A program made the translations under genes and the position numbers. A stretch of 64,000 nt of DNA. Source: a virus (taxonomy: Duplodnaviria > Caudoviricetes). A model generated the notes under the pieces. That model saw only the letters and a list, made by a program, of their open reading frames with translations. It searched no databases and was not told the origin of the DNA. Location: IMG/VR virus record IMGVR_UViG_3300042988_001200; one strand, given 5' to 3'. This document shows, piece after piece, positions 1 through 64,000 of the stretch. The stretch's first letter is position 1. Each line of letters begins with the position of its first letter.

Positions 1-1002
1 GGATAGAAAATTATCAATAGAATCCTCTGCTTTGATAGGATATACCCCTTGAACAACACAGTCACATACTACTATATGCAGAGAGCATTTGCAATCTAGT
101 TGAATCTTTTTAATATGTCCTAGAGCTTCTCTAATAGAGATATCAGACATAGACCCACTAGAATCTATTATTACTACTAGATTCTTAATAGAGGGGGATG
201 GTTGTTTACCTGGTAGAACAAAGTTATAACTAGAGTTCCTTCTATTAGGTTTATTCCAAGTAGTAATTTTATCATCTCCCAACTTAGGAACTACAAAGTT
301 GATTAGATGTTTATACCAAGGTTCCTTGGGTGTAGGGATGTTATTGGATAGAATACAATGTAGACTACCAGGAGTTTTACCAGCCACCCTATTCTTAAGA
401 GAGTTGGTTATAAATGCTAGGTTTATAGAATCTATAGCCTCTTCATCTTCTATAAACTCTAAGTCATTAGGTAAAAAGTAATCAACATCCCCCATAGAAT
501 TTAATAGCTCTATTATGGGTTTACTAAGATTACTTTTAATAAGATGAAATAACCTCTCAAAGTTAAATTGAGAAGCTAGCTCCTCTCTATTTAGTAGGTT
601 TAGAATATCTTTAATAGTAGGAGTTTTCTTATCATTTGGTAATTGAAAGAATTCCTGTCTATATATAAAGCCAGAAGTAGAGAACTCTAGTACACAAGAG
701 TTAGATATTGCATGAGAAGCTAATAGAGCTATTTCTTTATCTATAGGTTCATTGATTAATTTAAACCCTCTAGAACTATGGTTAAATAAAATCTGGAAGA
801 GCTCTCTTAAAATAACGGAGCCAATATCCTTAATATTATTAGTTATAAGCGTTTCTCTTTGGATATAGAGATTCTTACCTATTACCTTAGTAGGTCCCTC
901 TTGAATCTCTATATTAATAAAAGCTATGAGTTCTACTAATTCTTCTACGTTTGATAGTTCTAGTAGAACTCTACTTAAATTAATCTCCTCTATATTCTTC
1001 AT
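1..1002 (-). CDS. DUF2201-type metallopeptidase-like/VWA domain protein, running off the window start; not in ORF track
   Basis: Manually translated open frame from ATG 1002 to base 1: MKNIEEINLS...TWNKPNRR...LVVIIDSSGSMSD (VWA MIDAS DxSxS); directly downstream of a MoxR-type AAA gene. Confidence 0.85.
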   Translation of the reverse strand, partial: MKNIEEINLSRVLLELSNVEELVELIAFINIEIQEGPTKVIGKNLYIQRETLITNNIKDIGSVILRELFQILFNHSSRGFKLINEPIDKEIALLASHAISNSCVLEFSTSGFIYRQEFFQLPNDKKTPTIKDILNLLNREELASQFNFERLFHLIKSNLSKPIIELLNSMGDVDYFLPNDLEFIEDEEAIDSINLAFITNSLKNRVAGKTPGSLHCILSNNIPTPKEPWYKHLINFVVPKLGDDKITTWNKPNRRNSSYNFVLPGKQPSPSIKNLVVIIDSSGSMSDISIREALGHIKKIQLDCKCSLHIVVCDCVVQGVYPIKAEDSIDNFLS

Positions 1003-1031
1003 ATTTATAATCCTTTTGTAAGATAATGAAG

Positions 1032-1049
1032 CCCCCTTATATAAGGGGG
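1032..1049. terminator. Perfect 18-bp palindrome/hairpin between AAA and VWA genes
   Basis: CCCCCTTATATAAGGGGG. Confidence 0.55.
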
Positions 1050-1057
1050 ATTAGACT

Positions 1058-2461
1058 TTATTGATTTAGGTTTAATAAGGAACCTTTGTTATTAACTACA
1101 TCCTTAGCCCTTTTTCCAATAGGACTATTATAGAATTCTAATAGTTTCTTATTAACCTCTTTAGAAGTAGGGTCTACTAGATTAAATTTAGTAGCAACTA
1201 GTCTAATATAAAGAACTGTATACTTAGACCCTACTTCAATAGCTCTAGGATGTAAATCTTTATTACCTTCTAGACCCTGTTCAAAACAAATGATTGGTAC
1301 AAGTAGAGCCTTAGTAAGAATCTCCTGAGTATCAATTATAGCTTGAATTCTATAAAAGAGACTGTAAAGAGTTCCTAAATCTTTAATATTACTTAATAGT
1401 TTAAGAACCTTCTTCTCATCTCCACATAAGAACTCTTCTAATGGAGGGAGTTTACAAATCTTAGTTATATGAGAACTAAACATTTGAGTAGTAAAAGTAC
1501 CTAATCTACCTTCTACACTCTTAAAACACTTCTCAATATCTCCATTACAGTGAGTGATTAACTGACTAACCTTCTCCCAGCTTCTAGGGGTTGGGAAACA
1601 ATTAGATTCACGAGTATCAAAGGGATAACCCTCTTCTTTACCATGAATATGATTAGGGTTAGCCATTAAGAAACTAATAACTGTATCATGCCAATTATGC
1701 TCTGTAGCATAATCAATGACACTAGAGGTTCTACATTCTAGACTAAAATGAGTGACCCTATCTTTAATAGCAGCACTATTCTGATGAGTATTAGGGACAT
1801 CATGCTCTACTAAGTTAGCTGCTGCCCACACTACCCATCCTGGTTTAAGCTCATATTCACCAATTCTACGTTCTTGTAATAACTGTTGAATAGCTGCTTG
1901 AGTATCATAAGTAGCATTAAACAACTCATCAAAGAATAGAATACCCTCCTCTTTATCTAGGTTTAGTAGGTTTCTAATAGATTTATTAGTGTTTAATTCT
2001 AACCAAACACCTAAATCTAATTCCTTAATATTAGTAAGAAGTGTGTTAATAACTGTAGAAGAGCCTTCTTTTAATACTTGTAAAGGTTCAATCTGTTCAA
2101 TTGATTGAAGTAAAAGTTCCTTTATTGGAGTGTTAGTAACCTTATTAGCTAACTCAATAATGAACTTTTTACAGTTGGATAAAGCTAGAGATTTGTTCTC
2201 TTGAAGGGGTAGGGAGTTAGGAGGACACCATTCTACAGCTCCATCTTTAATAGTAGGAATGCCTCTAAGGTCTAGAGCATCTACCTGAGAGAGAATGAAT
2301 ACTTGTAAAGATATGCCCTTAGATAATGCAAAATCACTAATAATAGTAGTTTTACCAATACCAACTGGACCAGTAATTAAGATAGTTTCCTTTAATTGCC
2401 ATAACAATTCTAGTTGTTTCTTTAGCTCTTCAACACTGATTTTAGTGATATTGTTATCCAT
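1058..2461 (-). CDS. MoxR-like AAA+ ATPase
   Basis: Walker A GPVGIGKT, Walker B ILFFDE, LLQERRIG, AAAN, PTPRSW; paired with VWA gene. Confidence 0.85.
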   Translation of the reverse strand: MDNNITKISVEELKKQLELLWQLKETILITGPVGIGKTTIISDFALSKGISLQVFILSQVDALDLRGIPTIKDGAVEWCPPNSLPLQENKSLALSNCKKFIIELANKVTNTPIKELLLQSIEQIEPLQVLKEGSSTVINTLLTNIKELDLGVWLELNTNKSIRNLLNLDKEEGILFFDELFNATYDTQAAIQQLLQERRIGEYELKPGWVVWAAANLVEHDVPNTHQNSAAIKDRVTHFSLECRTSSVIDYATEHNWHDTVISFLMANPNHIHGKEEGYPFDTRESNCFPTPRSWEKVSQLITHCNGDIEKCFKSVEGRLGTFTTQMFSSHITKICKLPPLEEFLCGDEKKVLKLLSNIKDLGTLYSLFYRIQAIIDTQEILTKALLVPIICFEQGLEGNKDLHPRAIEVGSKYTVLYIRLVATKFNLVDPTSKEVNKKLLEFYNSPIGKRAKDVVNNKGSLLNLNQ

Positions 2462-2515
2462 TTTTAACCTTCTTTATTACAACTTGTTTGCCTTTAACCC
2501 TAGCCAAACCCCCGT

Positions 2516-2555
2516 TAAAGCTCTAGGTATGTAAGAATATATACCTAGAGCTTTA
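2516..2555. terminator. 15-bp stem hairpin downstream of nrdJ
   Basis: TAAAGCTCTAGGTAT-10nt-ATACCTAGAGCTTTA. Confidence 0.7.
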
Positions 2556-2560
2556 GTTAT

Positions 2561-4888
2561 TTAACGAATGGGGCAACCTGATTTACAAGTATCATCAACT
2601 ACATCATCATTAGATACTCCATTAAGGATAAGTTCATGTTTATTAAGAATATCATAATCTACTAGAAATAGTATAGACTCTGATTCATTAGAACCCTTAA
2701 CCTCTTTACAATAAGAGGGGATTTTACTAAGTAAAGATTCATAATCTTCTTTAGAACACTCTTCAAAAGGTAGAGTAGGGGTACTTACATAATAGGATAG
2801 GAAAGAAGCATTAGTAAATCCATTAGACCAATTAGACTCTAACCAATTAAGAACTCTTAACCACTCAGTATCATCCTTTACAGTAATAGTACAACTAGGT
2901 AAATGCTCAACATACTCCTTAGTAAAAGCTAATAGATTATCTAATTGTTTAATAGCAGATACATCAAAACTACTTATATTAGTAGGAGCTTTAATAGGAA
3001 ATGTAAATAACCAACTATCAACTTTACTTAATATTTCATCCTTTAAACCTTTATCTAATTGGTTATAACTATCTAGTATCTCTTTAATATCGTTAGTTTC
3101 TTTATCTAGATATTCATTTATAAGTTTACATGTATGGGAGTAAGGATAAGGTACTACTGGATATCCCATATCCTTTAAAGTAAGGGATAATGCGTTCTTA
3201 GCTCCCATCTGTACTCTTCTATAGTAATAGGGAGACCAGGACCAATGTAACCCAGCGGATGAACCAAATATAAGAGAAGTAGTACCTTCTGGTTTAATAC
3301 AAGTAGTGGCTATAGGTCTATCAATCTTTAATATATCTGCATAAATATTAGCCTCCTCTCTTACCCATTCATATATCTTTTTCCTAATATCTTTTGCTTC
3401 CTCTGATAATGTATCTATATCTAATAAATACATAGCATCTTGCCAACCTGTTAGAGATACCCCTAATAATCTTTCATCTTGTTGAATAGAGTCCCAGTCT
3501 TCCCAAGGTATAGATACTAGAGTTTGTCTTACACTAGCTCTAGTAATAATTCTGGTAGATTGTTCTAGTTCTCTTAGATTAAGGGTTCCATTATAGATAT
3601 GATTAGGAATATTAATAGAAGATAGATTACATAGACCTCCTCCTTTAGAAGGAGTTAGGATACCTTTAGTAGTATTAATAATATCTTCATTACTCTTATG
3701 TCCTATAGATAGAATAATCTCATGGCAAGGATTGGTTCCACAATCTAAATATTTAAGACAATCTTTAGCTGGTCTAACCTTTCTAGCTGACTCATATCTC
3801 TTCCAACACATTAATAGATAATTATTAAACCCCGGTTCTCCAGCTTTCTTTAACGTATCTAATCTCTTTTCTAGTTCTGAATAAGAGGGTTTATACTTAT
3901 CAATTAAGGGTTTAACCTCTAAATAAGTAGCATTTGGCTTGTTATATAGATACAGAACTAGTTCATTCCAACCCTTAGAACCTATACATTCTGTATTATT
4001 ACTTTGAAACCTATAGCTTTTATTGGTAATAAAAGAGCCAATATCCTCTTTAGCTTTAGCACAAAGAATGTCTCCTTCTTCAAATAAACATATTAAAGCA
4101 GCTCTTCTAGTCCCACCTACAGCTATCTGAACTGCTATACAACAGCTAATATCCATACAATCAATGGACCTTAGTTGTTTATTTGGACACTCTTTAATAA
4201 TTAAATCTATATCTTTAATAGTTTTGATAAGAGCTTCAGGGCCAGATGCAGTACCCCCAAATGTCTTTAAGGGTTCTCCCCAAGGTCTAACATTATCTAT
4301 ATTAATACTAATAGACTTTCTTATACCACTATGAAGCTCTTCTAGAACATATAGAGTACAAGTAGTCCAACCTTCTTTAGAGTCCCCTACTACTAGTTCA
4401 TCTCCATCCCAGTATGTATGTTCTTTCCTATTAACTTTAGATATAGGCTGATATTCTTTAAAGGAGATAGATAAATCTTTATTTTTAATAAAAGGTAATT
4501 GAGATATATCTCTATCAAAGACTCTAAACCCTACACCAGCACCTAGCATAAGGTTAAACATAAGGTTAGAGAATTTATCTAGAGAATCTATAGCTAAACA
4601 TGAACAGTTATAAGCACATATAGGATTATAATCAATTGTTTTACTACCAGCAGCCCATCTAGCTCTATTACTAGTAGATACCTGTAGATTAGATAGTTTA
4701 TCTAGAAGAAGGTTATACTCCCTATCTAAATGCTCCTTATTAATATAATCCTTGGCTAAATCAATATTATATCTAGTAACCCTCTCTAAGGATTCATAAC
4801 CAGTCTCTCTAGTTCCATCAGACTTTAACCTTCTATAAGTTCTACAATCAATAACTTCACCTAGTCTTGTATAATTAACTTCTTTCAT
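2561..4888 (-). CDS. nrdJ: Class II (adenosylcobalamin-dependent) ribonucleotide reductase, monomeric RTPR type
   Basis: YNCS, GAGVGF, GGTASGP, RRAALI, TNPCHEI, TCIKPEGTTS, C-terminal Cys pair CKSGC. Confidence 0.93.
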   Translation of the reverse strand: MKEVNYTRLGEVIDCRTYRRLKSDGTRETGYESLERVTRYNIDLAKDYINKEHLDREYNLLLDKLSNLQVSTSNRARWAAGSKTIDYNPICAYNCSCLAIDSLDKFSNLMFNLMLGAGVGFRVFDRDISQLPFIKNKDLSISFKEYQPISKVNRKEHTYWDGDELVVGDSKEGWTTCTLYVLEELHSGIRKSISINIDNVRPWGEPLKTFGGTASGPEALIKTIKDIDLIIKECPNKQLRSIDCMDISCCIAVQIAVGGTRRAALICLFEEGDILCAKAKEDIGSFITNKSYRFQSNNTECIGSKGWNELVLYLYNKPNATYLEVKPLIDKYKPSYSELEKRLDTLKKAGEPGFNNYLLMCWKRYESARKVRPAKDCLKYLDCGTNPCHEIILSIGHKSNEDIINTTKGILTPSKGGGLCNLSSINIPNHIYNGTLNLRELEQSTRIITRASVRQTLVSIPWEDWDSIQQDERLLGVSLTGWQDAMYLLDIDTLSEEAKDIRKKIYEWVREEANIYADILKIDRPIATTCIKPEGTTSLIFGSSAGLHWSWSPYYYRRVQMGAKNALSLTLKDMGYPVVPYPYSHTCKLINEYLDKETNDIKEILDSYNQLDKGLKDEILSKVDSWLFTFPIKAPTNISSFDVSAIKQLDNLLAFTKEYVEHLPSCTITVKDDTEWLRVLNWLESNWSNGFTNASFLSYYVSTPTLPFEECSKEDYESLLSKIPSYCKEVKGSNESESILFLVDYDILNKHELILNGVSNDDVVDDTCKSGCPIR

Positions 4889-4907
4889 ATTTATCTATTT
4901 ATTTATA

Positions 4908-5234
4908 TCAACATTGACAATCTACTGGAGGGTAATAACTAAAATCACATATTCTAGTTACCTTATTACTACACTCAATTATACTGTTTACTTTATCTTC
5001 TATACCCGTCTTTATATCATTTATTATTGAGTTAATAAGAATTAACTTCTCTCCACTAGTTAATTCACTGGGAAAGGGTATACATATCTCTTTCTCTATA
5101 GATAAATAAACTTTTATAACCTCATATGATGGATAATCATCTAACTTATGTCGGCACTTAAGTTCTTTATATATAGCAGATTCAAGAGTTATACCCTCTG
5201 GTTTGGTGATAGAACAAGGATTATTACAAGACAT
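4908..5234 (-). CDS. Hypothetical protein with Cys-rich termini
   Basis: 108-aa ORF, ATG start, fits operon. Confidence 0.6.
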   Translation of the reverse strand: MSCNNPCSITKPEGITLESAIYKELKCRHKLDDYPSYEVIKVYLSIEKEICIPFPSELTSGEKLILINSIINDIKTGIEDKVNSIIECSNKVTRICDFSYYPPVDCQC

Positions 5235-5302
5235 AATTAATATAAATAATAGATATATCTAATAGATAGACTAAAAGATATATCTATTATTTATATTAAT
5301 TA
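5234..5302. repeat. Perfect 27-bp inverted repeat with 15-nt spacer
   Basis: TAATTAATATAAATAATAGATATATCT (5234-5260) and its exact reverse complement (5276-5302). Confidence 0.9.
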
Positions 5303-5773
5303 ACGGAGGAAAGTAGTTAATGGAGTAATAACATCCATATCTGAAAGGTAAGTATTACTATTCAAATAAGTAATATTACTATCTTGTTTCTTTATGAGGA
5401 AAAGGTTAAACTCATTAATTAAAGGAAGAAGATGTTTATTCCAAGAATTAAGAGCTAACATAATAACTCCTTTAGAATCTAAAGTAAGAATAGCTCTAGA
5501 AGATTTGTCTGTTTTAATACTATAGGCTCTACCTTCAAAGTCATATCTTTTTGTAGTTATAATCATTGTTCTAACTGCATATTTATGATTAAATCTAAAG
5601 AAATCTGTCAAATCCCTTGTTGAATATAAACGTTCAGGGACTGGACTATCGTTATTTCTACTAGATGGAGAGATAAAAGGTAGTTTAGGAAAAGCCTTTT
5701 TAATTAATTCATGGGCTTCTTCATTACTAATATCATTGATTAGATTCTGACGCAGTGTATACTTTAATTCCAT
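5300..5773 (-). CDS. Rha-like phage regulatory/DNA-binding protein
   Basis: YSTRDLTDFFRFNHKYAVR resembles the Rha N-terminal S-x-x-vA-x-F-x-K-x-H-x-x-v-R pattern. Confidence 0.45.
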   Translation of the reverse strand: MELKYTLRQNLINDISNEEAHELIKKAFPKLPFISPSSRNNDSPVPERLYSTRDLTDFFRFNHKYAVRTMIITTKRYDFEGRAYSIKTDKSSRAILTLDSKGVIMLALNSWNKHLLPLINEFNLFLIKKQDSNITYLNSNTYLSDMDVITPLTTFLR

Positions 5774-5801
5774 GATTAACCTCTTTGATTAGAAAAAACA
5801 A

Positions 5802-5827
5802 AGCTCTTAGATTTATATCTAAGAGCT
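5802..5827 (-). terminator. Intrinsic terminator
   Basis: 11-bp stem AGCTCTTAGAT/ATCTAAGAGCT followed by TTGTTTTTT on the minus strand. Confidence 0.75.
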
Positions 5828-6320
5828 ATAACTGTAAGTTAAGACTATTTGGATGAATAGTTATAAAAGGAGAGAACTCTTCATATATCTTTTTACTCCT
5901 CCATTTTGCCTCCTTTGGTAATTGATTAACATACTCTAAATAAAGATTGTTAAATATAGATTCTATATCTAAGTAGTTAACATTAGGTATTAGTTTAATA
6001 AGATTATTGGCTTTAGGGCTTATTCCTTTATCTTTAGGGGATGTAAATATAAAATAGATTTCTTTATTAAAGAACTTTTTGGCTAATTCAATATAATTTT
6101 TATCTCCTAAAGTAATAGATACTGTTTCTAAATCAATAGTATTCTTCTTTATTTCTATTACTAATACATAATTATTAAATATTTGAATAACATCAAATCT
6201 TCTAGATTTATTAACCTCTTCTATATTGGGTACAGAGAATTCTTGTATTAGTTTTATCCCTTTTATATGTGAACTTAGAAGAATGAGTTTGTTCTGTATC
6301 TGCTTTTCATTGAATTCCAT
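5826..6320 (-). CDS. PD-(D/E)xK nuclease-fold protein
   Basis: RFDVI...VIEIKK catalytic-like D...ExK. Confidence 0.55.
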   Translation of the reverse strand: MEFNEKQIQNKLILLSSHIKGIKLIQEFSVPNIEEVNKSRRFDVIQIFNNYVLVIEIKKNTIDLETVSITLGDKNYIELAKKFFNKEIYFIFTSPKDKGISPKANNLIKLIPNVNYLDIESIFNNLYLEYVNQLPKEAKWRSKKIYEEFSPFITIHPNSLNLQL

Positions 6321-6858
6321 AAGAGTAGATAAATTCTCTTACTAGGTTTTTGATATTATGCTTCTCTTCTTCTAATAGAATCTCGGGCTTATTTATAAGA
6401 GAATAACTTAGGTTACAGTTATCTACCTCTCTTTTATATAAACAATTATTTATATCTACATAACTTAATTCACTATTAAAATTGTCATAAAAACAATTGA
6501 ACTCCTTATTTTCTCTAAATAAACTAAGGAGATAATTTAACATTTCTTTATATAAAGACTGATCTATTATCCATCTAGAAGGAAACCTATCATAAGTAAA
6601 GTATAAATGAATAAGTAAAAACATCACAGCTTGGTCATTATATTCTACTAGATATAAAACTGGAGTATAACAATAGCTATATAACGTATGAATTACTACC
6701 TTATTTTGTTGGTTATAAGCATTAATAGACTCTTTATTAAGAGGGAATATAGAGATTTCTGGAAGATAGACTTCTCTATCCTTTCTTAGAATAGAGAAGT
6801 CTAAGGTGGAACTCTCTACATTTAATTCAATTAAATTAAGGAGTTCTGATACTAGCAT
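6307..6858 (-). CDS. Hypothetical protein
   Basis: 183-aa ORF overlapping neighbours. Confidence 0.65.
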   Translation of the reverse strand: MLVSELLNLIELNVESSTLDFSILRKDREVYLPEISIFPLNKESINAYNQQNKVVIHTLYSYCYTPVLYLVEYNDQAVMFLLIHLYFTYDRFPSRWIIDQSLYKEMLNYLLSLFRENKEFNCFYDNFNSELSYVDINNCLYKREVDNCNLSYSLINKPEILLEEEKHNIKNLVREFIYSYGIQ

Positions 6859-7175
6859 TTATTATTTATGGTTGTTTTTGTTATATAACCAAGGGCTTCT
6901 ATCTCTAAACATATTTCCTTGTACCCTAAAAGCGCTATGGGTTTATCTAATAATGCTATATCCCCTGAGACTAAGGGTTTTATTCTAATAGCATTACTAC
7001 CTTCTAATCTTATACTTTCTTTAATTTCTCCTTCTATATCTAAATAATAAAGGGTAGGTCCCCCACATAAGTATATATGGCTTATATCATTTATGTGGGC
7101 ACATATATTATATAGTTGTGTACTTTCATTAGCACTATACTTAAGTAAATATTTGTATTCCTCTGGTAATGGCAT
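6852..7175 (-). CDS. Hypothetical protein
   Basis: 107-aa ORF. Confidence 0.6.
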   Translation of the reverse strand: MPLPEEYKYLLKYSANESTQLYNICAHINDISHIYLCGGPTLYYLDIEGEIKESIRLEGSNAIRIKPLVSGDIALLDKPIALLGYKEICLEIEALGYITKTTINNKC

Positions 7176-7181
7176 ATAAAT

Positions 7182-7613
7182 CTAAAGAGGTAATTTAATA
7201 ATGTAGTTAGTTATGCTAAGAGGAGTCTCTTTCTTTACAATAATAGAGCTCATCTCAATATCTACTGTTAATTTACCTACTTTTGTTCCTTTAGTACCAG
7301 GACCCCCAACAGCTCCATAAAATACTGGTTGTTGATTCTTATTTAAAATGGCATACTCTTTAACAGTTCCATTATTTATAGCTATAGTAGATAAAGATTG
7401 ATTAGAAGGTATAAGTAAATAAGTCTCTAGTTTTTCATTAGGTCTAGCGAAGGCTGGTGTTGGCAATTTAAAAGAAGCTATTATGGTTCCTCCATCTATA
7501 CCTCCCACTGAATATAAATTAAGGGTAGGGTAATTAATTAAAGAACCTTCCTCTACTTTCCTTGTTAAATAAATTAAATAGTCTGTAAGTATATTTACTG
7601 GTATAGAACTCAT
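7182..7613 (-). CDS. Putative virion structural protein (beta-rich)
   Basis: LPTPAF...GTV..YAI...VFYGAVG...G.L pattern recalls small phage tail/baseplate proteins. Confidence 0.4.
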   Translation of the reverse strand: MSSIPVNILTDYLIYLTRKVEEGSLINYPTLNLYSVGGIDGGTIIASFKLPTPAFARPNEKLETYLLIPSNQSLSTIAINNGTVKEYAILNKNQQPVFYGAVGGPGTKGTKVGKLTVDIEMSSIIVKKETPLSITNYIIKLPL

Positions 7614-7644
7614 TATAATGTTATAAGTATTTATAACATTATAT

Positions 7645-8271
7645 TTAGAATTTAAGGAGAGTAGTGTAACCTTTCCAATGAATTTCCTTCTTAGTATTCT
7701 CCTTTCTTAATAACCAAAAGAATAAGGTAGATATTCTATTTATTAGACTCTTTAAGGTTTTATCTTCTATGCTTTCTATAGATAAACACTCATTAAGATA
7801 TAACTCCACAGTTCTAAGACTTATCCTTACTCGGTCTAATCTAGATAACCTCTCACTATTAAACATAAGGAAGTCCTGGCAATCCCCTATTTCTGACTTA
7901 AGTTTATATAATAAGGTCTCTACATTCCTTAGACTTTCTTCCTGTAATCTATGTCTATCACTATTACCTTTACATAAGATAAATGCAGATATATTAAAGG
8001 AGTTCTCTCTTAACCAAAATAGAGATTTATATACTTCCTCACTATAGATATAAATACCTATCTTCTCTATTAGATCTTTATACCGATATAAGGATTTATA
8101 CTTATAATCCTTTAGACATAGACTAATATCATTTCTTAAATACTCAAGAGATTGGTCTAATAAAGTCTTAGAATTAATGTTCTTAGTACAGGAGTTATCT
8201 CCTTTACCTTCTTTGTAAGAAGTTACTATTCGAGCTGTAGAAGGTTTAGACATAATATTTAAATCCAACAT
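7645..8271 (-). CDS. PduO-type ATP:cob(I)alamin adenosyltransferase-like protein (divergent)
   Basis: N-terminal GKGD; LDRVRISLRTVE and LINRISTLFFWLLR align to PduO HVARTVCRRAER and YLNRLSDLLFVLAR. Confidence 0.6.
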   Translation of the reverse strand: MLDLNIMSKPSTARIVTSYKEGKGDNSCTKNINSKTLLDQSLEYLRNDISLCLKDYKYKSLYRYKDLIEKIGIYIYSEEVYKSLFWLRENSFNISAFILCKGNSDRHRLQEESLRNVETLLYKLKSEIGDCQDFLMFNSERLSRLDRVRISLRTVELYLNECLSIESIEDKTLKSLINRISTLFFWLLRKENTKKEIHWKGYTTLLKF

Positions 8272-8316
8272 TCTAAATATAAATATAAGGGACTTTTATT
8301 AGTTTAACCATTATTT

Positions 8317-8898
8317 CTAAGGTTTATTACTTAATAATAAACTAATCCTGTCCAACTCTCTATACACTCTATTCATCTTTAATGACTTAAAAACCTCCTC
8401 TAACCTATCTATAAACAAGTACATCTTTAAATCATCCTTCCTTATTGATATATCCTCTTTACTAGATAATGTATAAAAGTTTTTTATAGTTCTAAATCTA
8501 ACTGGTAGAAATAGACCTAGTTCTATATAAGAAGAGATTATAGATTTACTAATATTATTCTCACTAAGAAATAGTTCTATAGTTATAGTATCTATAGAAT
8601 TTCTAGGACTTAGATTGGTAGTAGGTAACTCCTTTATAAGTCTAATAGTAGCAACCACCTCTTTAGGGTTAAGTAAAAAAGATAAATATACAACTACTAA
8701 TTCCTCTATAGCTGTACAACTATATTTATTAAGGTTAAGATAAAGTTCCCAAGGATATAAAGAAGGAGGTAAATAAGACTTCTCATATTTTAAATTTATA
8801 TTTTCATATAGACTCCTTCTATTTATATCTTGACTACTTATATATAAATAGGTGCTATTAATATAATAATTAAAGTAATTAATAATAAAAAATAACAT
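8317..8898 (-). CDS. Hypothetical protein
   Basis: 193-aa ORF; true start may be internal. Confidence 0.55.
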   Translation of the reverse strand: MLFFIINYFNYYINSTYLYISSQDINRRSLYENINLKYEKSYLPPSLYPWELYLNLNKYSCTAIEELVVVYLSFLLNPKEVVATIRLIKELPTTNLSPRNSIDTITIELFLSENNISKSIISSYIELGLFLPVRFRTIKNFYTLSSKEDISIRKDDLKMYLFIDRLEEVFKSLKMNRVYRELDRISLLLSNKP

Positions 8899-9145
8899 GA
8901 GCTGCTGTGGTAAAAGTAAAGTAACTAGAGTCTATAACCCTAGTAGAAATAATCAATATACTCTAGATTTATCTTCTTATAGAACTTATAGTAGTCAAAT
9001 GAGTAGTCCTTTATGTACTAGATGTCAATCTCCTACTATTCATCAAGGTCCTATAATGTATTCCCCTAATGGTGCTCCTAGAGTTAATATTCAGTGTACT
9101 AATCCTCAATGTGGGGCTATAAGAACTATATATGTAACTACTTAG
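8897..9145 (+). CDS. Small zinc-ribbon protein
   Basis: CTRC...CTNPQC, N-terminal CC. Confidence 0.6.
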   Translation: MSCCGKSKVTRVYNPSRNNQYTLDLSSYRTYSSQMSSPLCTRCQSPTIHQGPIMYSPNGAPRVNIQCTNPQCGAIRTIYVTT

Positions 9146-9611
9146 GAAAATCTATATAATCAAAAGATAAACTCCTTCTATAACATTCAACCACTATATT
9201 AGTAATATTAATAAGTAATATATAATAGAAACTTTTATAGAAACTTTTATAGAAGGATAACTTTTTTATTCTTAATAGTTTTTCACTATTTTTATTACTA
9301 ATTAAATCTTTGTATGTAAGACCTAAAGTCTTTTTTATTACATATTCATTTAGAACTGGCGAATTAATTACTTTCTTTATAGTTAATTGCCACTTAGTTG
9401 TATTCATATCAGTGGCAAAGACTTTAATTAACTGTAATAGACTATTGTTTATATGCGTTCTATTTATTTGAAAAGAGGAATTATAATATTTAACTAAGTC
9501 TTTTTTCTTATGAAGATTTTGAATCCATCTAAAGAACATATCCTTTAGTTCAGGTAGTATTCTTAGTTCTATTAATATATCTCTTTTTGGTTTAACAATA
9601 ATAAGATTCAT
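9138..9611 (-). CDS. Hypothetical protein
   Basis: 157-aa ORF. Confidence 0.55.
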   Translation of the reverse strand: MNLIIVKPKRDILIELRILPELKDMFFRWIQNLHKKKDLVKYYNSSFQINRTHINNSLLQLIKVFATDMNTTKWQLTIKKVINSPVLNEYVIKKTLGLTYKDLISNKNSEKLLRIKKLSFYKSFYKSFYYILLINITNIVVECYRRSLSFDYIDFPK

Positions 9612-9976
9612 TTTAATTGATTAAATAGATTATGCTTATATTTATCTTTTATAAAAATTTGATATTGGTTTAACCACTTATCAGGTTCAATAAGAACATC
9701 TTTAGAATCTACTCTAGTATTATGAATAAGGGTAGGCGCTCCATGATTATAAACTAGAATATCTAAGTATGAGATAGATAAAGATTCCAGATGAGTAATT
9801 GGTAACATAGCTTTTAAGGATTCTTCTATATCCTTTTGTCTTATAAAGCCAGTAATCCACCAAGTTTTATCTTTGTATTCTAATTGTTCTCCTATAGATT
9901 TACTATAGTTAAGAAGAAGAAATGATAAAGAATCTTTCTTTATTAAATTAAAAACCATAGAGCATTTAGATTCCAT
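9608..9976 (-). CDS. Hypothetical protein
   Basis: 122-aa ORF, ATGA-type overlap. Confidence 0.6.
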   Translation of the reverse strand: MESKCSMVFNLIKKDSLSFLLLNYSKSIGEQLEYKDKTWWITGFIRQKDIEESLKAMLPITHLESLSISYLDILVYNHGAPTLIHNTRVDSKDVLIEPDKWLNQYQIFIKDKYKHNLFNQLK

Positions 9977-10184
9977 ATCTTTTTTTTAGATTATTAATTT
10001 CTATATCTTCTGTTGGGTTATTAATAAGAGATTGGAATGCGGGTATAGGAATATTTCCCTTTTCGTAGTATTGACATATACTAAGAGCGTTTACTTTACT
10101 ATTAGTAGAAGTAATCTCATCTCCCCTTATAATATAGAAGATTCCACTGTTATATAATATCTCCGTTCCATATGTTAATCTCAT
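9966..10184 (-). CDS. Hypothetical protein
   Basis: 72-aa ORF. Confidence 0.5.
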   Translation of the reverse strand: MRLTYGTEILYNSGIFYIIRGDEITSTNSKVNALSICQYYEKGNIPIPAFQSLINNPTEDIEINNLKKRYGI

Positions 10185-10519
10185 TATTTTCTTTTTTTAT
10201 TAGAGTTCTAATTGTAGAAGCTATAGCTAATCTTACTACTAATACATATATATTTGAACCATATAGACAATGGATTGAAAGACTAGAGAGCTATATAAGT
10301 AAGTACACCGGTGATAAATTAACTTACTCTGTAAATTGTCACCTGTGTACTAGCACTCAGATTAGTTTAATAATTAATCTTACTTATTTATTAGATACTA
10401 ATCTTTATATATATATAGGTCTATCTATCCTTATGGGTAGAATCTCTTATGTAATTCATAATCTATATGAAGTTTTACCTAAGTTAAATACTTTTTTATT
10501 AATAAAAATGAATAAGTAA
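10172..10519 (+). CDS. Small membrane protein with CxxC (DUF1360-like)
   Basis: Hydrophobic segments flanking NCHLCTS. Confidence 0.45.
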   Translation: MLISLFSFFIRVLIVEAIANLTTNTYIFEPYRQWIERLESYISKYTGDKLTYSVNCHLCTSTQISLIINLTYLLDTNLYIYIGLSILMGRISYVIHNLYEVLPKLNTFLLIKMNK

Positions 10520-10520
10520 A

Positions 10521-11096
10521 CTAGTATAGAATCTGTTGCTGAATGTTCAAGAATTTAAGGTTTTTGCCATTACCTATAGCCAAAACATAATCCTCCGGTT
10601 TATATTTCTCTATAAAAGATTCACTATTAGGATTATCATATTCGTCCTTTATCCTAGTTAAAGCAGCTTCAAAACTAGTTTCTGTTCCTAGAAATTTCAT
10701 CTTAGGACCATAGAATATAGCAACTGGAGCCTCTTTTGTATTTTTATAATTTAATTTCCATTGATGTTTAGCTGGACTAATACACCAATTATCCTCATCT
10801 GGGTCTATAGGTTGAATATACAGAGTATTATTTTTAAACCAGAAACTTTTTAATCTAATAGCAAAAGTATTAGTTTCTATACACAGTAACTCTTCTAATA
10901 TTCTCTTCTGAGCTTTATTTAGACTTAAGAAACATCTAGTACCCTCCCATTGTTTACCTTTACCTTCAATATTTATAGCTCTTAATGTATTTTCTTGACT
11001 GGATATATAACATAACTTACTCTCAATAAACTCATCTTCAGCTTTGTAATATTCAAAAAAGAGTCTAACTAATACAATAGAATAAAAGGATTTCAT
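10521..11096 (-). CDS. Hypothetical protein
   Basis: 191-aa ORF. Confidence 0.65.
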   Translation of the reverse strand: MKSFYSIVLVRLFFEYYKAEDEFIESKLCYISSQENTLRAINIEGKGKQWEGTRCFLSLNKAQKRILEELLCIETNTFAIRLKSFWFKNNTLYIQPIDPDEDNWCISPAKHQWKLNYKNTKEAPVAIFYGPKMKFLGTETSFEAALTRIKDEYDNPNSESFIEKYKPEDYVLAIGNGKNLKFLNIQQQILY

Positions 11097-11128
11097 GTTT
11101 CTTATCTCTTATAGTTTTTACTAATTTA

Positions 11129-11176
11129 ATAGATTTATTCTTTTCTTAATAAAAATATAGTAAAGAATAAATCTAT
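11129..11176. terminator. 15-bp perfect inverted repeat
   Basis: ATAGATTTATTCTTT-18nt-AAAGAATAAATCTAT. Confidence 0.55.
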
Positions 11177-11181
11177 AATTT

Positions 11182-11421
11182 TTAATTACAACAAACAGAA
11201 AGAATATTAAACACTTGAGTTAATTCAATACTTTTAGTAGACAAAAGGTCTAGATTAATTCTGATAGCACTATCTTTTTTTAAAGATAAGTTCCCATATT
11301 GAGCTAATAACTCTACAAATTTATCCTCTTTAAAGTTATAAGGAGGATTGAACTCTACTTTTAAACTATTGATATCTCTATTAACAGCATCTGGATAATT
11401 AATTGATATATTAATATTCAT
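11182..11421 (-). CDS. Hypothetical protein
   Basis: 79-aa ORF. Confidence 0.5.
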   Translation of the reverse strand: MNINISINYPDAVNRDINSLKVEFNPPYNFKEDKFVELLAQYGNLSLKKDSAIRINLDLLSTKSIELTQVFNILSVCCN

Positions 11422-11422
11422 A

Positions 11423-11920
11423 TTATTTACTTAGATTTAACTCTTCTAATTTAACATTAAATTCTTTATTATAATCACTTAGGTCTTTACCAGTTTTATA
11501 TAAAAGGGTAATTCCAATAGCTTTTATAATTTCATTTATTACCTCTTTTGTTATAAAACCTAACTCTTTTTCTATGTCCTCCTTATATTCTCTATATAAA
11601 TTTTCTATCTCTTTTTTTAAATCTTCTATTTTCTCAATAGCTTTAACCCTTTTTCTATTCTTTAATAAAGGTACAAGGATATCATTACATAAAGAATAAC
11701 AAATGATTACATACTCCTCTTTCTCTAATTCCTCTCTTTTATATATCCTCTTTCCTATATCTTTTAATAGTTCTTTATTCTTTACTAATGGAAACTTAAA
11801 GTTTAATTCCTTTTCTATATACTTATAAGTCTCAATAATTTGTAATGTTAAATATACATCATCCTTTATTGAACCTTTATAATCTATATCTATCTTGTCA
11901 TATATAAAACTACTTAACAT
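11423..11920 (-). CDS. Hypothetical helical protein
   Basis: 165-aa ORF. Confidence 0.6.
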   Translation of the reverse strand: MLSSFIYDKIDIDYKGSIKDDVYLTLQIIETYKYIEKELNFKFPLVKNKELLKDIGKRIYKREELEKEEYVIICYSLCNDILVPLLKNRKRVKAIEKIEDLKKEIENLYREYKEDIEKELGFITKEVINEIIKAIGITLLYKTGKDLSDYNKEFNVKLEELNLSK

Positions 11921-11928
11921 AATGTCCG

Positions 11929-11971
11929 TAGGATAGATTCTTATTTATTCTATCATTCAGAATCTATCCTA
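11929..11971. terminator. 13-bp stem hairpin after M23 gene
   Basis: TAGGATAGATTCT-17nt-AGAATCTATCCTA. Confidence 0.55.
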
Positions 11972-11978
11972 GACACTA

Positions 11979-12635
11979 TCATCTTAAAAGTCTCTCTAAT
12001 AACTCTTTACTAGGAGGTACAAAGATTCTATTGTTGCTTCCTCTTTTTATAGTTATAGAAATATGAGCATGAGGACCTGTAGTAGCTGTACCTGTATTGC
12101 CAGATAAACCTATTAATTCCCCTTTATTGAAACATTTAGAAGCATGGGTTACTCCTATAGTAATAACAGCATCCTCTACTTTTGTAGATATCCTACAAGT
12201 TAAACCCCCTAGTACAGAATTAGAAAAAGAAAAAGACCATTTTACATTAGGAGTTTTAGGTACATAAATAGGGGTTCCTATTGGAGTATTTATATCTACC
12301 CCTAAATGATTACTAGAAGCTCCAGTAATAGGGCTAACTCTTCTACCAAAAGGGGAAGTTATTATATAACTATTAATCCTTACCCCTTTTCTAGGACCAA
12401 CTTTATCTGTGAATAAATCTATAACGCCTTTACTACTAAGAGTTATATCTTTTGAATTAACGCTTTTTTCTTCTTTAATAACCTCTTTGCTAGAAGAGAA
12501 TAATAAAGGTCTAAGACTATATTCTATTTGTTTATTTACACTGTCAAATAACAGATTACTTATAAGTAAAGTAAATAGTAGATAGAATATTAAATCAGAG
12601 GGAGATATTTTTAATAGATTCCATTTCTTTTCCAT
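11979..12635 (-). CDS. M23 family peptidoglycan endopeptidase with N-terminal membrane anchor
   Basis: ITSPFG, HLGVD (HxxxD), SGNTG, GPHAH (HxH). Confidence 0.85.
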   Translation of the reverse strand: MEKKWNLLKISPSDLIFYLLFTLLISNLLFDSVNKQIEYSLRPLLFSSSKEVIKEEKSVNSKDITLSSKGVIDLFTDKVGPRKGVRINSYIITSPFGRRVSPITGASSNHLGVDINTPIGTPIYVPKTPNVKWSFSFSNSVLGGLTCRISTKVEDAVITIGVTHASKCFNKGELIGLSGNTGTATTGPHAHISITIKRGSNNRIFVPPSKELLERLLR

Positions 12636-12954
12636 TAGGTTTAGTTACCCCTTCAATAATACCTTTATAAGTCTCCCAGATATAAGTATTTCCTTTTATA
12701 GAGCAGGGGGACCCTAGAATGGATTCTAATTCTTTAACTTCAATAGATTTCTTATGTCTAATAAAAGAGAACAGATGGTTAACCTGTTCTAGAGATAAGG
12801 TAAGACAAGATGAGGAATCACCTCCCTTATAAAAATAGCTAATAGATTGATTATAGAAAGAGGTAAGAAATCTATAAGATAACTTACCCCTACCAGGAAC
12901 TTGACTATCAGCTATTAATATAAGAATAATAAGAATATAGCTTATAACTCTCAT
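12595..12954 (-). CDS. Putative exported protein
   Basis: Signal-like N-terminus; ELESILGSP. Confidence 0.5.
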   Translation of the reverse strand: MRVISYILIILILIADSQVPGRGKLSYRFLTSFYNQSISYFYKGGDSSSCLTLSLEQVNHLFSFIRHKKSIEVKELESILGSPCSIKGNTYIWETYKGIIEGVTKPNGKEMESIKNISL

Positions 12955-12955
12955 A

Positions 12956-13426
12956 TTATCTTTTTTTGTTTACTACTTCTATAAATCTTTGTTTTATTAT
13001 TTCTTGTTCCCTTTTATCTTTACCTACTCCAGACACTTGTCTCATGCCTATTTCTTTAATACCTTCTCTTAATAGTTCTCCACTATTAGAAGCAGTAGAG
13101 AGAGTAGGGGAAGAACTCTCTGGAACAAATCCACCAAATAGAAGGCTTAATCCAAATACTATAGTCATGGGTATAACCCATACGTATATAACTATAATTG
13201 CACATATATCTTTCCAATTCCTTTTAGGGTTCTTTAAAGTATAAAGAATAAGAAGAATGGATAAATCAAAGGTTAAAGGCTCTGAAGATTCTTTAACTAT
13301 CTTTCTAATTTGTTCAATACTGGTATTATTGGAATTACTCATATTACTCCTGTTCTTTTCTTTATTATTATCCTTATTTGAGCTATTCTCCAATGTCTGT
13401 ATAGGTGTTATCGTTGGGTTTCCCAT
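12956..13426 (-). CDS. Membrane protein
   Basis: Two hydrophobic segments. Confidence 0.55.
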   Translation of the reverse strand: MGNPTITPIQTLENSSNKDNNKEKNRSNMSNSNNTSIEQIRKIVKESSEPLTFDLSILLILYTLKNPKRNWKDICAIIVIYVWVIPMTIVFGLSLLFGGFVPESSSPTLSTASNSGELLREGIKEIGMRQVSGVGKDKREQEIIKQRFIEVVNKKR

Positions 13427-13652
13427 TAGTCTTTAATATAAGAAATAAAGTATAACTAAAGGATAAGAGAATAAGTCCAGGAGATAATATTCTACTATAT
13501 GAAGGTGGACCTATTTTTACACTATTAATCTTAAGATTAGATGATACATCTTCTACTATAGGTAAAGGTTTATTAACTGTATGTACAACTATAAGAACTA
13601 AAATAGCTAATAGAAAATTAAATAAACTACTAATCACTGCTCCACTCTTCAT
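13383..13652 (-). CDS. Small two-TM protein (holin-like candidate)
   Basis: Two TM-like stretches near an M23 gene. Confidence 0.35.
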   Translation of the reverse strand: MKSGAVISSLFNFLLAILVLIVVHTVNKPLPIVEDVSSNLKINSVKIGPPSYSRILSPGLILLSFSYTLFLILKTNGKPNDNTYTDIGE

Positions 13653-14199
13653 CGTTTTTTAACTCTGTTAATTTACCTTCTAAATCTAATCTGTTTAATT
13701 CTACATTTAGTTTCTTTGTAGCCTCCAAATGTAATCTAATCTGCTCATTATTTAAATCTAAGCCAGAAGTGGAATTACTTCCCTTTACTAAAGCTCTAGA
13801 CTTAAATAATATATTAAATAGACTCTCCTCTTCTTCTGTTTCTTTAGCCTCTTTTATAAGCCCTTCTAAAAATATTGAATGACATTGATTAATAGAAAGT
13901 TTATAACAAGGACTCTTAGGATTTTTAGAGTTGTTTACAGCTATACTTATCGTACTTTGATATTTCTTAGCTTCTCTAGCTTTATTAAAATATTCATTCC
14001 AAAGATTAAACTGAGTTATAGCTTCTTTTATATTCTTCTTGGAATAGTTTGGATCTATTAACCAATTAGGGTCAAGTATCTTTGTTTCTTCTGGATAGTA
14101 ATAAGTTACTTTGTTGAAGGCTCTTATAAAAAGAACAGCACTAATACTATTTATCAATAAAGAAATTACAATGGAAAATATGAATAAATTTCTTTTCAT
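13630..14199 (-). CDS. Membrane-anchored hypothetical protein
   Basis: N-terminal signal anchor. Confidence 0.55.
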   Translation of the reverse strand: MKRNLFIFSIVISLLINSISAVLFIRAFNKVTYYYPEETKILDPNWLIDPNYSKKNIKEAITQFNLWNEYFNKAREAKKYQSTISIAVNNSKNPKSPCYKLSINQCHSIFLEGLIKEAKETEEEESLFNILFKSRALVKGSNSTSGLDLNNEQIRLHLEATKKLNVELNRLDLEGKLTELKNDEEWSSD

Positions 14200-14220
14200 T
14201 TATTTCACTTTATATGAAAC

Positions 14221-15210
14221 TTAAACAAAGTCAATAACACTAATATAAAGACTAGTTTTTAGAATAACTATAGCTCTGTTATAAAGTCTCCTTACCTCTT
14301 CTATTCCTATATTAAGAGTTTTTGATATAACTCTATAGGATTTATTCTTATTAGTCTCATCTAACCCATAGAATAATTTAATAACTTGTTTCATGTTCTC
14401 CTCTGGAAGTTTATCTATTAGTTTATCTATACACTCTCTTTTATTTACTTTTTCCATATAATTCTCTGGATTATATAAATCATCTTCTGGATGTGGCACT
14501 TTAATAATATCTAATAAGAATATATTTTCATGTTCTGTATTATTTCTAGGAGTATTTAATGAGATTATATTTTCATCTCTTGGTAAACTTTGAATTTCAT
14601 ATAACTTATCTCTAGATAAAATAATGCCTCTTTTTTTACCCTCTTTTATTATCTCCTGTAATAAGGGTTCTCTGTTTAATTCTTTTCTTAAATGTATTAA
14701 TATAGCGTTTATTTGACTATTTAACTTCTTTATATGAACAGGTATTTTTATATTCTTATGTTTATCTATACTATATCTAATACTCTGTTTAATCCAAGGA
14801 GTAGCATAAGTAGATAGTCTAGTCCCTTTATTAATATCAAACTTTTTTATAGCTTGTATTAACCCTATTACACCTTCTTGAATTAAATCCTCTATCCCTA
14901 ATTCACTCTTAAATAAATATCTCTTGGCTATTGATGCTATAAGTCTCTTATTTTTTTCTATTAATTCAACTTTATACTTCTCCTTCTTCCTTATCTCTAA
15001 TATACCCATCCTTAAGATTTCTTTATATAAACTAACTTGTTTTATAAGTATATCTAATCTATTATAAATTAGAATAGATTGATTTATTTCTTTTATAGAT
15101 AGATAGAATATATTAGTTTTAATAGAAAGGTAGTTATCTATAAGTATTAAACTCTTTATTTCTTTTATATGGTTTAACTCCTCTTCAGCCGTTAGTAAAA
15201 ATCTATTCAT
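14221..15210 (-). CDS. RNA polymerase sigma-70 family factor (RpoD/group 2-like)
   Basis: Region 2: NKRLIASIAKRY, DLIQEGVIGLIQAIKKFD..KGTRLSTYATPWIKQSI; region 4 HTH. Confidence 0.92.
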   Translation of the reverse strand: MNRFLLTAEEELNHIKEIKSLILIDNYLSIKTNIFYLSIKEINQSILIYNRLDILIKQVSLYKEILRMGILEIRKKEKYKVELIEKNKRLIASIAKRYLFKSELGIEDLIQEGVIGLIQAIKKFDINKGTRLSTYATPWIKQSIRYSIDKHKNIKIPVHIKKLNSQINAILIHLRKELNREPLLQEIIKEGKKRGIILSRDKLYEIQSLPRDENIISLNTPRNNTEHENIFLLDIIKVPHPEDDLYNPENYMEKVNKRECIDKLIDKLPEENMKQVIKLFYGLDETNKNKSYRVISKTLNIGIEEVRRLYNRAIVILKTSLYISVIDFV

Positions 15211-15260
15211 TTATTCATTTATATAGTTTATATTAGTTTTATATCATATGCTTAATTTAT

Positions 15261-15674
15261 ATGCTAAATAAAAAAGTGGTTACTCTTATTTGTTTTGATA
15301 AAGAAGGACAGGTTCTAGATGGTGAGCCTATTAATATAGAGGTCCAATCCTTTAATAAAAAGGAGATAGTAGATAAATCTAAGGATACTCTAGGAGATAT
15401 GGGCCTACCTATAGAAAATGTTTATAGTCCATCTTTAACATATTACCAATATGAAACAAAAGAAAAAGCTATGTTAGAAAGAACAATTATGCCTATTGTT
15501 ACTAAAGGCCAACCTCTTAAAGAAGGGTATAAATGGACTTTTATTAAAGATATGAGCACTGGTGATAAAGAAACTCTTATTAGAGCCTTTGAAGAAGTTT
15601 ATAAAGCTGGAGGTTTTCCTAATATGCTTAATCCGACTTTATATACAGATAAACTAATGCGTTCTAACTCTTAA
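15261..15674 (+). CDS. Hypothetical protein
   Basis: 137-aa ORF heading the groES/groEL-like unit. Confidence 0.6.
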   Translation: MLNKKVVTLICFDKEGQVLDGEPINIEVQSFNKKEIVDKSKDTLGDMGLPIENVYSPSLTYYQYETKEKAMLERTIMPIVTKGQPLKEGYKWTFIKDMSTGDKETLIRAFEEVYKAGGFPNMLNPTLYTDKLMRSNS

Positions 15675-15711
15675 TTTGTTATAATTTATTACAATTAATA
15701 TAGAGAATATT

Positions 15712-16035
15712 ATGCTAATAAAAACAAAAGAAGAGTTAGAATCAATGTCCTTAGTAGGAGAGTATATCCTTGTTAAGTTAAATAAAAAAGAAGGTAAGAG
15801 CCAGGGGGGTATATTTCTTCCTGATTCAGTAGTAGATAGAATTCCAATGGAGGAAGGTTTAGTAATCTCTATTGGTCCTGGATGGTTTAATGCTCAATCT
15901 AGTGCTTATGTACCAGTAGTATGTAATCCAGGGGATAATATAATCTTTAGCCCTTATGGTGAATTAAACTTTAAAACTCCAGAAGAAGAATTATATAAGA
16001 TTATCCCAGATAAATGTGTAAGAGCTATCCTTTAA
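15712..16035 (+). CDS. groES: Co-chaperonin GroES (Cpn10)
   Basis: YILVK, mobile loop KSQGGIFLPD, GLVISIGPG, GDNIIF. Confidence 0.88.
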   Translation: MLIKTKEELESMSLVGEYILVKLNKKEGKSQGGIFLPDSVVDRIPMEEGLVISIGPGWFNAQSSAYVPVVCNPGDNIIFSPYGELNFKTPEEELYKIIPDKCVRAIL

Positions 16036-16039
16036 TATT

Positions 16040-17248
16040 ATGATTTATAAGTTAGAGAAGTATAAAGTTATTAAAGTTTTAGAATCTATATTGGAAATTG
16101 TTAGTTTAAACACTAAAGGCTGGAGTATTAGTACAACTCTTAAACCTTTAACTCAAACTTCAACTCTATTAAATTCTATGGAGGATACCTTTATATCTAA
16201 AGATTCAATATATTATTTTATTATTCCTTTACTTTTGGATAATATAAGTAATCTTTATGATAAGTCTAAACTTTATATTTCTCTACTTATATATCTATAT
16301 AAGTATAAGGATAGTATTACTAATTGGGAGTTTAATGTAGAGACTTCTAGTAGTTTAAGAAGGTTAAATGGGGGTGATTTATATAACTTTATTAATGAAA
16401 GTAATGATAAGGATATATATAATCAATACCTTAAGGATATTCCAAGAGATAGTTTTATTCAATTTATAGAGGATAAAGAGCTTAAAGTTAAGATAATAAA
16501 GGGTTCTTATATAAGTGGAGAAACTGGTAATACCAATTTAATGGGAGTCTATGTACTAGTTTCTTATAGTGAACTAAAGGACTATAAAGGTCTATACCCT
16601 CTATGTGAGTATATAAAGAGTGTTAATAAATGCTTATTAATCATTAGTCCTGGTATTAGTAATGAAGTAAAAGACCTATTTGATAAGAACTTAAAGGGGG
16701 TTTGGACTTATATAAAGAACCAGGAAAACTATGATTTATATAAGGATTATGCTGCTATATGTGGCTCAGTTCTTATAGATTTACATAATGAGGTTAGTAT
16801 TAAACCCTATCATTTAGGTTATATAGAGGAGTTGAGTTGTAAGAGTTCATACTCTATAATTAAACCTTCTAGTAATGGTAATATAACTACAATTAATAGA
16901 TTAAATGATTTAGATAACTCTAATGAGAGTTTAAAAAGGAGAGCTAATATACTAGGACAGCTAGTATTCCTTTATGGAAACTCTTCTATTATGGAATATA
17001 GAATAGTGAATGACCTTATTTGTCTATTAAATAAGAGTAAATCTAACCTTTATATATTAGATAACGAGGTAGTTATTAAGGATAAAGATATAGATTGGTG
17101 TATTCAAAAAGCCATTAAGTTTTTATCAATAACCAATAAAGAGGCATATAATCTTATAGTTGATAGAGATGAAATGGATATTATAGTTAAGAAAGCTATT
17201 AGTTTAACTAATATGTTAGATTCTATAGAGTTTGTTATAAAGAAGTAA
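16040..17248 (+). CDS. Highly divergent, shortened GroEL-like protein
   Basis: Follows groES; apical-domain-like LYPLCE..KCLLIIS, KDYAAICG..I, LGYIEEL, LKRRANIL; lacks GPKG and GDGTTT. Confidence 0.6.
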   Translation: MIYKLEKYKVIKVLESILEIVSLNTKGWSISTTLKPLTQTSTLLNSMEDTFISKDSIYYFIIPLLLDNISNLYDKSKLYISLLIYLYKYKDSITNWEFNVETSSSLRRLNGGDLYNFINESNDKDIYNQYLKDIPRDSFIQFIEDKELKVKIIKGSYISGETGNTNLMGVYVLVSYSELKDYKGLYPLCEYIKSVNKCLLIISPGISNEVKDLFDKNLKGVWTYIKNQENYDLYKDYAAICGSVLIDLHNEVSIKPYHLGYIEELSCKSSYSIIKPSSNGNITTINRLNDLDNSNESLKRRANILGQLVFLYGNSSIMEYRIVNDLICLLNKSKSNLYILDNEVVIKDKDIDWCIQKAIKFLSITNKEAYNLIVDRDEMDIIVKKAISLTNMLDSIEFVIKK

Positions 17249-17657
17249 ATGTATTATTCTTATAATCTGATACGAAATAAATACTTGTTATTGGTATATC
17301 CAATAAAGAAACGTTACTAGTATTTCCACATTTAGTAACATTTTCTTTTATAGATAGGAATAAAGACTGTTCTCTAATATATAGATTATCTATAACAAAC
17401 TCTTGAATAGAGAAAGGAAAGTAACCTATTTTAATATTAAAAGGAGGTGGTAAATAGAATATAGAATATAAAAACTCTTGTATTGATATATATGAACCTA
17501 AATAAGACCCATATATTGTATTTATATAATCACCAATAATTATAGAATTAGGGTCATTCTGTCCTGTAATAAATAATAAAGAGGGTAATGACATAGCCTC
17601 TGAAATAAGAGGTTGACTATTAGATAATCCTAGTTTAATAGAAGAAATTACTGTCAT
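17235..17657 (-). CDS. Hypothetical protein
   Basis: 140-aa ORF. Confidence 0.55.
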   Translation of the reverse strand: MTVISSIKLGLSNSQPLISEAMSLPSLLFITGQNDPNSIIIGDYINTIYGSYLGSYISIQEFLYSIFYLPPPFNIKIGYFPFSIQEFVIDNLYIREQSLFLSIKENVTKCGNTSNVSLLDIPITSIYFVSDYKNNTFTSL

Positions 17658-17658
17658 A

Positions 17659-18168
17659 TTAAATTAAAGTAGATAGCCTAGATAACGATTTAAACCCTAT
17701 AACCTTTAGTTCATTCCGATAAGTAAGACCAATAAAGCAAACTATTGGGTAATCTGGAGCCCAGAACATATCTAAAGAGTTACAGAAACTTATTAGTTTA
17801 GGGTTATTAGTGCATCTATATACTTTTATTTCATTAAGAGAGTTGTAAGTATTTTTATATATTTTAGTAAGTTTACCTTCTATAAATGTAGCTAAGTATA
17901 GTTTATTCCATTTATAAGGTGGAGCTATAGAGAAAACTTTTTCATCTGGATATTTATTAATGAAATCTAATATCCCAGTAGTATGGATAATCTCTCCAAT
18001 ATTTATATCTTTAGAGGTTCTAATAAATATATAGTCTCTTATAGAAATGCTATTAACCTTAGATATAAATTTACTAGAAGATACGTCTTGAGAATCAAAG
18101 TTCCATATTACTGGGTGTAACTTGTCCTTTATGTAATAGTAATAATCAAATATAGATAAAGATTGCAT
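17659..18168 (-). CDS. Hypothetical protein
   Basis: 169-aa ORF. Confidence 0.6.
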   Translation of the reverse strand: MQSLSIFDYYYYIKDKLHPVIWNFDSQDVSSSKFISKVNSISIRDYIFIRTSKDINIGEIIHTTGILDFINKYPDEKVFSIAPPYKWNKLYLATFIEGKLTKIYKNTYNSLNEIKVYRCTNNPKLISFCNSLDMFWAPDYPIVCFIGLTYRNELKVIGFKSLSRLSTLI

Positions 18169-18178
18169 ATATATAATA

Positions 18179-18215
18179 AATAAACCTTTTTATATTATAA
18201 ATAAAAAGGTTTATT
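18179..18215. terminator. 15-bp stem hairpin
   Basis: AATAAACCTTTTTAT-7nt-ATAAAAAGGTTTATT. Confidence 0.65.
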
Positions 18216-18231
18216 AGAAGAGATTAAATAT

Positions 18232-18600
18232 TTATACTCTACCTATATATACTAATTTAGGGTTATTAAAAGTAGTAACTGGTAAGAATGAACTATAGGA
18301 TTCCTTTCTTTTAAATAGTCTGGATACTACTAAATCTTCACCTAGTACAGCTTTAGCACTAAGTATTAAGGCTTCAATAAGAAATTCTATATCATTGATA
18401 TGGTTAAAAGAGGTAGTTATAGCATACTCTTTTTTATTATTAAGGAATGGAAATTCTTCAATAGACTCTATATTAACTTTAAAGTATTCAGATAGATAAT
18501 TAGCTATTTCCTTATCTTCAAATAGAGAGTTTAACGAAGGTTCAATCCAGGATAGCAATAGAATATTTGATTCAACGATAGTTTTAACAAAGAGTTTCAT
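18232..18600 (-). CDS. Hypothetical protein
   Basis: 122-aa ORF. Confidence 0.55.
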   Translation of the reverse strand: MKLFVKTIVESNILLLSWIEPSLNSLFEDKEIANYLSEYFKVNIESIEEFPFLNNKKEYAITTSFNHINDIEFLIEALILSAKAVLGEDLVVSRLFKRKESYSSFLPVTTFNNPKLVYIGRV

Positions 18601-18621
18601 ATACTTATATTTGATTAAAGG

Positions 18622-19188
18622 TTAAAATGATTTCCATTGAATAGACAACTCCCCTACAGAATTATCTAAGGATAAGAAGTTACATAGCTTAATATCTAGA
18701 GTTTTCTTATAGCTAAAGGGCATTTTCCTATATGTAGGAAGACCTAATAACTCTAGAAGTCTACATTTATCATATTCTATTAGGGAAGTCACTAAGACTT
18801 TGTTTACATGTATCTCAATAGGTATAGTTTTATCTTCTCCAATAACATCTCCTTTTTTATTAATAAAGTAACACCAATCTATTTCATGGTCATCTAAAAA
18901 AGATACTTCAATAGTTGATTTATGTCTAGTAATAGCTTTACTACTAGAAGTATTTCTAATATGTCTCCCTTTAGGATAGGGGGATTCTATATTTATATGG
19001 TCCTCTAGTTTATAATAACACCACTCATCTATAGAATTACTATTAGAGATAAATCTAGTAGTTTTACTATCATCTGACCATTTCCATATATCTAAAATAT
19101 TATGAATAGTCTGTGAAGAGTTAGCCTTCACATAATGAGTTAGGACATCACCTCCAAGTAAGTTATAAGTTATTGATACAAATTTCAT
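18622..19188 (-). CDS. Hypothetical protein
   Basis: 188-aa ORF. Confidence 0.6.
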   Translation of the reverse strand: MKFVSITYNLLGGDVLTHYVKANSSQTIHNILDIWKWSDDSKTTRFISNSNSIDEWCYYKLEDHINIESPYPKGRHIRNTSSSKAITRHKSTIEVSFLDDHEIDWCYFINKKGDVIGEDKTIPIEIHVNKVLVTSLIEYDKCRLLELLGLPTYRKMPFSYKKTLDIKLCNFLSLDNSVGELSIQWKSF

Positions 19189-20231
19189 AAGTTTAGATAT
19201 ATAGAATAATCAGTAATAAAAGGATTATAGTCTAATAAATACACTTCAAATAAGATTTTAAGTAAGATTAAAGGTATTTCTTCTTGCTTAAAGAACTTAA
19301 CTAGCTCTATTCTATCATCGTTAGATAAGAAATTGGTTGTTATAAGTTCCTCTAAAAGATAGTTGATAGAACTATATTGAGAGGTTAAGGAAATAATCTC
19401 TTTGATTTTAGATTCATAAGAAGGGGTATAACTCTCCTTTATGAACATACTCTTATTCTTAAGGATATGGATAGAGGATAAATCTCTCCTTAGAATATTA
19501 TAAATAGAAGAGATTATCTCTTCATTTATTGACTTAGATAGAAGGATTAGTAACACTTCTCTAGGACTTATAACTCCAGTAGAAAGGTATTTACCTATAT
19601 TTAAAGAGCAGTCTCCTCTATATAAAGATAGTTGTTTAAAGATTGTATCTCTAATATCCTCTACTAAAGGAACCTCTTCTTGAGGTAGTTCGATAAAGGA
19701 AAAGGATTTATATAGAGGTTTCTTAAAGATAATAGTAGAGGCTAAGATATCAGATAAAGAGTTATAAGGTATCTCTTTAGGTTTACTAGCCCCTATAGTA
19801 TCTAATAACTTTACTAAATCTATAGAGTTCCAGGCCCCTGAGACCTCTATGTAATTAGACTTAAATATAGATTTATAGACCTGTTCCCCTCTATTAGGTA
19901 AATGAATATTACTTTTAGTAATATATACATCTGGTTTATATTTCTCTACAAGGGAAGTAGATTCCTTATAGTTATTAAATATAAAAAGATTAGTTCCATA
20001 TAATTTAAGAGTTTGTTTAAGGGATAAAGAGCAATCTTTTATAAAAGATTGTTTAGCCTTAGATAAACTTTTAAAACAAGGAACTTCCCAGTTGGTTACA
20101 CAATAAGGTAATATCCTATATTGATTAGGATAACTATTATTGATAATATTAAACTCTCCTAGAGCTCTTTCTATTAGAGGATTATCAATTAATCTAAGGA
20201 CTCCTGTAAAGTTTACTAAGGCTAGTTTCAT
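19185..20231 (-). CDS. Degenerate DNA photolyase/cryptochrome-like protein
   Basis: LRLIDNP..FIKDCSLSLKQTL..YG (N-domain); GKYLSTGVISPREV; LSNDDRI; YLLDYNP. Confidence 0.65.
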   Translation of the reverse strand: MKLALVNFTGVLRLIDNPLIERALGEFNIINNSYPNQYRILPYCVTNWEVPCFKSLSKAKQSFIKDCSLSLKQTLKLYGTNLFIFNNYKESTSLVEKYKPDVYITKSNIHLPNRGEQVYKSIFKSNYIEVSGAWNSIDLVKLLDTIGASKPKEIPYNSLSDILASTIIFKKPLYKSFSFIELPQEEVPLVEDIRDTIFKQLSLYRGDCSLNIGKYLSTGVISPREVLLILLSKSINEEIISSIYNILRRDLSSIHILKNKSMFIKESYTPSYESKIKEIISLTSQYSSINYLLEELITTNFLSNDDRIELVKFFKQEEIPLILLKILFEVYLLDYNPFITDYSIYLNL

Positions 20232-20243
20232 CTTTTATCCTTT

Positions 20244-20492
20244 TTAATAACTAGGCATCTCTATATCTAAGGAGTTATCCTCCATTAGTTTCTGTTGTAA
20301 TATAGCTCTTTTCCTCTCTATACTCTTAGCTTTAGTTAAAGTTCTTAGTTTCCTTTTTCTTTTATCTCTTTTATTCTCAAAGTAATCCTTTAGTTTACTA
20401 GTTTCTAATAATCTTTCATTATAAACCTTTTTGTTAAATCTATATAATAAAGAATCAATGGTTTCATCAGGATTCTTTCTTACTTGACACAT
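20244..20492 (-). CDS. rpsU: Ribosomal protein bS21
   Basis: ETIDSLLYRFNKKV...YFENKRDKRKRK. Confidence 0.8.
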   Translation of the reverse strand: MCQVRKNPDETIDSLLYRFNKKVYNERLLETSKLKDYFENKRDKRKRKLRTLTKAKSIERKRAILQQKLMEDNSLDIEMPSY

Positions 20493-20501
20493 ATAATTAA
20501 C

Positions 20502-20536
20502 CTTTGATATATATTACTAATAATTATATATCAAAG
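20502..20536. terminator. 12-bp stem hairpin upstream of rpsU
   Basis: CTTTGATATATA-11nt-TATATATCAAAG. Confidence 0.45.
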
Positions 20537-20794
20537 TTTAAAGTCTTGTAGTAAACAATCTTCTAAATCTAGTATTCGTATAGATAAAGGGTTTAATTTG
20601 TTATCTATAAGAACTTTATTTCTTTCATACGCTATATAAGTGGATACGTAATTGGGTCTTAATTCCTCTAATAATTCTTCTAAAAAACAATATTCTACAA
20701 ACTTTATAGGATTAGAACCTGTAATAACAAGAGACCCATTGGAGAATTTAATTATCCAATGGGCTGTTTCTTCTAACCAATTAGCTTTAGACAT
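20531..20794 (-). CDS. Hypothetical protein
   Basis: 87-aa ORF. Confidence 0.5.
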   Translation of the reverse strand: MSKANWLEETAHWIIKFSNGSLVITGSNPIKFVEYCFLEELLEELRPNYVSTYIAYERNKVLIDNKLNPLSIRILDLEDCLLQDFKL

Positions 20795-20871
20795 ATAGAT
20801 ATCCTATATAAAGTAAGAGTTATATTAGGCTTTATATACCTATTATAACTCTATATATGAACTATTCGTCC

Positions 20872-23130
20872 CTAATTGGATGAATGATATATATGTATTT
20901 CTTTATCTTTTATGGTTATATATAAGGTAGATATATCTAAATGAGTAAGAATATAATCTACAAGTAGGTCTTTAATAGAATTAACTATCCTTCCAATTTC
21001 TCTTGCTCCATAATTAAGGTTAATTTTACATGTTATTAAATGGGTGATAACCGAGGGTTCTATCTCTAATTTATACTTAATAGCCTCCTTTAACTCTTCT
21101 AATCTAAGAGCCATAATAGAAGATAAGGATATTAGATTTAATGGATTAGCCGGTAGAATCTCATCTATTCTATTAAGGAACTCTGGTGTAAAGTATTCTT
21201 TAAGAACACTTAACTTATTAGAACTAATATTGGAAGTAGATAGTTCAAACCCCAAAGATGCCGAGTTAGAATAAGAACTCCCTATATTAGTAGTTAAAAA
21301 GATGTATGAATTGTTAAAGTATATCTTTCTACCTACAGAATCTGTAACAAACCCCTCATCTAGTATTTGTAATAGAACATTATAAATAGAGGGATGGGCC
21401 TTTTCTATCTCATCAAATAGGATGATACAGAAGGGGTAGTTCTTTACATTAGAGAAGATAAAAGATTGGTTTTCATAACCAATATACCCAGGAGGAGAGC
21501 CTATAAGTTTAGATATAGAGTGAGATTCCTGAAACTCTGACATATCTATTTGGATAAACTGAGCAGGGTTAGATAGTAATAACTTAGATAATTCTTTAAC
21601 TATATAAGTTTTACCTACCCCTGTATTACCACATAGTAGGAATGAGCCTCTAGGCTTAAGTTTGGAATAAAGGAAACTTCTTTTAATACAAGAGGAGATT
21701 TTATTAATAATATCCTCTTGACCTACTACTCTTTTCCTTAGATTAGACTCTATATCCTTAAACTTATTGTAGGTATCTAAAGGGTTTTTATTAATAGGAA
21801 CTTGAGTTATAGATTCTATAGTTTCATAAACTAAGGACTCATCTAACTCTGGAAGATTAACTATAAACTTCTGTACCTCTTCATACTTATCTTCTTCAAT
21901 AAGAGAATAATACTCCTTTAAATGTTTATTAGGGGTTTTATTCTTTATCTTTAACTTACTACCAGCCTCATCTAGTACATCTATAGCTTTATCTGGATAG
22001 TTCCTATTTGTTATATATTGACTGCTATTAACTATTACCTTAAGGATAGAGTCAGGTACTATCATTCCATGATATCTCTCGTACTTAGTTCTATTTCCTC
22101 TAAGAATCTCTAGAGTCTCTTCCTTACTACATTCTTCTAGAGGGATAATATTAAACCTTCTAGTAAAGGCTTTATCCTTTTCTATATTTAATTTAAACTC
22201 CCTATAGGTAGTAGCACCTATACATTTTAATTCACCTCTACTAAGGGCAGGCTTAAGTAGATTAGATAAATCTAAGGAACCCTCATAGTTACCTAGACCT
22301 ACAATATTATGAATCTCATCTATAAAGAGAATAACGCTAGGATTAGACTTACAGTATTTAATAAGTAGAGCTACTCTCTCTTCTAACTCCCCTCTAAACT
22401 TAGTACCAGATATTAAAGCTCCAGTATCTAAAGATACAATTCTAGTATTGTCTAAAGGAGGGTATATTCCAGATACTACTAATTGAGCTAATCCCTCTAC
22501 TAACTGAGTCTTACCAAAGCCAGCTTCCCCTAGTATAAGAATATTACTCTTAGTCTTTCTTAATAAAGATTTAACTATAGAGTCTAGTTCTTTAGTTCTA
22601 CCTATTAGGGGATCTAGTTCATTCTTCTCAGCTTTTAGAGTTAAATCAATACAGAAGTCTTCAATAGATGTAGGAATAGAGCTAGATACAGTAGTAACTA
22701 ATAAGCCTTCTTGTAGAAGAGTAACAATCTGTTCTTCTATAGCCTTAATATCTACATTAGAGGTAAAGGCTTTTTCAAAGAAGGATAGATTATTATTACT
22801 TTTAAGTACATGAACAAGGGCTAAGAATATAGACTCAGGTTCTATATGCTCTAGATTAAATCTGTTACTTATTTCCTCTGCTTGTTTTAGACATATATGT
22901 ATATACTTAGAATATTGATTAGGGAAAGGATTAAAATTTATTCCTGGAATATTAATTAAATAATTAGTATCTAAGTTATTCTTCTTTAAAATGCTAGATA
23001 TTTTAGAAGACCCTTCTTGTAATAATCCTATAAGTAAATGGTTAAAGCTAACAGAGGTGTTTTGACTATTAGCAATACTCTTAGCTATACTAAGAACCTT
23101 ATCAGAACCTTGAGATAGATTTAGAGACAT
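20872..23130 (-). CDS. clpC: ClpC-type Hsp100 AAA+ ATPase (start revised to ATG 23130)
   Basis: Two Clp-N repeats, LDPLIGR, GEAGFGKT, LFIDEIH, PALSRGE, YPDKAIDVLDEA, GNTGVGKT, IDMSEFQE, GSPPGYIGY, LFDEIEKAHP, SLGF loop. Confidence 0.9.
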   Translation of the reverse strand: MSLNLSQGSDKVLSIAKSIANSQNTSVSFNHLLIGLLQEGSSKISSILKKNNLDTNYLINIPGINFNPFPNQYSKYIHICLKQAEEISNRFNLEHIEPESIFLALVHVLKSNNNLSFFEKAFTSNVDIKAIEEQIVTLLQEGLLVTTVSSSIPTSIEDFCIDLTLKAEKNELDPLIGRTKELDSIVKSLLRKTKSNILILGEAGFGKTQLVEGLAQLVVSGIYPPLDNTRIVSLDTGALISGTKFRGELEERVALLIKYCKSNPSVILFIDEIHNIVGLGNYEGSLDLSNLLKPALSRGELKCIGATTYREFKLNIEKDKAFTRRFNIIPLEECSKEETLEILRGNRTKYERYHGMIVPDSILKVIVNSSQYITNRNYPDKAIDVLDEAGSKLKIKNKTPNKHLKEYYSLIEEDKYEEVQKFIVNLPELDESLVYETIESITQVPINKNPLDTYNKFKDIESNLRKRVVGQEDIINKISSCIKRSFLYSKLKPRGSFLLCGNTGVGKTYIVKELSKLLLSNPAQFIQIDMSEFQESHSISKLIGSPPGYIGYENQSFIFSNVKNYPFCIILFDEIEKAHPSIYNVLLQILDEGFVTDSVGRKIYFNNSYIFLTTNIGSSYSNSASLGFELSTSNISSNKLSVLKEYFTPEFLNRIDEILPANPLNLISLSSIMALRLEELKEAIKYKLEIEPSVITHLITCKINLNYGAREIGRIVNSIKDLLVDYILTHLDISTLYITIKDKEIHIYHSSN

Positions 23131-25178
23131 AGGGATAATAAATCTTCTGGATAGAAACAACTAGATAAACTTAGATTAACCCCATATAGTTCATCACATA
23201 AAGGGATTAGTAATATAGAACCTGGCTTATGAATAGTATTAGTTATTTCATTTATTACTATTTTAATATTAAAACTATTAAGCACCCTTATGATTTCTGG
23301 ATTGTTTATTTCTAATATGCAATATAAGAGTTGAGACATTACAGCTATCTCTATTATGAAATTTCTATTATTAGCCTCATGGTTAGAAGTAATTATCTTA
23401 ATGAAATCCACTTTAGATATATTTATAGAATTATTTATATTAGTAAAATCTTCTATATCTATATCTTGGTTATTTATAAACTCATCTATATGCTCATATA
23501 TAGATATAAGGGATAAAAGCCCTTCACAGATAGACTCTAACTCTTTGTATGAGTCTATATAGAGATTCTGTGTAGCTCTAGTTAAAGCTACATATATTAG
23601 ATTTAGCTCCTGAATATGGTCATTATATTTATTAGTTGGTCTAAATAGAATATCTGCTGAAGGAACTATATACCAGACATTCTTTGCTTCTGCTCCTTTA
23701 GCTCTATGGATAGAACTAAGAATAATAGCATTCTTACTTGGTTTACATAATTCCTCTACATATTTCTCTATATAGGAGACATCTATGTTCTCTTTTATGT
23801 ATAAATATATATACTCTATTAAACTATTACAACAATTAAAGTAGTCTATTAAAGTATCTAAACTAATAGTAAATAGTTCTTTAGAACTTGTATTATTCTG
23901 TTTTATACAATCGTGATTATACTTATAGAAACCACTTAATAAGTTCTTATACTCATTTAAAGAGTACGTTTTATAGTCTTGTAACTTGTTATACTCTAAA
24001 GCTAGTCTAAAGAATCTACTAATAGAGATACTTAAATCTGTACATCTTATATATATCTTCTTACCTTTTGATAATAGTTCTAAGCCATATTCTACTAATG
24101 GATAGTTATATCTACTAACAATAAGGTCTTTACTCTTTACTTTATTAACTATAAATTCTTTATTAAAGCCTTTTACTACACTCCCTTGTTTAGGGTTAGC
24201 GGGTAGCATTTCTATCTTAACTAGTTCTTTAACTAGTTCTATATGACTATCTGGACATCTATAACAATATGAAAGGGGGAGTTGAATAGTATTAAAGCTC
24301 TCTTTCATAATCTTCCAAATAGAAGGTTCAGCTCCTGCAAATGCAAATATAGACTGGTTATAGTCTCCTAATAATATGATTTGACTACCATTATTAGTAA
24401 ATTTCTTATATATCTCTAACATTAATAGAGAGGAATCCTGAGCTTCATCTACTATTAGATAGTCTGTGTGAGTTGGTTCTAGGTTTAAATCAATAGAAAG
24501 TTCTAGTAATTGAGTGAAGTCTAGGATTTTATTATTAGCTTGAGTCCTTCTTAATTGACTAATATATCTAATACATTTACATATAAATTTAATATAAGGA
24601 TTTATATATTCTAACTTTAAGCCATATTTATATATAACAAAGTAGATGTTTTCATAGGTTATAGTTAATCTATTTATTCTTAGATAGTTATCTATTTGTT
24701 TAGTTGCTTGTTTAAATATATTAATATGAACATTAATATCCTTTCTTTCTTGTTTAGTTATATTAGAAGAAGGGTCTATTCTTTCCTTTGTATATATATA
24801 ACTATAAAGTTCTTGATTTAAAGATTCATCTTTAAGGAAGGAATTAACGAACTCTGAAGTCCTATCTTGAATATCTATATCACCTAATACCCTTTTTAAT
24901 AACCCATAACATAGACTATGGATAGTATTTATCCTTACATTATTTAATCCTTTAATCCTTGTATCCTCTTTTAACTGTTCAGCTATATGTTTATTAAAAG
25001 CTAGAATCTGTATCTTTTTACCGCCTAAAGCTCCACATAGACCTATGATTTGAGTAGTTTTACCTACTCCTGCATTAGCATTGACTTGAATATTATTGGT
25101 TAAAGCCTCTTGAAATATAGTTAATTGATGACTATTCCAATTAATAGCAGTTAGATAATTAGAAGTCCAATTATTCAT
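23121..25178 (-). CDS. UvrD/Rep-like superfamily 1 helicase with C-terminal extension
   Basis: NAGVGKTT, LAFN, IVDEAQD, GDYNQSIFAF, SIHRAKGAE, YVALTRA. Confidence 0.88.
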   Translation of the reverse strand: MNNWTSNYLTAINWNSHQLTIFQEALTNNIQVNANAGVGKTTQIIGLCGALGGKKIQILAFNKHIAEQLKEDTRIKGLNNVRINTIHSLCYGLLKRVLGDIDIQDRTSEFVNSFLKDESLNQELYSYIYTKERIDPSSNITKQERKDINVHINIFKQATKQIDNYLRINRLTITYENIYFVIYKYGLKLEYINPYIKFICKCIRYISQLRRTQANNKILDFTQLLELSIDLNLEPTHTDYLIVDEAQDSSLLMLEIYKKFTNNGSQIILLGDYNQSIFAFAGAEPSIWKIMKESFNTIQLPLSYCYRCPDSHIELVKELVKIEMLPANPKQGSVVKGFNKEFIVNKVKSKDLIVSRYNYPLVEYGLELLSKGKKIYIRCTDLSISISRFFRLALEYNKLQDYKTYSLNEYKNLLSGFYKYNHDCIKQNNTSSKELFTISLDTLIDYFNCCNSLIEYIYLYIKENIDVSYIEKYVEELCKPSKNAIILSSIHRAKGAEAKNVWYIVPSADILFRPTNKYNDHIQELNLIYVALTRATQNLYIDSYKELESICEGLLSLISIYEHIDEFINNQDIDIEDFTNINNSINISKVDFIKIITSNHEANNRNFIIEIAVMSQLLYCILEINNPEIIRVLNSFNIKIVINEITNTIHKPGSILLIPLCDELYGVNLSLSSCFYPEDLLSLCL

Positions 25179-25189
25179 ATTAATTAATT

Positions 25190-25426
25190 ATGTATAGAAC
25201 TAAGAAAGGTAATGTAACTTCTAAGACCAGAAAGCAATATGGCATAAAAGGTAAATATCCTATATTTGATATTAAATCTGCTATATCTGCTATTAAACTT
25301 AGACATCATAGTAAAGATATAAGTCCTAAAACTATTCTTAATAAAGTGGCAAGTAGTAAGTTCAGTTCTAGTAAAGAAGTAAAACGATTATTAGAACAAG
25401 CTAGATTAAAAGATAGGAGTAAATAA
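25190..25426 (+). CDS. Small basic protein
   Basis: K/R-rich 78 aa; KYPIFD..SAISAI. Confidence 0.6.
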   Translation: MYRTKKGNVTSKTRKQYGIKGKYPIFDIKSAISAIKLRHHSKDISPKTILNKVASSKFSSSKEVKRLLEQARLKDRSK

Positions 25427-25445
25427 TCTTTTAATCTAGCTTGTT

Positions 25446-25844
25446 TTAAATTAGGACTTCAATAATCTTAGTAGCTAATTTAACAGCATCGTAATTCCCT
25501 GTTTCAATCAAACAATTAATATTAGAAGGGTATACTTCTAAAGTTTTACATTGAAGAATGTAAACACTCTCTGATAAAAACGTCTCTAAAGAATTTTTAA
25601 GCTCTTTTAAACATCTATTACAAAGTTCTTGTTTATCTAATTCAGAGTGCTCCTTTTTTAATATATGGTAATAAAGATTATCTGTTTCTAATATATAATC
25701 TTTAAGATTATTCTGTGTATATAATATAGTTTTAGCATATGATTCTAAAGATTCTATATCTTTTACATCCCATATTCTAAATAAAAGAGTGCATATATAA
25801 AAGTAATGGGCATCTCTATATTCTCCAATACTAAGAATCCACAT
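25446..25844 (-). CDS. Hypothetical protein
   Basis: 132-aa ORF. Confidence 0.55.
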   Translation of the reverse strand: MWILSIGEYRDAHYFYICTLLFRIWDVKDIESLESYAKTILYTQNNLKDYILETDNLYYHILKKEHSELDKQELCNRCLKELKNSLETFLSESVYILQCKTLEVYPSNINCLIETGNYDAVKLATKIIEVLI

Positions 25845-25850
25845 AACTAT

Positions 25851-27227
25851 TTAACTCCTATCTAAGAATTCCTCTCTAGAATCTATGTTTATCTCTTTAT
25901 TCTCTATAAGGTTACTAAGACTATTAGCCCATTGTCTATAGGCTATATGCCCTCCAGGTCTACTTCTTAATCTACTAATATATATAAGTTCCTTTAATCC
26001 TATATCAAATACGTAATAAGTTAAATGACCATTAGGTAATATAAACTTAGATTTATCTGTTATATTATCTTTAATAAAATCATATTGAGAGTTAAATATC
26101 TCTGTATATAATTCCTTAACCTCTGGGATTAAATCTAAGTATGGACATAAAGAATACAGTTCATAGTTAGAACGATTTAGTTCATTATATATATTAAAGG
26201 TTTTATGTAATAAAGGTATAAACTTACCTATTGACCTATGTCTATTTATATCAATTAAGGACCCAATATCTAAATAACCAGTATATAGATCCTTACCAAT
26301 TGTTAGTTCATTAGAACCCTCTTCATATTGATTATATAGATTTATATAAGATATACTCCTTTTAACCACCTCATTCTCATTGTTTATACTTACTCTCTCT
26401 CCTATAGGGCTAATTAATTTAGCTATGTTATCTAATAAACCAATATTCTTTACTCTTATATTTCTATATACTGGCTTATTCACTATAACTAAATCTTTGT
26501 ATATATCTTTTATTAGATTATTTAAATAATCTATATTAGAGTAACCAGTTGTATATTTGATACAAGTCTTAGCTTCTGGAGTATAAGAAGGAGAAGTAAG
26601 GATGGATTCTAGAGTATCTCCCCAAAGAGAAGTTCTATTATCAACCCTTAAGTATTTAATATATTTACTCCATTCTCTAGAAGATTGGATAGCTCCTATA
26701 GAAGTTTTAATAGATAAAGGTAATAGGTATCTAGTACAATCCAAAGTTCTAGCTCTAAGGGCAGAAACTTCCTTAGAGTTATTTAAATCTATATTAAAGT
26801 ATTTAGATAATCCCTCAAAGGTAGGCTGATATAGACGGGTATAGGCTTCTAACCATTTATCAATAATAAAGTTGTATTCAGGTATAGATATAGAGGTGAA
26901 TATAGATTGATATCTAGTAGATCTTTCTTGTCCATCTTGTAGAGGATGATTATAAAAGAACTCAGCAGCATCTAATCTAGTTAACCCCTCTAGGAATATA
27001 TATTGATGAGCTAACCCTCTTACAGAGGAATGACCATACTCATTAACTATCCTTTTTATAACCTCTATACTCTTCTCCTTACTCCTTTCTTCTATAAGGT
27101 CTAATATACTCTTACTACTTCTAGAATAAGAGGCTATAAGAGAGGCATACTCCTCCCCCAACCCCTCTTCATTCTGTAATAAAGTACCTATGATTACTTC
27201 ATTACAAATATTATATTTAAACTTCAT
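25851..27227 (-). CDS. thyX: FAD-dependent thymidylate synthase (long two-domain ThyX/Thy1)
   Basis: YGHSSV, QERSTRY, TRYLLP, second module DINRHRS and RLRSRPGGHIAYR. Confidence 0.85.
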   Translation of the reverse strand: MKFKYNICNEVIIGTLLQNEEGLGEEYASLIASYSRSSKSILDLIEERSKEKSIEVIKRIVNEYGHSSVRGLAHQYIFLEGLTRLDAAEFFYNHPLQDGQERSTRYQSIFTSISIPEYNFIIDKWLEAYTRLYQPTFEGLSKYFNIDLNNSKEVSALRARTLDCTRYLLPLSIKTSIGAIQSSREWSKYIKYLRVDNRTSLWGDTLESILTSPSYTPEAKTCIKYTTGYSNIDYLNNLIKDIYKDLVIVNKPVYRNIRVKNIGLLDNIAKLISPIGERVSINNENEVVKRSISYINLYNQYEEGSNELTIGKDLYTGYLDIGSLIDINRHRSIGKFIPLLHKTFNIYNELNRSNYELYSLCPYLDLIPEVKELYTEIFNSQYDFIKDNITDKSKFILPNGHLTYYVFDIGLKELIYISRLRSRPGGHIAYRQWANSLSNLIENKEINIDSREEFLDRS

Positions 27228-27631
27228 ATAATCAACTCCTTAATAGATAACTCATTAGAGGTTCTAGTTATATAAACCACTCTCTTAATATTACTCTTAT
27301 TAATCCAATTCATACAATGAGAACATGGCTGCGAACTAATAATTATATTTCCATTAATAGTAGCACCGGCTACATATAAAGTACATCCTTTTATAGACTT
27401 TTTTAATAGATAATTTTTTATAGTTCTTATTTCTGAGTGATATCCTATAGAACTATTCTCAATAATTACATTACCCCTAAAGGACTTTCTATAATTATTT
27501 ATTCTAGGTGGGGTTATTATCCTATTTCCCTTAGTGATAAAGGAACATATCTTAACCCTACCTTGAGAATCTTTCTTCTTTGCTATCTCTATTGCTTTAT
27601 AAATAAAATAGATGTCTCTTTTAGTTATCAC
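27224..27631 (-). CDS. Zn-dependent cytidine/dCMP deaminase family protein
   Basis: HSE ... QPCSHC (HxE, PCxxC); ATGA-coupled to thyX. Confidence 0.8.
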   Translation of the reverse strand: MITKRDIYFIYKAIEIAKKKDSQGRVKICSFITKGNRIITPPRINNYRKSFRGNVIIENSSIGYHSEIRTIKNYLLKKSIKGCTLYVAGATINGNIIISSQPCSHCMNWINKSNIKRVVYITRTSNELSIKELII

Positions 27632-27987
27632 TTAGGTTTCATTATATATTTCTCTATAAAAGATTCTTCTACTTTTAATAAAAATAAATTACCTAGTTGC
27701 TTAAACTCTATATCTGCAATAGATTCTTTATCTGTTACCTCTAATATAAAAGCATTTAGATAAAGGTCTTTTACACCAGGATGTAAATAAGCTGGTATAT
27801 AAACAGGCATAGGATTAAGTTCCTTTAATACACCCCCTGTTTTAATAACAGCTTGGGATAATCCTTCAAAGGAGGACCATACCATTAGAGATGGAGTGTT
27901 ATTAGAACCATTACATAGAAGGTATTCCTCTGAGTCTACTGATAGTAAAAGTAGATATATATAATCAGGAGTTTCTATATTAGTCAT
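27628..27987 (-). CDS. Hypothetical protein
   Basis: 119-aa ORF. Confidence 0.55.
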   Translation of the reverse strand: MTNIETPDYIYLLLLSVDSEEYLLCNGSNNTPSLMVWSSFEGLSQAVIKTGGVLKELNPMPVYIPAYLHPGVKDLYLNAFILEVTDKESIADIEFKQLGNLFLLKVEESFIEKYIMKPK

Positions 27988-28090
27988 AATGTTTGGATGG
28001 GAAGAAATTACTAATTCTATTGTATAGTAGACCGAACCACTTGTATATAGAGATTCCTTATACTATAAGTAGTCTAAATAAATAAAGCCT

Positions 28091-28414
28091 ATGTACTATG
28101 AATTTATATACTCTGGGGTTAGAAGTTTTGGATTACCTATTAAATATGTGGAGAGTGAAGATAAATATGTAATAAATATAGATTTAATGGGAATAGACCC
28201 AAAGGACTGTGAAGTAGTAGTAGAGGAAAAGAGACTTAGTATAGGAATATCTCCTAATAAATATAAGATTTATGGAGATTTAAAGAAAGAGTTCCAATTT
28301 ATAGAGTTTATAGATATAGATAAAAGTAAGGTAGAGATTAATGATGATAAATTAAAGATAATAGTCTATAAAAATAAATCTACATCTAAAAGGAAAGTAT
28401 TACATCCTACATAA
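28091..28414 (+). CDS. Hsp20/alpha-crystallin small heat-shock protein
   Basis: YVINIDLMGIDPKDCEVVVEEKRLSI...DKLKIIVYK. Confidence 0.75.
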   Translation: MYYEFIYSGVRSFGLPIKYVESEDKYVINIDLMGIDPKDCEVVVEEKRLSIGISPNKYKIYGDLKKEFQFIEFIDIDKSKVEINDDKLKIIVYKNKSTSKRKVLHPT

Positions 28415-28421
28415 AGTATTT

Positions 28422-28451
28422 ATACCCTTTAGTAAAACTACTAAAGGGTAT
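28422..28451. terminator. Bidirectional terminator between convergent genes
   Basis: ATACCCTTTAGTA-AAAC-TACTAAAGGGTAT, T-tract after. Confidence 0.75.
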
Positions 28452-28479
28452 TTTATTAGTTTATCTATTAGATATAACT

Positions 28480-28872
28480 CTAGTTATTCTCTATTACCAT
28501 AGTCTCTTGCATGAATGGTAGAAACACTGGTAGGATAGATAACTTAGGCCCTTCATATAGGGAATTAACAGTAATCTTCCAATAGGTATTGTCTTTATAT
28601 ATAACTCTAGATAAGTTTCCTATAATTCTGTCTGGGACAATTTCTATATTAATAGGTACAAACACAGAGTATCTTAGATTATATTGTTCAGAAGAATATA
28701 CTCCATCTAGTTCAAATGATACATAAGAGGCTTTATCAAAGGGATAGATAGTAGATAAATCCTTTACTAAATTCTTTAAATATCTTTCTAAAAGGTCATT
28801 CCCCCTCTCGTAAACCTTGGAATACAACTCCTCAAACTCATTGATTTCTTGCTGTAAATTAAAATCATCCAT
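28480..28872 (-). CDS. Hypothetical protein
   Basis: 130-aa ORF. Confidence 0.55.
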   Translation of the reverse strand: MDDFNLQQEINEFEELYSKVYERGNDLLERYLKNLVKDLSTIYPFDKASYVSFELDGVYSSEQYNLRYSVFVPINIEIVPDRIIGNLSRVIYKDNTYWKITVNSLYEGPKLSILPVFLPFMQETMVIENN

Positions 28873-28930
28873 ATAATTAGATATATACTTTCTTTAATAT
28901 TGTTACTAAAATAGCACTTAAACTCTTATT

Positions 28931-29230
28931 TCACTTATCATAGATTGATACAACAAAGGTTAAACATTTAGTTAAGAGCTTAAGAATCTCTGTAGAATCC
29001 TTTTCATTTGATACTAAACCTTCAATAATCTTATCTAATTCACTGTTAATATAAGCCCAGTCTTGATGAAATATACGTTGTTCTAGAACTTTAACTTTAA
29101 GAAGAGCTAATAAATATTTACCAATTAGACCCTTGGAATAGATATTAGAACCATTTTCTATCTCTACAAGTATAGATTTAATCTGTTCATTAATAGAAAT
29201 AGTTAAATCATTATCATTATTAATTGACAT
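28931..29230 (-). CDS. Hypothetical protein
   Basis: 99-aa ORF. Confidence 0.5.
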   Translation of the reverse strand: MSINNDNDLTISINEQIKSILVEIENGSNIYSKGLIGKYLLALLKVKVLEQRIFHQDWAYINSELDKIIEGLVSNEKDSTEILKLLTKCLTFVVSIYDK

Positions 29231-29269
29231 ATTGTTATTCCTCTTTATTTTCTTTTTATTAGTTTATCA

Positions 29270-29860
29270 CTATTTATATCTAAGGATAATGGGTTCTAAT
29301 TGGTTATAGCAATCAGATAACCAATTATCTAGATTAGTATTAGTAGGTAGATTAATAGTGGGGTAGTTATATATATAGTTCCTACTATCACTATTAAAGT
29401 TATAAGGTTCATTAGTATTGGTATTAATCCTTTTCCATTGGCATATAAATAAATCTATATTAGGAAGATTAAGTATAGGTTGTATCTCCTCTGTAAATCC
29501 TCCATCTGTAACAATGTATATACCTCTTTCTTTTACTTCATTAGATAGAACTCTACCAAAGTAGTCTAACCCAAATGTAGGTTTAATCCACTCTTCACTT
29601 ATTCTCATAAGTAGTTGTCTAGGAGATAAACCATTAAGTCTAGACCAAGGAGTATCTTTATTAGATTGATAATACTCATCCCATGTAGGTTTATCAATAG
29701 AAGAACAAGTAAGAGCTATATCTATTAATTTAGATTTAAACTCTCTATGGTTAATAGTTATTCCATGTTTAGTATAGAACTCTTCATATAGATATTTAAA
29801 TAATGTATCTTTACCACTACTAGGAGGGCAATTAAATATAAGAACAATAGACTTTTCCAT
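29270..29860 (-). CDS. Deoxynucleoside monophosphate kinase
   Basis: P-loop PPSSGKDT, SPRQLLMRISEEWIK..FG.DYFG, VTDGGF..E. Confidence 0.8.
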   Translation of the reverse strand: MEKSIVLIFNCPPSSGKDTLFKYLYEEFYTKHGITINHREFKSKLIDIALTCSSIDKPTWDEYYQSNKDTPWSRLNGLSPRQLLMRISEEWIKPTFGLDYFGRVLSNEVKERGIYIVTDGGFTEEIQPILNLPNIDLFICQWKRINTNTNEPYNFNSDSRNYIYNYPTINLPTNTNLDNWLSDCYNQLEPIILRYK

Positions 29861-29912
29861 TTTATTACTTTCTTAAGAGTAGTATAATAGACATAGTTTA
29901 AGTAACATAACT

Positions 29913-30647
29913 ATGTTTAAAGAACTTTTAATTGATGGGGACCAGATAGCACATATAATGGCATATAGGGCTCCTATTGATATAGGAAGAGATATTCATT
30001 ACTATATAAAGAACTTAAAAGAAGAGACTAACTGTAATAAGTCTAAACTCTTTATTCAAGGTCCTGGTAACTATAGACATGAACTAGCTACATTAATGCC
30101 ATATAAAGGTAATAGAAAAAGAGATAATAAAGAGCTAGTAGATGAAATAAGAACCTTAATGGTAAGTGAGTTTAATGCCATTAGTGTTAAAGGAGTAGAA
30201 ACAGATGATGCTCTAGGTCTTAATCAAAGAGATGACACTATTATATGCTCTAGTGATAAAGACCTTAATATGATACCTGGATGGCACTTTAATATAAGCA
30301 AAGGTAATATCTATAAAGTTAATAAAGAAGAGGGTATAAAGAACTTCTATCTTCAATTATTAACAGGAGATAAAGTAGATAACATCCCTGGATTATCAGA
30401 GAAGGCTCCTTTAAGAGGTATAGGGCCTAAGACAGCTCAGAAGATATTAAATGGTAAAGATAACGAAAAAGATATGTTTAATACCATTAAGGAGTTATAT
30501 AAGAATAAATATGGAGAGGTTTACTCTTATGAACACTGGAAATCTAAAGAAAGGATTGAGTGTAATTATTTAACAGTATTAAATGAAAACGCTCAATTAT
30601 TATGGATTCAACAACGTTATAAAGAAAAATGGCATACACCTCTTTAA
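29913..30647 (+). CDS. 5'-3' exonuclease/flap endonuclease (T7 gp6-like)
   Basis: LIDGD, ETDDALG, SDKDLNMIPG, LTGDKVDNIPG. Confidence 0.9.
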   Translation: MFKELLIDGDQIAHIMAYRAPIDIGRDIHYYIKNLKEETNCNKSKLFIQGPGNYRHELATLMPYKGNRKRDNKELVDEIRTLMVSEFNAISVKGVETDDALGLNQRDDTIICSSDKDLNMIPGWHFNISKGNIYKVNKEEGIKNFYLQLLTGDKVDNIPGLSEKAPLRGIGPKTAQKILNGKDNEKDMFNTIKELYKNKYGEVYSYEHWKSKERIECNYLTVLNENAQLLWIQQRYKEKWHTPL

Positions 30648-30826
30648 TTAAGAATATGACCAAGATTTTAACATCTATAAAGACTACTAATATCCTGTTG
30701 ATTATTATCTTATTTCAACTTATATTAGAGAATGTAAGAAATTATGATCTAACTCCTACTACTAATTGTATGGCAGTAGATTCTAAGGGTAATTGTTTAC
30801 CACCAGACCAAGTGCATTCTCCTTAA
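30629..30826 (+). CDS. Small membrane protein
   Basis: One TM segment, Cys pair. Confidence 0.45.
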   Translation: MAYTSLIKNMTKILTSIKTTNILLIIILFQLILENVRNYDLTPTTNCMAVDSKGNCLPPDQVHSP

Positions 30827-30834
30827 TAATCTAT

Positions 30835-30863
30835 ATAATGAAACTATAATCTAGTTTCATTAT
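30835..30863 (+). terminator. Intrinsic terminator-like hairpin
   Basis: ATAATGAAACTA-5nt-TAGTTTCATTAT then TTT. Confidence 0.6.
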
Positions 30864-30866
30864 TTT

Positions 30867-31595
30867 ATGATTTATATAATTCCTATAGTCTTCTTTCTTA
30901 TATATGTATGTACTTTTTATTTATTAGATAAAAGGGATAAGGAGCCAATATCTCTTGTGTTATCTATTTGTATATATGGAGCTTTTTCTGCTTTATTTGT
31001 ATGTAGATATATACTTCCAGGAGCTAATTTATTTAATATCTCTTTTGTAGAAGAGACTATAAAGTTTATTATTGTTATAATTCTATTTCACTCTCTGTCT
31101 AAATATGTAAATAACTCTTTTGATTTAATTGTTTATTCATGTTATTCCGCTTTAGGTTTTTCTATAGCGGAATCTCTTTATTATTTATATCTAAACCCTA
31201 GTCTCTCATTGGCTTTATCTAGGTCTATATTTAGCGTTCTTCATTGTATATGGACAACTATATGTGCTTATGGTTTCTCTATATCTGTATCTTTATCTAA
31301 TCCTATATTCTCTATAGTAGGCATTACTCTTGCTATATTCCTTCATACTCTACATAACTACTTAGCCCTCTTTTCCTTTAATTATATATATATCTTTTTC
31401 TTTATACTTCAAGTATTTGCTTTATTTATTATATTTAATAATCTAATAAGTAGAGAGATTAAAATTATATCTCTTTATAAATCTAAGGACTTATCTAACT
31501 CACATATATTAGAAATATATGAGTTAGAACAAAAGAATAAATATATAACTTCTAGATTGAAATATCTATATGCCCTTACCAAATCCCTCCACTGA
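30867..31595 (+). CDS. PrsW-family intramembrane metalloprotease
   Basis: DKRDKEP, VEETIK, LGFSIAE, LHCIW, LHTLHN in a multi-TM protein. Confidence 0.85.
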   Translation: MIYIIPIVFFLIYVCTFYLLDKRDKEPISLVLSICIYGAFSALFVCRYILPGANLFNISFVEETIKFIIVIILFHSLSKYVNNSFDLIVYSCYSALGFSIAESLYYLYLNPSLSLALSRSIFSVLHCIWTTICAYGFSISVSLSNPIFSIVGITLAIFLHTLHNYLALFSFNYIYIFFFILQVFALFIIFNNLISREIKIISLYKSKDLSNSHILEIYELEQKNKYITSRLKYLYALTKSLH

Positions 31596-33582
31596 TAACT
31601 TTTATTTATTAGGTAATGAACAGGATGGTGCTGCCCTGGATATTATTAATAATAAACTTTATATTAGGTCTCATAATTTAAACCAAGCAGTACCTCTTAT
31701 ATATAATCTACCTACCAATTCCATTCCCTTTGGAGTAGATAATATCTCAGAGTATAGAATCCTTACATCTCCTAATAACTCTATTGATATAGATATAACC
31801 CCTACTGAAATACAGTTAAGGAGCTCTTATAGTGCTCCAGCTCTATCTAACGATAAGATATGGGTAGGTAAAGATAACTTACCTACTGAAGTATCTCTTA
31901 TTAGTTCGGATAATAGTGTAGTTATTACACATGGTCTTAATAGTATAGACCTACGTTCTGTTAGTAGTAGTGTTCCTATTCCTGCTCTTAGTTCTAATAA
32001 AGTATGGTTAGGGGTTCTAAATAACCCTACAGAAGTGGCATTTACTAGTGGGGATAACTCTATTTCAATAGGTCTATCCTCTACTTTTATAGATATACGA
32101 GCTGGTTCTTCTCTATCTCAACTTACTAGTCTAACTACTAATTCCCTATGGATGGGTAATAATAGTAATCAACCTATAGAGAAATCTATTACTAGTTCTG
32201 ATAGTTCTATAGTATTTAACCATCTATCTAACTCTTTAGATGTAAGGGTTAGTACCTCTTTATCTCAACTTACTAATCTAACTAGTAATAAGATATGGGT
32301 TGGTTCTACTAATCTACCTACTGAAATGTCTATAGTTAGTTCAGATTCTAGTATAGATATTAATATTGGAACTAATGAAATAGACTTAATAGCTAATGTA
32401 AGTTCTGGATTACCTGCTTTAGAGAGTAATAAAGTATGGCTAGGCATTACTGATATTGCTACTCCAGTAACTCTTAATAGTTCAGATGGGACAGTAGATA
32501 TAGCTCTAAGTCCTACTTCTATTGACTTTAAAGTAGATAATTCAATAGCTAAACTAGCAGGTCTCACTACTAATAAGGTATGGATTGGAGCTTCTAATTT
32601 ACCAGAAGAAAGGGCATTAAGTAGTTCAGATAGCTCTATTAGTATTACTGTAGGACCTACTTCTATTGACTTTACATCTAATGTAAGTTCTGGATTACCC
32701 TCTTTAGATACTAATAAGATATGGCTAGGTGTTACTAATGAGGCTACTCCAGTATTTCTAACTAGCTCAGATGGAACTATAGATATTACTTTAAGTCCTA
32801 CTTCTATAGACTTTAAAGTAGATCCATCTATAATTGAATTAACTAGTTTAACTAATAATAAGTTATGGTTAGGGGTTACTAATCTACCTACAGAGGTAGG
32901 GTTAACTAGTTCAGATAACTCTATTATTATTACTATGGGAGCTACTGAAATAGATTTAGTAGCTAATATAACTCCTGAACTACCTACTTTAGATACTGGA
33001 AAAGTATGGATTGGTGATATTAATGTACCAACTAGTAAGACTTTAACCAGCTCTGATGGGAGTCTAGATATAACTAATGGAGTTGATTTAGATATTAAAG
33101 TTAGTGATTCAATAGTTAGACTAGGTAGCTTAACTACTAATAAAATATGGGTTGGGGTCTCAGATTTACCAGAAGAAAGGTCCTTAATTAGTTCAGACAG
33201 TAGTGTTGATATAAGTATTGGGGCTAGTTCTATAGATATTAAGAGTAGAGATAAGGGTTTGTTATATAGAACTGTGATATTTAGTGATACAGGTTCTATT
33301 AATCTAGGTACTTTACCCCCTAAATCTTCTATTAGTCATATAAGTATTCAGGTAACAGAGGCGTTTGATGGTACTACTAACTTTGTATTAGGAGATACTA
33401 TTAATAATAACTTATATCTAACAACTGATGACTTTGTTCTTAATACTATAGGAGTTCTATATCTATTTCCTAATAGTATTATCCCTACTATAGTTAATAC
33501 TGATTTAATACTTACTTACTCTAATACTGGTACTACTGAGGGCTCCTTTGTTATCTGTGTTTACTATAATACTAGTCTATAA
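31570..33582 (+). CDS. Repeat-rich virion fibre-like protein (10 repeats of about 47 aa)
   Basis: Ten L..nKxWxG..N.P.E..l.SSDxSI.I....ID units. Confidence 0.7.
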   Translation: MPLPNPSTDNFYLLGNEQDGAALDIINNKLYIRSHNLNQAVPLIYNLPTNSIPFGVDNISEYRILTSPNNSIDIDITPTEIQLRSSYSAPALSNDKIWVGKDNLPTEVSLISSDNSVVITHGLNSIDLRSVSSSVPIPALSSNKVWLGVLNNPTEVAFTSGDNSISIGLSSTFIDIRAGSSLSQLTSLTTNSLWMGNNSNQPIEKSITSSDSSIVFNHLSNSLDVRVSTSLSQLTNLTSNKIWVGSTNLPTEMSIVSSDSSIDINIGTNEIDLIANVSSGLPALESNKVWLGITDIATPVTLNSSDGTVDIALSPTSIDFKVDNSIAKLAGLTTNKVWIGASNLPEERALSSSDSSISITVGPTSIDFTSNVSSGLPSLDTNKIWLGVTNEATPVFLTSSDGTIDITLSPTSIDFKVDPSIIELTSLTNNKLWLGVTNLPTEVGLTSSDNSIIITMGATEIDLVANITPELPTLDTGKVWIGDINVPTSKTLTSSDGSLDITNGVDLDIKVSDSIVRLGSLTTNKIWVGVSDLPEERSLISSDSSVDISIGASSIDIKSRDKGLLYRTVIFSDTGSINLGTLPPKSSISHISIQVTEAFDGTTNFVLGDTINNNLYLTTDDFVLNTIGVLYLFPNSIIPTIVNTDLILTYSNTGTTEGSFVICVYYNTSL

Positions 33583-33584
33583 AT

Positions 33585-36500
33585 ATGACAACTTATTATA
33601 TCTCTCCCACTGGCTCTTCTAATGGTTTATCTATTAATAATCCCTCCTCATACTCGACTATCTATCCCTCTCTAATAGAAGGGGATGAACTTATATTTCT
33701 ACCAGGTAAGTATAGATTAAATCTACTTATAGATAAACAAATAACTAGCAATAATACTTATATAACTTATAGTTCTCTAAGGAATCAGGCTAATACTCAG
33801 TTCCTAGAGACCTATACAGATATATCTCAGAAGGGTGTTATTGTATCTAAACCCTCTACTATCTATGAAGAGGCTATTATTACTGGATGTGAAATTCTTA
33901 ACCAAGTCTGGACTAATGTATCTGGATTCATATGGAAGACTAATATAACTCTTCCATATGCTAAGGGGTCTAATCAAATATTCTATAAGGATGTTCCTCT
34001 AGTAGAAGCTAGATATCCCTCTATCTCTAATCTAGAAGAGGAAATATATCATACATCCTATCTAATATCTATAGCAGGCTCTATTAATGAATCAGATGTT
34101 AATGCTGATGGATATCTATGTACCTACTCTAATACCTCTCTATCTTCATTCCCTGATAACTTCTGGAATGGTCATAGTATAACCCTTCTCCCTGGAAAGG
34201 AGTGGAGGGGTTATATCGGTAAGGTAATAAGTAATATAGGTAGTACCCTAACTTTTAGATTTCAATGGCCCTCTACCTCCCATTCAGCTCAAGCTGCTAA
34301 ACCAGAGGCTGATGATTTATTCTATCTATGGGGCTCTTTAGATACATCTCTACTTACTCCTAATAGTTATATATATGACTCTAATACCCAAGAGTTATAT
34401 ATCTATCTCCCTGATAATAAAGATCCTAATACCTGTGCTATTGGGGAAATAGAGTATAAAGCTAGATTATATGGATTAGAGTATTCAGGGGTTGTTACAG
34501 GTACTAACTCTGCTATTAGATTGGAAGGGCTAAAGTTCTTTAGTTGTGCTCTTCGTACTACTAATGATAGTAGTGGTCTTAATACTAAATACTGTGACTT
34601 TAATTATCTGACTCTAGGTTATGAAGGTACTATAGCTGGATTTGTATTAAGAGGTTCCTCTGGACTTATAGAGAGTTGTAACTGGTATGTAGCTGGTAGT
34701 AATGGATTAGAATTAAGGGGTAATGGGCATAAGGTTATTAATAATACATTCAATAAGATATCTATTAGACCTACCTCTACGCATAGTATTATTTGTTATC
34801 CAGATGTATTAGATGACCAGGGTTATAGTCTATTTGCTAACTCTGTATGGGACTTTAGTGCGTGGGGTATTGAATGTAAATATAAGCGTTCGGTCATTAA
34901 TTATAACAACTCTAATCAAGGAGGGGTTTCCTTTAATAGAGTATGGAATGGAAGTAATTGTCTATCAGATACTTCCTTTATAGGGTCCTGGGATGCAGGA
35001 GACCATAATGGTCTAGTTATCTCCTTTAATATATGCCATGACTCTAAGGATAGAAGGAATATTACTAGTCTATTTAGATTGGATTCAGGAGGGGGTAAAG
35101 GATGTTGGAATGCTGTATTCCACTCTAATATTGCCTATAACTGTAGGAACTTTAATAGTTCTATGTCTATATGGGGCCTTCTACCCTCTCAATATAATGG
35201 AGATTTAAATATAGATGTATATAACAATACAATCTGGGGTGGATTAACTATAGAAAAAGGTTCTGATACTACTAGACAATTCACTGGTATAGATATACAA
35301 AGGAATATACTTGTAGACTTTGTACCTTTAGTTTCAACTACTCACACTCTTTTAGATAATGATATTCTTAAGGCTTCTTATCTTAATAATGTACAAGTAG
35401 ACCCAGATATAGGTCTTACCTATTGTGACTTTAGACCCTCATATACTAGCTCTATCACTAACACTAGTGCTATAGCTGGTAACTTTAGTACCTCATATAA
35501 GGGAGCTGTTGTTCCTACTATTGTATCTAGTAATTTAGAAAGTCTATACCAGGCTTACCCATTTATCAATGTACCCTTTGTATCAACAGGTGCTTATTGT
35601 GTAGAAGCTATTCACTGGAATGATATAGAAGTAGAACAACTAACTCAATATCCTAATGTAGTTAAAATAACAGGATTACCTAAAGGTAGGACCCTTCCTC
35701 CTCTATGTAACTTATATCTAGGTAGTTCTATATATCTAACTAGATATGAAACAGTAGATGATGATGGTTATTTCACTATATGGTACGTTCTACCATTCTC
35801 TAGTACCTCCCAACCTTTATATCTATCTATAGGAGGTTTCTATGAGGGATGGAAGGATACTAAAGGGGCTTTAATAAACCTTAATCTATCTATAATCACT
35901 CAACCATCTATAACCTTTACTTCATATCTAGAGGGCACTCTAACTCTTAATACTAAGTCCCTATCTCTAGGGAATAAAACAATTATTCCTTTAGCTGTAT
36001 CAGCCCTCCAATGGGTAAATATAAACTCTAACCCTGTATATATACAAGTCCCTAAAAGCTCTATAGTAGGTTCTCTACATAACTATTTAGTTAAGGACTA
36101 TCAAGATAGAACTCTTAACTCCTGGATAGATAGAGAAACCTCTACTGATTATTACCTATGGATATCTCTAGTAGACACCTCTATAAGAAGAAATAATTCT
36201 CTTATAGACTATTCTCTATATCTAGAACTTTCTAATACTTATGTACCTCATAATAATGTAAATGAGATATTCCCCTCCTTTGGTCTATCTAGCTTTAAGA
36301 TATGGCTATCCCCTGATTCTATAAATAGAACAGGTAACTCTATTACCTCTTGGACTAATAAAGGACTCGCTGGTGGTACTTTTAACCTATCCACTCCATC
36401 TACTCTTGATTATGTCTCTACTGGATTAAACTCTATACCAGGAGCCTCCTTCTCTGGAGATGATAGATTACTCCCATCTAATATGGGACCTATAGATACA

Positions 36501-38543
36501 GATTTATATGTAGGTATAGTTGTATATAGAAACCCAGACCCAGGGGCTATTAGAAACCAAAGGATACTTTCTAGTGCTCTTACTGGTAATGACTACTCTA
36601 GTGGTATATATGTCATACCAGATAACACCTCTGGAGATGTAATAGCCTATCCCTCTGGTAAGTCTAAATTAGTTACATCTTCCTATGTGGCTAACCCCAC
36701 TAATCTAACTCTAGGGGGTAACTATAGTAATACTAATGCTAACTATAAAGGAGAGTTATATGAGTTAATAATCTGGGATAAACCTATAACTCCCTCTCAA
36801 AGAAACCCTATCTTAGATAACTACATTCAACCTAAATACTTTAATAACAACATAACTCTAGACCCTGAACCTAATCCCTCATTGGGCTCCTTTAACTTCC
36901 CTGTATATATAGATGGAGTTCTATATCCAGGGATTCATATAGTTCAGTCACCTATAACCAACTCTCAATCTACATTTACTCTTACTAACCTACCTCCTCT
37001 ATCAGAGGGGAATCACTCAGTATCTATTAAAGCCCCTTCTGGCTTTATTAATAACTTCTCATCCTCCTACTCCTCCTATGACTTCTCCTTTAACTACTCC
37101 TATCAAATATTTATTATGACTCGTATAACTAACCTTATAGGTACTATTACTGATAGATGGTCTATTAAATCTAAGGTTATTAAAGATAATTCTACTAACC
37201 TCTCCTTTACTGACCTCTCTAACCAACCTACCCCTATTAACTCTAAGGTTACTAATAACCGTATAGTTATTGGTAATAGCAATAATGAAATGGTGGAGGT
37301 AGACCCTAGTACATTATTTATTACACCTAGTTCTACAGTAGATGGAGATATAGAGGGTACTTTATCTACACTTAGTATTAAGACTAATAGTGTTACAGAT
37401 AATAAGCTGGGTAATAGAACATTAGACCAGAATATAGGGACTACAGCTTCTAATACTGGAACCCTTACTTCTTTATTATCCTGGTTAGTAAAGCATGTTA
37501 AGTCCATATTAGGGACTACTAACTGGTATGATGCTCCTCCTACTAATCTAACAACTGTATCCTCTCATTTATCTAATACTAGTAACCCACATGGAGTTAC
37601 TGGGGCTCAATTAGGATTAGGTTCTATTAGTGTACAAAATAGTGATGCTGTAACTATTACAGGAGGTTCTATTACTGGAGTAACTTCATTCTTATCATCT
37701 TCTAATCCATTAGTATCTGGTACTGCTAGTGCAGGTACATCCAGTCTAGCTAGTAGAGAGGACCATGTTCACCCTGTACCCTCTGCTAGTTCTATTAATA
37801 CTTATCTAGGACAGATAGCCGGGTTATCTCCATCTAGTAATAGTATTATCTACTTTAATGGTTCTTCCTGGGTTGTAGATAGTATATTAAGTCATATGAA
37901 TAGGGTTACAGCTACTAATATTATCTTTATAGATGACCATTTCATATGTGGGAGTGTTGCTAGTAATAATGGTTGGACTACTACTAGTAGCGCTGGGAGT
38001 TCTAGTTTAATTAATAGTGAAGCTGGTCGACCAGGGTTAATACAAATATTTAATAATAGTGGGGGTACAGGTAGTGCTTGTTTAGGTACTAACTTCACGA
38101 ATGGTACAGCTAGTGTATTCCTTAATACCACTTCTACTACTCTATCTATCACTAGTAGGATTCAGACCCTATCTGCTACAGGAGAAGAGTTTGAAGTTAG
38201 ACTAGGGTTCTTTGATTCTGGTATAGGTTCTATTAATAATGGTGCTTACTTTATAGCTGACCCTACTAGTAACTTCTGGAGATGTATATATGCTATTGGT
38301 GGCTCTTCTACTACTTATACTACTACTGTAGCTCTAGGTACTATATGGAATAAGTTTACTATTAATATAACTAATGGGGGATTAAACACTGATTGGTTAA
38401 TTAATGATGTAGTAGTAGCTTCTCATACGGTAGGTAGTGGTCTATCTACTGGAGTAGGATTTGGTACTTGTATTAGAAAGACTGTTGGTACTGCTCAAAG
38501 ATATGTATATATTGATAGATATACTCTATATCAACTACCTTAA
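33585..38543 (+). CDS. Giant receptor-binding/tail-fibre protein with N-terminal right-handed beta-helix and LamG-like lectin region
   Basis: TYYISPTG..GLSINNP, Asn/Gly-rich parallel beta-helix repeats, WLSPD..W..K and ELIIWD (LamG-like), fibre motif LLSWLVKHVKSILGTTNWYDAP, HLSNTSNPHGVT. Confidence 0.7.
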   Translation: MTTYYISPTGSSNGLSINNPSSYSTIYPSLIEGDELIFLPGKYRLNLLIDKQITSNNTYITYSSLRNQANTQFLETYTDISQKGVIVSKPSTIYEEAIITGCEILNQVWTNVSGFIWKTNITLPYAKGSNQIFYKDVPLVEARYPSISNLEEEIYHTSYLISIAGSINESDVNADGYLCTYSNTSLSSFPDNFWNGHSITLLPGKEWRGYIGKVISNIGSTLTFRFQWPSTSHSAQAAKPEADDLFYLWGSLDTSLLTPNSYIYDSNTQELYIYLPDNKDPNTCAIGEIEYKARLYGLEYSGVVTGTNSAIRLEGLKFFSCALRTTNDSSGLNTKYCDFNYLTLGYEGTIAGFVLRGSSGLIESCNWYVAGSNGLELRGNGHKVINNTFNKISIRPTSTHSIICYPDVLDDQGYSLFANSVWDFSAWGIECKYKRSVINYNNSNQGGVSFNRVWNGSNCLSDTSFIGSWDAGDHNGLVISFNICHDSKDRRNITSLFRLDSGGGKGCWNAVFHSNIAYNCRNFNSSMSIWGLLPSQYNGDLNIDVYNNTIWGGLTIEKGSDTTRQFTGIDIQRNILVDFVPLVSTTHTLLDNDILKASYLNNVQVDPDIGLTYCDFRPSYTSSITNTSAIAGNFSTSYKGAVVPTIVSSNLESLYQAYPFINVPFVSTGAYCVEAIHWNDIEVEQLTQYPNVVKITGLPKGRTLPPLCNLYLGSSIYLTRYETVDDDGYFTIWYVLPFSSTSQPLYLSIGGFYEGWKDTKGALINLNLSIITQPSITFTSYLEGTLTLNTKSLSLGNKTIIPLAVSALQWVNINSNPVYIQVPKSSIVGSLHNYLVKDYQDRTLNSWIDRETSTDYYLWISLVDTSIRRNNSLIDYSLYLELSNTYVPHNNVNEIFPSFGLSSFKIWLSPDSINRTGNSITSWTNKGLAGGTFNLSTPSTLDYVSTGLNSIPGASFSGDDRLLPSNMGPIDTDLYVGIVVYRNPDPGAIRNQRILSSALTGNDYSSGIYVIPDNTSGDVIAYPSGKSKLVTSSYVANPTNLTLGGNYSNTNANYKGELYELIIWDKPITPSQRNPILDNYIQPKYFNNNITLDPEPNPSLGSFNFPVYIDGVLYPGIHIVQSPITNSQSTFTLTNLPPLSEGNHSVSIKAPSGFINNFSSSYSSYDFSFNYSYQIFIMTRITNLIGTITDRWSIKSKVIKDNSTNLSFTDLSNQPTPINSKVTNNRIVIGNSNNEMVEVDPSTLFITPSSTVDGDIEGTLSTLSIKTNSVTDNKLGNRTLDQNIGTTASNTGTLTSLLSWLVKHVKSILGTTNWYDAPPTNLTTVSSHLSNTSNPHGVTGAQLGLGSISVQNSDAVTITGGSITGVTSFLSSSNPLVSGTASAGTSSLASREDHVHPVPSASSINTYLGQIAGLSPSSNSIIYFNGSSWVVDSILSHMNRVTATNIIFIDDHFICGSVASNNGWTTTSSAGSSSLINSEAGRPGLIQIFNNSGGTGSACLGTNFTNGTASVFLNTTSTTLSITSRIQTLSATGEEFEVRLGFFDSGIGSINNGAYFIADPTSNFWRCIYAIGGSSTTYTTTVALGTIWNKFTINITNGGLNTDWLINDVVVASHTVGSGLSTGVGFGTCIRKTVGTAQRYVYIDRYTLYQLP

Positions 38544-38593
38544 TATAAAGAAACCCTTCTATTATTTAATCTAGAAGGGTTTCTTTATATTAA
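38540..38593. terminator. 22-bp perfect hairpin between convergent gene blocks
   Basis: TTAATATAAAGAAACCCTTCTA-10nt-TAGAAGGGTTTCTTTATATTAA. Confidence 0.8.
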
Positions 38594-39022
38594 TTACATA
38601 GGGGGGAAGTATTCTTTATCTGCTTTAAATGCTACTTGTTTATTATCTAATGAGCAAAATTCATCATTACAACCTTCATTTTCATTTACCCAATTAGATA
38701 TAAAAGTTACTTCTTCTGGAGAATTAATGTTAATTTCTTTACCTAAATACCACCACTTTCCCTCCACCTTAATAATAGTAATGGTCTTTTTATCTAAGGA
38801 TTCTTCATTAAATTCATAGCTATTTACTAGTTTAGAGTTCTTTAATATACTATCTAACCTATCTTTATATTTAGGTTCTAGAGAAAGTATTACTTCTTTA
38901 CTTGTATGAAAAAGTTCATCTTTATTAATAAACTGTAAATTCTCTAATAGAATTATTAAAGAATATAAAGAGGAAATACCTCTTCTAGTCTTAATCTTTA
39001 CTTGCATATGTCTATTCCTCAA
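38594..39022 (-). CDS. Hypothetical protein, last gene of Ubl operon
   Basis: 142 aa; CNDEFC. Confidence 0.55.
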   Translation of the reverse strand: MRNRHMQVKIKTRRGISSLYSLIILLENLQFINKDELFHTSKEVILSLEPKYKDRLDSILKNSKLVNSYEFNEESLDKKTITIIKVEGKWWYLGKEININSPEEVTFISNWVNENEGCNDEFCSLDNKQVAFKADKEYFPPM

Positions 39023-39317
39023 TAGGGTTTACTTCAGATAAAGGAGTGGTTAACTCTTTATATACTTTATCAACTTTAGGGTTCTTATTATATTTAAAAC
39101 CTTTAAGAGCTTTAGTTAAATTAATTATTTCCTCTTCTTGAAAACTCTTAATATTAACTGTCTTACCTCCAAATGTATATTTACCTAACTTCCTATCCCA
39201 AGCATCCTCTAGAGCTTTATCTACTTTAGAGGATTCATTATTTAATTCCTTAACAGAGAACCTTTGTAAAGCCTTATTTTCTGCACTATTACTCTTAGAT
39301 TTATTAGTCTTAGACAT
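39012..39317 (-). CDS. Hypothetical protein downstream of E1
   Basis: 101 aa; AGGAGA RBS. Confidence 0.6.
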   Translation of the reverse strand: MSKTNKSKSNSAENKALQRFSVKELNNESSKVDKALEDAWDRKLGKYTFGGKTVNIKSFQEEEIINLTKALKGFKYNKNPKVDKVYKELTTPLSEVNPIEE

Positions 39318-39328
39318 CTATTTCTCCT

Positions 39329-40024
39329 TTATTTAATATCTAAATGAACTTTATCTAAACTATTAACTACTCCTTTATTAATATCAAAAGACATTAGTTC
39401 ATAGAAGTAACCATTAATAATATTATACAGAGTATTAAGCGTGAGGGAAGCTGCCATTAAATTAGCACAGATAATCTGAGTATTAGTCTCCTTTTGTAAT
39501 GAACATCCCCTATCTCCAGGAATCCTATCTGTAGGTTTATTAAGACTAGGATATAACTCTAGGGGATTGGTTCCTATGGATTTACCATTTATATAAGCCC
39601 AGGTTATTACTTGTCCATAATCTAACTCATTACCAGGAGTAATGAATATAACATCTCTATTAGACTCAGATATAGCTTCTATAACAGCTTTTCTACTAGC
39701 CTGATTATCTACACAAGCTATACAAAGGGTTAAAACACCAGAGTCTCTATTACTTAGAATATTAGAGTATACCTTTTTATTAACATAAGTTATATGTGAA
39801 TAACAAGATATATCTAAATCTAATATCTCTTTTTGTAATGGATTAACTTTATTAAATGAAATGCTAGAAGGAAAGAAACCCTGTCTTTCTATATTATTCT
39901 CCTCTACTTTATCTGCATCATATAAATGAACTTCTATATAGTTCATGTACTTTTTTAATAGTTTAGCCATTGGTATAGCTAAATAAGAGCCGGTTCCACC
40001 ACATCCAATAAGGTCTACAAACAT
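39329..40024 (-). CDS. ThiF/E1-like ubiquitin-activating enzyme
   Basis: LIGCGGTGS, YDADKVEENNIERQ, CVDNQASR, GNE, putative catalytic GCS...Q..AN. Confidence 0.9.
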   Translation of the reverse strand: MFVDLIGCGGTGSYLAIPMAKLLKKYMNYIEVHLYDADKVEENNIERQGFFPSSISFNKVNPLQKEILDLDISCYSHITYVNKKVYSNILSNRDSGVLTLCIACVDNQASRKAVIEAISESNRDVIFITPGNELDYGQVITWAYINGKSIGTNPLELYPSLNKPTDRIPGDRGCSLQKETNTQIICANLMAASLTLNTLYNIINGYFYELMSFDINKGVVNSLDKVHLDIK

Positions 40025-40051
40025 GTTTACTCTCTTAATATGAAAGGAAGA

Positions 40052-40089
40052 TAGAGTTTAGTATCTATAAAGGTAAATACTAAACTCTA
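40052..40089. terminator. 13-bp hairpin between Ubl and E1 genes
   Basis: TAGAGTTTAGTAT-12nt-ATACTAAACTCTA. Confidence 0.6.
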
Positions 40090-40095
40090 GGTTCA

Positions 40096-40503
40096 TTAGG
40101 CTTTAACAGCTACTTTTGTATATAAAGTATAGGTAGCTCCCACTTTAACGGGTTGAGACTTGTCCTTTACAATGACTCCATCCTCCTTTATATTGACAAT
40201 ATTATCCTCAAAGTAAAGAGATTCTGATGCTTTCTCAATTAAATCCTCAATGGTAAGACCCTCTACTTCTTCTATATCATATTGGATTTGTTCTCCTAAT
40301 GAAAAGGTGACAGTAGTTACAGTAGTCTTAGAGGTAGATTCTTCCATTCTAGAGGAAGAAATATTATCAACCATTACCTCCATTTCTTCATTAGAAATAG
40401 GTTTATCTAATGAGATAACTTCTGGATTAGTGTCTTTTAAAGAAGAATCTAGTTTATTTAGTAGAGAAACGGTCTTTTGAATAATAGTTTTAACGATGCT
40501 CAT
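40096..40503 (-). CDS. Ubiquitin-like (beta-grasp) protein with N-terminal extension (start revised to ATG 40503)
   Basis: C-terminal 70 aa VTFSLG...LTIEDLI...V.VGATYTLYTKVAVKA; sits between JAB and E1. Confidence 0.7.
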   Translation of the reverse strand: MSIVKTIIQKTVSLLNKLDSSLKDTNPEVISLDKPISNEEMEVMVDNISSSRMEESTSKTTVTTVTFSLGEQIQYDIEEVEGLTIEDLIEKASESLYFEDNIVNIKEDGVIVKDKSQPVKVGATYTLYTKVAVKA

Positions 40504-40504
40504 A

Positions 40505-41335
40505 TCAATACTCCACAAATTTATACTGGTTATCTAACAACAAATCTTCTATGTCAAATAAGGCTATACTTCCATATTTATTCTCCATTAACTTAAGAAA
40601 AGTGTCTAAATCCTTCTTTAACTCTGGATTAATAGTCCTAGATTGAGTCTTAAAGATGAAGGTATTAATAGGTTTACTAGGCTTATTTCCTTTAATAAAA
40701 GTAGTTGTTAAAGGATTAACTAGCTGTTTATATAGAGGAGAAATGCTTATATTAGGAATATAAGTCTCTTCTATTGGTAATAAAAGTAATGGATTAGATA
40801 CAATAAACCTTCTATTGAACTTAGTAATAGAAGGTAGAACTGAATAATTATTGTCCTTTATAGAGTGGATAAGTATATGAAACCCGGGGGATTTAAGCTC
40901 TGAATCATCATCTATAGAAGAAAAATCTCCTTTAATACCAGTAGGATGTAGATGACTATCTCCTACCATTATATAATTATCACTGGTGTAATCCTCTAAT
41001 AAAGCCTCGGATTCTATATCAAATGCTTTAAAACTTAGTCTAGTAGTAGAAGAAAGAGTGACTTGCTGCTCTGGAATTACAATTCTCCACTTATCTAACT
41101 CTTGATTATATAGAATAACTGAGCTTATTTCTAGACTTAAGGAGTTATATTCCTTAAAAATAGATACCATTCTATGCCATAAATCTAGAGGAATCTTATT
41201 AATAGGAGGTACTAATGTAAAGAGTTCTACTACTTGGTCATCTAAACCATCAGGGTCTTCTATCTTTCTATAACAAGTTCCCCAATATGAACTATCTAAT
41301 TTATAACTACCTAGAGTCTTAGTCTTTATATACAT
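40505..41335 (-). CDS. JAB/MPN metalloprotease (deubiquitinase-like)
   Basis: LEISSVIL (Glu) ... VPEQ-like IPEQQV ... SHLHP-x6-FSSIDD..E..GFHI. Confidence 0.85.
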   Translation of the reverse strand: MYIKTKTLGSYKLDSSYWGTCYRKIEDPDGLDDQVVELFTLVPPINKIPLDLWHRMVSIFKEYNSLSLEISSVILYNQELDKWRIVIPEQQVTLSSTTRLSFKAFDIESEALLEDYTSDNYIMVGDSHLHPTGIKGDFSSIDDDSELKSPGFHILIHSIKDNNYSVLPSITKFNRRFIVSNPLLLLPIEETYIPNISISPLYKQLVNPLTTTFIKGNKPSKPINTFIFKTQSRTINPELKKDLDTFLKLMENKYGSIALFDIEDLLLDNQYKFVEY

Positions 41336-42100
41336 CTATTCCTCTTCATCTTTATACTCATCTTCTGAATCATAGTCATCCTCTTCAGTATTTGTATAAT
41401 CCTCTAACTTCTCCCATTCTATTGTTAAGGATTCATCAGACTTATATGCTTCATATTTAGTAAATATTTTCTCTAGAATAGCTTCTAAAGAGTCAATATC
41501 ATTAAAGCCATCTAAATTAAATAGACTATCCCAGTAGATATCGTATAACTCTTTATGAGTGTATTCATCTATATCTATATTATCACCAAAGCATATCTGA
41601 TTATCTGCCATTCTATTGGGTAATGGAAGAAAGTAATATTCGCCTCTTATACAAGTAGTTATATAGAACTTACTTTCTCCAGATTCTTTATCATCTAAAT
41701 ACCAGAACTCATGTATAGGTAATCTAAATTCTATAGTTGTAATAATATCTTCTGGTTCTAGTTTTCTACATTTACCCTCTAATACAAATGAAATATCTCT
41801 CTCATAGGATTCCTCTAGAGAACATATATAACTCTCTTTTTTTAATAGAGAGAACCTTGTATTTAAATCCTTTATATAGGGTTCTAATTTATTGATTAAA
41901 ATCTCATCAATCTCATTAATTCTACAATAATTTCTAATTATCTTTAAATTTAAATCATTTATACTCTCTTTAAAGTTAAACCAATTATTGAACTTACAGT
42001 ATTTACATTCTTTGTTTTTAATATCTCCAGTATCTCTATTAATTATTTTAATAGTTTTTACTTGCTCTCTATAAATTTCTATTAACTCAGGATTTGACAT
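41336..42100 (-). CDS. Prokaryotic E2-like conjugating enzyme (family D-like; start revised to ATG 42100)
   Basis: YFLPLPNRMADNQICFG...YWDSLFN; acidic C-terminal tail. Confidence 0.75.
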   Translation of the reverse strand: MSNPELIEIYREQVKTIKIINRDTGDIKNKECKYCKFNNWFNFKESINDLNLKIIRNYCRINEIDEILINKLEPYIKDLNTRFSLLKKESYICSLEESYERDISFVLEGKCRKLEPEDIITTIEFRLPIHEFWYLDDKESGESKFYITTCIRGEYYFLPLPNRMADNQICFGDNIDIDEYTHKELYDIYWDSLFNLDGFNDIDSLEAILEKIFTKYEAYKSDESLTIEWEKLEDYTNTEEDDYDSEDEYKDEEE

Positions 42101-42118
42101 CTTTATACCCCTTAAAAC

Positions 42119-42146
42119 AGTAGGAGTTAGGGGTCTAACTCCTACT
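42119..42146 (-). terminator. 12-bp hairpin downstream of hli
   Basis: AGTAGGAGTTAG-4nt-CTAACTCCTACT then GTTTT on minus strand. Confidence 0.65.
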
Positions 42147-42155
42147 TTATACAAT

Positions 42156-42308
42156 TTAATGAACAATTATTAGCTTAATAAGATTACCAAATGGACCAGA
42201 TAGAGTTACTAATTCTAAGAATAGTAGACTAATAAACCCTATCATTGCTAATCTTCCATTCACTAATTCAGCAGTATTATCAAATATAAATCTAGGTTTA
42301 ATCTTCAT
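42156..42308 (-). CDS. hli: High-light-inducible protein (HliP); not in ORF track
   Basis: MKIKPRFIFDNTAELVNGRLAMIGFISLLFLELVTLSGPFGNLIKLIIVH contains the chlorophyll-binding ExxNGRxAMxG motif. Confidence 0.92.
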   Translation of the reverse strand: MKIKPRFIFDNTAELVNGRLAMIGFISLLFLELVTLSGPFGNLIKLIIVH

Positions 42309-42443
42309 AATAAGCGTATAAATTTAATGCAATTGGATTTAAATATAGAGAGTTATTCATATAAACAGTATAAATCCTTTAGTTTATATAATACTTTGGA
42401 GGATTGAATTGTATTTTTACACCTTAAGTATATATTCATAGGT

Positions 42444-42872
42444 CTAAACTCCTAGTTTACAGATAATAGAGGAAGGAATCTGGTAATTAATAAGAGTCTT
42501 TACAGTATTCCAATTACCCCCTCCTAGACCACAACCTATTTTATAAGGGATATAAACTTTAAGATTTAACTCTTGGGCTATTTCATTAACTAACCCTAAT
42601 CCTTTAGATAGAGCTTTATAGTCTGTATGTATCCCTGTATTACCATAGGTATTTTGCCCAATTAGAGATACTATTACTAGGCTCTCTATTCTAGTAGTAA
42701 TAATATCTCCCATTTCTAGATTACCTACTTGTGATTTATAATCTATTTCTACTTGAGGATATTTAGTTTTAATGGATAAAGCTAGACCTTTACCCATTAC
42801 TCCTTGTTTATTAACCTGATGGACGATGATTCCTTCTTTAATGTCTAAGATATTCTTCTCTATGATTTCCAT
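42444..42872 (-). CDS. Macrodomain protein (ADP-ribose processing)
   Basis: NIL...IVHQVN..GVMGKGLA..IK.KYP...PYKIGCGLGGGNW. Confidence 0.88.
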   Translation of the reverse strand: MEIIEKNILDIKEGIIVHQVNKQGVMGKGLALSIKTKYPQVEIDYKSQVGNLEMGDIITTRIESLVIVSLIGQNTYGNTGIHTDYKALSKGLGLVNEIAQELNLKVYIPYKIGCGLGGGNWNTVKTLINYQIPSSIICKLGV

Positions 42873-43204
42873 TAAAGACCTTTTATTAATTGGATATAAC
42901 CTTTATTTAATTGAATATAGTTGTTTAGAATTGTATTTAGTAACTCTATAAGTTGCTCTTTAGAGGCTCTATCTATACAACTTTCAAAGGTTTCTTTTAT
43001 ATCTTTATCTTCAGTATTCTCATAGAATTTACCTATACTCTTAACAAAGTATATTATCTTTAGCTTCCTATTCTCTCTATAATAGTTCTCTAAAGTCTCA
43101 ATTACTAATTGTTTTAAATCCTCTCTATTAAGATTTCTGGCCTTTAAATTATATGAAGCAATCTTAAACTGCTCTTCTAAAGTGAGATTTAAGGTAGATT
43201 CCAT
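42872..43204 (-). CDS. nblA: NblA-like phycobilisome degradation adaptor, tandem two-unit fusion
   Basis: Unit 1 LTLEEQFKIASY...LNREDLKQLVI; unit 2 F...IDRASKEQLIELL..I..YIQLIKG. Confidence 0.7.
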   Translation of the reverse strand: MESTLNLTLEEQFKIASYNLKARNLNREDLKQLVIETLENYYRENRKLKIIYFVKSIGKFYENTEDKDIKETFESCIDRASKEQLIELLNTILNNYIQLNKGYIQLIKGL

Positions 43205-43212
43205 AATATTAA

Positions 43213-43710
43213 TTAAATATAACTAAGGATGTTCTGAACTTTAACAAGAGTTTTATAACTAATCTCTTCATTTATTAACTCATTAGACTTATCTATAAAT
43301 ATAAATGTGTGTAAAAAGTTGAATAAATACAGATTATAATCCTCTGTTAAAGTACCTAAACTGTTATAAATTAATGTAACTAAGTCATCAAACTCCTCTT
43401 GTTCTGTCACCTTCTGCTCAATATATCTACTAGAAAAGAAGTTATTAAGCTCCTTTTTTTCTATATCATTTCCCTTTTCTATGTCTTCTATAGCCTTTTC
43501 TATTAGACTAGTAAGAGTGTCTTTTTCGTTTAGATACTTAAGAGTAGATAACCTAGACTTCTCCTCTTTTAGAATACTAATAACTATACTAATCCTTTCT
43601 TTTATATTAATACTCTTAATAAGAAAGTCAATAAATGTATCTAGTTTATTTATATCGTTCTGAATCTGGTTTCTCTTTTGTTGAAGACTAATGTACTTTT
43701 TATAGTCCAT
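43213..43710 (-). CDS. Coiled-coil hypothetical protein
   Basis: 165-aa ORF. Confidence 0.55.
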   Translation of the reverse strand: MDYKKYISLQQKRNQIQNDINKLDTFIDFLIKSINIKERISIVISILKEEKSRLSTLKYLNEKDTLTSLIEKAIEDIEKGNDIEKKELNNFFSSRYIEQKVTEQEEFDDLVTLIYNSLGTLTEDYNLYLFNFLHTFIFIDKSNELINEEISYKTLVKVQNILSYI

Positions 43711-43815
43711 TTACTTAGATTCCTTATTCTTAATATCTTTAATCTCAACCATCTCAGAGGAGTTTCTAGATTTATAGTTTCTAGATTTATCTTTATTAGA
43801 CTGTTCTTCTTTCAT
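43711..43815 (-). CDS. 34-aa charged peptide; not in ORF track
   Basis: MKEEQSNKDKSRNYKSRNSSEMVEIKDIKNKESK; ATGA overlap upstream, TAA-ATG abutment downstream. Confidence 0.5.
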   Translation of the reverse strand: MKEEQSNKDKSRNYKSRNSSEMVEIKDIKNKESK

Positions 43816-44078
43816 TTTAGTAGATTAGATAATAGGTAATTAATATTGATTATATATTGGTCTATCTCTGGAGTAGTACCTACTGGAAGAATATACTCTT
43901 TACCATTAAGGGTCCAGCTACATGTATCTTTAGGTAAGTCTTTGTATTCTGCCATAAGAGGGTCTAACTCCTTAAATAATAAAGAGGATTGAGTTACTAT
44001 TATACCTATATTATTTAAGGTGAATTGTAAGTCTCTGGACCACTCTTCATAATCATACTTAGATTTATCTTTATTCAT
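43812..44078 (-). CDS. Hypothetical protein
   Basis: 88-aa ORF. Confidence 0.55.
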   Translation of the reverse strand: MNKDKSKYDYEEWSRDLQFTLNNIGIIVTQSSLLFKELDPLMAEYKDLPKDTCSWTLNGKEYILPVGTTPEIDQYIININYLLSNLLK

Positions 44079-45498
44079 AATATTCTATACAATCTTCTCC
44101 ATATATGGTCTTAACAATTTCTATTTGAGTTATTGCTTGATTATTAAAAGGCCATGTATTATCTTTAATAATTACTATAACAGGTCTCTTATTAGATAAA
44201 CTATTCTTTCTTAAAGCTCTCCCTATCTGTTGAATAAGAGACCTACCTTCTTCTCCTCCCTTACCAGCTAAGGCTAATATAATCCATTGAATACTAGGTA
44301 TATTAGTCCCTTCTCTTATACTATTAGGTCCACTTATAACTACAGGGTTAGAACCTTTATTTAAACTATCTAATATCTTTAGATTAGTTTTACTTGTATT
44401 ATTTCCTTTTAGAATAGGTATATCTAATGTAGGTATCCTATCATTAAGTTTCTTCTTTAGAATATCAGCATGGGACCCTTCTTTAACTCTACTTACAACT
44501 AATAATCCACTACCTAGAGAGATAAACTCTTCTACTAAATTACATATCAACTCATTTCTATCTGGATTTTTATTAATAACTAAATCTAATAGATACTCAT
44601 AATTAAAATGGTCAAAGGTCCCATCCTTCTTCTTTAGATTTCTATTAGCTATAAGTTGTAATAATCTTTTATTATTAGTCTTATAAGAACAGTTATAGAC
44701 CCTAACTATGGGCTTTTCTATATGGTTTAAATCTATTAAATTCTTAACTTCTAAGTTATATATAAGGTTTCCAAATAGCCCAATGGATAAGTTATTAAGT
44801 GCTGGAGTAGCACTTAGACCTACTTTATAATATGTATTTACTAGATATTTAGACAGAACACATATAGTAGGGGTTATCATTAAATGAACTTCATCAGCTA
44901 TTAATACATTAACTCCTTTTAAATATTCTTTAAACTCCTCTAATCTTGTATATAAAGTATCTGGAATGGCTATGTTTACTCTCTTAATCTTTACCTTTCC
45001 ATCACCTATTTGGCCTACTTCCTCTCCTATATATTTAGATATCTCATCTATAGTCTGATATAAAAGGGTAGTTGTAGGTACTAATACTAGTAGTTTGGAG
45101 GTAGGGAAGTAGGTAATTAGTTCCCCTATAACAAAGGTTTTACCCCCTCCAGTAGGTATAGAAACTATACCTCTTTTATTAGTAAGTATCTCTTTAACTG
45201 CATCCTTCTGATAATCTCTTAGTTTATTATTAAGAGATTTGGATATAGGTTCTACTATATCTCCTTTAAATTCACCCTCTTCCTTAGTAATAAGAGGGGC
45301 TAAACCACTTAAACAGTAATAGAAATCTTTATTATCCTTATTCTTAATTTCATATAACTGTATTACTTCAGGGTCTTTAGTCTCTATATTAGGTATAAAT
45401 TCCTTTACTTTATTATCTTTTATAGTAAAGGTTTTAAAGGGATAAGGTTCTTGTAAGCCCTCAATCCTACAGATATGCCCATTATATTTATATTTCAT
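44071..45498 (-). CDS. Superfamily 2 (DEAD/DEAH, UvsW-like) helicase
   Basis: LRDYQ, PTGGGKT, DEVH, GLSATP, EGTNIP, QQIGRALR. Confidence 0.9.
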   Translation of the reverse strand: MKYKYNGHICRIEGLQEPYPFKTFTIKDNKVKEFIPNIETKDPEVIQLYEIKNKDNKDFYYCLSGLAPLITKEEGEFKGDIVEPISKSLNNKLRDYQKDAVKEILTNKRGIVSIPTGGGKTFVIGELITYFPTSKLLVLVPTTTLLYQTIDEISKYIGEEVGQIGDGKVKIKRVNIAIPDTLYTRLEEFKEYLKGVNVLIADEVHLMITPTICVLSKYLVNTYYKVGLSATPALNNLSIGLFGNLIYNLEVKNLIDLNHIEKPIVRVYNCSYKTNNKRLLQLIANRNLKKKDGTFDHFNYEYLLDLVINKNPDRNELICNLVEEFISLGSGLLVVSRVKEGSHADILKKKLNDRIPTLDIPILKGNNTSKTNLKILDSLNKGSNPVVISGPNSIREGTNIPSIQWIILALAGKGGEEGRSLIQQIGRALRKNSLSNKRPVIVIIKDNTWPFNNQAITQIEIVKTIYGEDCIEYYE

Positions 45499-45525
45499 AT
45501 TCTCTATATAACCTATCTAAATGGG

Positions 45526-45571
45526 ATTTATATCAATTTATAATCTTTGGTTATTATAAATTGATATAAAT
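45526..45571. terminator. 19-bp perfect hairpin
   Basis: ATTTATATCAATTTATAAT-8nt-ATTATAAATTGATATAAAT. Confidence 0.65.
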
Positions 45572-45576
45572 TGATG

Positions 45577-46518
45577 TTAACTAAAGAGTTTATTCATTGA
45601 AAGATTATCTCTATAAAACTCATTATTAGTTGTATATAAGACTTTATACTCGTTTTTAATAGGTATTATATCTACATCTAATATAGAAAAATTATTCTGC
45701 TTGAGTATAGTAGGAGCTAAATTAGTAGATAAAGCCTCTTCTAGATATATAACACCATTGTTATCTGTAATAATAAATGTATTTGTATTAGGTATGCTTT
45801 TAATACAGAGGATACTTTCAAGGGATAGGAATATAACTCTACCTTCACCTACTTCAAAGTTCTTATTGAAGGGGTATATAAAGATATACCCATTATTATC
45901 CCCTTTACAGATAAAGTTATTAGATACATCCATAGAAGTACATAAATATGGATGATTTTCTATTTCAAGAGCTATTTCTAGTTCATTAATAACATCCTCT
46001 GTACTAGAGATGTTCTGTAGGATAGTTAGATTAAGGTTAGAGGAGTTCAGATGATAGATTTCTACATAACCATCACAGAATAGAATAAAGATTCTATCCT
46101 TATGGACTTTTAAATCAATAGCATCATTCTTACTAAGTTCATAAGAGATGGATTTATTAGATAGAACATTAAATATAGTTAATCTATCAAAGAACAAGAT
46201 AAGAAGTAAATGGTCGTTAAACCATTGAATACTACAAGTAGTATTGTCAATAGAAATATTAGTTTGTTCTTCAATATCTCCATTACTTTTAACCTTAAGT
46301 AGAGGTAGAATGCTAGGTTGATTAATTGGTTCTAAACTAAATTGACCTACAGCGACTAATCCCCTTTCTTTATTTATTGCTAGATTACCAACAGAGAAGG
46401 GGGTTTCTACCTCTATACATTTAGAACCTTTATTAATAAATAGCTTATTTTCAAAGGCCCCAAAGATATTAATATCATTAATAAACATCTTGCCACAGGA
46501 GAGGGTTCCCTTAAACAT
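45577..46518 (-). CDS. WD40-like beta-propeller protein
   Basis: Repeated blades such as CTSMDVS.NFICKGDNNGYIFIY and CSIQWFNDHLLLI. Confidence 0.6.
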   Translation of the reverse strand: MFKGTLSCGKMFINDINIFGAFENKLFINKGSKCIEVETPFSVGNLAINKERGLVAVGQFSLEPINQPSILPLLKVKSNGDIEEQTNISIDNTTCSIQWFNDHLLLILFFDRLTIFNVLSNKSISYELSKNDAIDLKVHKDRIFILFCDGYVEIYHLNSSNLNLTILQNISSTEDVINELEIALEIENHPYLCTSMDVSNNFICKGDNNGYIFIYPFNKNFEVGEGRVIFLSLESILCIKSIPNTNTFIITDNNGVIYLEEALSTNLAPTILKQNNFSILDVDIIPIKNEYKVLYTTNNEFYRDNLSMNKLFS

Positions 46519-46523
46519 ATCTA

Positions 46524-47159
46524 CTATCCTTTTTCTAATATTTGGTTAATCTTATTTAATCTTTGCTCTTGGTTCTTCTTAATACAATGGTTTCTCCTTG
46601 ATAAAGAGCTGGAACTTGTAACATAATAACCATTGTTTCTACAATTAAAGAAGAGACCAGTAGCACTGCCCTCAAAACTATTTACCCTTGCTAGTTTAAT
46701 AGATTCATCATCTTTACCTTTAATAAACTTATAGAAGTTAGAAGCTGCACTGGGACTTTGATTATATAGGTCTAGATAATTAAGAATAACCTTTTCATCT
46801 TTATACTTAATCTTATCTAAACCTTTATCTAGGGCTTTTCTTAAGAATGATAAACAGTATTTATCAGCCTCCTCTACACTACCCTTAAACCCATTAGCAG
46901 AACAGAACCCTTTATTAAACTTACTATTACCAGGGTCTATATGACCCCCATAATGAATGGTTCTATTACCATTTATATCAAGAGTTCCTTCTGCATAGCC
47001 TATAGCTCTAATCCAATTAGACTTTACTTCTTTATCTAATACTAAAGAACTTTGTTCTACTTTTTCTTTGGGAGTAGGAATTTCAATAGGCTCATTACTA
47101 TTTGAATGAAATATTGTATATATAAATATAAGTATTGTTATTATATATAAAGAATTCAT
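46524..47159 (-). CDS. Membrane-anchored lysozyme-like protein
   Basis: Signal anchor; AIGYAEGT...YGGHIDPGN..FNKG. Confidence 0.45.
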   Translation of the reverse strand: MNSLYIITILIFIYTIFHSNSNEPIEIPTPKEKVEQSSLVLDKEVKSNWIRAIGYAEGTLDINGNRTIHYGGHIDPGNSKFNKGFCSANGFKGSVEEADKYCLSFLRKALDKGLDKIKYKDEKVILNYLDLYNQSPSAASNFYKFIKGKDDESIKLARVNSFEGSATGLFFNCRNNGYYVTSSSSLSRRNHCIKKNQEQRLNKINQILEKG

Positions 47160-47170
47160 TATACTTAATT

Positions 47171-47353
47171 ATGTTATACAAACTTAATGTTGAATATCTT
47201 GTTTATGGAGAATTAGAAGTAGAAGCTGAGACAGAAGAGGAAGCAATTAGTTCTACTTATGATATGGAACCCTCTTTTTCTATCCCAGAGGGATTTAATT
47301 ATGAGGTAAGTATTAATACTAACTACCCCTCTTCTTCCTCAGACTGTGAATAA
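47171..47353 (+). CDS. Small very acidic protein (start revised to ATG 47171)
   Basis: 60 aa, 14 D/E versus 1 K; VEAETEEEAI. Confidence 0.6.
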   Translation: MLYKLNVEYLVYGELEVEAETEEEAISSTYDMEPSFSIPEGFNYEVSINTNYPSSSSDCE

Positions 47354-47354
47354 T

Positions 47355-47927
47355 TTATGGGTTTTTACATGTTGAAATAAAGAACTTGGGAGATACTTCT
47401 CTTGTTAACCATACGGTTTTAGGCTTTGTCTCCCAAAATAATAACCCCTCCTCTTGCATTAATTTACTGTTAATACTAACTATATAACTAGGTAAATTAA
47501 CTTTTCTACCATTTCTATCTCCTATTTGTCTGGCTGATTCTCTCTTAGTAGAAAGGTGAACTAGATATCTGGATATAGGTAATATACCTTTTTCTTTTAT
47601 ATCTTTAACTCTATCTTCGGTTAATCCGTGATATAAAATAGGGGGTGGAGTTTTAGGTTTATCTAATATTGGATAAGGAAAACTATGACCATAACAAGCT
47701 CTAATAATAGTGTTATTCCTTTCAAATCTCTTATTATTCTTAATGAAACTGGTTATATCCTCACTAGTTATATCTTCTAAACCTATAATCTCATTAATTA
47801 ATTTAGTAACTTCTTGTACATTAAACCACCCTCCCTCATTAGTTTTATTACCACAGTGTCTTAATATATAACATAAAGATTTAGATAACTTAGTTAATTT
47901 AGTTTTAGTAGCATCTTTAATTGTCAT
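47355..47927 (-). CDS. kptA: RNA 2'-phosphotransferase (Tpt1/KptA)
   Basis: SKSLCYILRH, KRFE, IRACYGHS, LYHG, R.LVHLS, VWLT..V.P. Confidence 0.9.
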   Translation of the reverse strand: MTIKDATKTKLTKLSKSLCYILRHCGNKTNEGGWFNVQEVTKLINEIIGLEDITSEDITSFIKNNKRFERNNTIIRACYGHSFPYPILDKPKTPPPILYHGLTEDRVKDIKEKGILPISRYLVHLSTKRESARQIGDRNGRKVNLPSYIVSINSKLMQEEGLLFWETKPKTVWLTREVSPKFFISTCKNP

Positions 47928-48306
47928 AAGGTTCTACCTTTATAGGAGAAAAATAAAGATTATCTTTTTCTATTGAACTAGGATATTTATTCTCTGTAAC
48001 TACATAATTCTTACATTCAGGAATGTATTCTTCTAGAATGGTTAATTTCTCCTTTGAATTTAAAGGATTTATATAACTCTTTTTATCTATTAGAACTAAT
48101 TCCTTTTCTACAAAGCATCCATTAATTAGATGAATAGTTCTATTCTCTAGGTTCTTATATAACTCATTTAACTTAAATTCATTAAAAGAGTATATATCTA
48201 AAGGTTTAAAACTACTACATATAGACTTATTTCCTTTTATTAAACATATATTTTCTATATATTTAGAGCATCTTTTACATCCATTATTCTTTGAGTTAAA
48301 GTTCAT
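47917..48306 (-). CDS. Hypothetical protein with N-terminal Cys cluster
   Basis: CKRC...C...C. Confidence 0.5.
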   Translation of the reverse strand: MNFNSKNNGCKRCSKYIENICLIKGNKSICSSFKPLDIYSFNEFKLNELYKNLENRTIHLINGCFVEKELVLIDKKSYINPLNSKEKLTILEEYIPECKNYVVTENKYPSSIEKDNLYFSPIKVEPYDN

Positions 48307-48344
48307 ATTTATATACTTAGAGTCTTTTAATTCATTATATAACT

Positions 48345-48800
48345 CTAATGATAATTAAAGGATTCTATCCTTTTCTCTAATAGAAATAGACTATAGTCCT
48401 CATCAGAGGGATTAAGATTAACTACATCCTTTATATTATTTATAAGTAAACCATCTCTAAATCTATATTTAGTAATGCCAAGAAGGACTTTAGTATTAGG
48501 TAACTTAAGATTTATATAGTCATTATCTATTAGAATCTCTACTTTTCCTTCTAATAACTTATCGAGAGCATTAATGTCCTCTTCTCTAAATATAAGACTT
48601 ATTGTTTTATTTTTGTCTAATTCAATAAACTCATCTTTGTAATCTTTAATTAAAGTTCCTTTAATTACAAATTCTAATCTCTTACTTCTACTATTAAACT
48701 TCTTATCAGCTCTAATTCCTAATCCGTTTATATTACCTAACTTAATAATGTTGTTATCTGAATATCTCTTTACGGTTCTAATAAGCTGAACTTTAATCAT
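48345..48800 (-). CDS. Hypothetical protein
   Basis: 151-aa ORF; possible paralog of next gene. Confidence 0.55.
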   Translation of the reverse strand: MIKVQLIRTVKRYSDNNIIKLGNINGLGIRADKKFNSRSKRLEFVIKGTLIKDYKDEFIELDKNKTISLIFREEDINALDKLLEGKVEILIDNDYINLKLPNTKVLLGITKYRFRDGLLINNIKDVVNLNPSDEDYSLFLLEKRIESFNYH

Positions 48801-48801
48801 T

Positions 48802-49227
48802 TTAAATACATTTAAATGGTTCTATAGCTTTTAATAATCTAAGGGTTCTAATCTCCTCTTTTTGATTTATTAGTTCTTTTACTATACTAAGGGTCAAGTT
48901 ACTATAACTAATCTTAATACTAATAGTAAATATACCTACATCTTTTTCTTCTAAAATAACTCTATCATTAACTAAAAGAACCTTATTATTTTCAAATAGT
49001 AGACTTAAGTTTTCTTCTAATTGTCTTCTTTTATCTAGACTAGGAGTAAATATTAGACTAGGATTAGTAAAATATTGAATCTTTGGAGAGTAATATAGTC
49101 TAGATAGACTACTGTACTGTTCATAAATATAAGATTGCGTAGGTTCTATTTGAATATAACCTTCTAAAAGAATATATTTATTACTATAAGTATCACTTGT
49201 AATCCTATATTTAATCTCTTTATTCAT
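48802..49227 (-). CDS. Hypothetical protein
   Basis: 141-aa ORF. Confidence 0.55.
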   Translation of the reverse strand: MNKEIKYRITSDTYSNKYILLEGYIQIEPTQSYIYEQYSSLSRLYYSPKIQYFTNPSLIFTPSLDKRRQLEENLSLLFENNKVLLVNDRVILEEKDVGIFTISIKISYSNLTLSIVKELINQKEEIRTLRLLKAIEPFKCI

Positions 49228-49251
49228 TACAGTTCGACTCCTATATAAGAA

Positions 49252-49280
49252 ATATCCCTCTCATTAATAGAGAGGGATAT
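49252..49280. terminator. 11-bp hairpin
   Basis: ATATCCCTCTC-7nt-GAGAGGGATAT. Confidence 0.65.
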
Positions 49281-49285
49281 AACTA

Positions 49286-49414
49286 CTAACCACTATATTT
49301 TAAAGAACCTGGTTTAGTAAATCCACTAGAATCTTTACTTCTTTTAATGGTTAGTTCATATTCTTTAACTCTAGCTTCTAGAGTTTTCTTTACTTTTAAT
49401 ACTTTCTTATTCAT
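49286..49414 (-). CDS. 42-aa basic peptide; not in ORF track
   Basis: MNKKVLKVKKTLEARVKEYELTIKRSKDSSGFTKPGSLKYSG; overlaps upstream stop, followed by hairpin. Confidence 0.45.
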   Translation of the reverse strand: MNKKVLKVKKTLEARVKEYELTIKRSKDSSGFTKPGSLKYSG

Positions 49415-49721
49415 TGTAAGGTCCTCCATGTAGTTCAATAACACTTTCTATAACTTCTAAAGAAACATTTAAGTATACATTATCTTTAGACTTATATGGA
49501 TATAGCATAAAGCTAAAGGGGCCATTATAAATAACATTAGCTTTAAGATAATAAAAGTTCTCTAGATTCTTACTAGGATGGTTAAGATTCTTTTCTAGAG
49601 GATTAGCTTTTATTGTAATAGAAGTTCCATCCCGACATATAAACTCTGGATTACTCCAAGTAGTATAGTCTGTAAGTGAAGTATTATACTGTCTAGTTGT
49701 GTATAACCATTGTTTTAACAT
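49407..49721 (-). CDS. Hypothetical protein
   Basis: 104-aa ORF. Confidence 0.6.
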   Translation of the reverse strand: MLKQWLYTTRQYNTSLTDYTTWSNPEFICRDGTSITIKANPLEKNLNHPSKNLENFYYLKANVIYNGPFSFMLYPYKSKDNVYLNVSLEVIESVIELHGGPYNE

Positions 49722-49729
49722 ATATACCT

Positions 49730-49939
49730 CTATGAGAAATACTCATTATATAAATCTAAAAGAGCTTGTGGATTATATAAGTCTTGTCTAATATACCATT
49801 CATATGGAGACTTAGGATTAAATACTACTCCCTGAGCTCCTAGTAACTCACTCATACTCTGTCTCTCCTCTATAGTTTTAGATTGCTGTCGAAGAGTAAT
49901 TAGACTATCTACAATGGTTCTTAAATCAAATTGACTCAT
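49730..49939 (-). CDS. Hypothetical protein
   Basis: 69-aa ORF. Confidence 0.5.
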   Translation of the reverse strand: MSQFDLRTIVDSLITLRQQSKTIEERQSMSELLGAQGVVFNPKSPYEWYIRQDLYNPQALLDLYNEYFS

Positions 49940-50799
49940 TATCTTTTTAATAAATAAACGTATTTATCAGGGTTTTCTTCTTCTGGATTATATAGATATA
50001 TATCATTATCTATATAGATACTGTCAGTGGATTTGTATTTTAAGCTCTGAATATTTCTCCTTATTAACTCTTTATAATACTCTAATGCTAAACTATCATC
50101 ATTAATCTGGTCTATTTCTATATCTTTAAATATATACTTAACTCTTGAATCTAGATGTTTAAACCTAGTTATACATATAAGAGTTTCCTGTTTACTTATA
50201 TATTCGATTATAGATAGGACTTCTCTCTTATAATTACCCTTTCCTTCATATATAGAGACTAACCCAATGGGTCTTATCTTTAAGACTTCATTATAATTTA
50301 AATCCCCCTTTATTAATGTTTTATATAAACTTATATAATAAGCAGAGTTAATTATAGATAAAATACTGGGAAATATAGATAAGTTCCAATACTTATTTAT
50401 AATAATTAACTCATTACCTTTATATTTATACTCTATATACTCATCTTTAATAGGAGTAACAAAGTATTTAGGTATTATAAATACATTCTTTTCTATAGAT
50501 ATATATCTATAAAAGGGTTCTTTAATAGGATAGAAATTGTATTTATCTGTATATAAAACCTTATCTTTATAAGAGGCAATCCACTTAAGATTAAGGATAT
50601 CTATATAGTTAATATAATTATCTAAACTACTAACCTCTTTATAATCCTTTATACCCTTCCTATTTTCTTGTACTTTCTCATCTATAAAATGTAAGTATCT
50701 ACAACCTAAAGGGTCTAGTTCTAATCTATTATCTATGAAGTAATGGGTCTCATTCTCTACTTTAATTACATATAAGGAGGTGCTTCCTAGCTTATTCAT
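49939..50799 (-). CDS. NPEE-motif paralog family member
   Basis: C-terminal LYNPEEENPDKYVY. Confidence 0.7.
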   Translation of the reverse strand: MNKLGSTSLYVIKVENETHYFIDNRLELDPLGCRYLHFIDEKVQENRKGIKDYKEVSSLDNYINYIDILNLKWIASYKDKVLYTDKYNFYPIKEPFYRYISIEKNVFIIPKYFVTPIKDEYIEYKYKGNELIIINKYWNLSIFPSILSIINSAYYISLYKTLIKGDLNYNEVLKIRPIGLVSIYEGKGNYKREVLSIIEYISKQETLICITRFKHLDSRVKYIFKDIEIDQINDDSLALEYYKELIRRNIQSLKYKSTDSIYIDNDIYLYNPEEENPDKYVYLLKR

Positions 50800-50824
50800 A
50801 TATCTAATTAGTCATTAATCTAGT

Positions 50825-50848
50825 AGGGAGAGATGATTATCTCTCCCT
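50825..50848. terminator. Hairpin downstream of ileS
   Basis: AGGGAGAGAT-GATT-ATCTCTCCCT. Confidence 0.65.
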
Positions 50849-50856
50849 TAATGCTA

Positions 50857-53415
50857 TTAAGTCTCTAATTGTTTACATCTAGAACAGAGTTTAGTAGATT
50901 GATTATTAACAATAGTCTCATATAAATCCACCTTATTCCAACATCTAGGACATTTATTCTTCTCGCTTAAGGAGATTGAAAGTTCATTAATAGAGATAGA
51001 AAATAACAATTCACTTACTCCTAGATAGCAACTGATAAGTTCTTTAGAGAGGTTATCTAGAGATAAAGTCTGTACTAAATCAATAGGGAACTCTACCTTT
51101 AAATCTAGTTTAGACTTAGCCTCTTTATTAGTTTTATACCTTTCAAAGGTAAGATTCACTTCATCTCTAGTGGGGTTAAGAGTATTAAAATCATAGACTT
51201 GTTCTAGAAGATTAAATTCTACAGGGTTCTCTAGAAGGTTAGAGTCTAGATAAATACTAGTTTCATTTACTAGACTAGGACAAATGGGTTCTAATACTTT
51301 AATAAAACCCTGGAGTAAATAGAAAAGAACATATTGACATCCTACCCTTTCATTACTATTAATGCCATCAATATATAATCTATCCTTAGAAAGATTACTA
51401 TAAGAAGACATAATCCTCTTTAATTCTTGTATTGAATTGATAACTAAATGAAAGTTATAGTAGTTATACTCCTCATTACAGGACTTTAATTCTTCATTAA
51501 ACTGTTGAATAATGAAGTTATCTAGAGGAGTATAGAAACTAGAAGGATAATTAGAAGGTTTAAAGTCTTTAATATTACCCAGAATGAATTTAATAATGTT
51601 CCTAAAGTCATTATATAGAGACACCATTTGAGTTTCTACTGTCTCTGATAAGATAATATCTTTAGTGAAGTCTTGGTTTAGAACTAGTAATCTTAAGATA
51701 TCAGAGGAATAAGTCTTTAATAAATCTAGGGGATTAGTAACATTACCCTTAGATTTACTCATCTTATTACCCCTTTCATCTAGAGTAAATCCATGTACTA
51801 GTAGTTTAGAGAAGGGAATCTGTTCCTTTAGTGCATAGGTGATAATTAAAGATGATTGGAACCATCCTCTATATTGGTCTACTCCTTCAATAAAGATAGT
51901 TTCTAATGGAATAGATTCCTCTTTAGTTTGATATAAATAGACACATCCACTGTCAAACCATACATCTAAGACATCCTCTCCCTTATGACAATGGGGAATA
52001 TTAGTAAACTCTTCTACTGGTAAATCCCACCATAGGTCCATATAATCCTCTACTAAGTCTTTATACTCATTAATCTTAGATAGAAAACTATCAATAACCA
52101 TATGGACTTTACCCTTACTATCAATGACATAAGGAATGGGAATACCCCACTTCCTTTGTCTAGAAATACACCATTCCTCTCTAGAAGAGATAGTGTTGGA
52201 TAGAGCTTTCTTAGCTTGTAAAGGATGAAACTCTACATTCTCTAACTCTTTAATTACAGATTCCTTAATTGAATTGATATCTAAGAACCATTGAGCTGTG
52301 GGTCTAATGTATACAGGATTCTCGGTTCTCTCATCAAAGAAGGTTTTAATTACTTGTTTAGAACAATGCAAAATAGAATCATTATTAAGGATAATAAACT
52401 CTGATAATTCCTCTGGAGTATATTTAAAGTCTTCATATTCAATATAACCCCCTGTTTTATGGAATAAATCCTTTACTTCTAGACCATTAACTAAGCCTAA
52501 ATTATAATCATCAAACCCATGAGAGGGGTTAATATGAACAATACTTGTACCTACAGAGTCTGTAACTAGACTATTAGCCTCAATAACCTTACAAATATCT
52601 CCATTTAAATTAGTATAAGTATGGTATTTAGATAATAGTTCTGACCCCTTAACCTTCTCTAAAAGAATAGAATCCCCAAATAAATTATTAAATTCCTCAT
52701 AGAATTTAATATTAGAGATGTAATGAAGGTTCCCTCTAGAGTAAATATAATACTCAATCTCAGAGTTAATAGCTAGAGCTTTATTTCCTAATAAAGTCCA
52801 AGGAGTAGTAGTCCAAGCAATATAATAGATATTATCATTGGCTGTACTATTAACTTTGAACTTTACATATGCAGTATTAACTTCTACTTCCTTATAGATA
52901 ATCTCTGACTCAGCTAGTGCTGTCCTATTCTTAATACTCCAATAAGTAGGCTTATTACCTCTGTAGATTAATTCTTTATTGTATAACTCTTGGAGAATAC
53001 TTAGTTCATATAACTGGAACTCATTATCTAAAGTTCTATAAGTATTACTATAGTTAATCCCTAGTTTAGTTAAGGATTCCTTATGCTGCTCTACAGTTTT
53101 TAAAGCTAGTTGTCTACAGTTATTTCTAGTCTCTAAAGGATTAGCACTCCTCTTTACCTTTAACTCAATGGGTAATCCATGACAATCCCATCCAGCAATA
53201 AACTCTTTATATAAACTGTCCTGACCATTCCTTCTATTAATTACATCCTTAATAGTTTTATTAAGAAGATGACCCATATGAAGATTACCATTAGCATATG
53301 GGGGTCCATCAATGATTAATACAGACCCCTTTTTATTAGATTGGATAGAAGGGTTAAAATCATGCCCTTTATAATAACTAGGAAACTGAGTTTCTGGTTT
53401 TAGAATATTAAACAT
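50857..53415 (-). CDS. ileS: Isoleucyl-tRNA synthetase (type 1)
   Basis: DGPPYANG.LHMGH, GWDCHGLPIE, WTTTPWTL, WCISRQRKWG, DVWFDSG, EGVDQYRGWFQSS, KMSKS, C-terminal CPRCW...CSRC. Confidence 0.96.
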   Translation of the reverse strand: MFNILKPETQFPSYYKGHDFNPSIQSNKKGSVLIIDGPPYANGNLHMGHLLNKTIKDVINRRNGQDSLYKEFIAGWDCHGLPIELKVKRSANPLETRNNCRQLALKTVEQHKESLTKLGINYSNTYRTLDNEFQLYELSILQELYNKELIYRGNKPTYWSIKNRTALAESEIIYKEVEVNTAYVKFKVNSTANDNIYYIAWTTTPWTLLGNKALAINSEIEYYIYSRGNLHYISNIKFYEEFNNLFGDSILLEKVKGSELLSKYHTYTNLNGDICKVIEANSLVTDSVGTSIVHINPSHGFDDYNLGLVNGLEVKDLFHKTGGYIEYEDFKYTPEELSEFIILNNDSILHCSKQVIKTFFDERTENPVYIRPTAQWFLDINSIKESVIKELENVEFHPLQAKKALSNTISSREEWCISRQRKWGIPIPYVIDSKGKVHMVIDSFLSKINEYKDLVEDYMDLWWDLPVEEFTNIPHCHKGEDVLDVWFDSGCVYLYQTKEESIPLETIFIEGVDQYRGWFQSSLIITYALKEQIPFSKLLVHGFTLDERGNKMSKSKGNVTNPLDLLKTYSSDILRLLVLNQDFTKDIILSETVETQMVSLYNDFRNIIKFILGNIKDFKPSNYPSSFYTPLDNFIIQQFNEELKSCNEEYNYYNFHLVINSIQELKRIMSSYSNLSKDRLYIDGINSNERVGCQYVLFYLLQGFIKVLEPICPSLVNETSIYLDSNLLENPVEFNLLEQVYDFNTLNPTRDEVNLTFERYKTNKEAKSKLDLKVEFPIDLVQTLSLDNLSKELISCYLGVSELLFSISINELSISLSEKNKCPRCWNKVDLYETIVNNQSTKLCSRCKQLET

Positions 53416-53435
53416 CTATTTACCTCTAGATTAAT

Positions 53436-53930
53436 ATGCTTAACTCTCCCCCTCTTTATATACCCTATAAGGATATAATCATAGTCCAAAGAGAGGATTA
53501 TTACATTAATAGTTCTCCAGTTCTCCGTTTATTTAATAAAACATATGCCTCCTGGATTAAAACTAAGGACTACTCTTCCTATATAGAAGCTCTATCTTCT
53601 CTTATAGGTATAACTTCTTTATCTATACCCTCTAGTGAAGGACTCTGGATTCATCCTTGTCTATTTACTAAACTAGCTAAATGGCTATCACCCGCCTTTG
53701 AAGTGTTTATAGAGACTTCTATCCTATATCCCTTTAATAACATTAACTCTGTATATACTCTTAACTCTATATCCCAAGTAAACATCCTTATGGATTCCCT
53801 TAATGAAGATATAAGATTAAGTGTAAAGGATAAGGTTAGATATAAGTTAAAAGCTATAGAAAAGGTCTATCCTCATCTAACTAGAGCTATAGAATATCTA
53901 GAAAAGGAGTTTAGCTCTAATCTAACCTAA
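53436..53930 (+). CDS. KilA-N domain DNA-binding protein
   Basis: YINSS...F.K...W...GLWIHP.L...LAKWLSP.F. Confidence 0.85.
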   Translation: MLNSPPLYIPYKDIIIVQREDYYINSSPVLRLFNKTYASWIKTKDYSSYIEALSSLIGITSLSIPSSEGLWIHPCLFTKLAKWLSPAFEVFIETSILYPFNNINSVYTLNSISQVNILMDSLNEDIRLSVKDKVRYKLKAIEKVYPHLTRAIEYLEKEFSSNLT

Positions 53931-54484
53931 CTCCTTTTATAAATATAAACCATATCATATACACCACCCCATGTAGGTATAGATAATTCCTTATATAAGG
54001 ACCATTCTTTCTCTAGTAACTTAAAGAGGTTGTCCTCTCCTGTACAACCTCCGTTAGACTCTCCTATATAAATAAGAGTATCTCCTTTATAGTTCTTTAA
54101 AGAGTTATATGCCATTAGATTGTCATAAGGAGGCCAACATAGAAATAAAGTTCTATCATAATGCTGGGTTAATACTTCTTCCTCCCCTATATGAACCTCA
54201 TACCACTTACACTGGGATTGACTATTATAGTGAGGAGCTTTATCATAAGCAATGATATCCCCACCCATCTGGTCTATAAGATAACTCCAATAGCCTCCTC
54301 CAGCCCCCATTTCTACTAGAGGACTATATTCTAGTAATTCCTGAATAACCTCTTCTGTAGGTATAGCCCAGGAGTAAGAGAGAACGTATTCCTGTCTTTT
54401 ATTAAAGGACATGAAGCTATTAGTTATGGGAAATAACTTCTCTTCCTTTAATTTATCTAAGTATGGATTTAACAAATAATTCAC
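53927..54484 (-). CDS. Class I SAM-dependent methyltransferase-like protein
   Basis: SWAIP, LVEMGAGGGYW, IIAYD, LFLCWPP, YIGE. Confidence 0.7.
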   Translation of the reverse strand: MNYLLNPYLDKLKEEKLFPITNSFMSFNKRQEYVLSYSWAIPTEEVIQELLEYSPLVEMGAGGGYWSYLIDQMGGDIIAYDKAPHYNSQSQCKWYEVHIGEEEVLTQHYDRTLFLCWPPYDNLMAYNSLKNYKGDTLIYIGESNGGCTGEDNLFKLLEKEWSLYKELSIPTWGGVYDMVYIYKRS

Positions 54485-55581
54485 TCCTTATAAATATATC
54501 TAGTAGGGTCTTGCTCTTCTGGATTTATTAGAGTTAGGTTATCAATATACTTTATAGATTCTAAATCCTTATCAGCTCTTATATAATCAGGGTCTATACC
54601 ATTGATAAAGAAATCACCCTTCTCCTCTAGGAATATTCCTCTTTTATTAGGTTTAATCCATTCATAAATAGCAAAGTCTTTATAAATACTGGCTATTAGA
54701 GGTTTCATTGTAAAGACCATAAAAGTATTACTATCTTTACAATCCTCTCTAAGTCTGTTTCCTTTTATAGAATCTGTATAATTACCATATAATTTCTTTT
54801 TTAACTCCAATAGATAATAATTACTATCTAATCTTTGTAAGACTTTTACTTTACATATAGGATAGAAATTAAATAGATTGATAAATTCTTTATCTACTAA
54901 CTCTACTAGCTCTAATTTAATAATATAAAAAGAGGAGAATAAGTCCTTTACATCTACATATCTATAAAACACTTTATTTTCATTAATGTAATCTAAGCCT
55001 TCTAGAGAGGGTGATTTAATATAGAAACTTAAGGATAGATTCTTATTAACCTTAACAAATAACTTTATTTTCTTTATAGGTACTTCTAGAGAATGATTAT
55101 AAGCAGTCTTATTAGGTATATACTCTTTTATTACTATAGGTTCTTCTATTGTTTCATCACAATAATAAAGGTCCTCTTTTCTTCTAAGACTTTTAAAGAC
55201 ACCTTCTATCCCATAAAATATTGTTTTAAAGACTTCTTCTTCTATATCTTTAAAGAATCCTATGATACTACAGGATTTAAGAAAGGGAAACTTATTTCTA
55301 TAATACTCAACCCTTTCATTATAAATACCCTTATCCATATCATCCTCAATCTCTACAAAAGAATAAGGATTAAAAGTTCTTATTGCATAACAATCTTCTT
55401 CTATCTCTATACTTTCATTATTACTAAAACAAAAGAGGACTATCTCCTCTTTATAAACTAACTTATATACCTTTACTTTTAATATAGGTAAACTTGTCAT
55501 TTCTTTATAGAATAAATAATGAGTAAGGTTTTGTAAGTAATTATCTACAGAGGACTTTATTCTTCTTACTGCTTTACTCAT
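54481..55581 (-). CDS. NPEE-motif paralog family member
   Basis: LINPEEQDPTRYIY. Confidence 0.7.
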   Translation of the reverse strand: MSKAVRRIKSSVDNYLQNLTHYLFYKEMTSLPILKVKVYKLVYKEEIVLFCFSNNESIEIEEDCYAIRTFNPYSFVEIEDDMDKGIYNERVEYYRNKFPFLKSCSIIGFFKDIEEEVFKTIFYGIEGVFKSLRRKEDLYYCDETIEEPIVIKEYIPNKTAYNHSLEVPIKKIKLFVKVNKNLSLSFYIKSPSLEGLDYINENKVFYRYVDVKDLFSSFYIIKLELVELVDKEFINLFNFYPICKVKVLQRLDSNYYLLELKKKLYGNYTDSIKGNRLREDCKDSNTFMVFTMKPLIASIYKDFAIYEWIKPNKRGIFLEEKGDFFINGIDPDYIRADKDLESIKYIDNLTLINPEEQDPTRYIYKE

Positions 55582-55583
55582 AT

Positions 55584-55952
55584 TTAAATCCTATAATTCA
55601 TAACTTTATCTAATGAAATCCTATCTTTACTATTAGTAATACTAGTAAAATCTCCAATAATTAAATCAATAAACCACTACTATCTATTAGATTTAATAGC
55701 TCTTACTCTTCTCCATTCATCTACTTTTAGGAATTTATTAAGCTCTTCATAGAATAAATGAGCCTGGTTTAATAGTTCTCGGTCTGCTTTTTTAAGGGAA
55801 ACTTGCTGTTCTAATGTTAATAAACCCTTATTTTCATAGAGTAAATCCCTTACTTGAAGTAGATTAAAGTGTTCTACTCCACTCACTTCTGGATGATTAA
55901 TGCTAATAATATAGGTGTTAAGTAACTTATCTAAGTCTAATTTACTTCCCAT
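55584..55952 (-). pseudogene. Hypothetical gene interrupted by TAG TAG at 55677-55682; frame stays open 30 more codons
   Basis: ...KSNR*(TAG)*(TAG)WFIDLIIGD...YRI*; the extension fills the gap to 2 nt before the next ATG. Confidence 0.5.
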
Positions 55953-56997
55953 ATAAGTTTCTATTCTGATAATAATTTATATTTGGATACCTATAATGAT
56001 TAAAGAATTCCTCTCTATCTTTAATTCTATATATATAATTCTCTCTGTCTTCCTCTGGATTTATAATCTCGAACTGGTTAATATACTCTAATGGAATACA
56101 CTCTTTAGACTTTTCTGTGGATTTAGCTATTAGAACTAACTTATCTTCTTTAGTTAATAATTCTTCTTCCTTTCTATAATCATAGGAAGATAGGTAATCT
56201 GTACTAAGAAAAGAGGAGGTTTCATAGTTGTAATCCTCTTTATATCGTCTAAATAAGTCTATATACTGAGAGTTTGTAGATAAACAAAGGTCCTTTGCTT
56301 TTACTAATCCTTTGTCTTCATTGTAATAAGGATAGAAGATAACTACTTCTTTTTCTTTATATAACTTATTTCCTATATCTTTAAGAACTTTAAATCTACA
56401 TACAAACTCTAGTTTTAATAATTGAGAACCCTGGGAAGCTGAATCAATAGGTTCTATATATGAGTTATCTAAAAAGAAATTAGTATCAATATTAGAATAA
56501 ACCATACCTCTATCTGGGTAATGCAAATAGAGAAAAGAGTTATTTATTATATACTTAGCCCTAACTTTCTTTATAGGGAAAGAGAGTTTTCTACTCTTTA
56601 ACTTCTTTAAACCTACTTCTAGAATATTAATCCTATGGTCTATAGAATAGAATTTATTGTTTAAAAGACTCTCTAATCTATTGGAATATATAGGTTTATA
56701 ATTATCTATCTCTAATTTAGTAATATTAATACGGCATATAAGAATATATAACTCTGGACTAAACTCTTTGTTTAATTCTCCTAAGTCTAGATTAAGAGAG
56801 GATTTATATTCTAATTTCTGTATTTTAGATTCTAATAACTTAGTTAAACTCTTTAATAATTGTTCTAATAAAGCTAGATTATTAGTATCAATCTCTAAGT
56901 TATATCTCTTAACATAGAAATATAGATAACCCTTAAACTCTTTATAATAGACATTACCTTCTACATGTAAAGAAGTTAATACAATATTACTCATCAA
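55942..56997 (-). CDS. NPEE-motif paralog family member
   Basis: IINPEEDRENYIY. Confidence 0.7.
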   Translation of the reverse strand: MMSNIVLTSLHVEGNVYYKEFKGYLYFYVKRYNLEIDTNNLALLEQLLKSLTKLLESKIQKLEYKSSLNLDLGELNKEFSPELYILICRINITKLEIDNYKPIYSNRLESLLNNKFYSIDHRINILEVGLKKLKSRKLSFPIKKVRAKYIINNSFLYLHYPDRGMVYSNIDTNFFLDNSYIEPIDSASQGSQLLKLEFVCRFKVLKDIGNKLYKEKEVVIFYPYYNEDKGLVKAKDLCLSTNSQYIDLFRRYKEDYNYETSSFLSTDYLSSYDYRKEEELLTKEDKLVLIAKSTEKSKECIPLEYINQFEIINPEEDRENYIYRIKDREEFFNHYRYPNINYYQNRNLYGK

Positions 56998-57940
56998 TAA
57001 TTCTTCTATATAAGTATTTACTCTTATCTGGCTCTTCTGGATTTACAATTACAAAGTTATTACTTTTAGAAATATGCTCATAGCCTAGAAAATAGTTGCT
57101 TTTATCGTAGGGATAACTATGGTTTATATAGTCTATAACCTCCCAATCTTTTAGTAGTAAAGACTGAGAACTATGAATTAAATAGTCTGTATCAAAGTCT
57201 TTATAGATTTCTTGTATAACTTTATGAGAAAATATAACCTTAGTCTTACTATTAGTAATGACTATTTCTCCTATTATTCTTTCCTTAAGACTGTAATTAT
57301 ATCTATTACTCTTTGAAGTTTCATATAATAGAGTATTACAAAAAGGTACAAACTTAAATATACTCTTTAAACCAGACTCCTTCTTTTTTATTAAATTAAT
57401 ATTACTACTATGCAATAAATCTATTAGATTCTCATGGGATTTATCTTCTAATTTTATAAAAGGATAATCTAACCTAACTAACTTATTAACTAAATCCTCT
57501 TCTTTTACATATATAGATAAAGATTTATCTTTATTCTTAAAGATATAAAGATTTATATTACTTAGTTTCCTATCAGAATAAGTTATAATTCTAGCCTTTC
57601 CATTCTCTAGATTATGATTTTCATAGTCTATACCTATCTTATAATTAATACTATCTCTTGTATAAATTAAACTTTCATAGGTGTCTATAATAGTTTCACT
57701 TATTCTTTTAATGGTCTTAAAGCCTACTATATTAACATTTCCTAAATGATTTAATCTAGAACTATACTCTTCTTTATATCTATTAAATAGATTAATAGTA
57801 TTATCTTCTATAGTTTTGTAACCTTCCCATTTTGAATCCTTATCCTTTATATCTATATCTGGGTGTATAGGAGCAAAGTATACAAATAAATCATCAATTC
57901 TTATTACAACTATAGGAATACAATATTTAAATCCACTCAT
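56987..57940 (-). CDS. NPEE-motif paralog family member
   Basis: IVNPEEPDKSKYLY. Confidence 0.7.
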   Translation of the reverse strand: MSGFKYCIPIVVIRIDDLFVYFAPIHPDIDIKDKDSKWEGYKTIEDNTINLFNRYKEEYSSRLNHLGNVNIVGFKTIKRISETIIDTYESLIYTRDSINYKIGIDYENHNLENGKARIITYSDRKLSNINLYIFKNKDKSLSIYVKEEDLVNKLVRLDYPFIKLEDKSHENLIDLLHSSNINLIKKKESGLKSIFKFVPFCNTLLYETSKSNRYNYSLKERIIGEIVITNSKTKVIFSHKVIQEIYKDFDTDYLIHSSQSLLLKDWEVIDYINHSYPYDKSNYFLGYEHISKSNNFVIVNPEEPDKSKYLYRRIIDE

Positions 57941-58322
57941 GTTTAACTTTTTTCCATCGAAAGAATGTTACAACCTCACCCTCATCTATTGATAAAGATA
58001 CAGAGTTAAACTCCTGTTCCTCTATCTCTAAGTAGTAATCCCAGAAGATGTAATCCTTTAGTTGCTTAGTAGAAACAGAGGGTTTAGACTCATGGGAGTA
58101 ACCTAAATAGATTAATCTAGAGGGGTTAATTAATAGATTTAACTCCTCTTTTAACCCTCTAATAACTGCTTCTTCTGGAGTTTCATTATGTTCGATAGTC
58201 TCTGAGATGTTAGGAAACCTTCTATATCTGAACTTATTAGTGGACTTAACTAACTGTTTGGTTTGACAAAGAAGATTATCTTGGAACCTAACTTGAATTC
58301 TTACTACTTTATGAATGCTCAT
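57927..58322 (-). CDS. Nudix hydrolase-like protein
   Basis: SETIEHNETPEEAVIRGLKEELNL resembles a Nudix box. Confidence 0.6.
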   Translation of the reverse strand: MSIHKVVRIQVRFQDNLLCQTKQLVKSTNKFRYRRFPNISETIEHNETPEEAVIRGLKEELNLLINPSRLIYLGYSHESKPSVSTKQLKDYIFWDYYLEIEEQEFNSVSLSIDEGEVVTFFRWKKVKHEWI

Positions 58323-58819
58323 TTATAATTAACTTTATTCCTTTTATATAGATAATTATCCTTATCTTCCTCTGGATTAATAATCCTAAAACTATTTATG
58401 TTATCTATAAATATAAAGTCCCCATCTTTTATTACTGGATTTATAAAGACTTCTGAGTTTATTATCTCTTCTATTTCAAATTCTTTATATATATCTTTTA
58501 AATCATTAGAGGAAAACATAGCTTTATTCTTATTGCAATACTCCCCTCCTACATAAGAGATACCAATAAACTTCTCTATAACTTTATATAAATCATTAAA
58601 AGTTATAAAGACTAATATGTAATTACTTATATATTTATACTTAAAATATAGCTCTTGAAACTTATTAGAAAGATTATGAGTTCTATAGTGATTATCTCTA
58701 TCTGTAATCTCTAATACATCAATAGATAAACTTATATCCTTCCTCTTTAATTTAGTAAAGAGAATAATAATGTCATCTTTAATAACCTTATATACATCTA
58801 TATAGACTCTAGATAACAT
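58319..58819 (-). CDS. NPEE-motif paralog family member
   Basis: IINPEEDKDNYLY. Confidence 0.7.
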   Translation of the reverse strand: MLSRVYIDVYKVIKDDIIILFTKLKRKDISLSIDVLEITDRDNHYRTHNLSNKFQELYFKYKYISNYILVFITFNDLYKVIEKFIGISYVGGEYCNKNKAMFSSNDLKDIYKEFEIEEIINSEVFINPVIKDGDFIFIDNINSFRIINPEEDKDNYLYKRNKVNYK

Positions 58820-58846
58820 ATAATATATCTAGTTGAATGCTTCTAG

Positions 58847-59263
58847 TTGATTATGGAAAACATTGAACATAATACAGCACTAGCTATAACCCATCAACAG
58901 GGTTATGTCTATTTAATTAAGGCTCAGGGTTCTAACCCAAGTAGATTTAAGATAGGTAGAACTAATAATGTAGAGAGAAGGTTAAAGGAAATAGCTACAT
59001 GTGGCCCTTACCCATTGAAGATAGTAGACTATTTCCATACAAATAATTGTGTGTCTGCTGAGAAACAGTTACATGAAAAGATGGGTCAATATAGAGTATG
59101 GGGGGAGTGGTTTCTCCTTCCATACAAATATGAAATTAACTTAGATTGGTTCTTTATTGAACTTAAACCTAAGTTATATACCCTTAAATCTATGGATTTT
59201 ATTAATAAAGAGTGTACCTCTTATAAAGAATATGAGGCTTTAATTAATGAGTTACCCTTTTGA
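58847..59263 (+). CDS. GIY-YIG superfamily (T5orf172/MUG113-like) protein
   Basis: GYVYLI...FKIGRT..VERRL...EKQLH...R..GEWF. Confidence 0.85.
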   Translation: MIMENIEHNTALAITHQQGYVYLIKAQGSNPSRFKIGRTNNVERRLKEIATCGPYPLKIVDYFHTNNCVSAEKQLHEKMGQYRVWGEWFLLPYKYEINLDWFFIELKPKLYTLKSMDFINKECTSYKEYEALINELPF

Positions 59264-59266
59264 GGA

Positions 59267-59495
59267 TTATACTGAAGGATAAAACAATAAGGAAATAATT
59301 ATTCCACCCTCTTCTTTATTGGTTTCAATCTTATAATTATAACCTCTATACTCTATATTTAAAGGTAATTCATCCTCTGTAATATCTTCTTCATCTAAAT
59401 CTTTTTTTTGCCTCTTCTAAAGTTTCCTCGGCTACTTTATAATTAATTTCCTCTCTAATAAGATTTTCAATACTCTCTTTTGTTTGGGAATTCAT
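59267..59495 (-). pseudogene. Frameshifted small gene (A8 tract at 59402-59409)
   Basis: 34-aa frame joins a +1 frame DLDEED...IEYRGYNYKIE...YPSV* across GC-A8-GAT. Confidence 0.5.
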
Positions 59496-59713
59496 AAACC
59501 CTTCCTTTTGTTATATATATATAAGTGTTGAGGTACTCTATTTAACTCTATACAATTAACTAAGTATTCTTCTACAGCTTGTCTAAACTTATAATTAAAG
59601 TCCTCTATATTACTAGCTTGAAAAGTGTAATCCTCATTTAAAAGAGTAATATTACCTTCTATTCCATCTTCTTTATAGATTAAATTAACACTGTAACCTT
59701 TATATTTATACAT
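59492..59713 (-). CDS. HicB-like antitoxin domain protein (orphan)
   Basis: MYKYKGY...G...TFQA..IED...F..AVEEYL..C. Confidence 0.75.
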   Translation of the reverse strand: MYKYKGYSVNLIYKEDGIEGNITLLNEDYTFQASNIEDFNYKFRQAVEEYLVNCIELNRVPQHLYIYNKRKGL

Positions 59714-59715
59714 AA

Positions 59716-60549
59716 TTATTCTATCAATTTATATAAAAGGTCATCTGGATTTGACTCTTCTGAATTTATAATTAAGAGCTTAAGATTATTAGAGTTGTTA
59801 ACTAATAAATCAAACTGACTATAATCTACATTATTAAGACTAAATCCTAAGTCTAAGTTTGTTATTAATTCTATATTAATATCCTTACTTATTTCTCCCC
59901 AAGTCTGGATTAAATCTTCTTGAGGTTCTATTATATATACTAATCTTGCACTTATTTCTTTATCAATAGCTAATGCACAAAGATAATTCTTTAACTTATA
60001 TAAAGAATTGGATTCCTTCTTATAAACTTTTATAAACCCAGTGGGTATAATATAACCGCTAGTATAAGATTTATTATATAAAGAAAAGAAATTATTAGGT
60101 ATTGTTAAAGGATTAAATTTCTTTAACTGCTCTTCTAGATAACTTTTATATTCTTTATTCTCTAAATTTAAACTGAAAGAAAAGGTGTTAGGAACATTAT
60201 CTTGATAAAAAAGAGACTCTATTATAAAATAATTAATACCATTAGTAGAATATAATTCTATATTCTCTTTAAACAAAACTCTTATTTCATAACCTATATC
60301 TCTATCCTTTAGAGTTATATAAATCTTTACTTTATTATCTGAATAAGCTAGAAAGGGGTTATTGTATTTATAAATAGTTTCATATTTAACCTTTTTCTCT
60401 TCATTATCTTTTTTAATAACAATATGAAACTCTACTTTATCTTCATTATCTTTAACTTTATCTACTGATATAAACAAGTTAGGCTTATTTATTTGACGAC
60501 AAATGCTTATGTTTTTAATTATTAACTGCTTTTCTATCTCTATTTTCAT
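59716..60549 (-). CDS. NPEE-motif paralog family member
   Basis: IPTGFIKVY...LYK; IINSEESNPDDLLY. Confidence 0.7.
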   Translation of the reverse strand: MKIEIEKQLIIKNISICRQINKPNLFISVDKVKDNEDKVEFHIVIKKDNEEKKVKYETIYKYNNPFLAYSDNKVKIYITLKDRDIGYEIRVLFKENIELYSTNGINYFIIESLFYQDNVPNTFSFSLNLENKEYKSYLEEQLKKFNPLTIPNNFFSLYNKSYTSGYIIPTGFIKVYKKESNSLYKLKNYLCALAIDKEISARLVYIIEPQEDLIQTWGEISKDINIELITNLDLGFSLNNVDYSQFDLLVNNSNNLKLLIINSEESNPDDLLYKLIE

Positions 60550-60613
60550 TGTTATATAAATTCATATAAGTAATTATCCTCCATAATTATTTATATTCCC
60601 ATATCTAATATTT

Positions 60614-61063
60614 TTAATCTACTAATACATATAAGTAATTATCTGGATTTGACTCTTCTGGATTTACCAGTTTAAATAAGAAGTCCTTATTACTTTTCCT
60701 TATTATCCATTTACCAGAGTAACTATTACTACAGGGATATTTATCATGTAAATGAACATTAATATTATCCCATAACGGGAAAGGGCTAGTAGTTAATACT
60801 AAGCCTATATCAATAAATAATTCTTCTTTATTTATTAATAGACAAGAATAATAGGTCTTTTCTTTATATAAGTTAGTTACTCTTTCATATATTTCTACAC
60901 AGCCTGTAGGAATTAATATTGGTTTCTTAATAATACTTAGAGGAAAACTATTTAATTCCTTTAACTCTTTACAGTCTTCTTTTAATCTTATTACAAAAGT
61001 TTTTTGATTTCCAAAAGAGAATTCATAAGTATAAAATATATCTTTATATTTAAAGTAATTCAT
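60614..61063 (-). CDS. NPEE-motif paralog (core domain only)
   Basis: IPTGCVEIYER..NLYK; LVNPEESNPDNYLY. Confidence 0.75.
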   Translation of the reverse strand: MNYFKYKDIFYTYEFSFGNQKTFVIRLKEDCKELKELNSFPLSIIKKPILIPTGCVEIYERVTNLYKEKTYYSCLLINKEELFIDIGLVLTTSPFPLWDNINVHLHDKYPCSNSYSGKWIIRKSNKDFLFKLVNPEESNPDNYLYVLVD

Positions 61064-61535
61064 CTATTAATACATATAAGTAATCATCTGGGTTTAATTC
61101 CTCTGGATTTACCAGTTTAAACAAATAGCAACTATCACTTTTTCTTATTATCTTTTTATCAAAATAAGTTTTATTACAGGGATATTTATCTTGTAAATTA
61201 ATATTAAGACCTTCCCATGAAGGGAAGTTATGTGTTTCCTTATTAATTAGGATTAAACTTATATATATAAAAGGTAGAAAGAAGTCAAAGTCCTGTGGAA
61301 TTATTAGTAAACAAGAATAATAAGTTCTCTCTTTATATAAGTTATCTGTCACTCTTTCATATACTTTTATTACTCCTGTAGGAATAAATAAATCCTTACT
61401 AATCTCAAAGGGGATATTATCTATTAAGTTATAAAACTCTGTATAGTCTTCTTTTAGTTTTATAACTTCATATTCTTTAATTTCTATATCCTTGTGATAT
61501 ATACAATCAATATCCTTATATTTAAAATAGTTCAT
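61050..61535 (-). CDS. NPEE-motif paralog (recent tandem duplicate of 60614-61063)
   Basis: Same MNYFKYKDI start; LVNPEELNPDDYLY. Confidence 0.75.
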   Translation of the reverse strand: MNYFKYKDIDCIYHKDIEIKEYEVIKLKEDYTEFYNLIDNIPFEISKDLFIPTGVIKVYERVTDNLYKERTYYSCLLIIPQDFDFFLPFIYISLILINKETHNFPSWEGLNINLQDKYPCNKTYFDKKIIRKSDSCYLFKLVNPEELNPDDYLYVLIDELL

Positions 61536-62339
61536 TTACTTAGAGATTAAATCATAGATATAATTCTCAGGTTTACACTCTTATGGATTAAGAATCTTAA
61601 CTTTATATAAAAAAGGTGCAATATTAGTTGGTATAATCTCATTACTATAAGGAATTAAAGGTTTATTAAGATAAGTTTTATAGGATTCATATATATCCTC
61701 TAGATATATCTGTACTCCTATCTCTTCAAATAAGGCTAGGTCATTAGTATTAGTTATTGGAGTTAAACTAAGTTTACATCCATATTTCTCATATAGTGAT
61801 TCTCTAATTCTAATATAAAAACTACTTATAACTAATAAATACTTATGTATTTTATAGTAACTTCCATGATTTACAAAATATTCCATTACACCATTAGGGA
61901 TTAAACAGTTATTTTTATTGTCTCCTAATGGAAAATTAATAATGCCATCTAATAAATAACCTTCATAAGATTCAATTCTACAAAGAGAATACTTAGGGGG
62001 GAAAGTAAAATGTTTAATACTATTTTTATTTTCTTCTAAGATTAAATCTCTATTATATATAATAATTAGTGCTAATTTATCATCATGTAAATATCCTTTT
62101 ATAAAAATAAAGTCATTAGTAAATATATCTTTTATGTTTAATTTATATAGTTCTCTATTTAATTTATACTTTAAAAGGTCATTATTATTTCTTAATATCC
62201 TTAAATCTATATTATAGGTATAAGGATAGGAAACGGAAACTCTAGATTCTTTCTCTACATATAAATAGATATAAAGATTATGTAAATAAATCTCTCTCTT
62301 CTTATTAAGACCTATACTATCTTCAAATTGAACCCACAT
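61536..62339 (-). pseudogene. NPEE-motif paralog with premature TAA (61581-61583) inside the motif
   Basis: KILNP*(TAA)ECKPENYIYDLISK*; final stop abuts the next ATG. Confidence 0.7.
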
Positions 62340-62349
62340 TTAATTCTCC

Positions 62350-63231
62350 TTAAGAAGTAGTTGGAATGAAATATAAGTAATCATTAGGGTCTGATTCCTC
62401 TGGATTACTTATCTTGAAATCACATCTTTTATTTAATAAAGGGTTATAAATACAACGTTTAATAGTATCTAATACATAAGTAAACTCTGTATTATCTAGA
62501 CAGTTCATCCAATTATTAATAAGGTTTTCTTGTGGTTTTATTAGATAAATATGAGAAGTGAAGCATCTATTAGAGTGTTTAATAAACCTTTTTGCTTTTA
62601 AATATTGAGTTAGTTTATATAGATTATTACTTCCAATAACCTTTTCATATACATTAACTAACCCATTAGGAACTATAAAATGGTTATCATTAAATTCTGC
62701 ATGATGGCTATCATAGGGTACACTTATCAACTCTTTGTTAAAACTACTACAATCCTCTTTCATTTCAAAGAGATAACTATTAACTAAATCAATAAAATCT
62801 TTAGAGTGAAAGTAATATATAAACCCCTCTTCTACTGGAACTTTATGCAGAAAGAGGTTTACTTTATACTCTATTACAGCATAAAGGGTATCACTATCTA
62901 CTAGTCTCTCTATAAAGATATTTACTTTATCTTCTGAATAAACACAGAGTTTAGACCCCGGTTTCACAAGGATTTCATCTATATTAGATAAACCTAGTGT
63001 ATATTTAAAGTGTTTATATTTAGAAGTAAAGCCTACTGTATCTGTTTTTATAGTACCCTCTACTATAACTTCATTAGGTCTATATAAGAGTTGTATATCT
63101 ACAGTTAATTCTTTAGTTATAAGAAACATTTCCCATTTATATAAGGAATAAGTGGCTACATCTATAAGTTTAGCCCTAAGCGTACCTGTAATACTCTTAT
63201 CAACTTCTATTTCTATCATTGTCTTAACCAT
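62350..63231 (-). CDS. NPEE-motif paralog family member
   Basis: VPNGLVNVYEK...NLYK; ISNPEESDPNDYLY. Confidence 0.7.
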   Translation of the reverse strand: MVKTMIEIEVDKSITGTLRAKLIDVATYSLYKWEMFLITKELTVDIQLLYRPNEVIVEGTIKTDTVGFTSKYKHFKYTLGLSNIDEILVKPGSKLCVYSEDKVNIFIERLVDSDTLYAVIEYKVNLFLHKVPVEEGFIYYFHSKDFIDLVNSYLFEMKEDCSSFNKELISVPYDSHHAEFNDNHFIVPNGLVNVYEKVIGSNNLYKLTQYLKAKRFIKHSNRCFTSHIYLIKPQENLINNWMNCLDNTEFTYVLDTIKRCIYNPLLNKRCDFKISNPEESDPNDYLYFIPTTS

Positions 63232-63655
63232 TCAGTTGAAAGGAGACTAACTTAATTAATTGATTAACTTCTTTAAAAAAAGCCTTTCTAGAAATAGAAG
63301 TATTTATACTATTCTTATAGTGAATATAGTCAGAAGAGGTAGACTCAACCTCTAGTCTAACCTCCGTATTATTTCTATATAGCCGGATTAAGGGCCATAT
63401 ATAACCATTACCACATGAGGGTAACTCATGTCTCATTCTCCAATTAATAGAGGGATAAATAGGTTTACGCTCATAAAGTATAAATATAGAGGAGTCAACT
63501 AACCATTCTACAAGAGGTTTAACCGAGACTACAATACTAGGAGATGTCTCTTTAGTTACACTATTATAGTTCTCTGTTACAATAACTCCACCTATTTCTA
63601 TAATTAATCTAACTAGATTAGTATCAACCCAATCTACTTTAAATATATTACTCAT
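63224..63655 (-). CDS. Hypothetical protein
   Basis: 143-aa ORF; W..RH.L...G.GYIWP. Confidence 0.6.
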   Translation of the reverse strand: MSNIFKVDWVDTNLVRLIIEIGGVIVTENYNSVTKETSPSIVVSVKPLVEWLVDSSIFILYERKPIYPSINWRMRHELPSCGNGYIWPLIRLYRNNTEVRLEVESTSSDYIHYKNSINTSISRKAFFKEVNQLIKLVSFQLNG

Positions 63656-63709
63656 ATAGTTCTAATGAATATCTACTTATAAAAGGACTTTAAAACTTCA
63701 ATTAAACTA

Positions 63710-63976
63710 CTAATCTAACACTGTATTCTTAAGAGTTAGATATATTTGTTTAGCACTTTCTCCTCTAACATTACCTAATAGAAAGTAGTTATTATCTACT
63801 AACTCTGTATTTGGGTAGGAATCTATAGAGAGAATTAGGTAGATATAATTAGACTTTGATTTATTGTTCTTACAGAATAAGTAGTATTCATTACTACCAT
63901 CTTGAAGGTTTAATAGACTTTGTGAATGTAAAAGTTTATGGGATTTAAATATATATCCTTGCATTAGATTAACCAA
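63710..63976 (-). CDS. Hypothetical protein
   Basis: 88-aa ORF; ATG start likely at 63964. Confidence 0.5.
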   Translation of the reverse strand: MVNLMQGYIFKSHKLLHSQSLLNLQDGSNEYYLFCKNNKSKSNYIYLILSIDSYPNTELVDNNYFLLGNVRGESAKQIYLTLKNTVLD

Positions 63977-64000
63977 TCATTATCTAGAGTGTCAATAAAA

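What the first reader, a model, noticed from the sequence alone, without database searches (positions are those of the whole stretch)
20872..23130. Phage ClpC with ClpP-docking loop could complete an NblA-ClpC phycobilisome-degradation pathway
Seen: two Clp-N repeats, two intact AAA modules, a short middle domain and SLGF where ClpA/ClpC carry the [LIV]G[FL] ClpP-binding loop. No clpP was recognised in the window. Known: NblA delivers phycobiliproteins to ClpC-ClpP. Inference: the phage supplies both adaptor and unfoldase and borrows host ClpP/ClpR to redirect proteolysis.
Basis: partly seen in the sequence, partly recalled or inferred. Interest (0 to 1): 0.72.

Follow-up and report, generated by a model that had tools for sequence, protein, structure and literature searches.

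The report
Cyanophage ClpC-like unfoldase, short middle domain
A large uncultured phage of cyanobacteria carries an intact but very divergent ClpC/ClpA-type protein-unfolding motor that keeps the loop used to dock onto a ClpP protease, but nothing tested here ties it to the phage's own NblA antenna-degradation adaptor.

Summary
Window 20872-23130 (-) encodes a 752-aa two-ring Clp/Hsp100 ATPase with every catalytic motif intact and a diverged two-repeat N-domain. Its middle domain is about half the ClpC length. An LGF tripeptide (626-628) sits at the ClpP-docking position of ClpA/ClpC.

No clpP lies in the window or in about 42 kb of the only close relative. The rest of the 204-kb genome could not be read.

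It is not a ClpB: true ClpBs lack the loop and have a 134-143-aa middle domain, and the AU test gave p 0.033 and 0.054. Its place among ClpA, cellular ClpC and a large phage-borne ClpC-like clade is unresolved.

The NblA part of the reading has no support:
- The relative keeps ClpC but has a KTSC protein in the NblA slot.
- 0 of 44 ClpC-like viral contigs carry NblA.
- None of 3 cultured NblA cyanophages carries a Clp ATPase.
- The basic R-motif that cyanobacterial ClpC needs for ClpP3/R is not evident.

Verdict: a new variant of a known kind (PHROG 4871), probably ClpP-coupled. Partner and substrates are unknown.

The scan noted this same stretch once more in an overlapping window, not on other DNA.

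The parts
20872..23130 (-). Whole gene: 752-aa class-I Clp/Hsp100 ATPase (stop codon 20872-20874)
   Evidence: ORF and translation. Pfam architecture. PHROG 4871 over the full length, E 6e-178. Best PDB sequence and fold matches are ClpC and ClpC-ClpP complexes.
22681..23130 (-). N-domain, residues 1-150: two diverged Clp_N repeats
   Evidence: Pfam Clp_N on repeat 1 only. Eight helices at residues 7-140 of the AF2 model, pLDDT about 75-86. The profile hits ClpC N-domains at E 4.5e-9. Only 48% identical to the relative.
21946..22668 (-). First AAA+ module (D1), residues 155-395. Walker A at 22507-22530, Walker B at 22315-22320.
   Evidence: Invariant G201..K207 T208, D271 E272, K244/R246 pore loop, R324 R325. 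76% identical to the relative.
21841..21945 (-). Shortened middle domain, residues 396-430: two short helices (402-412, 416-423) with Y416 at the tip
   Evidence: Interval lengths. AF2 secondary structure. Alignment with S. aureus ClpC puts Y416 at F436; about 33 aa are missing, including the positions of R443/D444. No UVR Pfam hit.
20875..21840 (-). Second AAA+ module (D2) with small domain, residues 431-752. Walker A at 21607-21630, Walker B at 21409-21414.
   Evidence: Pfam AAA_2 at E 5e-54 and ClpB_D2-small. Invariant G501..K507, D573 E574, GYIG pore loop, N615, R654, R710.
21247..21255 (-). L626-G627-F628, the presumed ClpP-docking tripeptide, inside the flexible loop 618-634 (21229-21279)
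   Evidence: Aligned with IGL of ClpA and AGF of S. aureus ClpC; absent from four true ClpBs. G627 and F628 invariant in 48 ClpC-like proteins. SLGFE is conserved in the relative although the flanks differ and carry a 4-aa indel. pLDDT below 50 at residues 621-633.
23121..25178 (-). Upstream UvrD-type helicase gene; its stop overlaps the ClpC start by 10 nt
   Evidence: Pfam UvrD-helicase at E 1e-20. The same overlap occurs in the relative phage.
42872..43204 (-). The 110-aa NblA-like gene named in the finding. It is context, not shown to belong to the ClpC system.
   Evidence: Pfam NblA at 30.7 bits, on residues 6-39 only. The syntenic slot in the relative holds a KTSC protein.

Best explanation
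This is a functional phage gene for a hexameric two-ring AAA+ unfoldase of the ClpP-docking (ClpC/ClpA) type.

Shown:
- The ATPase and pore-loop motifs are complete.
- An LGF tripeptide is conserved in a flexible loop at the ClpP-docking position.
- The N-domain is diverged.
- The middle domain is about half the ClpC length.

Inferred:
- The hexamer threads proteins into a ClpP-type peptidase ring.
- That ring is the host's, unless the unread part of the phage genome encodes one.
- Because the coiled-coil middle domain that holds cellular ClpC in its resting state is much shortened, the enzyme may need less adaptor activation than cellular ClpC.

Substrates are unknown. A role in dismantling host proteins during infection is plausible. 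A specific hand-over from the phage NblA is not supported by anything tested here.
For: - Architecture and motifs.
- The best sequence and fold matches are ClpC and ClpC-ClpP complexes 6em8, 9a66, 9rai, 9gi1.
- The LGF aligns with the ClpA/ClpC loops and is missing in E. coli, Acinetobacter, S. aureus and Listeria ClpB.
- SLGFE is kept in the 66%-identical relative while the surrounding loop varies.
- The loop is predicted flexible.
- Grouping with ClpB costs 13.8-14.6 lnL, AU p 0.033 and 0.054.
- Full-length match to PHROG 4871 'ATP-dependent protease'.
- Viral ClpC-like proteins that may be its sister group travel with a canonical ClpP: 12 of 44 records, and 2 of 2 that are at least 90% complete.
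- In S. aureus ClpC, deleting or mutating the M-domain gives adaptor-independent, ClpP-dependent activity (PMC5699869).
Against: - No ClpP partner is identified. None lies in the window, in 3 kb upstream, or in about 42 kb of the relative. The host is unknown.
- The stretch after LGF is not basic: 2 of 16 residues, no Arg. Cyanobacterial ClpC needs a basic R-motif there for ClpP3/R (PMC7966870; bioRxiv 10.64898/2026.05.10.723991).
- The lineage sits on a very long branch (1.7-2.5 changes per site) and its placement is unstable.
- Some ClpB-length proteins also carry IGF, so the tripeptide alone does not prove protease coupling.
- The middle-domain stub keeps an aromatic residue (Y416) at the F436 position, so loss of regulation is only an inference.
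Confidence: 0.6

Rival explanations
1. The phage NblA is the adaptor of the phage ClpC. Together they use the host ClpP/ClpR core to degrade phycobilisomes, so the phage supplies both adaptor and unfoldase.
For: - Both genes are in one genome, 20 kb apart on the same strand.
- NblA is known to bind cellular ClpC through a motif near its N-terminus (PMC4103541; PMC7966870).
- The Pfam NblA match covers that N-terminal part.
- The host is probably a cyanobacterium: Hli-like ORF and CP12.
Against: - The relative keeps ClpC but has a KTSC gene in the NblA slot, and no NblA hit on about 40 kb.
- 0 of 44 ClpC-like viral records have NblA.
- Ma-LMM01, MaMV-DC and PaV-LD have NblA but no Clp ATPase.
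- Viral NblA alone causes phycobilisome breakdown when expressed in a host (PMC12695635).
- No R-motif-like basic stretch that would explain docking on ClpP3/R.
- The N-domain is only weakly like ClpC N-domains.
Confidence: 0.15
2. It works with a phage-encoded ClpP that lies outside the window, as in the jumbo-phage ClpC-like clade, and so forms a fully viral protease.
For: - Holding the phage pair together with the viral ClpC-like clade is as good as the best tree (dlnL 1.17, AU p 0.43). The quick trees place it there with SH-aLRT 96-98.
- That clade carries canonical ClpP 20-170 kb away from its ClpC-like gene.
- About 137 kb of the 204-kb genome was not readable.
Against: - None of the first-stage notes returned for this genome, including a search for 'ClpP protease', mentions a ClpP. 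This is weak evidence.
- The structural relatives Ma-LMM01 and MaAM05 have no ClpP.
- No ClpP in 64 kb + 3 kb here or in 42 kb of the relative.
Confidence: 0.2
3. It is a ClpP-independent chaperone or remodeller. It would be part of the phage's protein-folding set (GroES, GroEL-like, small heat-shock protein), or a remodeller of replication complexes coupled to the adjacent helicase. The LGF would be an inherited leftover.
For:
- The gene is translationally coupled to a UvrD-type helicase in both phages.
- From my own knowledge: cyanobacterial ClpC has intrinsic chaperone activity (Andersson et al. 2006).
Against: - SLGFE is strictly kept in a loop whose flanks diverge and carry an indel, which points to selection on the docking tripeptide.
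- There is no ClpB-type long M-domain for Hsp70 cooperation.
Confidence: 0.2

Closest known systems
Cellular ClpC (S. aureus / B. subtilis ClpC, PDB 6em8, 3j3t, 9rai; M. tuberculosis ClpC1)
   Same: - Order N-domain, D1, middle domain, D2.
- All ATPase motifs.
- xGF loop at the same position (M. tuberculosis ClpC1 also uses LGF, from my own knowledge).
- Best sequence and fold matches.
   Different: - Only 35-43% identity.
- The middle domain is about 33 aa shorter and has no UVR Pfam hit.
- The N-domain is much diverged.
- It does not nest inside the cellular ClpC clades.
Cyanobacterial/plastid ClpC, partner of ClpP3/R and receptor of NblA
   Same: Same general type, and the ClpP-docking tripeptide is present. 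The likely host is a cyanobacterium.
   Different: - The basic eight-residue R-motif just after the IGF loop, needed for ClpP3/R binding (PMC7966870), is not evident. The phage has ELSTSNISSNKLSVLK, with no Arg.
- No named cyanobacterial protein is among the 120 best hits.
- A cyanobacterial reference sequence could not be fetched, so there was no residue-by-residue comparison.
Phage-borne ClpC-like ATPases of IMG/VR jumbo-phage contigs (for example P0012, P0054, P0065, P0119; loci L027-L106)
   Same: - Encoded by large phages.
- xGF loop present.
- A possible sister group.
- Two variants (L072, L089) also have Clp_N domains.
   Different: - Most lack an N-domain.
- They keep a full 73-aa ClpC-type middle domain.
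- They are at most 43% identical to the query.
- They co-occur with a phage ClpP.
- None of the 44 records searched has NblA.
ClpA and the ClpA-like proteins of jumbo phages (E. coli ClpA; Xanthomonas phage XaC1 gp311; Yersinia phage fHe-Yen9-04 g228); PHROG 4871
   Same: - Similar length.
- Short D1-D2 connection.
- xG[LFM] loop.
- A phage-encoded precedent already annotated as 'ATP-dependent protease'.
   Different: - ClpA has a 15-17-aa linker with no helical stub.
- The query lies outside the 100/98-supported ClpA clade.
- 31-35% identity.
ClpB/Hsp104 disaggregases
   Same: Two AAA+ rings and similar profile scores (NCBIfam ClpB 560 bits, against ClpA 549; both far below their cut-offs).
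   Different: - ClpB has a 134-143-aa middle domain and no ClpP loop.
- Forcing the pair into the ClpB clade costs 13.8-14.6 lnL, AU p 0.033 and 0.054.

Membership tests
Class-I Clp/Hsp100 ATPases | Two AAA+ modules, each with Walker A, Walker B, pore loop, Arg finger and sensor residues | tested here: met
   G201-T208, D271/E272, K244-F-R246, R324/R325; G501-T508, D573/E574, G548-Y-I-G551, N615, R654, R710.
ClpP-coupled unfoldases (ClpA/ClpC/ClpE/ClpX) | [LIV]-G-[FL] tripeptide in a flexible loop of the last AAA+ module | tested here: met
   L626-G627-F628 aligns with IGL of ClpA and AGF of ClpC. It is invariant in 48 ClpC-like proteins, conserved in the relative, and the loop has pLDDT below 50.
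ClpP-coupled unfoldases (ClpA/ClpC/ClpE/ClpX) | Physical docking on a ClpP tetradecamer and ClpP-dependent degradation | not testable with these tools
   The host and its ClpP are unknown, and no partner ClpP was found in the readable DNA.
ClpC | Coiled-coil middle domain of ClpC length with a UVR motif | tested here: not met
   The interval is 41 aa against 73-74 in 29 ClpC-like proteins. No PF02151 or PF23569 hit. Only a two-helix stub at residues 402-423.
ClpC | Two-repeat Clp_N N-terminal domain | tested here: met
   Pfam at 24 bits on repeat 1, eight helices in the model, profile hits to ClpC N-domains at E 4.5e-9. Strongly diverged.
ClpC | Branches within the ClpC clade | tested here: inconclusive
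   Long stem of 1.7-2.5. The quick trees place it with viral ClpC-like proteins (SH-aLRT 96-98). The careful tree leaves it alone at a weakly supported deep node.
Cyanobacterial-type ClpC (ClpP3/R partner) | Basic eight-residue R-motif just downstream of the IGF loop (Tryggvesson 2012, as described in PMC7966870 and bioRxiv 10.64898/2026.05.10.723991) | tested here: not met
   The 16 residues after LGF hold 2 Lys and no Arg. Caveat: judged from the papers' description; no cyanobacterial reference sequence was available.
ClpA | No middle domain (15-17-aa linker) and membership of the ClpA clade | tested here: not met
   41-aa interval with two helices. Outside the 100/98-supported ClpA clade.
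ClpB/Hsp104 | Long (about 120-aa) coiled-coil middle domain, no ClpP loop, ClpB clade | tested here: not met
   (134-143 aa against 41; no xGF in four true ClpBs). AU p 0.033 and 0.054.
PHROG 4871 (phage 'ATP-dependent protease' ATPases) | Full-length profile match | tested here: met
   E 6.3e-178, residues 8-747 on profile positions 11-754 of 764.
NblA-ClpC-ClpP phycobilisome degradation pathway | NblA binds this ClpC | not testable with these tools
   Needs a bench pull-down. No computational result bears on it.
NblA-ClpC-ClpP phycobilisome degradation pathway | NblA and ClpC are kept together across related phages | tested here: not met
   The relative has ClpC but a KTSC protein in the NblA slot. 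0/44 ClpC-like viral records have NblA. 0/3 NblA cyanophages have a Clp ATPase.

The most novel reading that the evidence does not exclude
The phage makes a naturally de-repressed ClpC. Its regulatory coiled coil is cut to a stub, so it would assemble on the host's ClpP without host adaptors and drive bulk proteolysis of host proteins for phage nutrition. The phage's own NblA, and perhaps its ubiquitin-like tagging cassette, would steer it to chosen targets such as phycobilisomes. This would be a virus-supplied unfoldase-plus-adaptor takeover of a bacterial protease, functionally akin to what cyclomarin-type antibiotics or M-domain mutations do to ClpC.
Probability: 0.12. Interest if true: 0.75.

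Novelty: new variant of a known kind. Interest (0 to 1): 0.42.

Why it matters
Cyanophages are known to bring NblA and to rely on the host ClpC-ClpP machine. A cyanophage that also brings its own unfoldase would show that viruses can replace the regulated, adaptor-gated step of bacterial proteolysis, not merely redirect it.

The half-length middle domain is a natural experiment on the element that keeps ClpC switched off.

The work also exposed a large clade of big-phage contigs that carry a ClpC-like ATPase together with a canonical ClpP. I found no paper describing it. It suggests that virus-owned Clp proteases are common.

As it stands, the gene is a divergent member of an annotated phage family, and its partner and targets are untested.

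Tried and rejected
- **Co-fold of the ClpC N-domain (1-152) with the 110-aa NblA (complex prediction).** Verdict 'no answer', score 0.00, controls not run. This is neither for nor against binding.
- **Whole-genome ClpP search.** No genome is held for the window, and the loci are not in held records.
- **Single-protein scans.** Viral contigs found nothing. Genome contigs found only distant hits at 37% identity or less.
- **tblastn of the tandem NblA against phage records.** No match.
- **Neighbouring helicase and sigma factor.** They gave no close cultured relative.
- **Cyanobacterial ClpC reference for the R-motif.** I could not obtain one. The control genomes of the genome search return no loci, Tryggvesson 2012 is not held, and no cyanobacterial-type sequence was among the local hits.
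- **Promoter/terminator scan.** Uninformative, with fewer promoter-like sites than in shuffles.
- **Rejected idea: the ClpC F436 region is simply deleted.** The alignment keeps an aromatic residue, Y416, at that position.
- **Rejected idea: ClpB identity**.

Full report
**What is there.** The minus-strand ORF 20872-23160 has its likely ATG at 23130, giving 752 aa. The ATG overlaps the stop of an upstream UvrD-type helicase gene by 10 nt. Pfam finds Clp_N (24-57, weak), AAA (197-309), AAA_lid_9 (335-415), AAA_2 (492-658, E 5e-54) and ClpB_D2-small (669-729). NCBIfam scores ClpB (560 bits) and ClpA (549 bits) about equally, and both are far below their cut-offs. The best solved relatives by sequence are S. 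aureus and B. subtilis ClpC, E about 1e-131.

An AF2 model (pLDDT 83) shows three things:
- an eight-helix N-domain;
- two short helices (402-412, 416-423) where ClpC has its coiled coil;
- a low-confidence, so probably flexible, loop at 621-633.

Its best fold matches are ClpC-ClpP complexes (9a66, 9rai, 9gi1), with ClpB and ClpA close behind.

**Motifs.** In alignments with ClpA, ClpB, ClpC and phage homologues, all catalytic residues are present:
- Walker A/B of both rings;
- pore loops (KFR, GYIG);
- Arg fingers;
- sensor-1 and sensor-2.

L626-G627-F628 aligns with IGL of E. coli ClpA and AGF of S. aureus ClpC. G627 and F628 are invariant in 48 ClpC-like proteins. Four authentic ClpBs lack the tripeptide. 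The D1-to-D2 interval is 41 aa here, against 15-17 in ClpA, 73-74 in ClpC and 134-143 in ClpB. Aligned with S. aureus ClpC, the stub keeps an aromatic residue (Y416) at the F436 position. It lacks about 33 residues, including the positions of R443/D444. In S. aureus ClpC, M-domain point mutants and the deletion give adaptor-independent activity and ClpP-dependent toxicity (PMC5699869). Reduced self-repression is therefore a reasonable inference, but it is untested.

**Relatives and context.** Among 5.8 billion protein clusters, only one close relative exists: P0003, 66% identical. Everything else is at most 43% identical. P0003 lies on 42.7- and 46.2-kb metagenomic contigs with the same gene order: helicase, ClpC, 86 aa, S21, and further on GroES and a sigma factor. 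Identity between the two proteins is 76% in the ATPase cores, 48% in the N-domain and 31% in the middle stub. SLGFE is conserved inside an otherwise variable loop with a 4-aa indel. The protein matches PHROG 4871 'ATP-dependent protease' over its full length. ClpA-like genes are annotated in jumbo phages.

Both phages carry a 50-aa Hli-like gene. The window's phage has NblA and, just upstream of the window, CP12. A cyanobacterial host is therefore likely. Earlier notes of this scan relate its structural genes to Ma-LMM01.

**Phylogeny.**
- Quick IQ-TREE runs put the phage pair, on a stem 2.0-2.5 long, with N-domain-less ClpC-like proteins of about 675 aa (SH-aLRT 96-98).
- Those proteins are a large IMG/VR clade of big-phage contigs. 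76 of the 79 ClpC-like ORFs recovered from the 80 best loci belong to it, and two variants have Clp_N domains.
- The careful search found a tree only 3 lnL better, in which the pair stands alone at a weakly supported deep node.
- AU tests: holding the pair with the viral clade costs 1.17 lnL (p 0.43). Holding it with ClpB costs 13.8-14.6 lnL (p 0.033 and 0.054).

So it is not a ClpB. It lies outside the well-supported ClpA and ClpB clades. Its exact origin is unresolved.

**ClpP.** A Pfam sweep of 82 window ORFs shows no CLP_protease. A custom ClpP profile found nothing in six frames of the window, the 3-kb upstream extension, or about 42 kb of the relative (best E 3.5; positive controls 1e-120). 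Ma-LMM01 and MaAM05 have no ClpP. By contrast, 12 of 44 viral ClpC-like records carry a canonical ClpP (E 1e-51 to 1e-60), including 2 of 2 that are at least 90% complete. It lies tens of kilobases from the ATPase gene. The remaining roughly 137 kb of this genome could not be read. 'Borrows host ClpP' is therefore plausible but open.

**NblA link.** NblA binds cellular ClpC through its N-terminal motif (PMC4103541; PMC7966870). Against a dedicated pairing here:
- The relative has a 93-aa KTSC protein in the exact NblA slot, between the Macro gene and the next ORF, and no NblA hit in its gene tables.
- 0 of 44 ClpC-like viral records have NblA.
- Ma-LMM01, MaMV-DC and PaV-LD have NblA but no AAA_2 module.
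- Viral NblA works when expressed alone in a host (PMC12695635).

Cyanobacterial ClpC needs a basic R-motif just after the IGF loop to bind ClpP3/R, and it binds E. coli ClpP when that motif is removed (PMC7966870; bioRxiv 10.64898/2026.05.10.723991). The phage sequence after LGF has two Lys and no Arg in 16 residues. If it uses a host core, that core may not be ClpP3/R. This comparison rests on the papers' description, not on an aligned cyanobacterial sequence.

**Verdict.** The ClpC-type, ClpP-docking reading is supported by sequence, structure and conservation. The NblA-ClpC pathway and the choice of host ClpP/R remain conjecture with some evidence against. This is a new, very divergent variant (half-length middle domain) of a known kind of phage-encoded Clp ATPase.

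Noticed in passing
IMG/VR loci L027-L106 (for example L031 = G005, 286 kb; L060 = G023, 309 kb; L072 = G031, 369 kb); ClpP loci L107-L112: A large clade of big-phage contigs carries a 652-688-aa ClpC-like ATPase with no N-domain, a full-length ClpC middle domain and an I/VGF loop. At least 588 viral contigs have a Clp/Hsp100 relative, and this clade supplied 76 of the 79 ORFs recovered from the 80 best loci. Many of these contigs also encode a canonical ClpP elsewhere in the genome (12/44; 2/2 of the near-complete ones). I found no paper on it.
   Followed up: partly
Proteins P0009, P0057, P0060, P0078 (868-909 aa, metagenomic): Proteins with a ClpB-length middle domain (134-160 aa) that branch with ClpB yet carry an IGF tripeptide in the ClpP-loop position. 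True ClpBs lack it.
   Followed up: no
window 42156-42308 (-); relative L117:7778-7930: A 50-aa ORF with the high-light-inducible protein motif (ELVNGRLAMxGF). It was below the 70-aa ORF cut-off I first used. It is conserved in the relative phage and lies next to the Macro-domain gene. It is a typical cyanophage auxiliary gene.
   Followed up: partly
window 42872-43204 (-) versus L117:7050-7331: The NblA gene occupies a swappable slot. The relative phage has an unrelated 93-aa KTSC-domain gene (PF13619, E 3e-10) at the same position between the same neighbours.
   Followed up: yes
L113:13758-13943 (about 2.4 kb upstream of window position 1): A 61-aa CP12 gene (PF02672), a Calvin-cycle regulator known from cyanophages. 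It lies just outside the window, next to a MoxR-type AAA protein and a DUF2201/vWA pair.
   Followed up: no
window 50857-53415 (-): An 852-aa class-I aminoacyl-tRNA synthetase (tRNA-synt_1, E 9e-96) whose best tblastn hits are isoleucyl-tRNA synthetases at about 30% identity. Unusual for a phage of this size.
   Followed up: no
window 20244-20492 (-): Ribosomal protein S21 homologue (26 bits, just under Pfam's cut-off) two genes downstream of ClpC, conserved in the relative phage.
   Followed up: no
phage-collection records OR844991.1, OR844998.1, OR848478.1, OR848812.1, CAKLQH020000034/43: Several records labelled as phages (UNVERIFIED_ORG 'Staphylococcus phage SA 1306 Kay', 'Listeria phage LM 4-14-1', 'Acinetobacter phage MD-2021a') are bacterial chromosome contigs carrying the host's own clpC, clpB or clpA. 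They inflate counts of 'phage' Clp ATPases.
   Followed up: partly

What the first reader, a model, noticed from the sequence alone, without database searches (positions are those of the whole stretch)
39012..42100. Complete phage-encoded ubiquitin-like conjugation operon (E2-JAB-Ubl-E1)
Seen: four adjacent co-oriented genes with intact catalytic motifs: E2-like (PN..DNQICFG), JAB (E...HxH-x8-SxxD), a beta-grasp Ubl and a ThiF E1 (GxGGTG, GCS). Known: bacteria use E1/E2/Ubl/JAB modules against phage; the Bil system conjugates a Ubl to the phage central tail fibre, and similar gene sets occur in PRTRC-type mobile elements. Inference: this cyanophage owns the whole machine. It may pre-modify or de-modify its own fibres (the operon converges on the two fibre genes), or tag host proteins (it follows the nblA-macro-hli block).
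Basis: partly seen in the sequence, partly recalled or inferred. Interest (0 to 1): 0.88.

Follow-up and report, generated by a model that had tools for sequence, protein, structure and literature searches.

The report
Phage-encoded ubiquitin-like conjugation cassette
A large uncultured freshwater phage, probably infecting a cyanobacterium, carries four adjacent genes for a ubiquitin-like tag, its activating (E1) and conjugating (E2) enzymes and a trimming protease; it is a stripped-down relative of the uncharacterised 'PRTRC' cassettes common in phages and plasmids, and its tag unusually ends in alanine rather than glycine.

Summary
Four co-oriented minus-strand genes encode:
- an E2-like protein (41336-42100)
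- a JAMM/JAB peptidase (40505-41335)
- a beta-grasp Ubl (40096-40503)
- a ThiF-type E1 (39329-40024)

Catalytic motifs are intact in all four and invariant across relatives. The Ubl domain folds as a beta-grasp. A complex model puts its C-terminal tail in the E1 nucleotide site (score 0.64, best control 0.00). The E2 call rests on several weak but concordant signals.

The cassette is not Bil-like. Its nearest known kin are PRTRC / Iyer "6d" / Prok-E2_D cassettes. It fails every PRTRC cut-off and lacks the PRTRC accessory proteins.

E1 relatives occur on 194 IMG/VR viral contigs. Of 88 loci examined, 71 carry E1, E2 and JAB together. Ralstonia phage Dina is already annotated with a full PRTRC set, so phage carriage itself is not new.

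The window belongs to a small, well-supported subclade (support 99/97). In that subclade the Ubl ends in Lys-Gly with 0-2 trailing residues. The window's Ubl alone ends in Lys-Ala, and an independent metagenome reproduces this.

Function and target are unknown. Fibre adjacency recurs in only two lineages. No paper characterising such phage cassettes was found. Other windows of this scan noted the same stretch.

Verdict: a real cassette and a new variant of a known kind, of moderate to high interest.

The parts
41336..42100 (-). E2-like (UBC-fold, Prok-E2_D / PRTRC_B-like) protein, 254 aa from the ATG at 42100. An upstream TTG at 42166 is also open. Residue numbers here follow the 255-aa translation of 41336-42103. 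Predicted catalytic Cys171 lies 8 residues after Asn163 of an L-P-N motif. Four conserved N-terminal Cys (33, 36, 94, 112) suggest a Zn-binding insert.
   Evidence: Invariant P129, N163, C171, G173, F195, N196 in 8 relatives. hhalign of window+L001 against the L002-L004 E2s gives E 1.8e-4. An HMM built only from 65 non-clade viral E2s hits it at E 7.9e-5 on the PN..C.G..FN.D motif. Two L002 relatives pass the Pfam Prok-E2_D cut-off. 72 of the 100 nearest ESM-Atlas clusters are Prok-E2_D. The AF2 core is a 4-strand meander, Cys loop and helices. About 25 UBC E2 chains align at Z 3.6-4.9 over 104-112 residues. AFDB and Atlas fold hits are to PRTRC protein B, UBC core and Prok-E2_D. The protein itself has no Pfam or NCBIfam hit.
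40505..41335 (-). JAMM/JAB metallopeptidase, 276 aa, with an N-terminal extension and a C-terminal half of unknown fold. It starts directly after the E2 stop.
   Evidence: Invariant E69, H128, H130, S139, D142 in 6 relatives. The non-clade JAB HMM hits it at E 1.2e-12. The L002 relative passes the Pfam Prok-JAB cut-off. Hits to PRTRC_A are weak. A profile search of PDB sequences found nothing.
40096..40503 (-). Ubiquitin-like protein, 135 aa. About 60 low-confidence N-terminal residues precede a beta-grasp domain (63-130). The C-terminus is ...T-K-V-A-V-K-A.
   Evidence: The AF2 domain has pLDDT 75-90 and beta-beta-alpha-beta-beta order. Foldseek top hits are MoaD, SAMP1, SUMO, NEDD8 and Urm1 at probability 0.94-1.00, best E 1.7e-3. 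Relatives end in K-G plus 0-2 residues. The Lys-Ala end is reproduced without a difference in a contig from an independent study.
39329..40024 (-). ThiF-type E1 adenylating enzyme, 231 aa, a single adenylation domain, with predicted catalytic Cys174.
   Evidence: Pfam ThiF 35.0 bits, above the 28.1 cut-off. PRTRC_ThiF 68.1 bits, below the 144.75 cut-off. Invariant G7/G9/G10, D36, R47, K59, D106, R111, C174 in 10 relatives. The complex model with the Ubl scores 0.64 against a best control of 0.00.
40052..40089 (-). 16-pair AT-rich hairpin in the 71-nt gap between the Ubl stop and the E1 start, followed by a pyrimidine-rich tail. It may be an attenuator or an RNA-processing or stability element.
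   Evidence: Terminator-like scan hit, but the region's count of such sites equals the shuffle expectation. Sequence read.
39012..39317 (-). 101-aa Lys-rich protein of unknown function, 11 nt downstream of E1. It is conserved in L001 (105 aa). Whether it belongs to the module is not shown.
   Evidence: ORFs. No hits in Pfam, NCBIfam, PADLOC or PHROGs.
38594..39022 (-). 137-142-aa protein of unknown function ending ...EYFPPM, the last gene of the co-oriented block. It is conserved in L001 (134 aa). An inverted repeat follows it before the convergent 1652-aa gene.
   Evidence: ORFs. No significant family hits. The inverted repeat is visible.
42156..42308 (-). hli (high-light-inducible, chlorophyll a/b-binding-like) gene, 50 aa, immediately upstream. 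In L001 it also precedes the cassette.
   Evidence: Pfam Chloroa_b-bind 23.1 bits, above the 22.3 cut-off. Synteny in L001.

Best explanation
This is a working four-component ubiquitin-like protein conjugation module of the PRTRC / Prok-E2_D ('6d') lineage. It is carried by a roughly 204-kb low-GC freshwater phage with cyanophage marker genes.

Proposed mechanism:
1. The single-domain ThiF-type E1 binds the beta-grasp Ubl and adenylates its free C-terminus. The model shows binding; adenylation is inferred.
2. The Ubl is taken as a thioester on E1 Cys174, then passed to E2 Cys171 (inferred).
3. The E2, perhaps through its Cys4 N-terminal insert, transfers the Ubl to lysines of target proteins (inferred).
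4. The JAB peptidase removes conjugates. In relatives whose Ubl carries 1-2 residues after Lys-Gly, it also matures the precursor (inferred).

Here the Ubl ends exactly at the conjugation position, with Ala in place of Gly, so it needs no maturation.

The cassette follows nblA-macro-hli in the same orientation. In distant relatives it sits among replication and nucleotide-metabolism genes, and PRTRC cassettes travel with plasmids and ICEs. My best guess is therefore that it acts inside the infected cell during take-over or establishment, tagging host or non-structural phage proteins, rather than building the virion. That last step is a low-confidence inference. The confidence given (0.7) is for the core conjugation mechanism; the intracellular role alone I put at roughly 0.35-0.4.
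For: - E1: passes the Pfam ThiF cut-off. It keeps all adenylation residues and a conserved loop Cys.
- Ubl: beta-grasp model, with MoaD, SAMP1, SUMO, NEDD8 and Urm1 as top fold matches.
- E1-Ubl complex: score 0.64 against a best control of 0.00. That mark was reached by 58 of 80 solved complexes and 2 of 110 mismatched pairs (roughly, since my own alignments were used). Runs agree on at least 97% of contacts and partner pLDDT is at least 84. Ubl tail residues 130-135 touch E1 residues 7, 9-12, 103-108 and 129-133, that is the GxGG loop and Asp106.
- E2: concordant profile, language-model and fold signals for Prok-E2_D / PRTRC_B / UBC. The Asn-to-Cys spacing of 8 equals, from memory, that of UbcH5 HPN...C85.
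- JAB: complete JAMM motif, E 1.2e-12 to an independent viral JAB profile.
- Linkage: all four genes are retained although the order is shuffled. The window has E2-JAB-Ubl-E1, L001 has JAB-Ubl-E2-E1 and L002b has Ubl-JAB-E1-E2-E2.
- Distribution: 71 of 88 loci have E1, E2 and JAB within 5 kb.
- Context: nblA, macro and hli lie upstream on the same strand. In L003 and L004 the cassette sits between helicase/DNA-polymerase genes and UDG/RNR genes.
Against: - No biochemistry exists for this cassette or, as far as the searched library shows, for any PRTRC system.
- The E2 has no Pfam or NCBIfam hit of its own. Its model is mediocre (mean pLDDT 60.5), and the fold matches are below conventional significance (Foldseek E above 0.8; VIA Z below 5).
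- The Ubl ends in Ala where every relative has Gly. This could impair activation.
- A pass in the complex test can reflect memory of solved MoeB-MoaD-type complexes.
- No RNA data were found.
- The target is unknown, and the intracellular-role guess rests on gene position only.
Confidence: 0.7

Rival explanations
1. Virion role. The module tags or untags the phage's own fibre or tail proteins during assembly. This would be analogous to lambda tail-assembly protein I (Ubl) with the JAB domain of K, or a mirror image of Bil.
For: The cassette converges on a 1652-aa gene with a weak tail-fibre match. The same convergence on a giant repetitive protein is seen in L001 and in the distant L002 locus. 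The phage Ubl+JAB association in tail assembly is described in PMC1779556.
Against: The fibre gene is on the opposite strand and is separated by an inverted repeat. L003, L004/5 and L008 have no fibre gene nearby. The cassette is co-oriented with host-takeover-type genes instead. Lambda-type tail Ubls use no E1 or E2.
Confidence: 0.15
2. Phage-borne defence or competition system. Like bacterial Bil, the module tags proteins of a co-infecting phage (superinfection exclusion).
For: Bacterial Ubl/E1/E2/DUB operons are anti-phage systems (PMC10557695, 10.1101/2023.09.04.556158). The sister cassettes are on large phage contigs, and the kind of cassette is mobile.
Against: No match to Bil or any other Ubl-defence model in PADLOC, only weak Cap2-type E1-E2 hits. 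No other recognisable defence genes flank it. It lies inside a block of auxiliary and early-type genes.
Confidence: 0.15
3. The 254-aa protein is not a functional E2. The real unit would be E1 + Ubl + JAB, working E2-independently as in archaeal SAMP/UbaA or Urm1, or as a sulfur carrier.
For: The window E2 has no direct family hit. Its fold matches are weak. E2-independent Ubl conjugation exists (PMC9574740 and PMC4895103, both listed).
Against: A Cys in a PN-x7-C-x-G context is invariant across eight relatives. Independent profiles, ESM features and fold searches all point to Prok-E2_D / PRTRC_B / UBC. The gene always travels with E1 and JAB. There is no rhodanese or sulfur-transfer gene nearby.
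Confidence: 0.1
4. Inactivated or decoy module. The Gly-to-Ala change at the Ubl C-terminus blocks conjugation, so the cassette is decaying, or the Ubl acts only as a non-covalent binder or inhibitor.
For: All seven other Ubls of the subclade, and many weaker candidates in the wider family, end in K-G plus 0-2 residues. Only the window has K-A.
Against: Every catalytic residue of E1, E2 and JAB is intact. The allele is identical in contigs from other studies, which argues it is stable. The complex model still threads the Ala-ended tail into the E1 active site. From memory, ubiquitin G76A is still activated and conjugated, more slowly.
Confidence: 0.07

Closest known systems
PRTRC system (NCBIfam TIGR03734-TIGR03742), equivalent to operon type '6d' of Iyer, Burroughs and Aravind 2006 (PMC1779556) and to Pfam Prok-E2_D / Prok-JAB
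   Same: It has the same four core activities: ThiF-type single-domain E1, an E2 without the HPN histidine, a JAB with an N-terminal extension, and a small beta-grasp Ubl with a C-terminal Gly position. The best family hits of E1, and the weak hits of JAB and of relatives' E2s, are to PRTRC models. It is likewise carried by mobile elements, including phages such as Ralstonia phage Dina.
   Different: All scores are far below the PRTRC cut-offs. There are no PRTRC C, D, E or F hits, no alpha-helical partner and no ParB-like gene in the window. Gene order differs: Ubl-JAB-E2-E1 or E2-JAB-Ubl-E1, against C-F-B-A-ThiF. The E1 forms a separate supported subclade. The E2 has a Cys4 N-terminal insert. 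The Ubl has a 60-aa N-terminal extension and ends in Ala.
BilABCD (Bil) anti-phage ubiquitination-like systems, types I and II
   Same: A four-gene Ubl + E2 + JAB-type DUB + E1 logic. The Ubl has a conserved C-terminal Gly followed by a few removable residues in relatives.
   Different: Bil E1 has inactive plus active adenylation domains and a CYS domain. Here the E1 is a 231-aa single domain. No sequence or profile similarity to Bil components was detected. Bil is bacterial and defensive; this cassette is encoded by the phage itself.
Type II CBASS Cap2/Cap3
   Same: The E1 domain gives weak PADLOC 'E1-E2' and NCBIfam Cap2-type hits. Both pair with a JAB partner.
   Different: Cap2 is an E2-E1 fusion that conjugates a CD-NTase rather than a Ubl. 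No CD-NTase or effector is present here, and the E2 and E1 are separate genes.
MoeB-MoaD / ThiF-ThiS sulfur-carrier pairs
   Same: The E1 adenylation fold and the way the beta-grasp tail enters the nucleotide site.
   Different: E2 and JAB genes are present. There is no rhodanese domain or cofactor-biosynthesis context. The terminus is Lys-Ala/Gly rather than Gly-Gly.

Membership tests
PRTRC system (NCBIfam) | ThiF-family protein scoring above the TIGR03736 cut-off (144.75 bits) | tested here: not met
   68.1 bits, E 7.1e-19. It is the best NCBIfam hit but lies below the cut-off.
PRTRC system (NCBIfam) | PRTRC proteins A (JAB) and B (E2-like) above their cut-offs | tested here: not met
   The window JAB scores 12.6 bits against PRTRC_A (cut-off 101.8). 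The window E2 has no hit. Relatives score 12.9-20.4 bits.
PRTRC system (NCBIfam) | Accessory proteins C, D, E, F and a ParB-related protein in the cassette | tested here: not met
   Six proteins were scanned: the four cassette proteins and the two genes downstream of E1. None hit PRTRC C, D, E or F. No DGxHR ParB motif occurs in any real ORF of the 64-kb window, which is a crude test. The rest of the 204-kb genome was not available.
Pfam Prok-E2_D (PF14460) | Score above the gathering threshold (25 bits) | tested here: inconclusive
   The window E2 has no hit at E up to 0.1. Two L002 homologues reach 27.0 and 27.8 bits. The window links to them by hhalign (E 1.8e-4) and by a non-clade HMM (E 7.9e-5). 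72 of the 100 nearest ESM clusters carry PF14460.
UBC/E2 fold | Four-strand beta-meander, then an Asn-containing loop and catalytic Cys, then C-terminal helices | tested here: inconclusive
   The AF2 secondary-structure order fits, with core pLDDT about 75-80. E2 chains align at Z 3.6-4.9, rmsd 4.0-5.0, over 101-112 residues. Foldseek against PDB was not significant. AFDB hits are PRTRC protein B (probability 0.95) and UBC core (probability 0.90).
JAMM/JAB metallopeptidase (Pfam Prok-JAB) | E ... HxH-x(7-9)-S-xx-D metal-binding motif | tested here: met
   E69, H128, H130, S139 and D142 are invariant in 6 sequences. The window protein itself has no Pfam hit. The L002 relative scores 26.9 bits, above the cut-off of 25.
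Ubiquitin-like beta-grasp modifier | Beta-grasp fold with a flexible C-terminal tail ending in Gly | tested here: inconclusive
   The fold criterion is met. The terminal Gly is replaced by Ala in the window, while relatives have K-G plus 0-2 residues.
ThiF/E1 adenylating enzymes (PF00899) | GxGxxG nucleotide loop, Arg finger, Mg-binding Asp, and a score above the cut-off | tested here: met
   35.0 bits, above the 28.1 cut-off. G7/G9/G10, R47, K59 and D106 are invariant.
BilABCD | Two-domain (IAD+AAD) E1 with a CYS domain, and Bil-type E2 and DUB recognisable by profile | tested here: not met
   The E1 is 231 aa with a single domain. No Bil model matched in PADLOC. The Bil architecture is taken from PMC10557695.
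Any Ubl conjugation system | ATP-dependent Ubl adenylation, E1 and E2 thioesters, isopeptide conjugates | not testable with these tools
   This needs biochemistry. Only an in-silico E1-Ubl docking test was possible.

The most novel reading that the evidence does not exclude
The Ala-ended Ubl is a deliberate variant. It would give conjugates that JAB/DUB enzymes, host or phage, cannot easily remove. The phage would use this tag together with its own ClpC-like unfoldase (20872-23160) and NblA adaptor as a virus-encoded tag-and-degrade pathway against host proteins such as phycobilisome or defence components. That would be a bacterial-virus analogue of ubiquitin-directed proteolysis.
Probability: 0.06. 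Interest if true: 0.9.

Novelty: new variant of a known kind. Interest (0 to 1): 0.62.

Why it matters
Ubiquitin-like conjugation in bacteria has so far been studied as host defence (CBASS Cap2, Bil). The PRTRC/6d class was predicted in 2006 and still has no known function.

This work shows that complete E1-E2-JAB(-Ubl) cassettes are common on viral contigs. It also shows that a compact four-gene version sits in a large phage beside host-takeover genes. That reframes the question from how bacteria ubiquitinate phages to what phages ubiquitinate.

The compact cassette is an attractive reconstitution target: four proteins of modest size and no accessory genes. Relatives ending in Gly, set against this one ending in Ala, provide a natural experiment on C-terminal specificity and reversibility.

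Tried and rejected
- Near and distant DNA search of GenBank phages found no match.
- Pattern scans of IMG/VR with the single E1 and E2 proteins found nothing. The E1 alignment was needed to find relatives.
- An exhaustive HMMER search of 1.84 billion representatives with the E2 found only itself, the L001 homologue and three long proteins. Those three match short stretches in and around the Cys-motif region many times over and were not followed up.
- PDB sequence searches with the JAB and E2 profiles were empty or irrelevant.
- VIA-align wide search of the whole E2 model was swamped by its low-confidence helical hairpin and was uninformative.
- PHROGs and PADLOC gave nothing useful for E2, JAB, Ubl or the two downstream genes.
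- I suspected a ParB-like gene in L002 (302 aa, DGQHR motif), but Pfam did not confirm it. It is dropped as evidence.
- I looked for a conserved 'downstream histidine' in the E2, as described for type 6d. My regex analysis was inconclusive, so no claim is made.
- Membership in Bil or CBASS was considered and rejected.
- No paper characterising phage-encoded cassettes of this kind, or the PRTRC mechanism, was found.

Full report
**1. What is there**

The minus strand carries a tight block of genes:
- hli, 42308-42156
- an ORF of 254 aa from the ATG at 42100 (276 aa from an upstream TTG), ending at 41336
- a 276-aa ORF, 41335-40505, starting directly after the previous stop
- a 135-aa ORF from the ATG at 40503 to 40096
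- a 71-nt gap holding a 16-pair hairpin at 40089-40052
- a 231-aa ORF, 40024-39329
- two small ORFs of 101 aa and about 140 aa, running down to 38594

The block converges on a 1652-aa plus-strand gene, 33585-38543. Upstream on the same strand lie a macrodomain gene and nblA; together with hli, all three pass Pfam cut-offs. The region has about 30% GC, like the rest of the window.

**2. E1**

The 231-aa protein passes the Pfam ThiF cut-off (35.0 against 28.1 bits). Its best NCBIfam match is PRTRC_ThiF (68.1 bits, E 7e-19), which is well below that model's cut-off of 144.75.

In an alignment of ten homologues the following residues are invariant: the GxGG loop, D36, R47, K59, D106, R111 and a loop cysteine, C174. 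This is the E1 adenylation signature plus a candidate thioester cysteine.

**3. Ubl**

With a six-sequence alignment, AlphaFold2 gives a disordered N-terminal 60 residues. Residues 63-130 form a confident domain (pLDDT 75-90) with beta-beta-alpha-beta-beta order.

The Foldseek matches are dominated by ubiquitin-like beta-grasp proteins: MoaD, SAMP1, SUMO, NEDD8, Urm1 and an archaeal ubiquitin-like protein. Probabilities are 0.94-1.00, the best E-value is 1.7e-3, and TM by target reaches 0.76.

**4. E1-Ubl binding test**

The complex test gave a median score of 0.64 against a best control of 0.00. That mark was reached by 58 of 80 solved complexes and by 2 of 110 mismatched pairs. These counts hold only roughly because my own alignments were used. 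The three runs agree on at least 97% of contacts, and partner pLDDT is at least 84.

The interface places Ubl residues 130-135 against E1 residues 7, 9-12, 103-108 and 129-133. These are the nucleotide loop and the Mg-binding Asp region. This is the geometry expected for C-terminal adenylation. It may partly reflect the model's memory of MoeB-MoaD-type complexes.

**5. JAB**

The 276-aa protein has no family hit of its own. Six homologues share invariant E69, H128, H130, S139 and D142, which is the JAMM motif. One homologue passes the Pfam Prok-JAB cut-off. A profile built only from 57 JAB proteins of other viral loci hits the window protein at E 1.2e-12.

**6. E2**

This is the weakest component, so several independent tests were made.
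- Eight homologues share invariant P129, N163, C171, G173, F195 and N196 (numbering of the 255-aa translation).
- The window and L001 pair matches the other six by hhalign at E 1.8e-4, over the motif region.
- Two L002 homologues pass the Pfam Prok-E2_D cut-off.
- A profile built only from 65 E2 proteins outside the window's subclade hits the window protein at E 7.9e-5. It aligns PlPN..iCwG..FfeSpFn.D with LPLPN..ICFG..WDSLFNLD. That set includes the protein annotated PRTRC protein B in phage Dina.
- By protein-language-model features, 72 of the 100 nearest ESM-Atlas clusters carry Prok-E2_D. Scores are 0.93-0.94 with 191-197 shared features, and most of these clusters are viral.
- The AF2 model is mediocre overall (mean pLDDT 60.5). 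Its core, at pLDDT about 75-80, is a four-strand meander, then the Asn/Cys loop, then helices.
- Foldseek against PDB is not significant. A second look with VIA-align puts about 25 UBC E2 chains at Z 3.6-4.9 over 104-112 residues, rmsd 4.0-5.0. No other non-helical fold competes.
- AFDB clusters return PRTRC system protein B (probability 0.95) and a UBC-core protein (probability 0.90). The top ESM-Atlas structural row is a Prok-E2_D cluster.

From memory, the 8-residue spacing between Asn163 and Cys171 equals that between N77 and C85 of UbcH5.

No single line is conclusive, but together they make a UBC-like, Prok-E2_D-type E2 likely; I put it at about 0.85.

Four further cysteines (33, 36, 94, 112) are conserved in the window, in L001 and in the three L002 E2s. 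They suggest a zinc-binding insert ahead of the core. This was not tested.

**7. Relatives and distribution**

The E1 has a 60%-identical homologue on a 20-kb contig, L001. That locus is syntenic from Tpt1, helicase, macro and hli through to the giant convergent gene. However, its cassette order is JAB-Ubl-E2-E1 rather than E2-JAB-Ubl-E1.

More distant loci carry these arrangements:
- L002 has two cassettes, Ubl-JAB-E2-E1 and Ubl-JAB-E1-E2-E2. The second also converges on a 1033-aa repetitive protein.
- L003 and L008 have Ubl-JAB-E2-E1.
- L004 and L005 have Ubl-JAB-E2-E2-E1.

Retention of all four genes through such reshuffling argues for a functional unit.

A scan of IMG/VR with the E1 alignment found 194 viral contigs encoding a relative. 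Of 88 loci examined, 71 have E1, E2 and JAB within 5 kb. Most are in the canonical PRTRC order.

Ralstonia phage Dina is annotated with PRTRC proteins E, C, F, B, A and ThiF.

In a maximum-likelihood E1 tree, the seven 'Ubl-KG' rows form one group with support 99/97. Its sister group includes contigs of 134-572 kb with E2-E2-JAB-E1. Phage Dina's PRTRC lies elsewhere in the tree.

**8. The C-terminus**

The Ubls of the subclade end as follows: KG (L001, L008), KGV and KGNI (L002), KGR (L003) and KGL (L004). Weaker candidates in the wider family end in (S/T)KG with 0-1 further residues. The window's Ubl ends in KA.

This is not an assembly slip. A 1956-nt contig from a different study (a freshwater sediment metagenome) covers 39920-41875 with no difference.

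Trailing residues in relatives fit maturation by the JAB, as shown for BilC and BilA in PMC10557695. The window's Ubl would need no maturation.

From memory, ubiquitin G76A is still activated and conjugated but is poorly removed by deubiquitinases. An Ala end could therefore make conjugation less reversible. This is inference only.

**9. What it is not**

It is not a Bil system. Bil E1s have two adenylation domains plus a CYS domain, and no Bil model matched.

It is not CBASS Cap2/Cap3. There is no E2-E1 fusion and no CD-NTase.

It is not a formal PRTRC member. All scores are below cut-off. There are no C, D, E or F proteins and no ParB motif in the window.

It is best described as a minimal, divergent phage branch of the PRTRC / '6d' / Prok-E2_D kind that Iyer and colleagues predicted in 2006.

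**10. Biological role**

Nothing here identifies the target.

For a virion role: convergence on a fibre-like gene in the window, L001 and L002. The fibre identity rests on one 30%-identity match to an annotated distal tail fibre. There is no Pfam hit, and the only PHROGs hit is weak and to a family of unknown function.

Against a virion role: the fibre gene is on the opposite strand, and three other lineages have no fibre neighbour.

For an intracellular take-over or establishment role: co-orientation with nblA, macro and hli, and placement among replication and nucleotide-metabolism genes in L003 and L004. [quoted passage not shown]

I favour the intracellular role, at roughly 0.35-0.4 against 0.15 each for the virion and defence roles.

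**11. Origin of the phage**

No whole genome is held for this window. Cluster records show the proteins on a 204,120-bp contig. The DNA is found in freshwater, freshwater-sediment and subsurface metagenomes from three studies. No RNA run holds it.

Other genes in the window are typical of a large phage with many auxiliary genes: class II RNR, ThyX, a sigma-70 factor, a UvrD helicase, PrsW, Tpt1 and a ClpC-like AAA+ unfoldase.

**12. Verdict**

The Bil-flavoured interpretation is only partly supported. The cassette is a new variant of a known but functionally uncharacterised kind.

Three things make it interesting: it is compact and complete, its Ubl has a natural Gly-to-Ala terminus, and the underlying kind turns out to be common in viral sequence data. 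Interest is limited because phage carriage of PRTRC-type cassettes is already visible in public annotation, and because no function can yet be assigned.

Noticed in passing
window 20872-23160 (-): A 762-aa ClpC/ClpB-like double AAA+ unfoldase. Pfam hits are AAA_2 (183 bits), Clp_N and ClpB_D2-small; PHROGs gives phrog_4871 'ATP-dependent protease' at 595 bits. It sits in the same phage as an nblA gene (42872-43204). From memory, NblA is a ClpC adaptor for phycobilisome degradation. The phage may therefore bring both adaptor and unfoldase.
   Followed up: partly
L002 1310-3603 and 6786-10313: One 14-kb contig carries two complete Ubl-JAB-E2-E1-type cassettes about 3 kb apart. The second has tandem E2 paralogues (258 and 263 aa). 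A CAAD-domain gene lies between the cassettes, and a 1033-aa repetitive protein converges on the second. L004 and L005 also have two E2 paralogues.
   Followed up: partly
window 40052-40089 (-): A 16-pair AT-rich hairpin sits exactly between the Ubl stop and the E1 start. The E2, JAB and Ubl genes abut or overlap one another. The hairpin could set the Ubl:E1 ratio by attenuation or transcript processing. The scan's count of terminator-like sites in the region is no higher than in shuffles.
   Followed up: partly
window 42444-42872 (-) and 47355-47927 (-): A macrodomain protein (Pfam Macro, 30 bits) and a Tpt1/KptA RNA 2'-phosphotransferase (79 bits) lie in the same strand block. The pairing is conserved in L001. 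It could be an ADP-ribose-related pair.
   Followed up: no
window 39012-39317 and 38594-39022 (-); L001 8705-9659: Two small proteins of unknown function follow E1 in both the window and L001; L001 has an additional 65-aa gene. By eye, the small proteins after E1 in L001 (65 aa), L003 (81 aa) and L004 (112 and 74 aa) look alike. They may be accessory factors or substrates.
   Followed up: no
window 30867-31595 (+), 14221-15210 (-), 2561-4888 (-), 25851-27227 (-): A PrsW-family intramembrane protease, a sigma-70-type factor, a class II (B12) ribonucleotide reductase and a ThyX-domain protein. These are typical jumbo-phage auxiliary genes.
   Followed up: no
L009, L010, L013, L037 (IMG/VR contigs of 134-572 kb): The sister clade of the window's E1 lies partly on very large viral contigs. 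Its arrangement is E2-E2-JAB-E1. In L009, L013 and L037 a small ORF after E1 ends in Gly plus 0-1 residues (TKGA in L013, QKG in L037, LGR in L009); L010 has none. In these cassettes the Ubl seems to follow the E1.
   Followed up: partly
window 39000-42200: The same DNA, without differences where covered, occurs in freshwater, freshwater-sediment and subsurface metagenomes from three studies. The phage is therefore environmentally widespread, and it is freshwater rather than marine.
   Followed up: partly

Follow-up and report, generated by a model that had tools for sequence, protein, structure and literature searches.

Operons of class 6d are known to combine a stand-alone ubiquitin-like protein (Ubl) with a "highly conserved" C-terminal Gly, a JAB peptidase with a JAB-N region (conserved Trp), a Cys-bearing E2-like protein with a downstream His, and a minimal ThiF-type E1 (PMC1779556). 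In the literature that we searched, mostly without subscription papers, we found no functional study of class 6d or PRTRC cassettes, no study of phage-encoded Prok-JAB cassettes or Ala-ended Ubls, and no natural beta-grasp modifier activated at alanine. Activation at a terminal Ala is best described in type II CBASS, in which the C termini of 1,583 CD-NTases are Gly or Ala (PMC10097602). The premise of the first-pass annotation of this locus, that E1 activation requires a C-terminal Gly, is thus too strict. The Ala-ending CD-NTase of Enterobacter cloacae is conjugated, and replacing the terminal Gly of Escherichia coli cGAS with Ala reduces conjugation but does not eliminate it and raises the thioester level, whereas a terminal Ser, Val, Arg, or Trp abolishes conjugation (PMC10097602). 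An E1-AMP structure has also been solved with an Ala-ending CBASS tail, and Cap3 cleaves after that Ala (10.1101/2022.03.31.486616). Among beta-grasp proteins, the G76A mutant of ubiquitin forms conjugates that better resist deubiquitinases (PMC5298413), and in Bil, ATP binding is blocked by a terminal Ala left untrimmed after Gly, the Ala there being an extra residue and not a replacement (10.1101/2023.09.26.559546).

The locus described here lies in a 64-kb stretch of viral DNA (the window, meaning the whole stretch analyzed), in which four co-directional genes follow one another in the order E2-JAB-Ubl-E1 (Table 1). As in class 6d operons, the Ubl is a small stand-alone beta-grasp protein, the JAB appears to have a JAB-N region, the E2-like protein bears a Cys, and the minimal ThiF-type E1 lacks a rhodanese domain and is accompanied by an adjacent JAB gene. 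The N-terminal region of the JAB contains the invariant Ile-Pro and Trp53, and its Arg is not invariant in the alignment. The E2-like protein scores 12.7 bits against a Prok-E2_D cutoff of 25; Cys170 is invariant in the E2 alignment, whereas the conserved downstream His of class 6d E2 proteins is absent in this phage group. The best NCBIfam match of the E1 is PRTRC_ThiF (68 bits; cutoff, 144.75), and the match to PRTRC protein A reaches 12.6 bits (cutoff, 101.8). Profiles for PRTRC proteins B and C had no match in the cassette. The scores for PRTRC cassettes (NCBIfam TIGR03734-03742) are all under their cutoffs, and of the genes called in the flanking 10 kb on each side, none belonged to a ParB family. 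The cassette matches class 6d, as a PRTRC-like variant without the terminal Gly of the family. Every catalytic residue of E1, E2, and JAB is kept, with no stops, and the 64-kb window, part of a 204-kb genome, contains no second Ubl.

The element that carries the cassette is a freshwater cyanobacterial virus, a large, lytic-type cyanophage whose longest contig is 204 kb. The window contains two cyanophage marker genes (Table 1), and its helicase is nearest to those of Microcoleus phage My-WqHQDG and Microcystis phage Ma-LMM01. The cassette looks accessory, since cultured relatives had no E1 match at E <1e-5.

Table 1. Features of the Ubl cassette and its surroundings (window coordinates)
Feature	Position	Strand	Basis or remarks
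E1 (ThiF family, PRTRC-like), 231 aa	39329..40024	(-)	GxGG loop, Asp36, Arg47, Lys59, Asp106, and catalytic Cys174 intact
Stem-loop, 16-bp stem plus pyrimidine tail, just 3' of the Ubl stop	40052..40089	(-)	z -5.4
Terminal codons AAA GCC (Lys-Ala) plus double stop TAA TGA	40093..40104	(-)	
Ubl, 135 aa, C-terminal Lys134-Ala135	40096..40503	(-)	ORF, fold prediction
Beta-grasp domain, residues 61-135	40099..40323	(-)	Structure prediction
N-terminal extension, residues 1-60: possible amphipathic helix (2-17) plus acidic, Ser-rich, poorly ordered linker	40324..40503	(-)	
GGAG ribosome-binding site, within the 3' end of the JAB gene, 7 nt ahead of the Ubl ATG	40511..40514	(-)	
JAB/JAMM peptidase with probable JAB-N region, 276 aa	40505..41335	(-)	Glu69, His128, His130, Ser139, and Asp142 intact
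E2-like protein	41336..42100	(-)	Weak Prok-E2_D match; conserved Asn162, Cys170, Phe-Asn motif
High-light-inducible (hli, chlorophyll-binding) protein	42156..42308	(-)	Cyanophage marker
nblA phycobilisome-degradation gene	42872..43204	(-)	Cyanophage marker

The Ubl gene starts with the ATG at 40503, one base past the JAB stop and in agreement with the start of the ortholog. An alternative upstream TTG (40518) overlaps the JAB gene, and it was rejected in favor of the ATG on the evidence of the ortholog and the ribosome-binding site. The gene ends AAA GCC TAA, with a second stop, TGA, immediately after. The only glycines of the protein are residues 70, 82, 109, and 122; Gly122 sits before the last beta-strand (124 to 128 in the predicted model), so trimming cannot expose a usable Gly. 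Shifts of -2 to +2 in the last Ubl codons also produced no Gly. Trimming at an internal Gly, stop read-through, and frameshifting were accordingly rejected as routes to a Gly end, being ruled out by the fold, the double stop, and the shifted frames, respectively. The original description of the Ubl as ending Lys-Ala, with no internal Gly near the end, agrees with the reading frame, the glycine positions, and the frameshift check.

The Ala codon itself is also found outside the window. Over this codon, the probable source run (depth 74) has exactly the same DNA, and so does a contig of a different study (depth 11.6), which spans the codon; no base differs. A JGI contig (L002) starts at the identical base and is probably from the same sample as the second-study contig. 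Runs from a 2020 subsurface study matched the cassette without differences in portions outside the Ala codon. In its source run, the Ala-ending genotype is an abundant one, and other studies contain it without change. Because identical DNA occurs in two independent samples, the codon is unlikely to be an assembly error, and the Gly-to-Ala swap in the Ubl is real. GCC is one base from a Gly codon, as an error would require, but with the codon seen twice, a double stop behind it, no Gly in the shifted frames, and the nearest Gly (122) inside the fold, we find it hardly credible that a sequencing error, read-through, frameshift, or trimming step restores a normal Gly end. Codon usage is silent on the age of the change (GCC makes up 13% of Ala codons, and GGC makes up 6% of Gly codons). 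No RNA data set was listed as containing the sequence, a result that has no bearing on expression.

The closest relatives of this Ubl end differently. Two sister phages (L004/L152 and L150) have the same neighborhood and an E1 that is 60% identical to that of the window. Their Ubls are 120 aa long, are 49 to 51% identical to the window Ubl in the domain, and end Lys-Gly, with the terminal codons AAG GGG TAA versus AAA GCC in the window. In the alignment, the Ala of the window fills the terminal Gly column of the family, which indicates a substitution rather than an added tail. Across the fetched loci, the linked Ubl ended in Gly for 110 of 118 nonredundant E1s. A profile search recovered 118 additional Ubls whose ends are intact; each ends Lys/Arg-Gly, followed by a tail of 0 to 7 residues. 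These counts lean to Gly, as most of the proteins used to seed the search profiles end in Gly. Conservation of the terminal Ala among homologs, proposed in the first-pass annotation as a check, is thus contradicted by the two closest orthologs and by most E1-linked Ubls. The same annotation had equated Gly ends in all close homologs with a lesion or an error; sequencing error is largely excluded, but a lesion keeps some probability. Other searches returned little: a word-indexed search with the Ubl matched only the Ubl itself, phmmer over 1.84 billion representatives gave one true ortholog, and single-protein scans of viral contigs with the E1 and with the JAB gave nothing.

Several features of the wider family deserve mention in their own right. 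Gene order is E2-JAB-Ubl-E1 in the window (39329-42100) and JAB-Ubl-E2-E1 in the sisters (L004 3956-6705 and L150 7112-9869), and the flanking genes are shared. The gene run that holds the cassette also includes, farther upstream, a macrodomain gene (42444-42872) and a Tpt1/KptA gene (47355-47927), an ADP-ribose-related pair that the sisters keep. Two orphan ORFs (101 and ~137 aa) after E1 (window 38594-39317) are conserved in the sister phages and are possible targets or accessory parts; considered as the alpha-helical protein of class 6d, neither had a family match. In the near-identical strains L152 (7124-9157) and L150 (7112-9159), the JAB, Ubl, and E2 genes are 86 to 90% identical (dS, 0.13 to 0.18), and the E1, helicase, macrodomain, and KptA genes are 97 to 100% identical (dS, 0.01 to 0.04), which suggests exchange or fast evolution of the JAB-Ubl-E2 block. 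At position 12, where the nucleotide-binding loop has its final Gly, the sister E1s (L004 6001-6705 and L150 9165-9869) carry Ser, which occurs there in only 2 of 110 Gly-paired E1s. A cyanophage-like contig (L005 1-8313) carries two cassettes within 8 kb, comprising two E1s, three E2-like genes, two JABs, and the one Ubl found. A large group (P0013-P0131; e.g., L016 6698-7165) has Ubls of 145 to 220 aa, many with an N-terminal Rho_N domain (PF07498), that end Gly-x-Lys-Gly, often plus a Cys tail. Among cultured GenBank phages, related E1 genes occur in Salmonella phage Arash, Vibrio phages D69, D148, and D181, Acinetobacter phage ME3, the Flavobacterium FpV4 group, and a crAss-like phage; these phages could serve as tractable models.

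The Gly-ending sisters raise the possibility that a recent, damaging single-base change from Gly to Ala crippled or inactivated a dispensable cassette and that this genotype is just the one sampled. Such an account fits the Gly ends of the closest orthologs, the Gly-type pocket residues that the window E1 retains, the single known genotype, and the accessory appearance of the cassette. In one low-coverage sister contig (L153), moreover, the E1 start is disrupted: a 33-bp insertion at ~4330-4362 truncates the called gene, and at 3.2× coverage it is either a real lesion or a misassembly (L153 was excluded from the small tree and column counts because its E1 is truncated). The four cassette genes of the window, however, have no other sign of decay, and the genotype is both abundant in the run that it came from and unchanged in other studies. 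Moreover, Ala is the only substitute for Gly with which bacterial E1s are known to work, with Ser, Val, Arg, and Trp all abolishing conjugation (PMC10097602), and it is fixed in another clade of the same family. Relative to the sisters, dN/dS is ~0.4 for the Ubl domain, between the values for E1 (0.28) and JAB (0.53), so the domain appears to be constrained like its neighbors, although dN/dS averages the whole branch and a recent lesion would not register in it. With one genotype known, selection on the Ala codon itself is beyond measurement. Overall, we regard a damaging change as unlikely, although it is the most serious competitor to a functional Ala end.

The clade just mentioned comprises seven phage cassettes (L155, L157, L170, L174, L239, L243, and L244) in which E1 and JAB genes stand beside Ubls ending Asn-x-Lys-Ala. 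Three of them encode tandem two-unit Ubl precursors joined at Lys-Ala (L170 1028-1468, L174 11160-11648, and L243 2425-2895), and several of the Ubls have a tail of 1 to 6 residues after Lys-Ala. Members of the clusters to which these Ubls belong retain the Lys-Ala ending; one tandem cluster has 24 members, some on >100 contigs, including contigs from Tara Oceans. Since tandem joints and tails occur at Lys-Ala in the same way as at Lys-Gly in Gly precursors, JAB cleavage and E1 activation at Ala are implied for this clade. The alignments thus indicate a separate phage clade that has fixed Lys-Ala across many divergent phages. A pattern scan of IMG/VR for the ending Ala-Gly-Gln-Lys-Ala retrieved no Ubl. 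In the E1 tree, the window E1 groups with its Gly-ending sisters (support, 100/99), and a single Ala clade is rejected (AU test, P = 0.018), which indicates that the window phage gained its Ala independently. Because other phages switched to Ala independently, the Ala-ended Ubl probably still works.

The E1s of the two lineages differ in the pocket. Ala-clade E1s have Val11, Pro109, and Ala137 (window numbering), whereas the window E1 has the Gly-type residues Thr11, Ala109, and Gly137 together with a small residue, Ala187, on the tail-binding surface. Ala187 is found in all eight Ala-paired E1s, including that of the window, and in 10 of 110 Gly-paired E1s, but with only two lineages behind this association it argues only weakly for Ala charging, and the residue is also present in the Gly-ending sisters of the window E1. 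Across 21 discriminating columns, the window E1 agrees with the Ala clade at 2, which does not differ significantly from the ~0.7 expected by chance. As the window E1 has a mostly Gly-type pocket and shares Ala187 with its Gly-ending sisters, we see no sign of E1 adaptation to Ala, although by its residues the window E1 may be permissive for it.

When the Ubl domain was modeled on the E1 dimer with ATP (ESMFold2), the complex scored 0.82, compared with 0.16 for the best control; the mark for such scores (58 of 80 solved pairs attain it, as do 2 of 110 mismatched pairs) is only roughly valid with custom alignments and a ligand. Complex runs shared at least 98% of contacts, with a partner pLDDT of at least 84. 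In the model, the Ubl tail runs along E1 residues 106 to 108, 131 to 133, 136 to 138, and 187, and Ala135 touches Asp106 in the adenylation site. The passing score may reflect a resemblance to known E1-Ubl complexes, which are well represented among solved structures, so the model is best read as a compatible canonical pose and not as binding or charging. Because Gly137 touches the position three before the end in this model, the Gly137-to-Ala change of the Ala clade may answer a bulkier residue at that position instead of the terminal Ala.

These pocket data also bear on whether the Ala was selected. The first-pass annotation proposed a noncanonical Ala-terminal modifier orthogonal to host JABs, and the first part of that proposal is the best reading of the locus, given Ala in the Gly column, an intact cassette, and a separate Lys-Ala clade with apparent cleavage after Ala. 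The second part is not supported, as the change is limited to the window lineage and its E1 is without the main pocket signature of the Ala clade. Under selection for orthogonality, Ala would have been fixed because phage conjugates resist host JABs (CBASS Cap3, Bil, and Bub) or escape host E1s, with the phage enzymes matched to it. The greater resistance of ubiquitin G76A conjugates to deubiquitinases (PMC5298413), the origin of Ala at least twice in phage cassettes, and the faster divergence of the JAB, Ubl, and E2 genes than of their flanks between the two sister strains are consistent with this scenario. On the other hand, the E1 tail pocket has no change specific to the window lineage, the active-site region of the JAB hardly differs from that of the Gly-ending sisters, and host JABs are specific for the tails of their own substrates (10.1101/2022.03.31.486616), which means that a phage Ubl with a Gly end is not necessarily cleaved by them. 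Some host Cap3 enzymes also cleave after Ala (PMC10097602; 10.1101/2022.03.31.486616). We therefore consider selected orthogonality to be distinctly improbable.

The other initial proposal was a decoy, with the Ala-ended Ubl binding or loading onto host E1/E2 enzymes and stalling them. In CBASS, the Gly-to-Ala change increases the trapped Cap2 thioester (PMC10097602), and the hairpin just 3' of the Ubl gene could yield an excess of Ubl over E1. In an Ala-clade phage and the two sister phages, however, a hairpin of different sequence occupies the equivalent place 3' of the Ubl gene, so that Gly-ending orthologs have it too; it would fit the production of more Ubl tag than enzyme. No host Bil, Bub, ThiS, or MoaD protein is close to the Ubl, which models on its own E1 in a canonical pose, although that score may reflect solved E1-Ubl complexes. 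Above all, catalytically intact cognate E1, E2, and JAB genes adjoin the Ubl gene, which makes a jamming role very unlikely.

We thus favor, as the probable explanation, a working Ala-terminated modifier that is charged by the phage's own E1. In its favor, the gene has kept its ribosome-binding site, and the hairpin at its 3' end is conserved in position; the Gly ends of the two closest orthologs and of 110 of 118 E1-linked Ubls, a window E1 without the other pocket changes of the Ala clade, and the block of ATP binding by the extra Ala in Bil speak against it. According to this explanation, the terminal Gly of a conserved Lys-Gly end has changed to Ala in this phage lineage, and the Ubl would be made mature, with no tail for trimming. 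The phage E1 would adenylate Ala135 and then load the Ubl onto Cys174, from which it would be handed to Cys170 of the E2 for attachment to a target, and the JAB would act as a deconjugase only. By analogy with the CBASS Gly-to-Ala mutants and ubiquitin G76A, transfer of the Ala-Ubl is probably slower and its conjugates are probably harder to remove. We speculate further, as a fairly improbable scenario, that independent Gly-to-Ala switches recur and that this cyanophage represents an early one, in which an Ala187-permissive E1 already charges a removal-resistant tag that its N-terminal helix steers to host membranes.

The Ubl fold is consistent with a modifier of this kind. Residues 61 to 135 align with ubiquitin, SUMO, and ThiS clusters at TM scores of 0.70 to 0.78 (ESM Atlas), and the best Foldseek matches are MoaD, SUMO, and NEDD8, with weak E values (~0.01) and probabilities of ~1. 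The predicted domain has an AlphaFold pLDDT of 75 to 88, and residues 1 to 59 are poorly ordered (pLDDT, <50), which bears out the 60-aa N-terminal extension reported initially, the domain beginning at residue 61. In a shuffle test, the first 17 residues seem amphipathic in the window Ubl, L004, and L010 (P = 0.04, 0.006, and 0.003, respectively), and the same test was not clear for L150 or L005. Extensions measure ~45 aa in the sisters, 20 to 30 aa in L005-L010, and 70 to 150 aa in most profile matches, so a 60-aa extension appears ordinary for this Ubl family. Bil and Bub Ubls likewise have disordered or helical N-terminal extensions (10.1101/2023.09.26.559546; 10.1101/2024.11.21.623953; 10.1101/2024.11.21.623966). 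In the window Ubl, the extension may be a disordered linker of the kind usual in the family, preceded by a helix that possibly binds a membrane or a partner; membrane targeting by this helix is only a guess.

The locus makes the question of the terminal residue directly testable, because it provides a natural sister pair, an Ala-ending Ubl and Gly-ending orthologs that are ~50% identical, with E1s that are 60% identical, plus a distant Ala-adapted clade. Cross-charging of these Ala and Gly sets would reveal if a cascade of E1, E2, and JAB can switch its terminal residue and by what route, and the sets could provide slow-to-remove or orthogonal conjugation tags. The surprise is limited by the CBASS precedent for Ala-end chemistry.

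Compared with described systems, the cassette departs from known class 6d and PRTRC systems in residing on a lytic-type cyanophage, and from class 6d in the Ala of its Ubl, whereas the sister phages keep the Gly. Type II CBASS resembles it: there, a JAB accompanies a bacterial E1-E2 cascade, and the activated residue is a C-terminal Gly or Ala (PMC10097602; 10.1101/2022.03.31.486616), but the CBASS substrate is a nucleotidyltransferase with a disordered tail, its E1 and E2 are fused (Cap2), and it serves host defense; the window has a beta-grasp substrate and separate E1 and E2 proteins. Bil and Bub share with it a separate Ubl, E1, E2, and peptidase (10.1101/2023.09.26.559546; 10.1101/2024.11.21.623953; 10.1101/2024.11.21.623966). 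Their Ubls, in contrast, are host encoded and have a conserved Gly that is exposed by JAB trimming, and the Bil E1 is a multidomain protein, whereas the window E1 is minimal. Bub (class 6e) further differs in an E1 without a catalytic Cys, a Ser-type E2, BubE/DUF6527, and Tyr/Ser oxyesters, whereas the window keeps the invariant Cys174 and Cys170. Ubiquitin G76A is similar in that Ala replaces the terminal Gly of a beta-grasp protein, but it is engineered and eukaryotic. It is said to have been used as an E1 substrate by Pickart in 1994. A further counterpart is the Lys-Ala phage clade, which we encountered in no paper and which has the same cassette type, the same Lys-Ala end, and the same E1 Ala187; there, Ala is fixed and accompanied by tandem precursors and Val11/Pro109/Ala137, whereas in the window it occurs in one genotype with Gly-ending sisters.

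Follow-up and report, generated by a model that had tools for sequence, protein, structure and literature searches.

A predicted single-chain NblA-like protein with two diverged repeats in a large freshwater phage of likely cyanobacterial host

The window analyzed here (the whole stretch of DNA, 64,000 nucleotides, of the Caudoviricetes record IMGVR_UViG_3300042988_001200 in IMG/VR) carries on its minus strand, within a long minus-strand gene run, an open reading frame (ORF) of 110 codons, P0001, which begins with an ATG at 43204 and ends with a TAA at 42874-42872. The stop codon of a 165-aa gene of unknown function lies 8 nt ahead of its start, and its own stop overlaps by one base (TAATG) the ATG of a macro-domain gene, which we treat as a neighbor only. 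Two genes downstream of P0001 is the gene of a high-light-inducible protein (HLIP) with the motif E-x-x-N-G-R-x-A-M-x-G-F in its translation, and a gene for a ClpC-like unfoldase is found ∼20 kb away. The window has a G+C content of 25-34% and also encodes a sigma-70 factor, a class II ribonucleotide reductase, ThyX, a UvrD-type helicase, IleRS, Tpt1, and PrsW. The features on which the following relies, with the evidence for each (AF2, AlphaFold2), are:

42872..43204, minus strand: 110-aa ORF P0001, tandem NblA-like protein (ORF list and translation, Pfam PF04485, six-frame profile scan)
43031..43204, minus strand: unit 1 of P0001 (residues 1-58), with NblA helix 1, loop, and first half of helix 2, its C-terminal part diverged (profiles, 3cs5, AF2)
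42875..43030, minus strand: unit 2 of P0001 (residues 59-110), with a short helix 1 lacking the N-terminal motif, loop, and full helix 2 up to L-x-K (hhalign, profiles, AF2, translation)
43166..43186, minus strand: LTLEEQF, residues 7-13, in unit 1, counterpart of NblA L-S-L-E-Q-x-F (translation, alignment to consensus positions 7-13)
42881..42898, minus strand: YIQLIK, residues 103-108, in unit 2 (translation, profile alignment to Y48-x-x-L51-L52-K53)
42444..42872, minus strand: macro-domain (DarG-like ADP-ribosyl glycohydrolase) gene, neighbor of P0001 (Pfam Macro, 30 bits; NCBIfam DarG macrodomain, 58.8 bits)
42156..42308, minus strand: 50-aa high-light-inducible (chlorophyll a/b-binding-like) protein (Pfam PF00504, 23.1 bits; cut-off, 22.3)
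20872..23160, minus strand: ClpC-like Hsp100 unfoldase of 762 aa that comprises an N-domain and two AAA+ modules and has an LGF loop (Pfam AAA_2, AAA, AAA_lid_9, ClpB_D2-small, Clp_N)

NblA is a small adaptor through which the light-harvesting antenna is delivered to a protease, and it is the key switch for antenna dismantling in cyanobacteria. Its monomer is a helix-loop-helix of ∼60 residues. It functions as a dimer, in which the helices make up a four-helix bundle, and it is found in cyanobacteria with phycobilisomes, in red-algal plastids, or in the viruses of these. A 110-residue protein of this kind could arise from an assembly error that fused two genes, a possibility that we rejected: the same protein was called, in identical form, on 4 contigs from separate assemblies, the longest of 204 kb, and an independent 870-nt contig from another study covers the entire ORF with zero indels. 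Runs from two other studies yielded contigs with near-identical variants of P0001. The strain variants show nine differences in the ORF, six synonymous (codons 5, 33, 55, 59, 89, and 90) and three non-synonymous (R23I, L88I, and T91K), which, at a synonymous-site fraction of 0.188, corresponds to P 0.002 and a dN/dS of ∼0.12, although these counts are small and some of the variant contigs are shallow. The predominance of synonymous changes and the lack of indels argue for a translated, constrained single frame spanning both units. Because M1 is the sole methionine of the protein, there is no separate ATG from which the second half could be started. Among the public runs listed as holding the phage sequence, none was of RNA.

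Compared with Pfam, the whole protein matched NblA (PF04485) in two stretches at 30.7 bits (E 4.5e-7), which exceeds the gathering threshold of 25 bits, and the better stretch placed residues 6-39 on profile positions 1-34 of 50. The threshold was passed only through the sum of the two stretches, as residues 1-55 alone scored 23.3 bits, and residues 56-110 alone returned no NblA match from Pfam, only weak sub-threshold matches to RabGAP-TBC and DUF3231. In a six-frame scan of the window with the NblA profile, the P0001 ORF was the single match. Among solved structures, the best match was the NblA of Synechococcus elongatus (3cs5; residues 6-40, E 0.0023), followed by that of Anabaena (1ojh). 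The NCBIfam equivalog model for NblA (NF045916) aligned to residues 6-38 only, with 22 bits as compared to a cut-off of 100, and P0001 should thus be regarded as a diverged NblA derivative rather than as an equivalog of canonical NblA.

To examine the two halves separately, we built two NblA profile HMMs, from 95 and 108 cyanobacterial and viral sequences, drawing on a reference set that comprised Ma-LMM01 and relatives, cyanobacterial plasmid copies, 80 genomic loci, 30 sequences from a 401-genome Pfam search, and 21 IMG/VR loci; Nostocales sequences dominate both profiles. Both found two separate domains in P0001, with residues 1-36/40 on profile positions 1-36/40 and residues 72-108 on positions 17-53. 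Taken alone, unit 1 scored 12.3 and 14.6 bits and unit 2 scored 12.0 and 15.5 bits, and composition-preserving shuffles equaled or exceeded the real score in 2 of 20,000 cases for unit 1 and 1 of 20,000 for unit 2. The top scores among natural controls were 8.5 bits (1,212 segments of 52 aa from other proteins of the window), 6.8 bits (855 segments from other loci), and 7.4 bits (1,425 ORFs of 23 unrelated phage loci). With ∼3,500 natural segments and ORFs scoring no more than 8.5 bits, and the shuffles in agreement, the two-unit pattern exceeds chance. The sequence-only reading of this ORF had described it as two NblA-like units, and both the two stretches matched by Pfam and the two domains found by our profiles bear this out; its expectation that an NblA HMM would match twice held for our profiles and for the whole protein in Pfam but failed for residues 56-110 submitted to Pfam alone.

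Other comparisons gave the same picture for unit 2. Aligned by hhalign to a seven-sequence NblA alignment, the whole protein was matched at residues 70-108 (P 2.6e-4), on columns running from the end of helix 1 to the L-L-K motif, and residues 59-110 submitted alone gave P 4e-5. In pairwise comparisons within the set of 108, unit 1 matched single cyanobacterial NblAs (E 1e-6) and unit 2 matched individual viral NblAs (E 5e-4); one viral NblA, L127, was matched by both units. A direct alignment of unit 1 with unit 2 was not significant (score 33, shuffle p ∼0.1). Within an internal self-alignment of P0001, residues 26-46 lay against residues 81-101, an offset of 55 that is the same as the offset between the two profile alignments. 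We also considered and rejected a single NblA split by an insertion, as both halves cover profile positions 17-40, and this overlap indicates a duplication. These results support the view that P0001 consists, by sequence comparison, of two diverged NblA copies in one chain, with each repeat ∼55 residues long.

The two units do not retain the same parts of NblA. Unit 1 keeps the N-terminal motif in the form LTLEEQF, aligned to the consensus, and past residue 40 it no longer aligns to the NblA profile; the ungapped equivalents in unit 1 of L51 and K53 are I51 and F53, which fall in this unaligned segment. In unit 2, residues 59-71 are unaligned and the N-terminal motif is missing, S81-K-E-Q-L aligns to the NblA loop and the start of helix 2, and L106 and K108 within YIQLIK, which ends two residues short of the C-terminus, align with L51 and K53 of the NblA of Nostoc PCC 7120. 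The latter two residues mediate phycobiliprotein binding (PMC12695635, Extended Data Fig. 8 legend), and more generally the N-terminal motif of NblA is responsible for ClpC binding and the C-terminal motif for phycobiliprotein binding (PMC4103541, citing Karradt 2008). In noting LTLEEQF in unit 1 and YIQLIK in unit 2, the sequence-only reading was accurate, and the roles that it assigned to the two motifs agree with PMC4103541 and PMC12695635. Given the motif positions and these published roles, its observation of complementary retention was correct, and the alignments support an N-terminal motif in unit 1 only and an L-x-K motif in unit 2 only. A corresponding division of labor between a ClpC-binding end and a phycobiliprotein-binding end is a putative further step.

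Structure prediction was compatible with two units of the NblA kind. From the single sequence, AlphaFold2 gave a model with a mean pLDDT of 67.6 and a pTM of 0.60, with helices at 9-23, 27-44, and 50-57 in unit 1 and at 66-77 and 82-99 in unit 2, and with the loops, at 24-26 and 78-81, likewise separated by 55 residues. Confidence was low at 48-61 and at 102-110, the latter of which contains the L-x-K motif. When the halves were co-folded as two chains, the score was 0.44 as compared to 0.00 for the best control, a result graded as weak support. Of 78 solved complexes, 51 attained this mark, as compared to 2 of 108 mismatched pairs; scores of at most 0.60, however, accounted for only 5 of the 78 solved complexes but for all 4 of the mismatches that passed (of 180, harder ones included). 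The runs shared at least 81% of contacts, with a partner pLDDT of at least 71, and as NblA dimers have already been solved, the pass may reflect likeness to known dimers. Searches with the AF2 model did not single out NblA: Foldseek returned no match in the PDB at E ≤0.001, and among the matches listed by VIA-align (wide) were generic helical proteins (best Z 6.4) and no NblA. A structure search of the ESM Atlas ranked a red-algal NblA cluster first (TM 0.74 by target), and a feature search of the same resource with residues 59-110 gave no usable match. The pre-assembled dimer fold that had been proposed from the sequence thus drew weak support from the two modeled helix-loop-helix units and from the co-fold, and a pseudo-dimer fold is plausible as modeled. 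In the dimer of 1OJH the two hairpins are antiparallel; if the repeats of P0001 were arranged in this way, the two surviving motifs would lie at opposite tips of the protein, and the diverged segment 45-65 would be a linker crossing the bundle.

The searches found no second protein of this kind. Homologue searches with the whole protein among 5.8 billion clusters, homologue searches with residues 1-58 alone, an exhaustive phmmer search of 1.84 billion representatives, and searches of IMG/VR by pattern and by protein each recovered only P0001 itself, and tblastn against phages and plasmids gave chance-level matches only. In the absence of a whole-protein homologue, comparative support for the fusion is confined to the near-identical strains. 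Single-domain NblAs made up 117 of 117 NblA ORFs in the loci that were fetched, 21 of 21 NblA loci from IMG/VR (frames of 61-94 aa), and 78 of 78 Ma-LMM01-type proteins examined (65-85 aa). Likewise, no fused NblA was present among the matches listed from 401 genomes of the cyanobacterial phylum, all of which were single (frames of 56-142 aa), with 123 further matches lying outside those listed. An initial search of genome contigs using the Ma-LMM01 NblA as query found nothing, the Microcoleus phage My-WqHQDG had no PF04485 match, and no NblA was found in 23 IMG/VR loci with distant relatives of the helicase. In the literature searched by phrase, we found no mention of a tandem, fused, or two-domain NblA. 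The only named look-alike was an ESM Atlas cluster of 113-aa viral proteins with PF04485 in 18% of members (score 0.76), which we take as a lead only, and which hints that proteins like P0001 may not be unique. A fused NblA was found nowhere else that was examined, and as P0001 falls below the NCBIfam equivalog cut-off, we file it as a diverged, fused NblA variant and not as a canonical member of the family.

The surroundings of the gene fit a phage of cyanobacteria. The HLIP gene is a marker of a cyanobacterial host, and the helicase adjoining the P0001 region is closest to those of the Microcoleus phage My-WqHQDG (35%) and the Microcystis phage Ma-LMM01 (30%), which makes the phage, as judged by its helicase, a distant relative of the Microcoleus and Microcystis myoviruses. 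Its DNA is present in freshwater, freshwater-sediment, and subsurface metagenomes. From the HLIP gene and the helicase relatives, we consider the host likely to be cyanobacterial; the occurrence in subsurface and sediment samples counts against the reading that we favor. The Hsp100 protein of the phage has as its best solved relatives the ClpC proteins of S. aureus and B. subtilis, to which it aligns from the N-domain on (E 1e-131), and its translation contains 'SASLGFELS', with the LGF tripeptide in the second AAA+ module. It is a possible partner of P0001.

Among explanations that dispute the two-repeat architecture, P0001 might consist of a single NblA domain (1-58) with an unrelated helical C-terminal extension, the likeness at 72-108 being due to convergence of amphipathic helices. 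The best Pfam and NCBIfam matches, confined to residues 6-39, would then be expected, as would the missing Pfam match of unit 2 alone, the nonsignificant alignment between the units, the non-specific structure searches, and the fruitless Atlas search of 59-110. Convergence does not easily account for a unit 2 score of 12.0-15.5 bits, equaled in 1 of 20,000 shuffles, when natural controls reach at most 8.5 bits, nor for the hhalign P of 4e-5 or the pairwise E of 5e-4 to a viral NblA in the set of 108 sequences. Moreover, the match runs from the S-K-E-Q loop to the C-terminal Y-x-x-L-I-K in register with the 55-residue period, and the whole protein gains ∼7 bits in Pfam over unit 1 alone, so we regard this architecture as quite improbable. 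That P0001 is altogether unrelated to NblA, a small helical phage orphan with borderline profile matches arising by chance, seems very improbable indeed: unit 1 matches solved NblAs across 35 residues that include the signature motif and single cyanobacterial NblAs at E 1e-6 (108 sequences), two independent halves match one family, the ORF is the sole match in the window, and the cyanophage context fits. In favor of an orphan are the failure to find homologues in any database searched, a Pfam score just 5.7 bits above the threshold, and the occurrence of the phage in subsurface and sediment samples as well.

A more serious rival, though still an unlikely one, concerns function, and holds that P0001 has been retargeted. 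It might now serve the phage's ClpC-like unfoldase, as adaptor or regulator, for substrates outside the phycobilisome, or it might be a decoy, tying up host ClpC or phycobiliproteins but not promoting degradation. A phage with a ClpC-like protein of its own that has an LGF loop, and an adaptor that has diverged strongly from all NblAs (22 bits for the NCBIfam equivalog) and has a single copy of each motif left, could be read in this way; furthermore, the phage NblA G1b, when tested alone, failed to complement bleaching (bioRxiv 10.1101/494369), and when a viral NblA was expressed, proteins outside the antenna were cleaved as well (PMC12695635). Nevertheless, the nearby HLIP gene points to manipulation of the photosynthetic apparatus, and every phage NblA with tested activity degrades pigment proteins (PMC12695635, PMC9602691).

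We thus favor, with moderate confidence, the reading of P0001 as an NblA-like adaptor for proteolysis, with two repeats in a single chain, that belongs to a large freshwater cyanophage and has antenna degradation as its predicted outcome. Its two repeats probably pack together like the two monomers of a normal NblA dimer. In the infected cell, it would connect host phycobiliproteins, through L106 and K108, to a ClpC-type unfoldase, through residues 7-13, the unfoldase being either host ClpC or the phage's own ClpC-like protein, and this bridging would lead to Clp-dependent degradation of the antenna, releasing amino acids and reducing light capture. Those viral NblAs that have been tested work by this route (PMC12695635, PMC9602691). 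The binding partners and the bleaching activity are both putative. Tentatively, and with distinctly less confidence, we suggest that the phage carries a self-contained antenna-demolition kit, in which a polar single-chain NblA, binding ClpC at one end and phycobiliproteins at the other, would act with the phage's own ClpC-like unfoldase, itself docked on host ClpP via its LGF loop.

P0001 shares with NblA (PF04485; Nostoc PCC 7120, 1OJH; Synechococcus elongatus, 3CS5) the elements L-x-L-E-x-Q-F, [SN]-[RK]-E-[DQ]-L, and the C-terminal Y-x-x-L-[LI]-K, as well as predicted helix-loop-helix units and a presumed role as an adaptor between ClpC and phycobiliproteins. It differs in its length (110 aa as compared to ∼60), in joining its two repeats within a single chain, where NblA is a dimer of two chains, and in presenting each motif once, whereas canonical NblA presents each twice per functional unit. 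Pairs of different NblA units have precedent: in Synechocystis PCC 6803, NblA1 and NblA2 form a heterodimer (bioRxiv 10.1101/494369; Baier et al. 2014 as cited in PMC7966870), and in an uncultured marine cyanophage a two-gene nblA pair, G1 and G1b, has been proposed to act as one unit (bioRxiv 10.1101/494369). P0001 resembles both in the proposed use of two different NblA units as one functional unit; however, NblA1/NblA2 and G1/G1b are separate genes and chains, while P0001 is one frame without an internal start codon, intact in strain variants. Like the NblAs of Ma-LMM01, MaMV-DC, S-TIP37, and IMG/VR phages, all from phages of phycobilisome-bearing cyanobacteria, P0001 is encoded by a virus, but those are single-domain proteins and P0001 is double. 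The gene also has a different setting, as the nblA of Ma-LMM01 lies between nrdA and nrdB, whereas P0001 lies between a helicase block and the macro-domain and HLIP genes.

Viral NblAs depress oceanic photosynthesis (PMC12695635), and profile searches tuned to proteins of ∼60 aa can under-call those that are diverged or fused. Should the phage indeed supply both adaptor and unfoldase as suggested above, a single site for ClpC and a single site for phycobiliproteins in each NblA unit would suffice, and the job of each end would be revealed; as part of the same suggestion, the Atlas cluster of 113-aa viral proteins may mean that there is an unrecognized, wider phage family of double-length NblAs. 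To our knowledge, the symmetric NblA dimer bridging ClpC and phycobiliproteins has so far been modeled and not resolved. A natural single-chain NblA with one copy of each motif would be a ready-made asymmetric construct for studying the stoichiometry and polarity of the adaptor, and its presence in a phage that also encodes a ClpC-like unfoldase suggests that there are freshwater jumbo cyanophages which supply the motor along with the adaptor.

In the ESM Atlas, the sole named look-alike of the 110-aa tandem NblA-like protein was a cluster of 50 viral proteins, each roughly 113 aa long, and PF04485 (the Pfam NblA family) occurs in 18% of them; at 0.76, the cluster's score fell below the level needed to make it more than a lead. 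When unit 1 (residues 1-58) was compared pairwise with the 108 collected cyanobacterial and viral NblAs, the top matches included (E 4.7e-6) a single-domain NblA aboard a second jumbo-sized viral contig, IMGVR_UViG_3300042340_000379 (207,855 bp).

The phage also encodes the following proteins:

Other phage genes (window coordinates, strand, product)
14221-15210, minus, sigma-70 factor
20872-23160, minus, ClpC-like Hsp100 unfoldase, 762 aa
25851-27227, minus, 458-aa protein with a ThyX domain within its first 200 residues
30867-31595, plus, PrsW-family intramembrane protease
31570-33582, plus, 670-aa protein
33585-38543, plus, 1652-aa protein
42444-42872, minus, macro-domain protein resembling the DarG antitoxin macrodomain (NCBIfam)
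47355-47927, minus, Tpt1/KptA RNA 2'-phosphotransferase
50857-53415, minus, isoleucyl-tRNA synthetase

For the 670-aa and 1652-aa proteins, Pfam gave no match and the PHROG hits were all marginal. The ClpC-like protein comprises an N-domain, two AAA+ modules and a short middle region, its LGF tripeptide lies within SASLGFELS, and its top solved relatives were the ClpC proteins of S. aureus and B. subtilis.

The NblA-like gene (42872-43204, minus strand) is joined by a TAATG overlap to the start of the macro-domain gene, which, judging from this overlap, is translationally coupled to it. The product of the macro-domain gene scores 58.8 bits on the NCBIfam model of the DarG antitoxin macrodomain, so it may serve in counter-defence against DarT-type ADP-ribosylation. 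On cyanobacterial plasmids, a macro-domain gene likewise adjoins nblA in Nostoc sp. C057, and a chlorophyll a/b-binding/HLIP gene adjoins it in Chroococcidiopsis. Since the NblA-like gene of the phage has these two neighbours as well, the linkage of nblA to macro-domain and HLIP genes may be a recurrent one.
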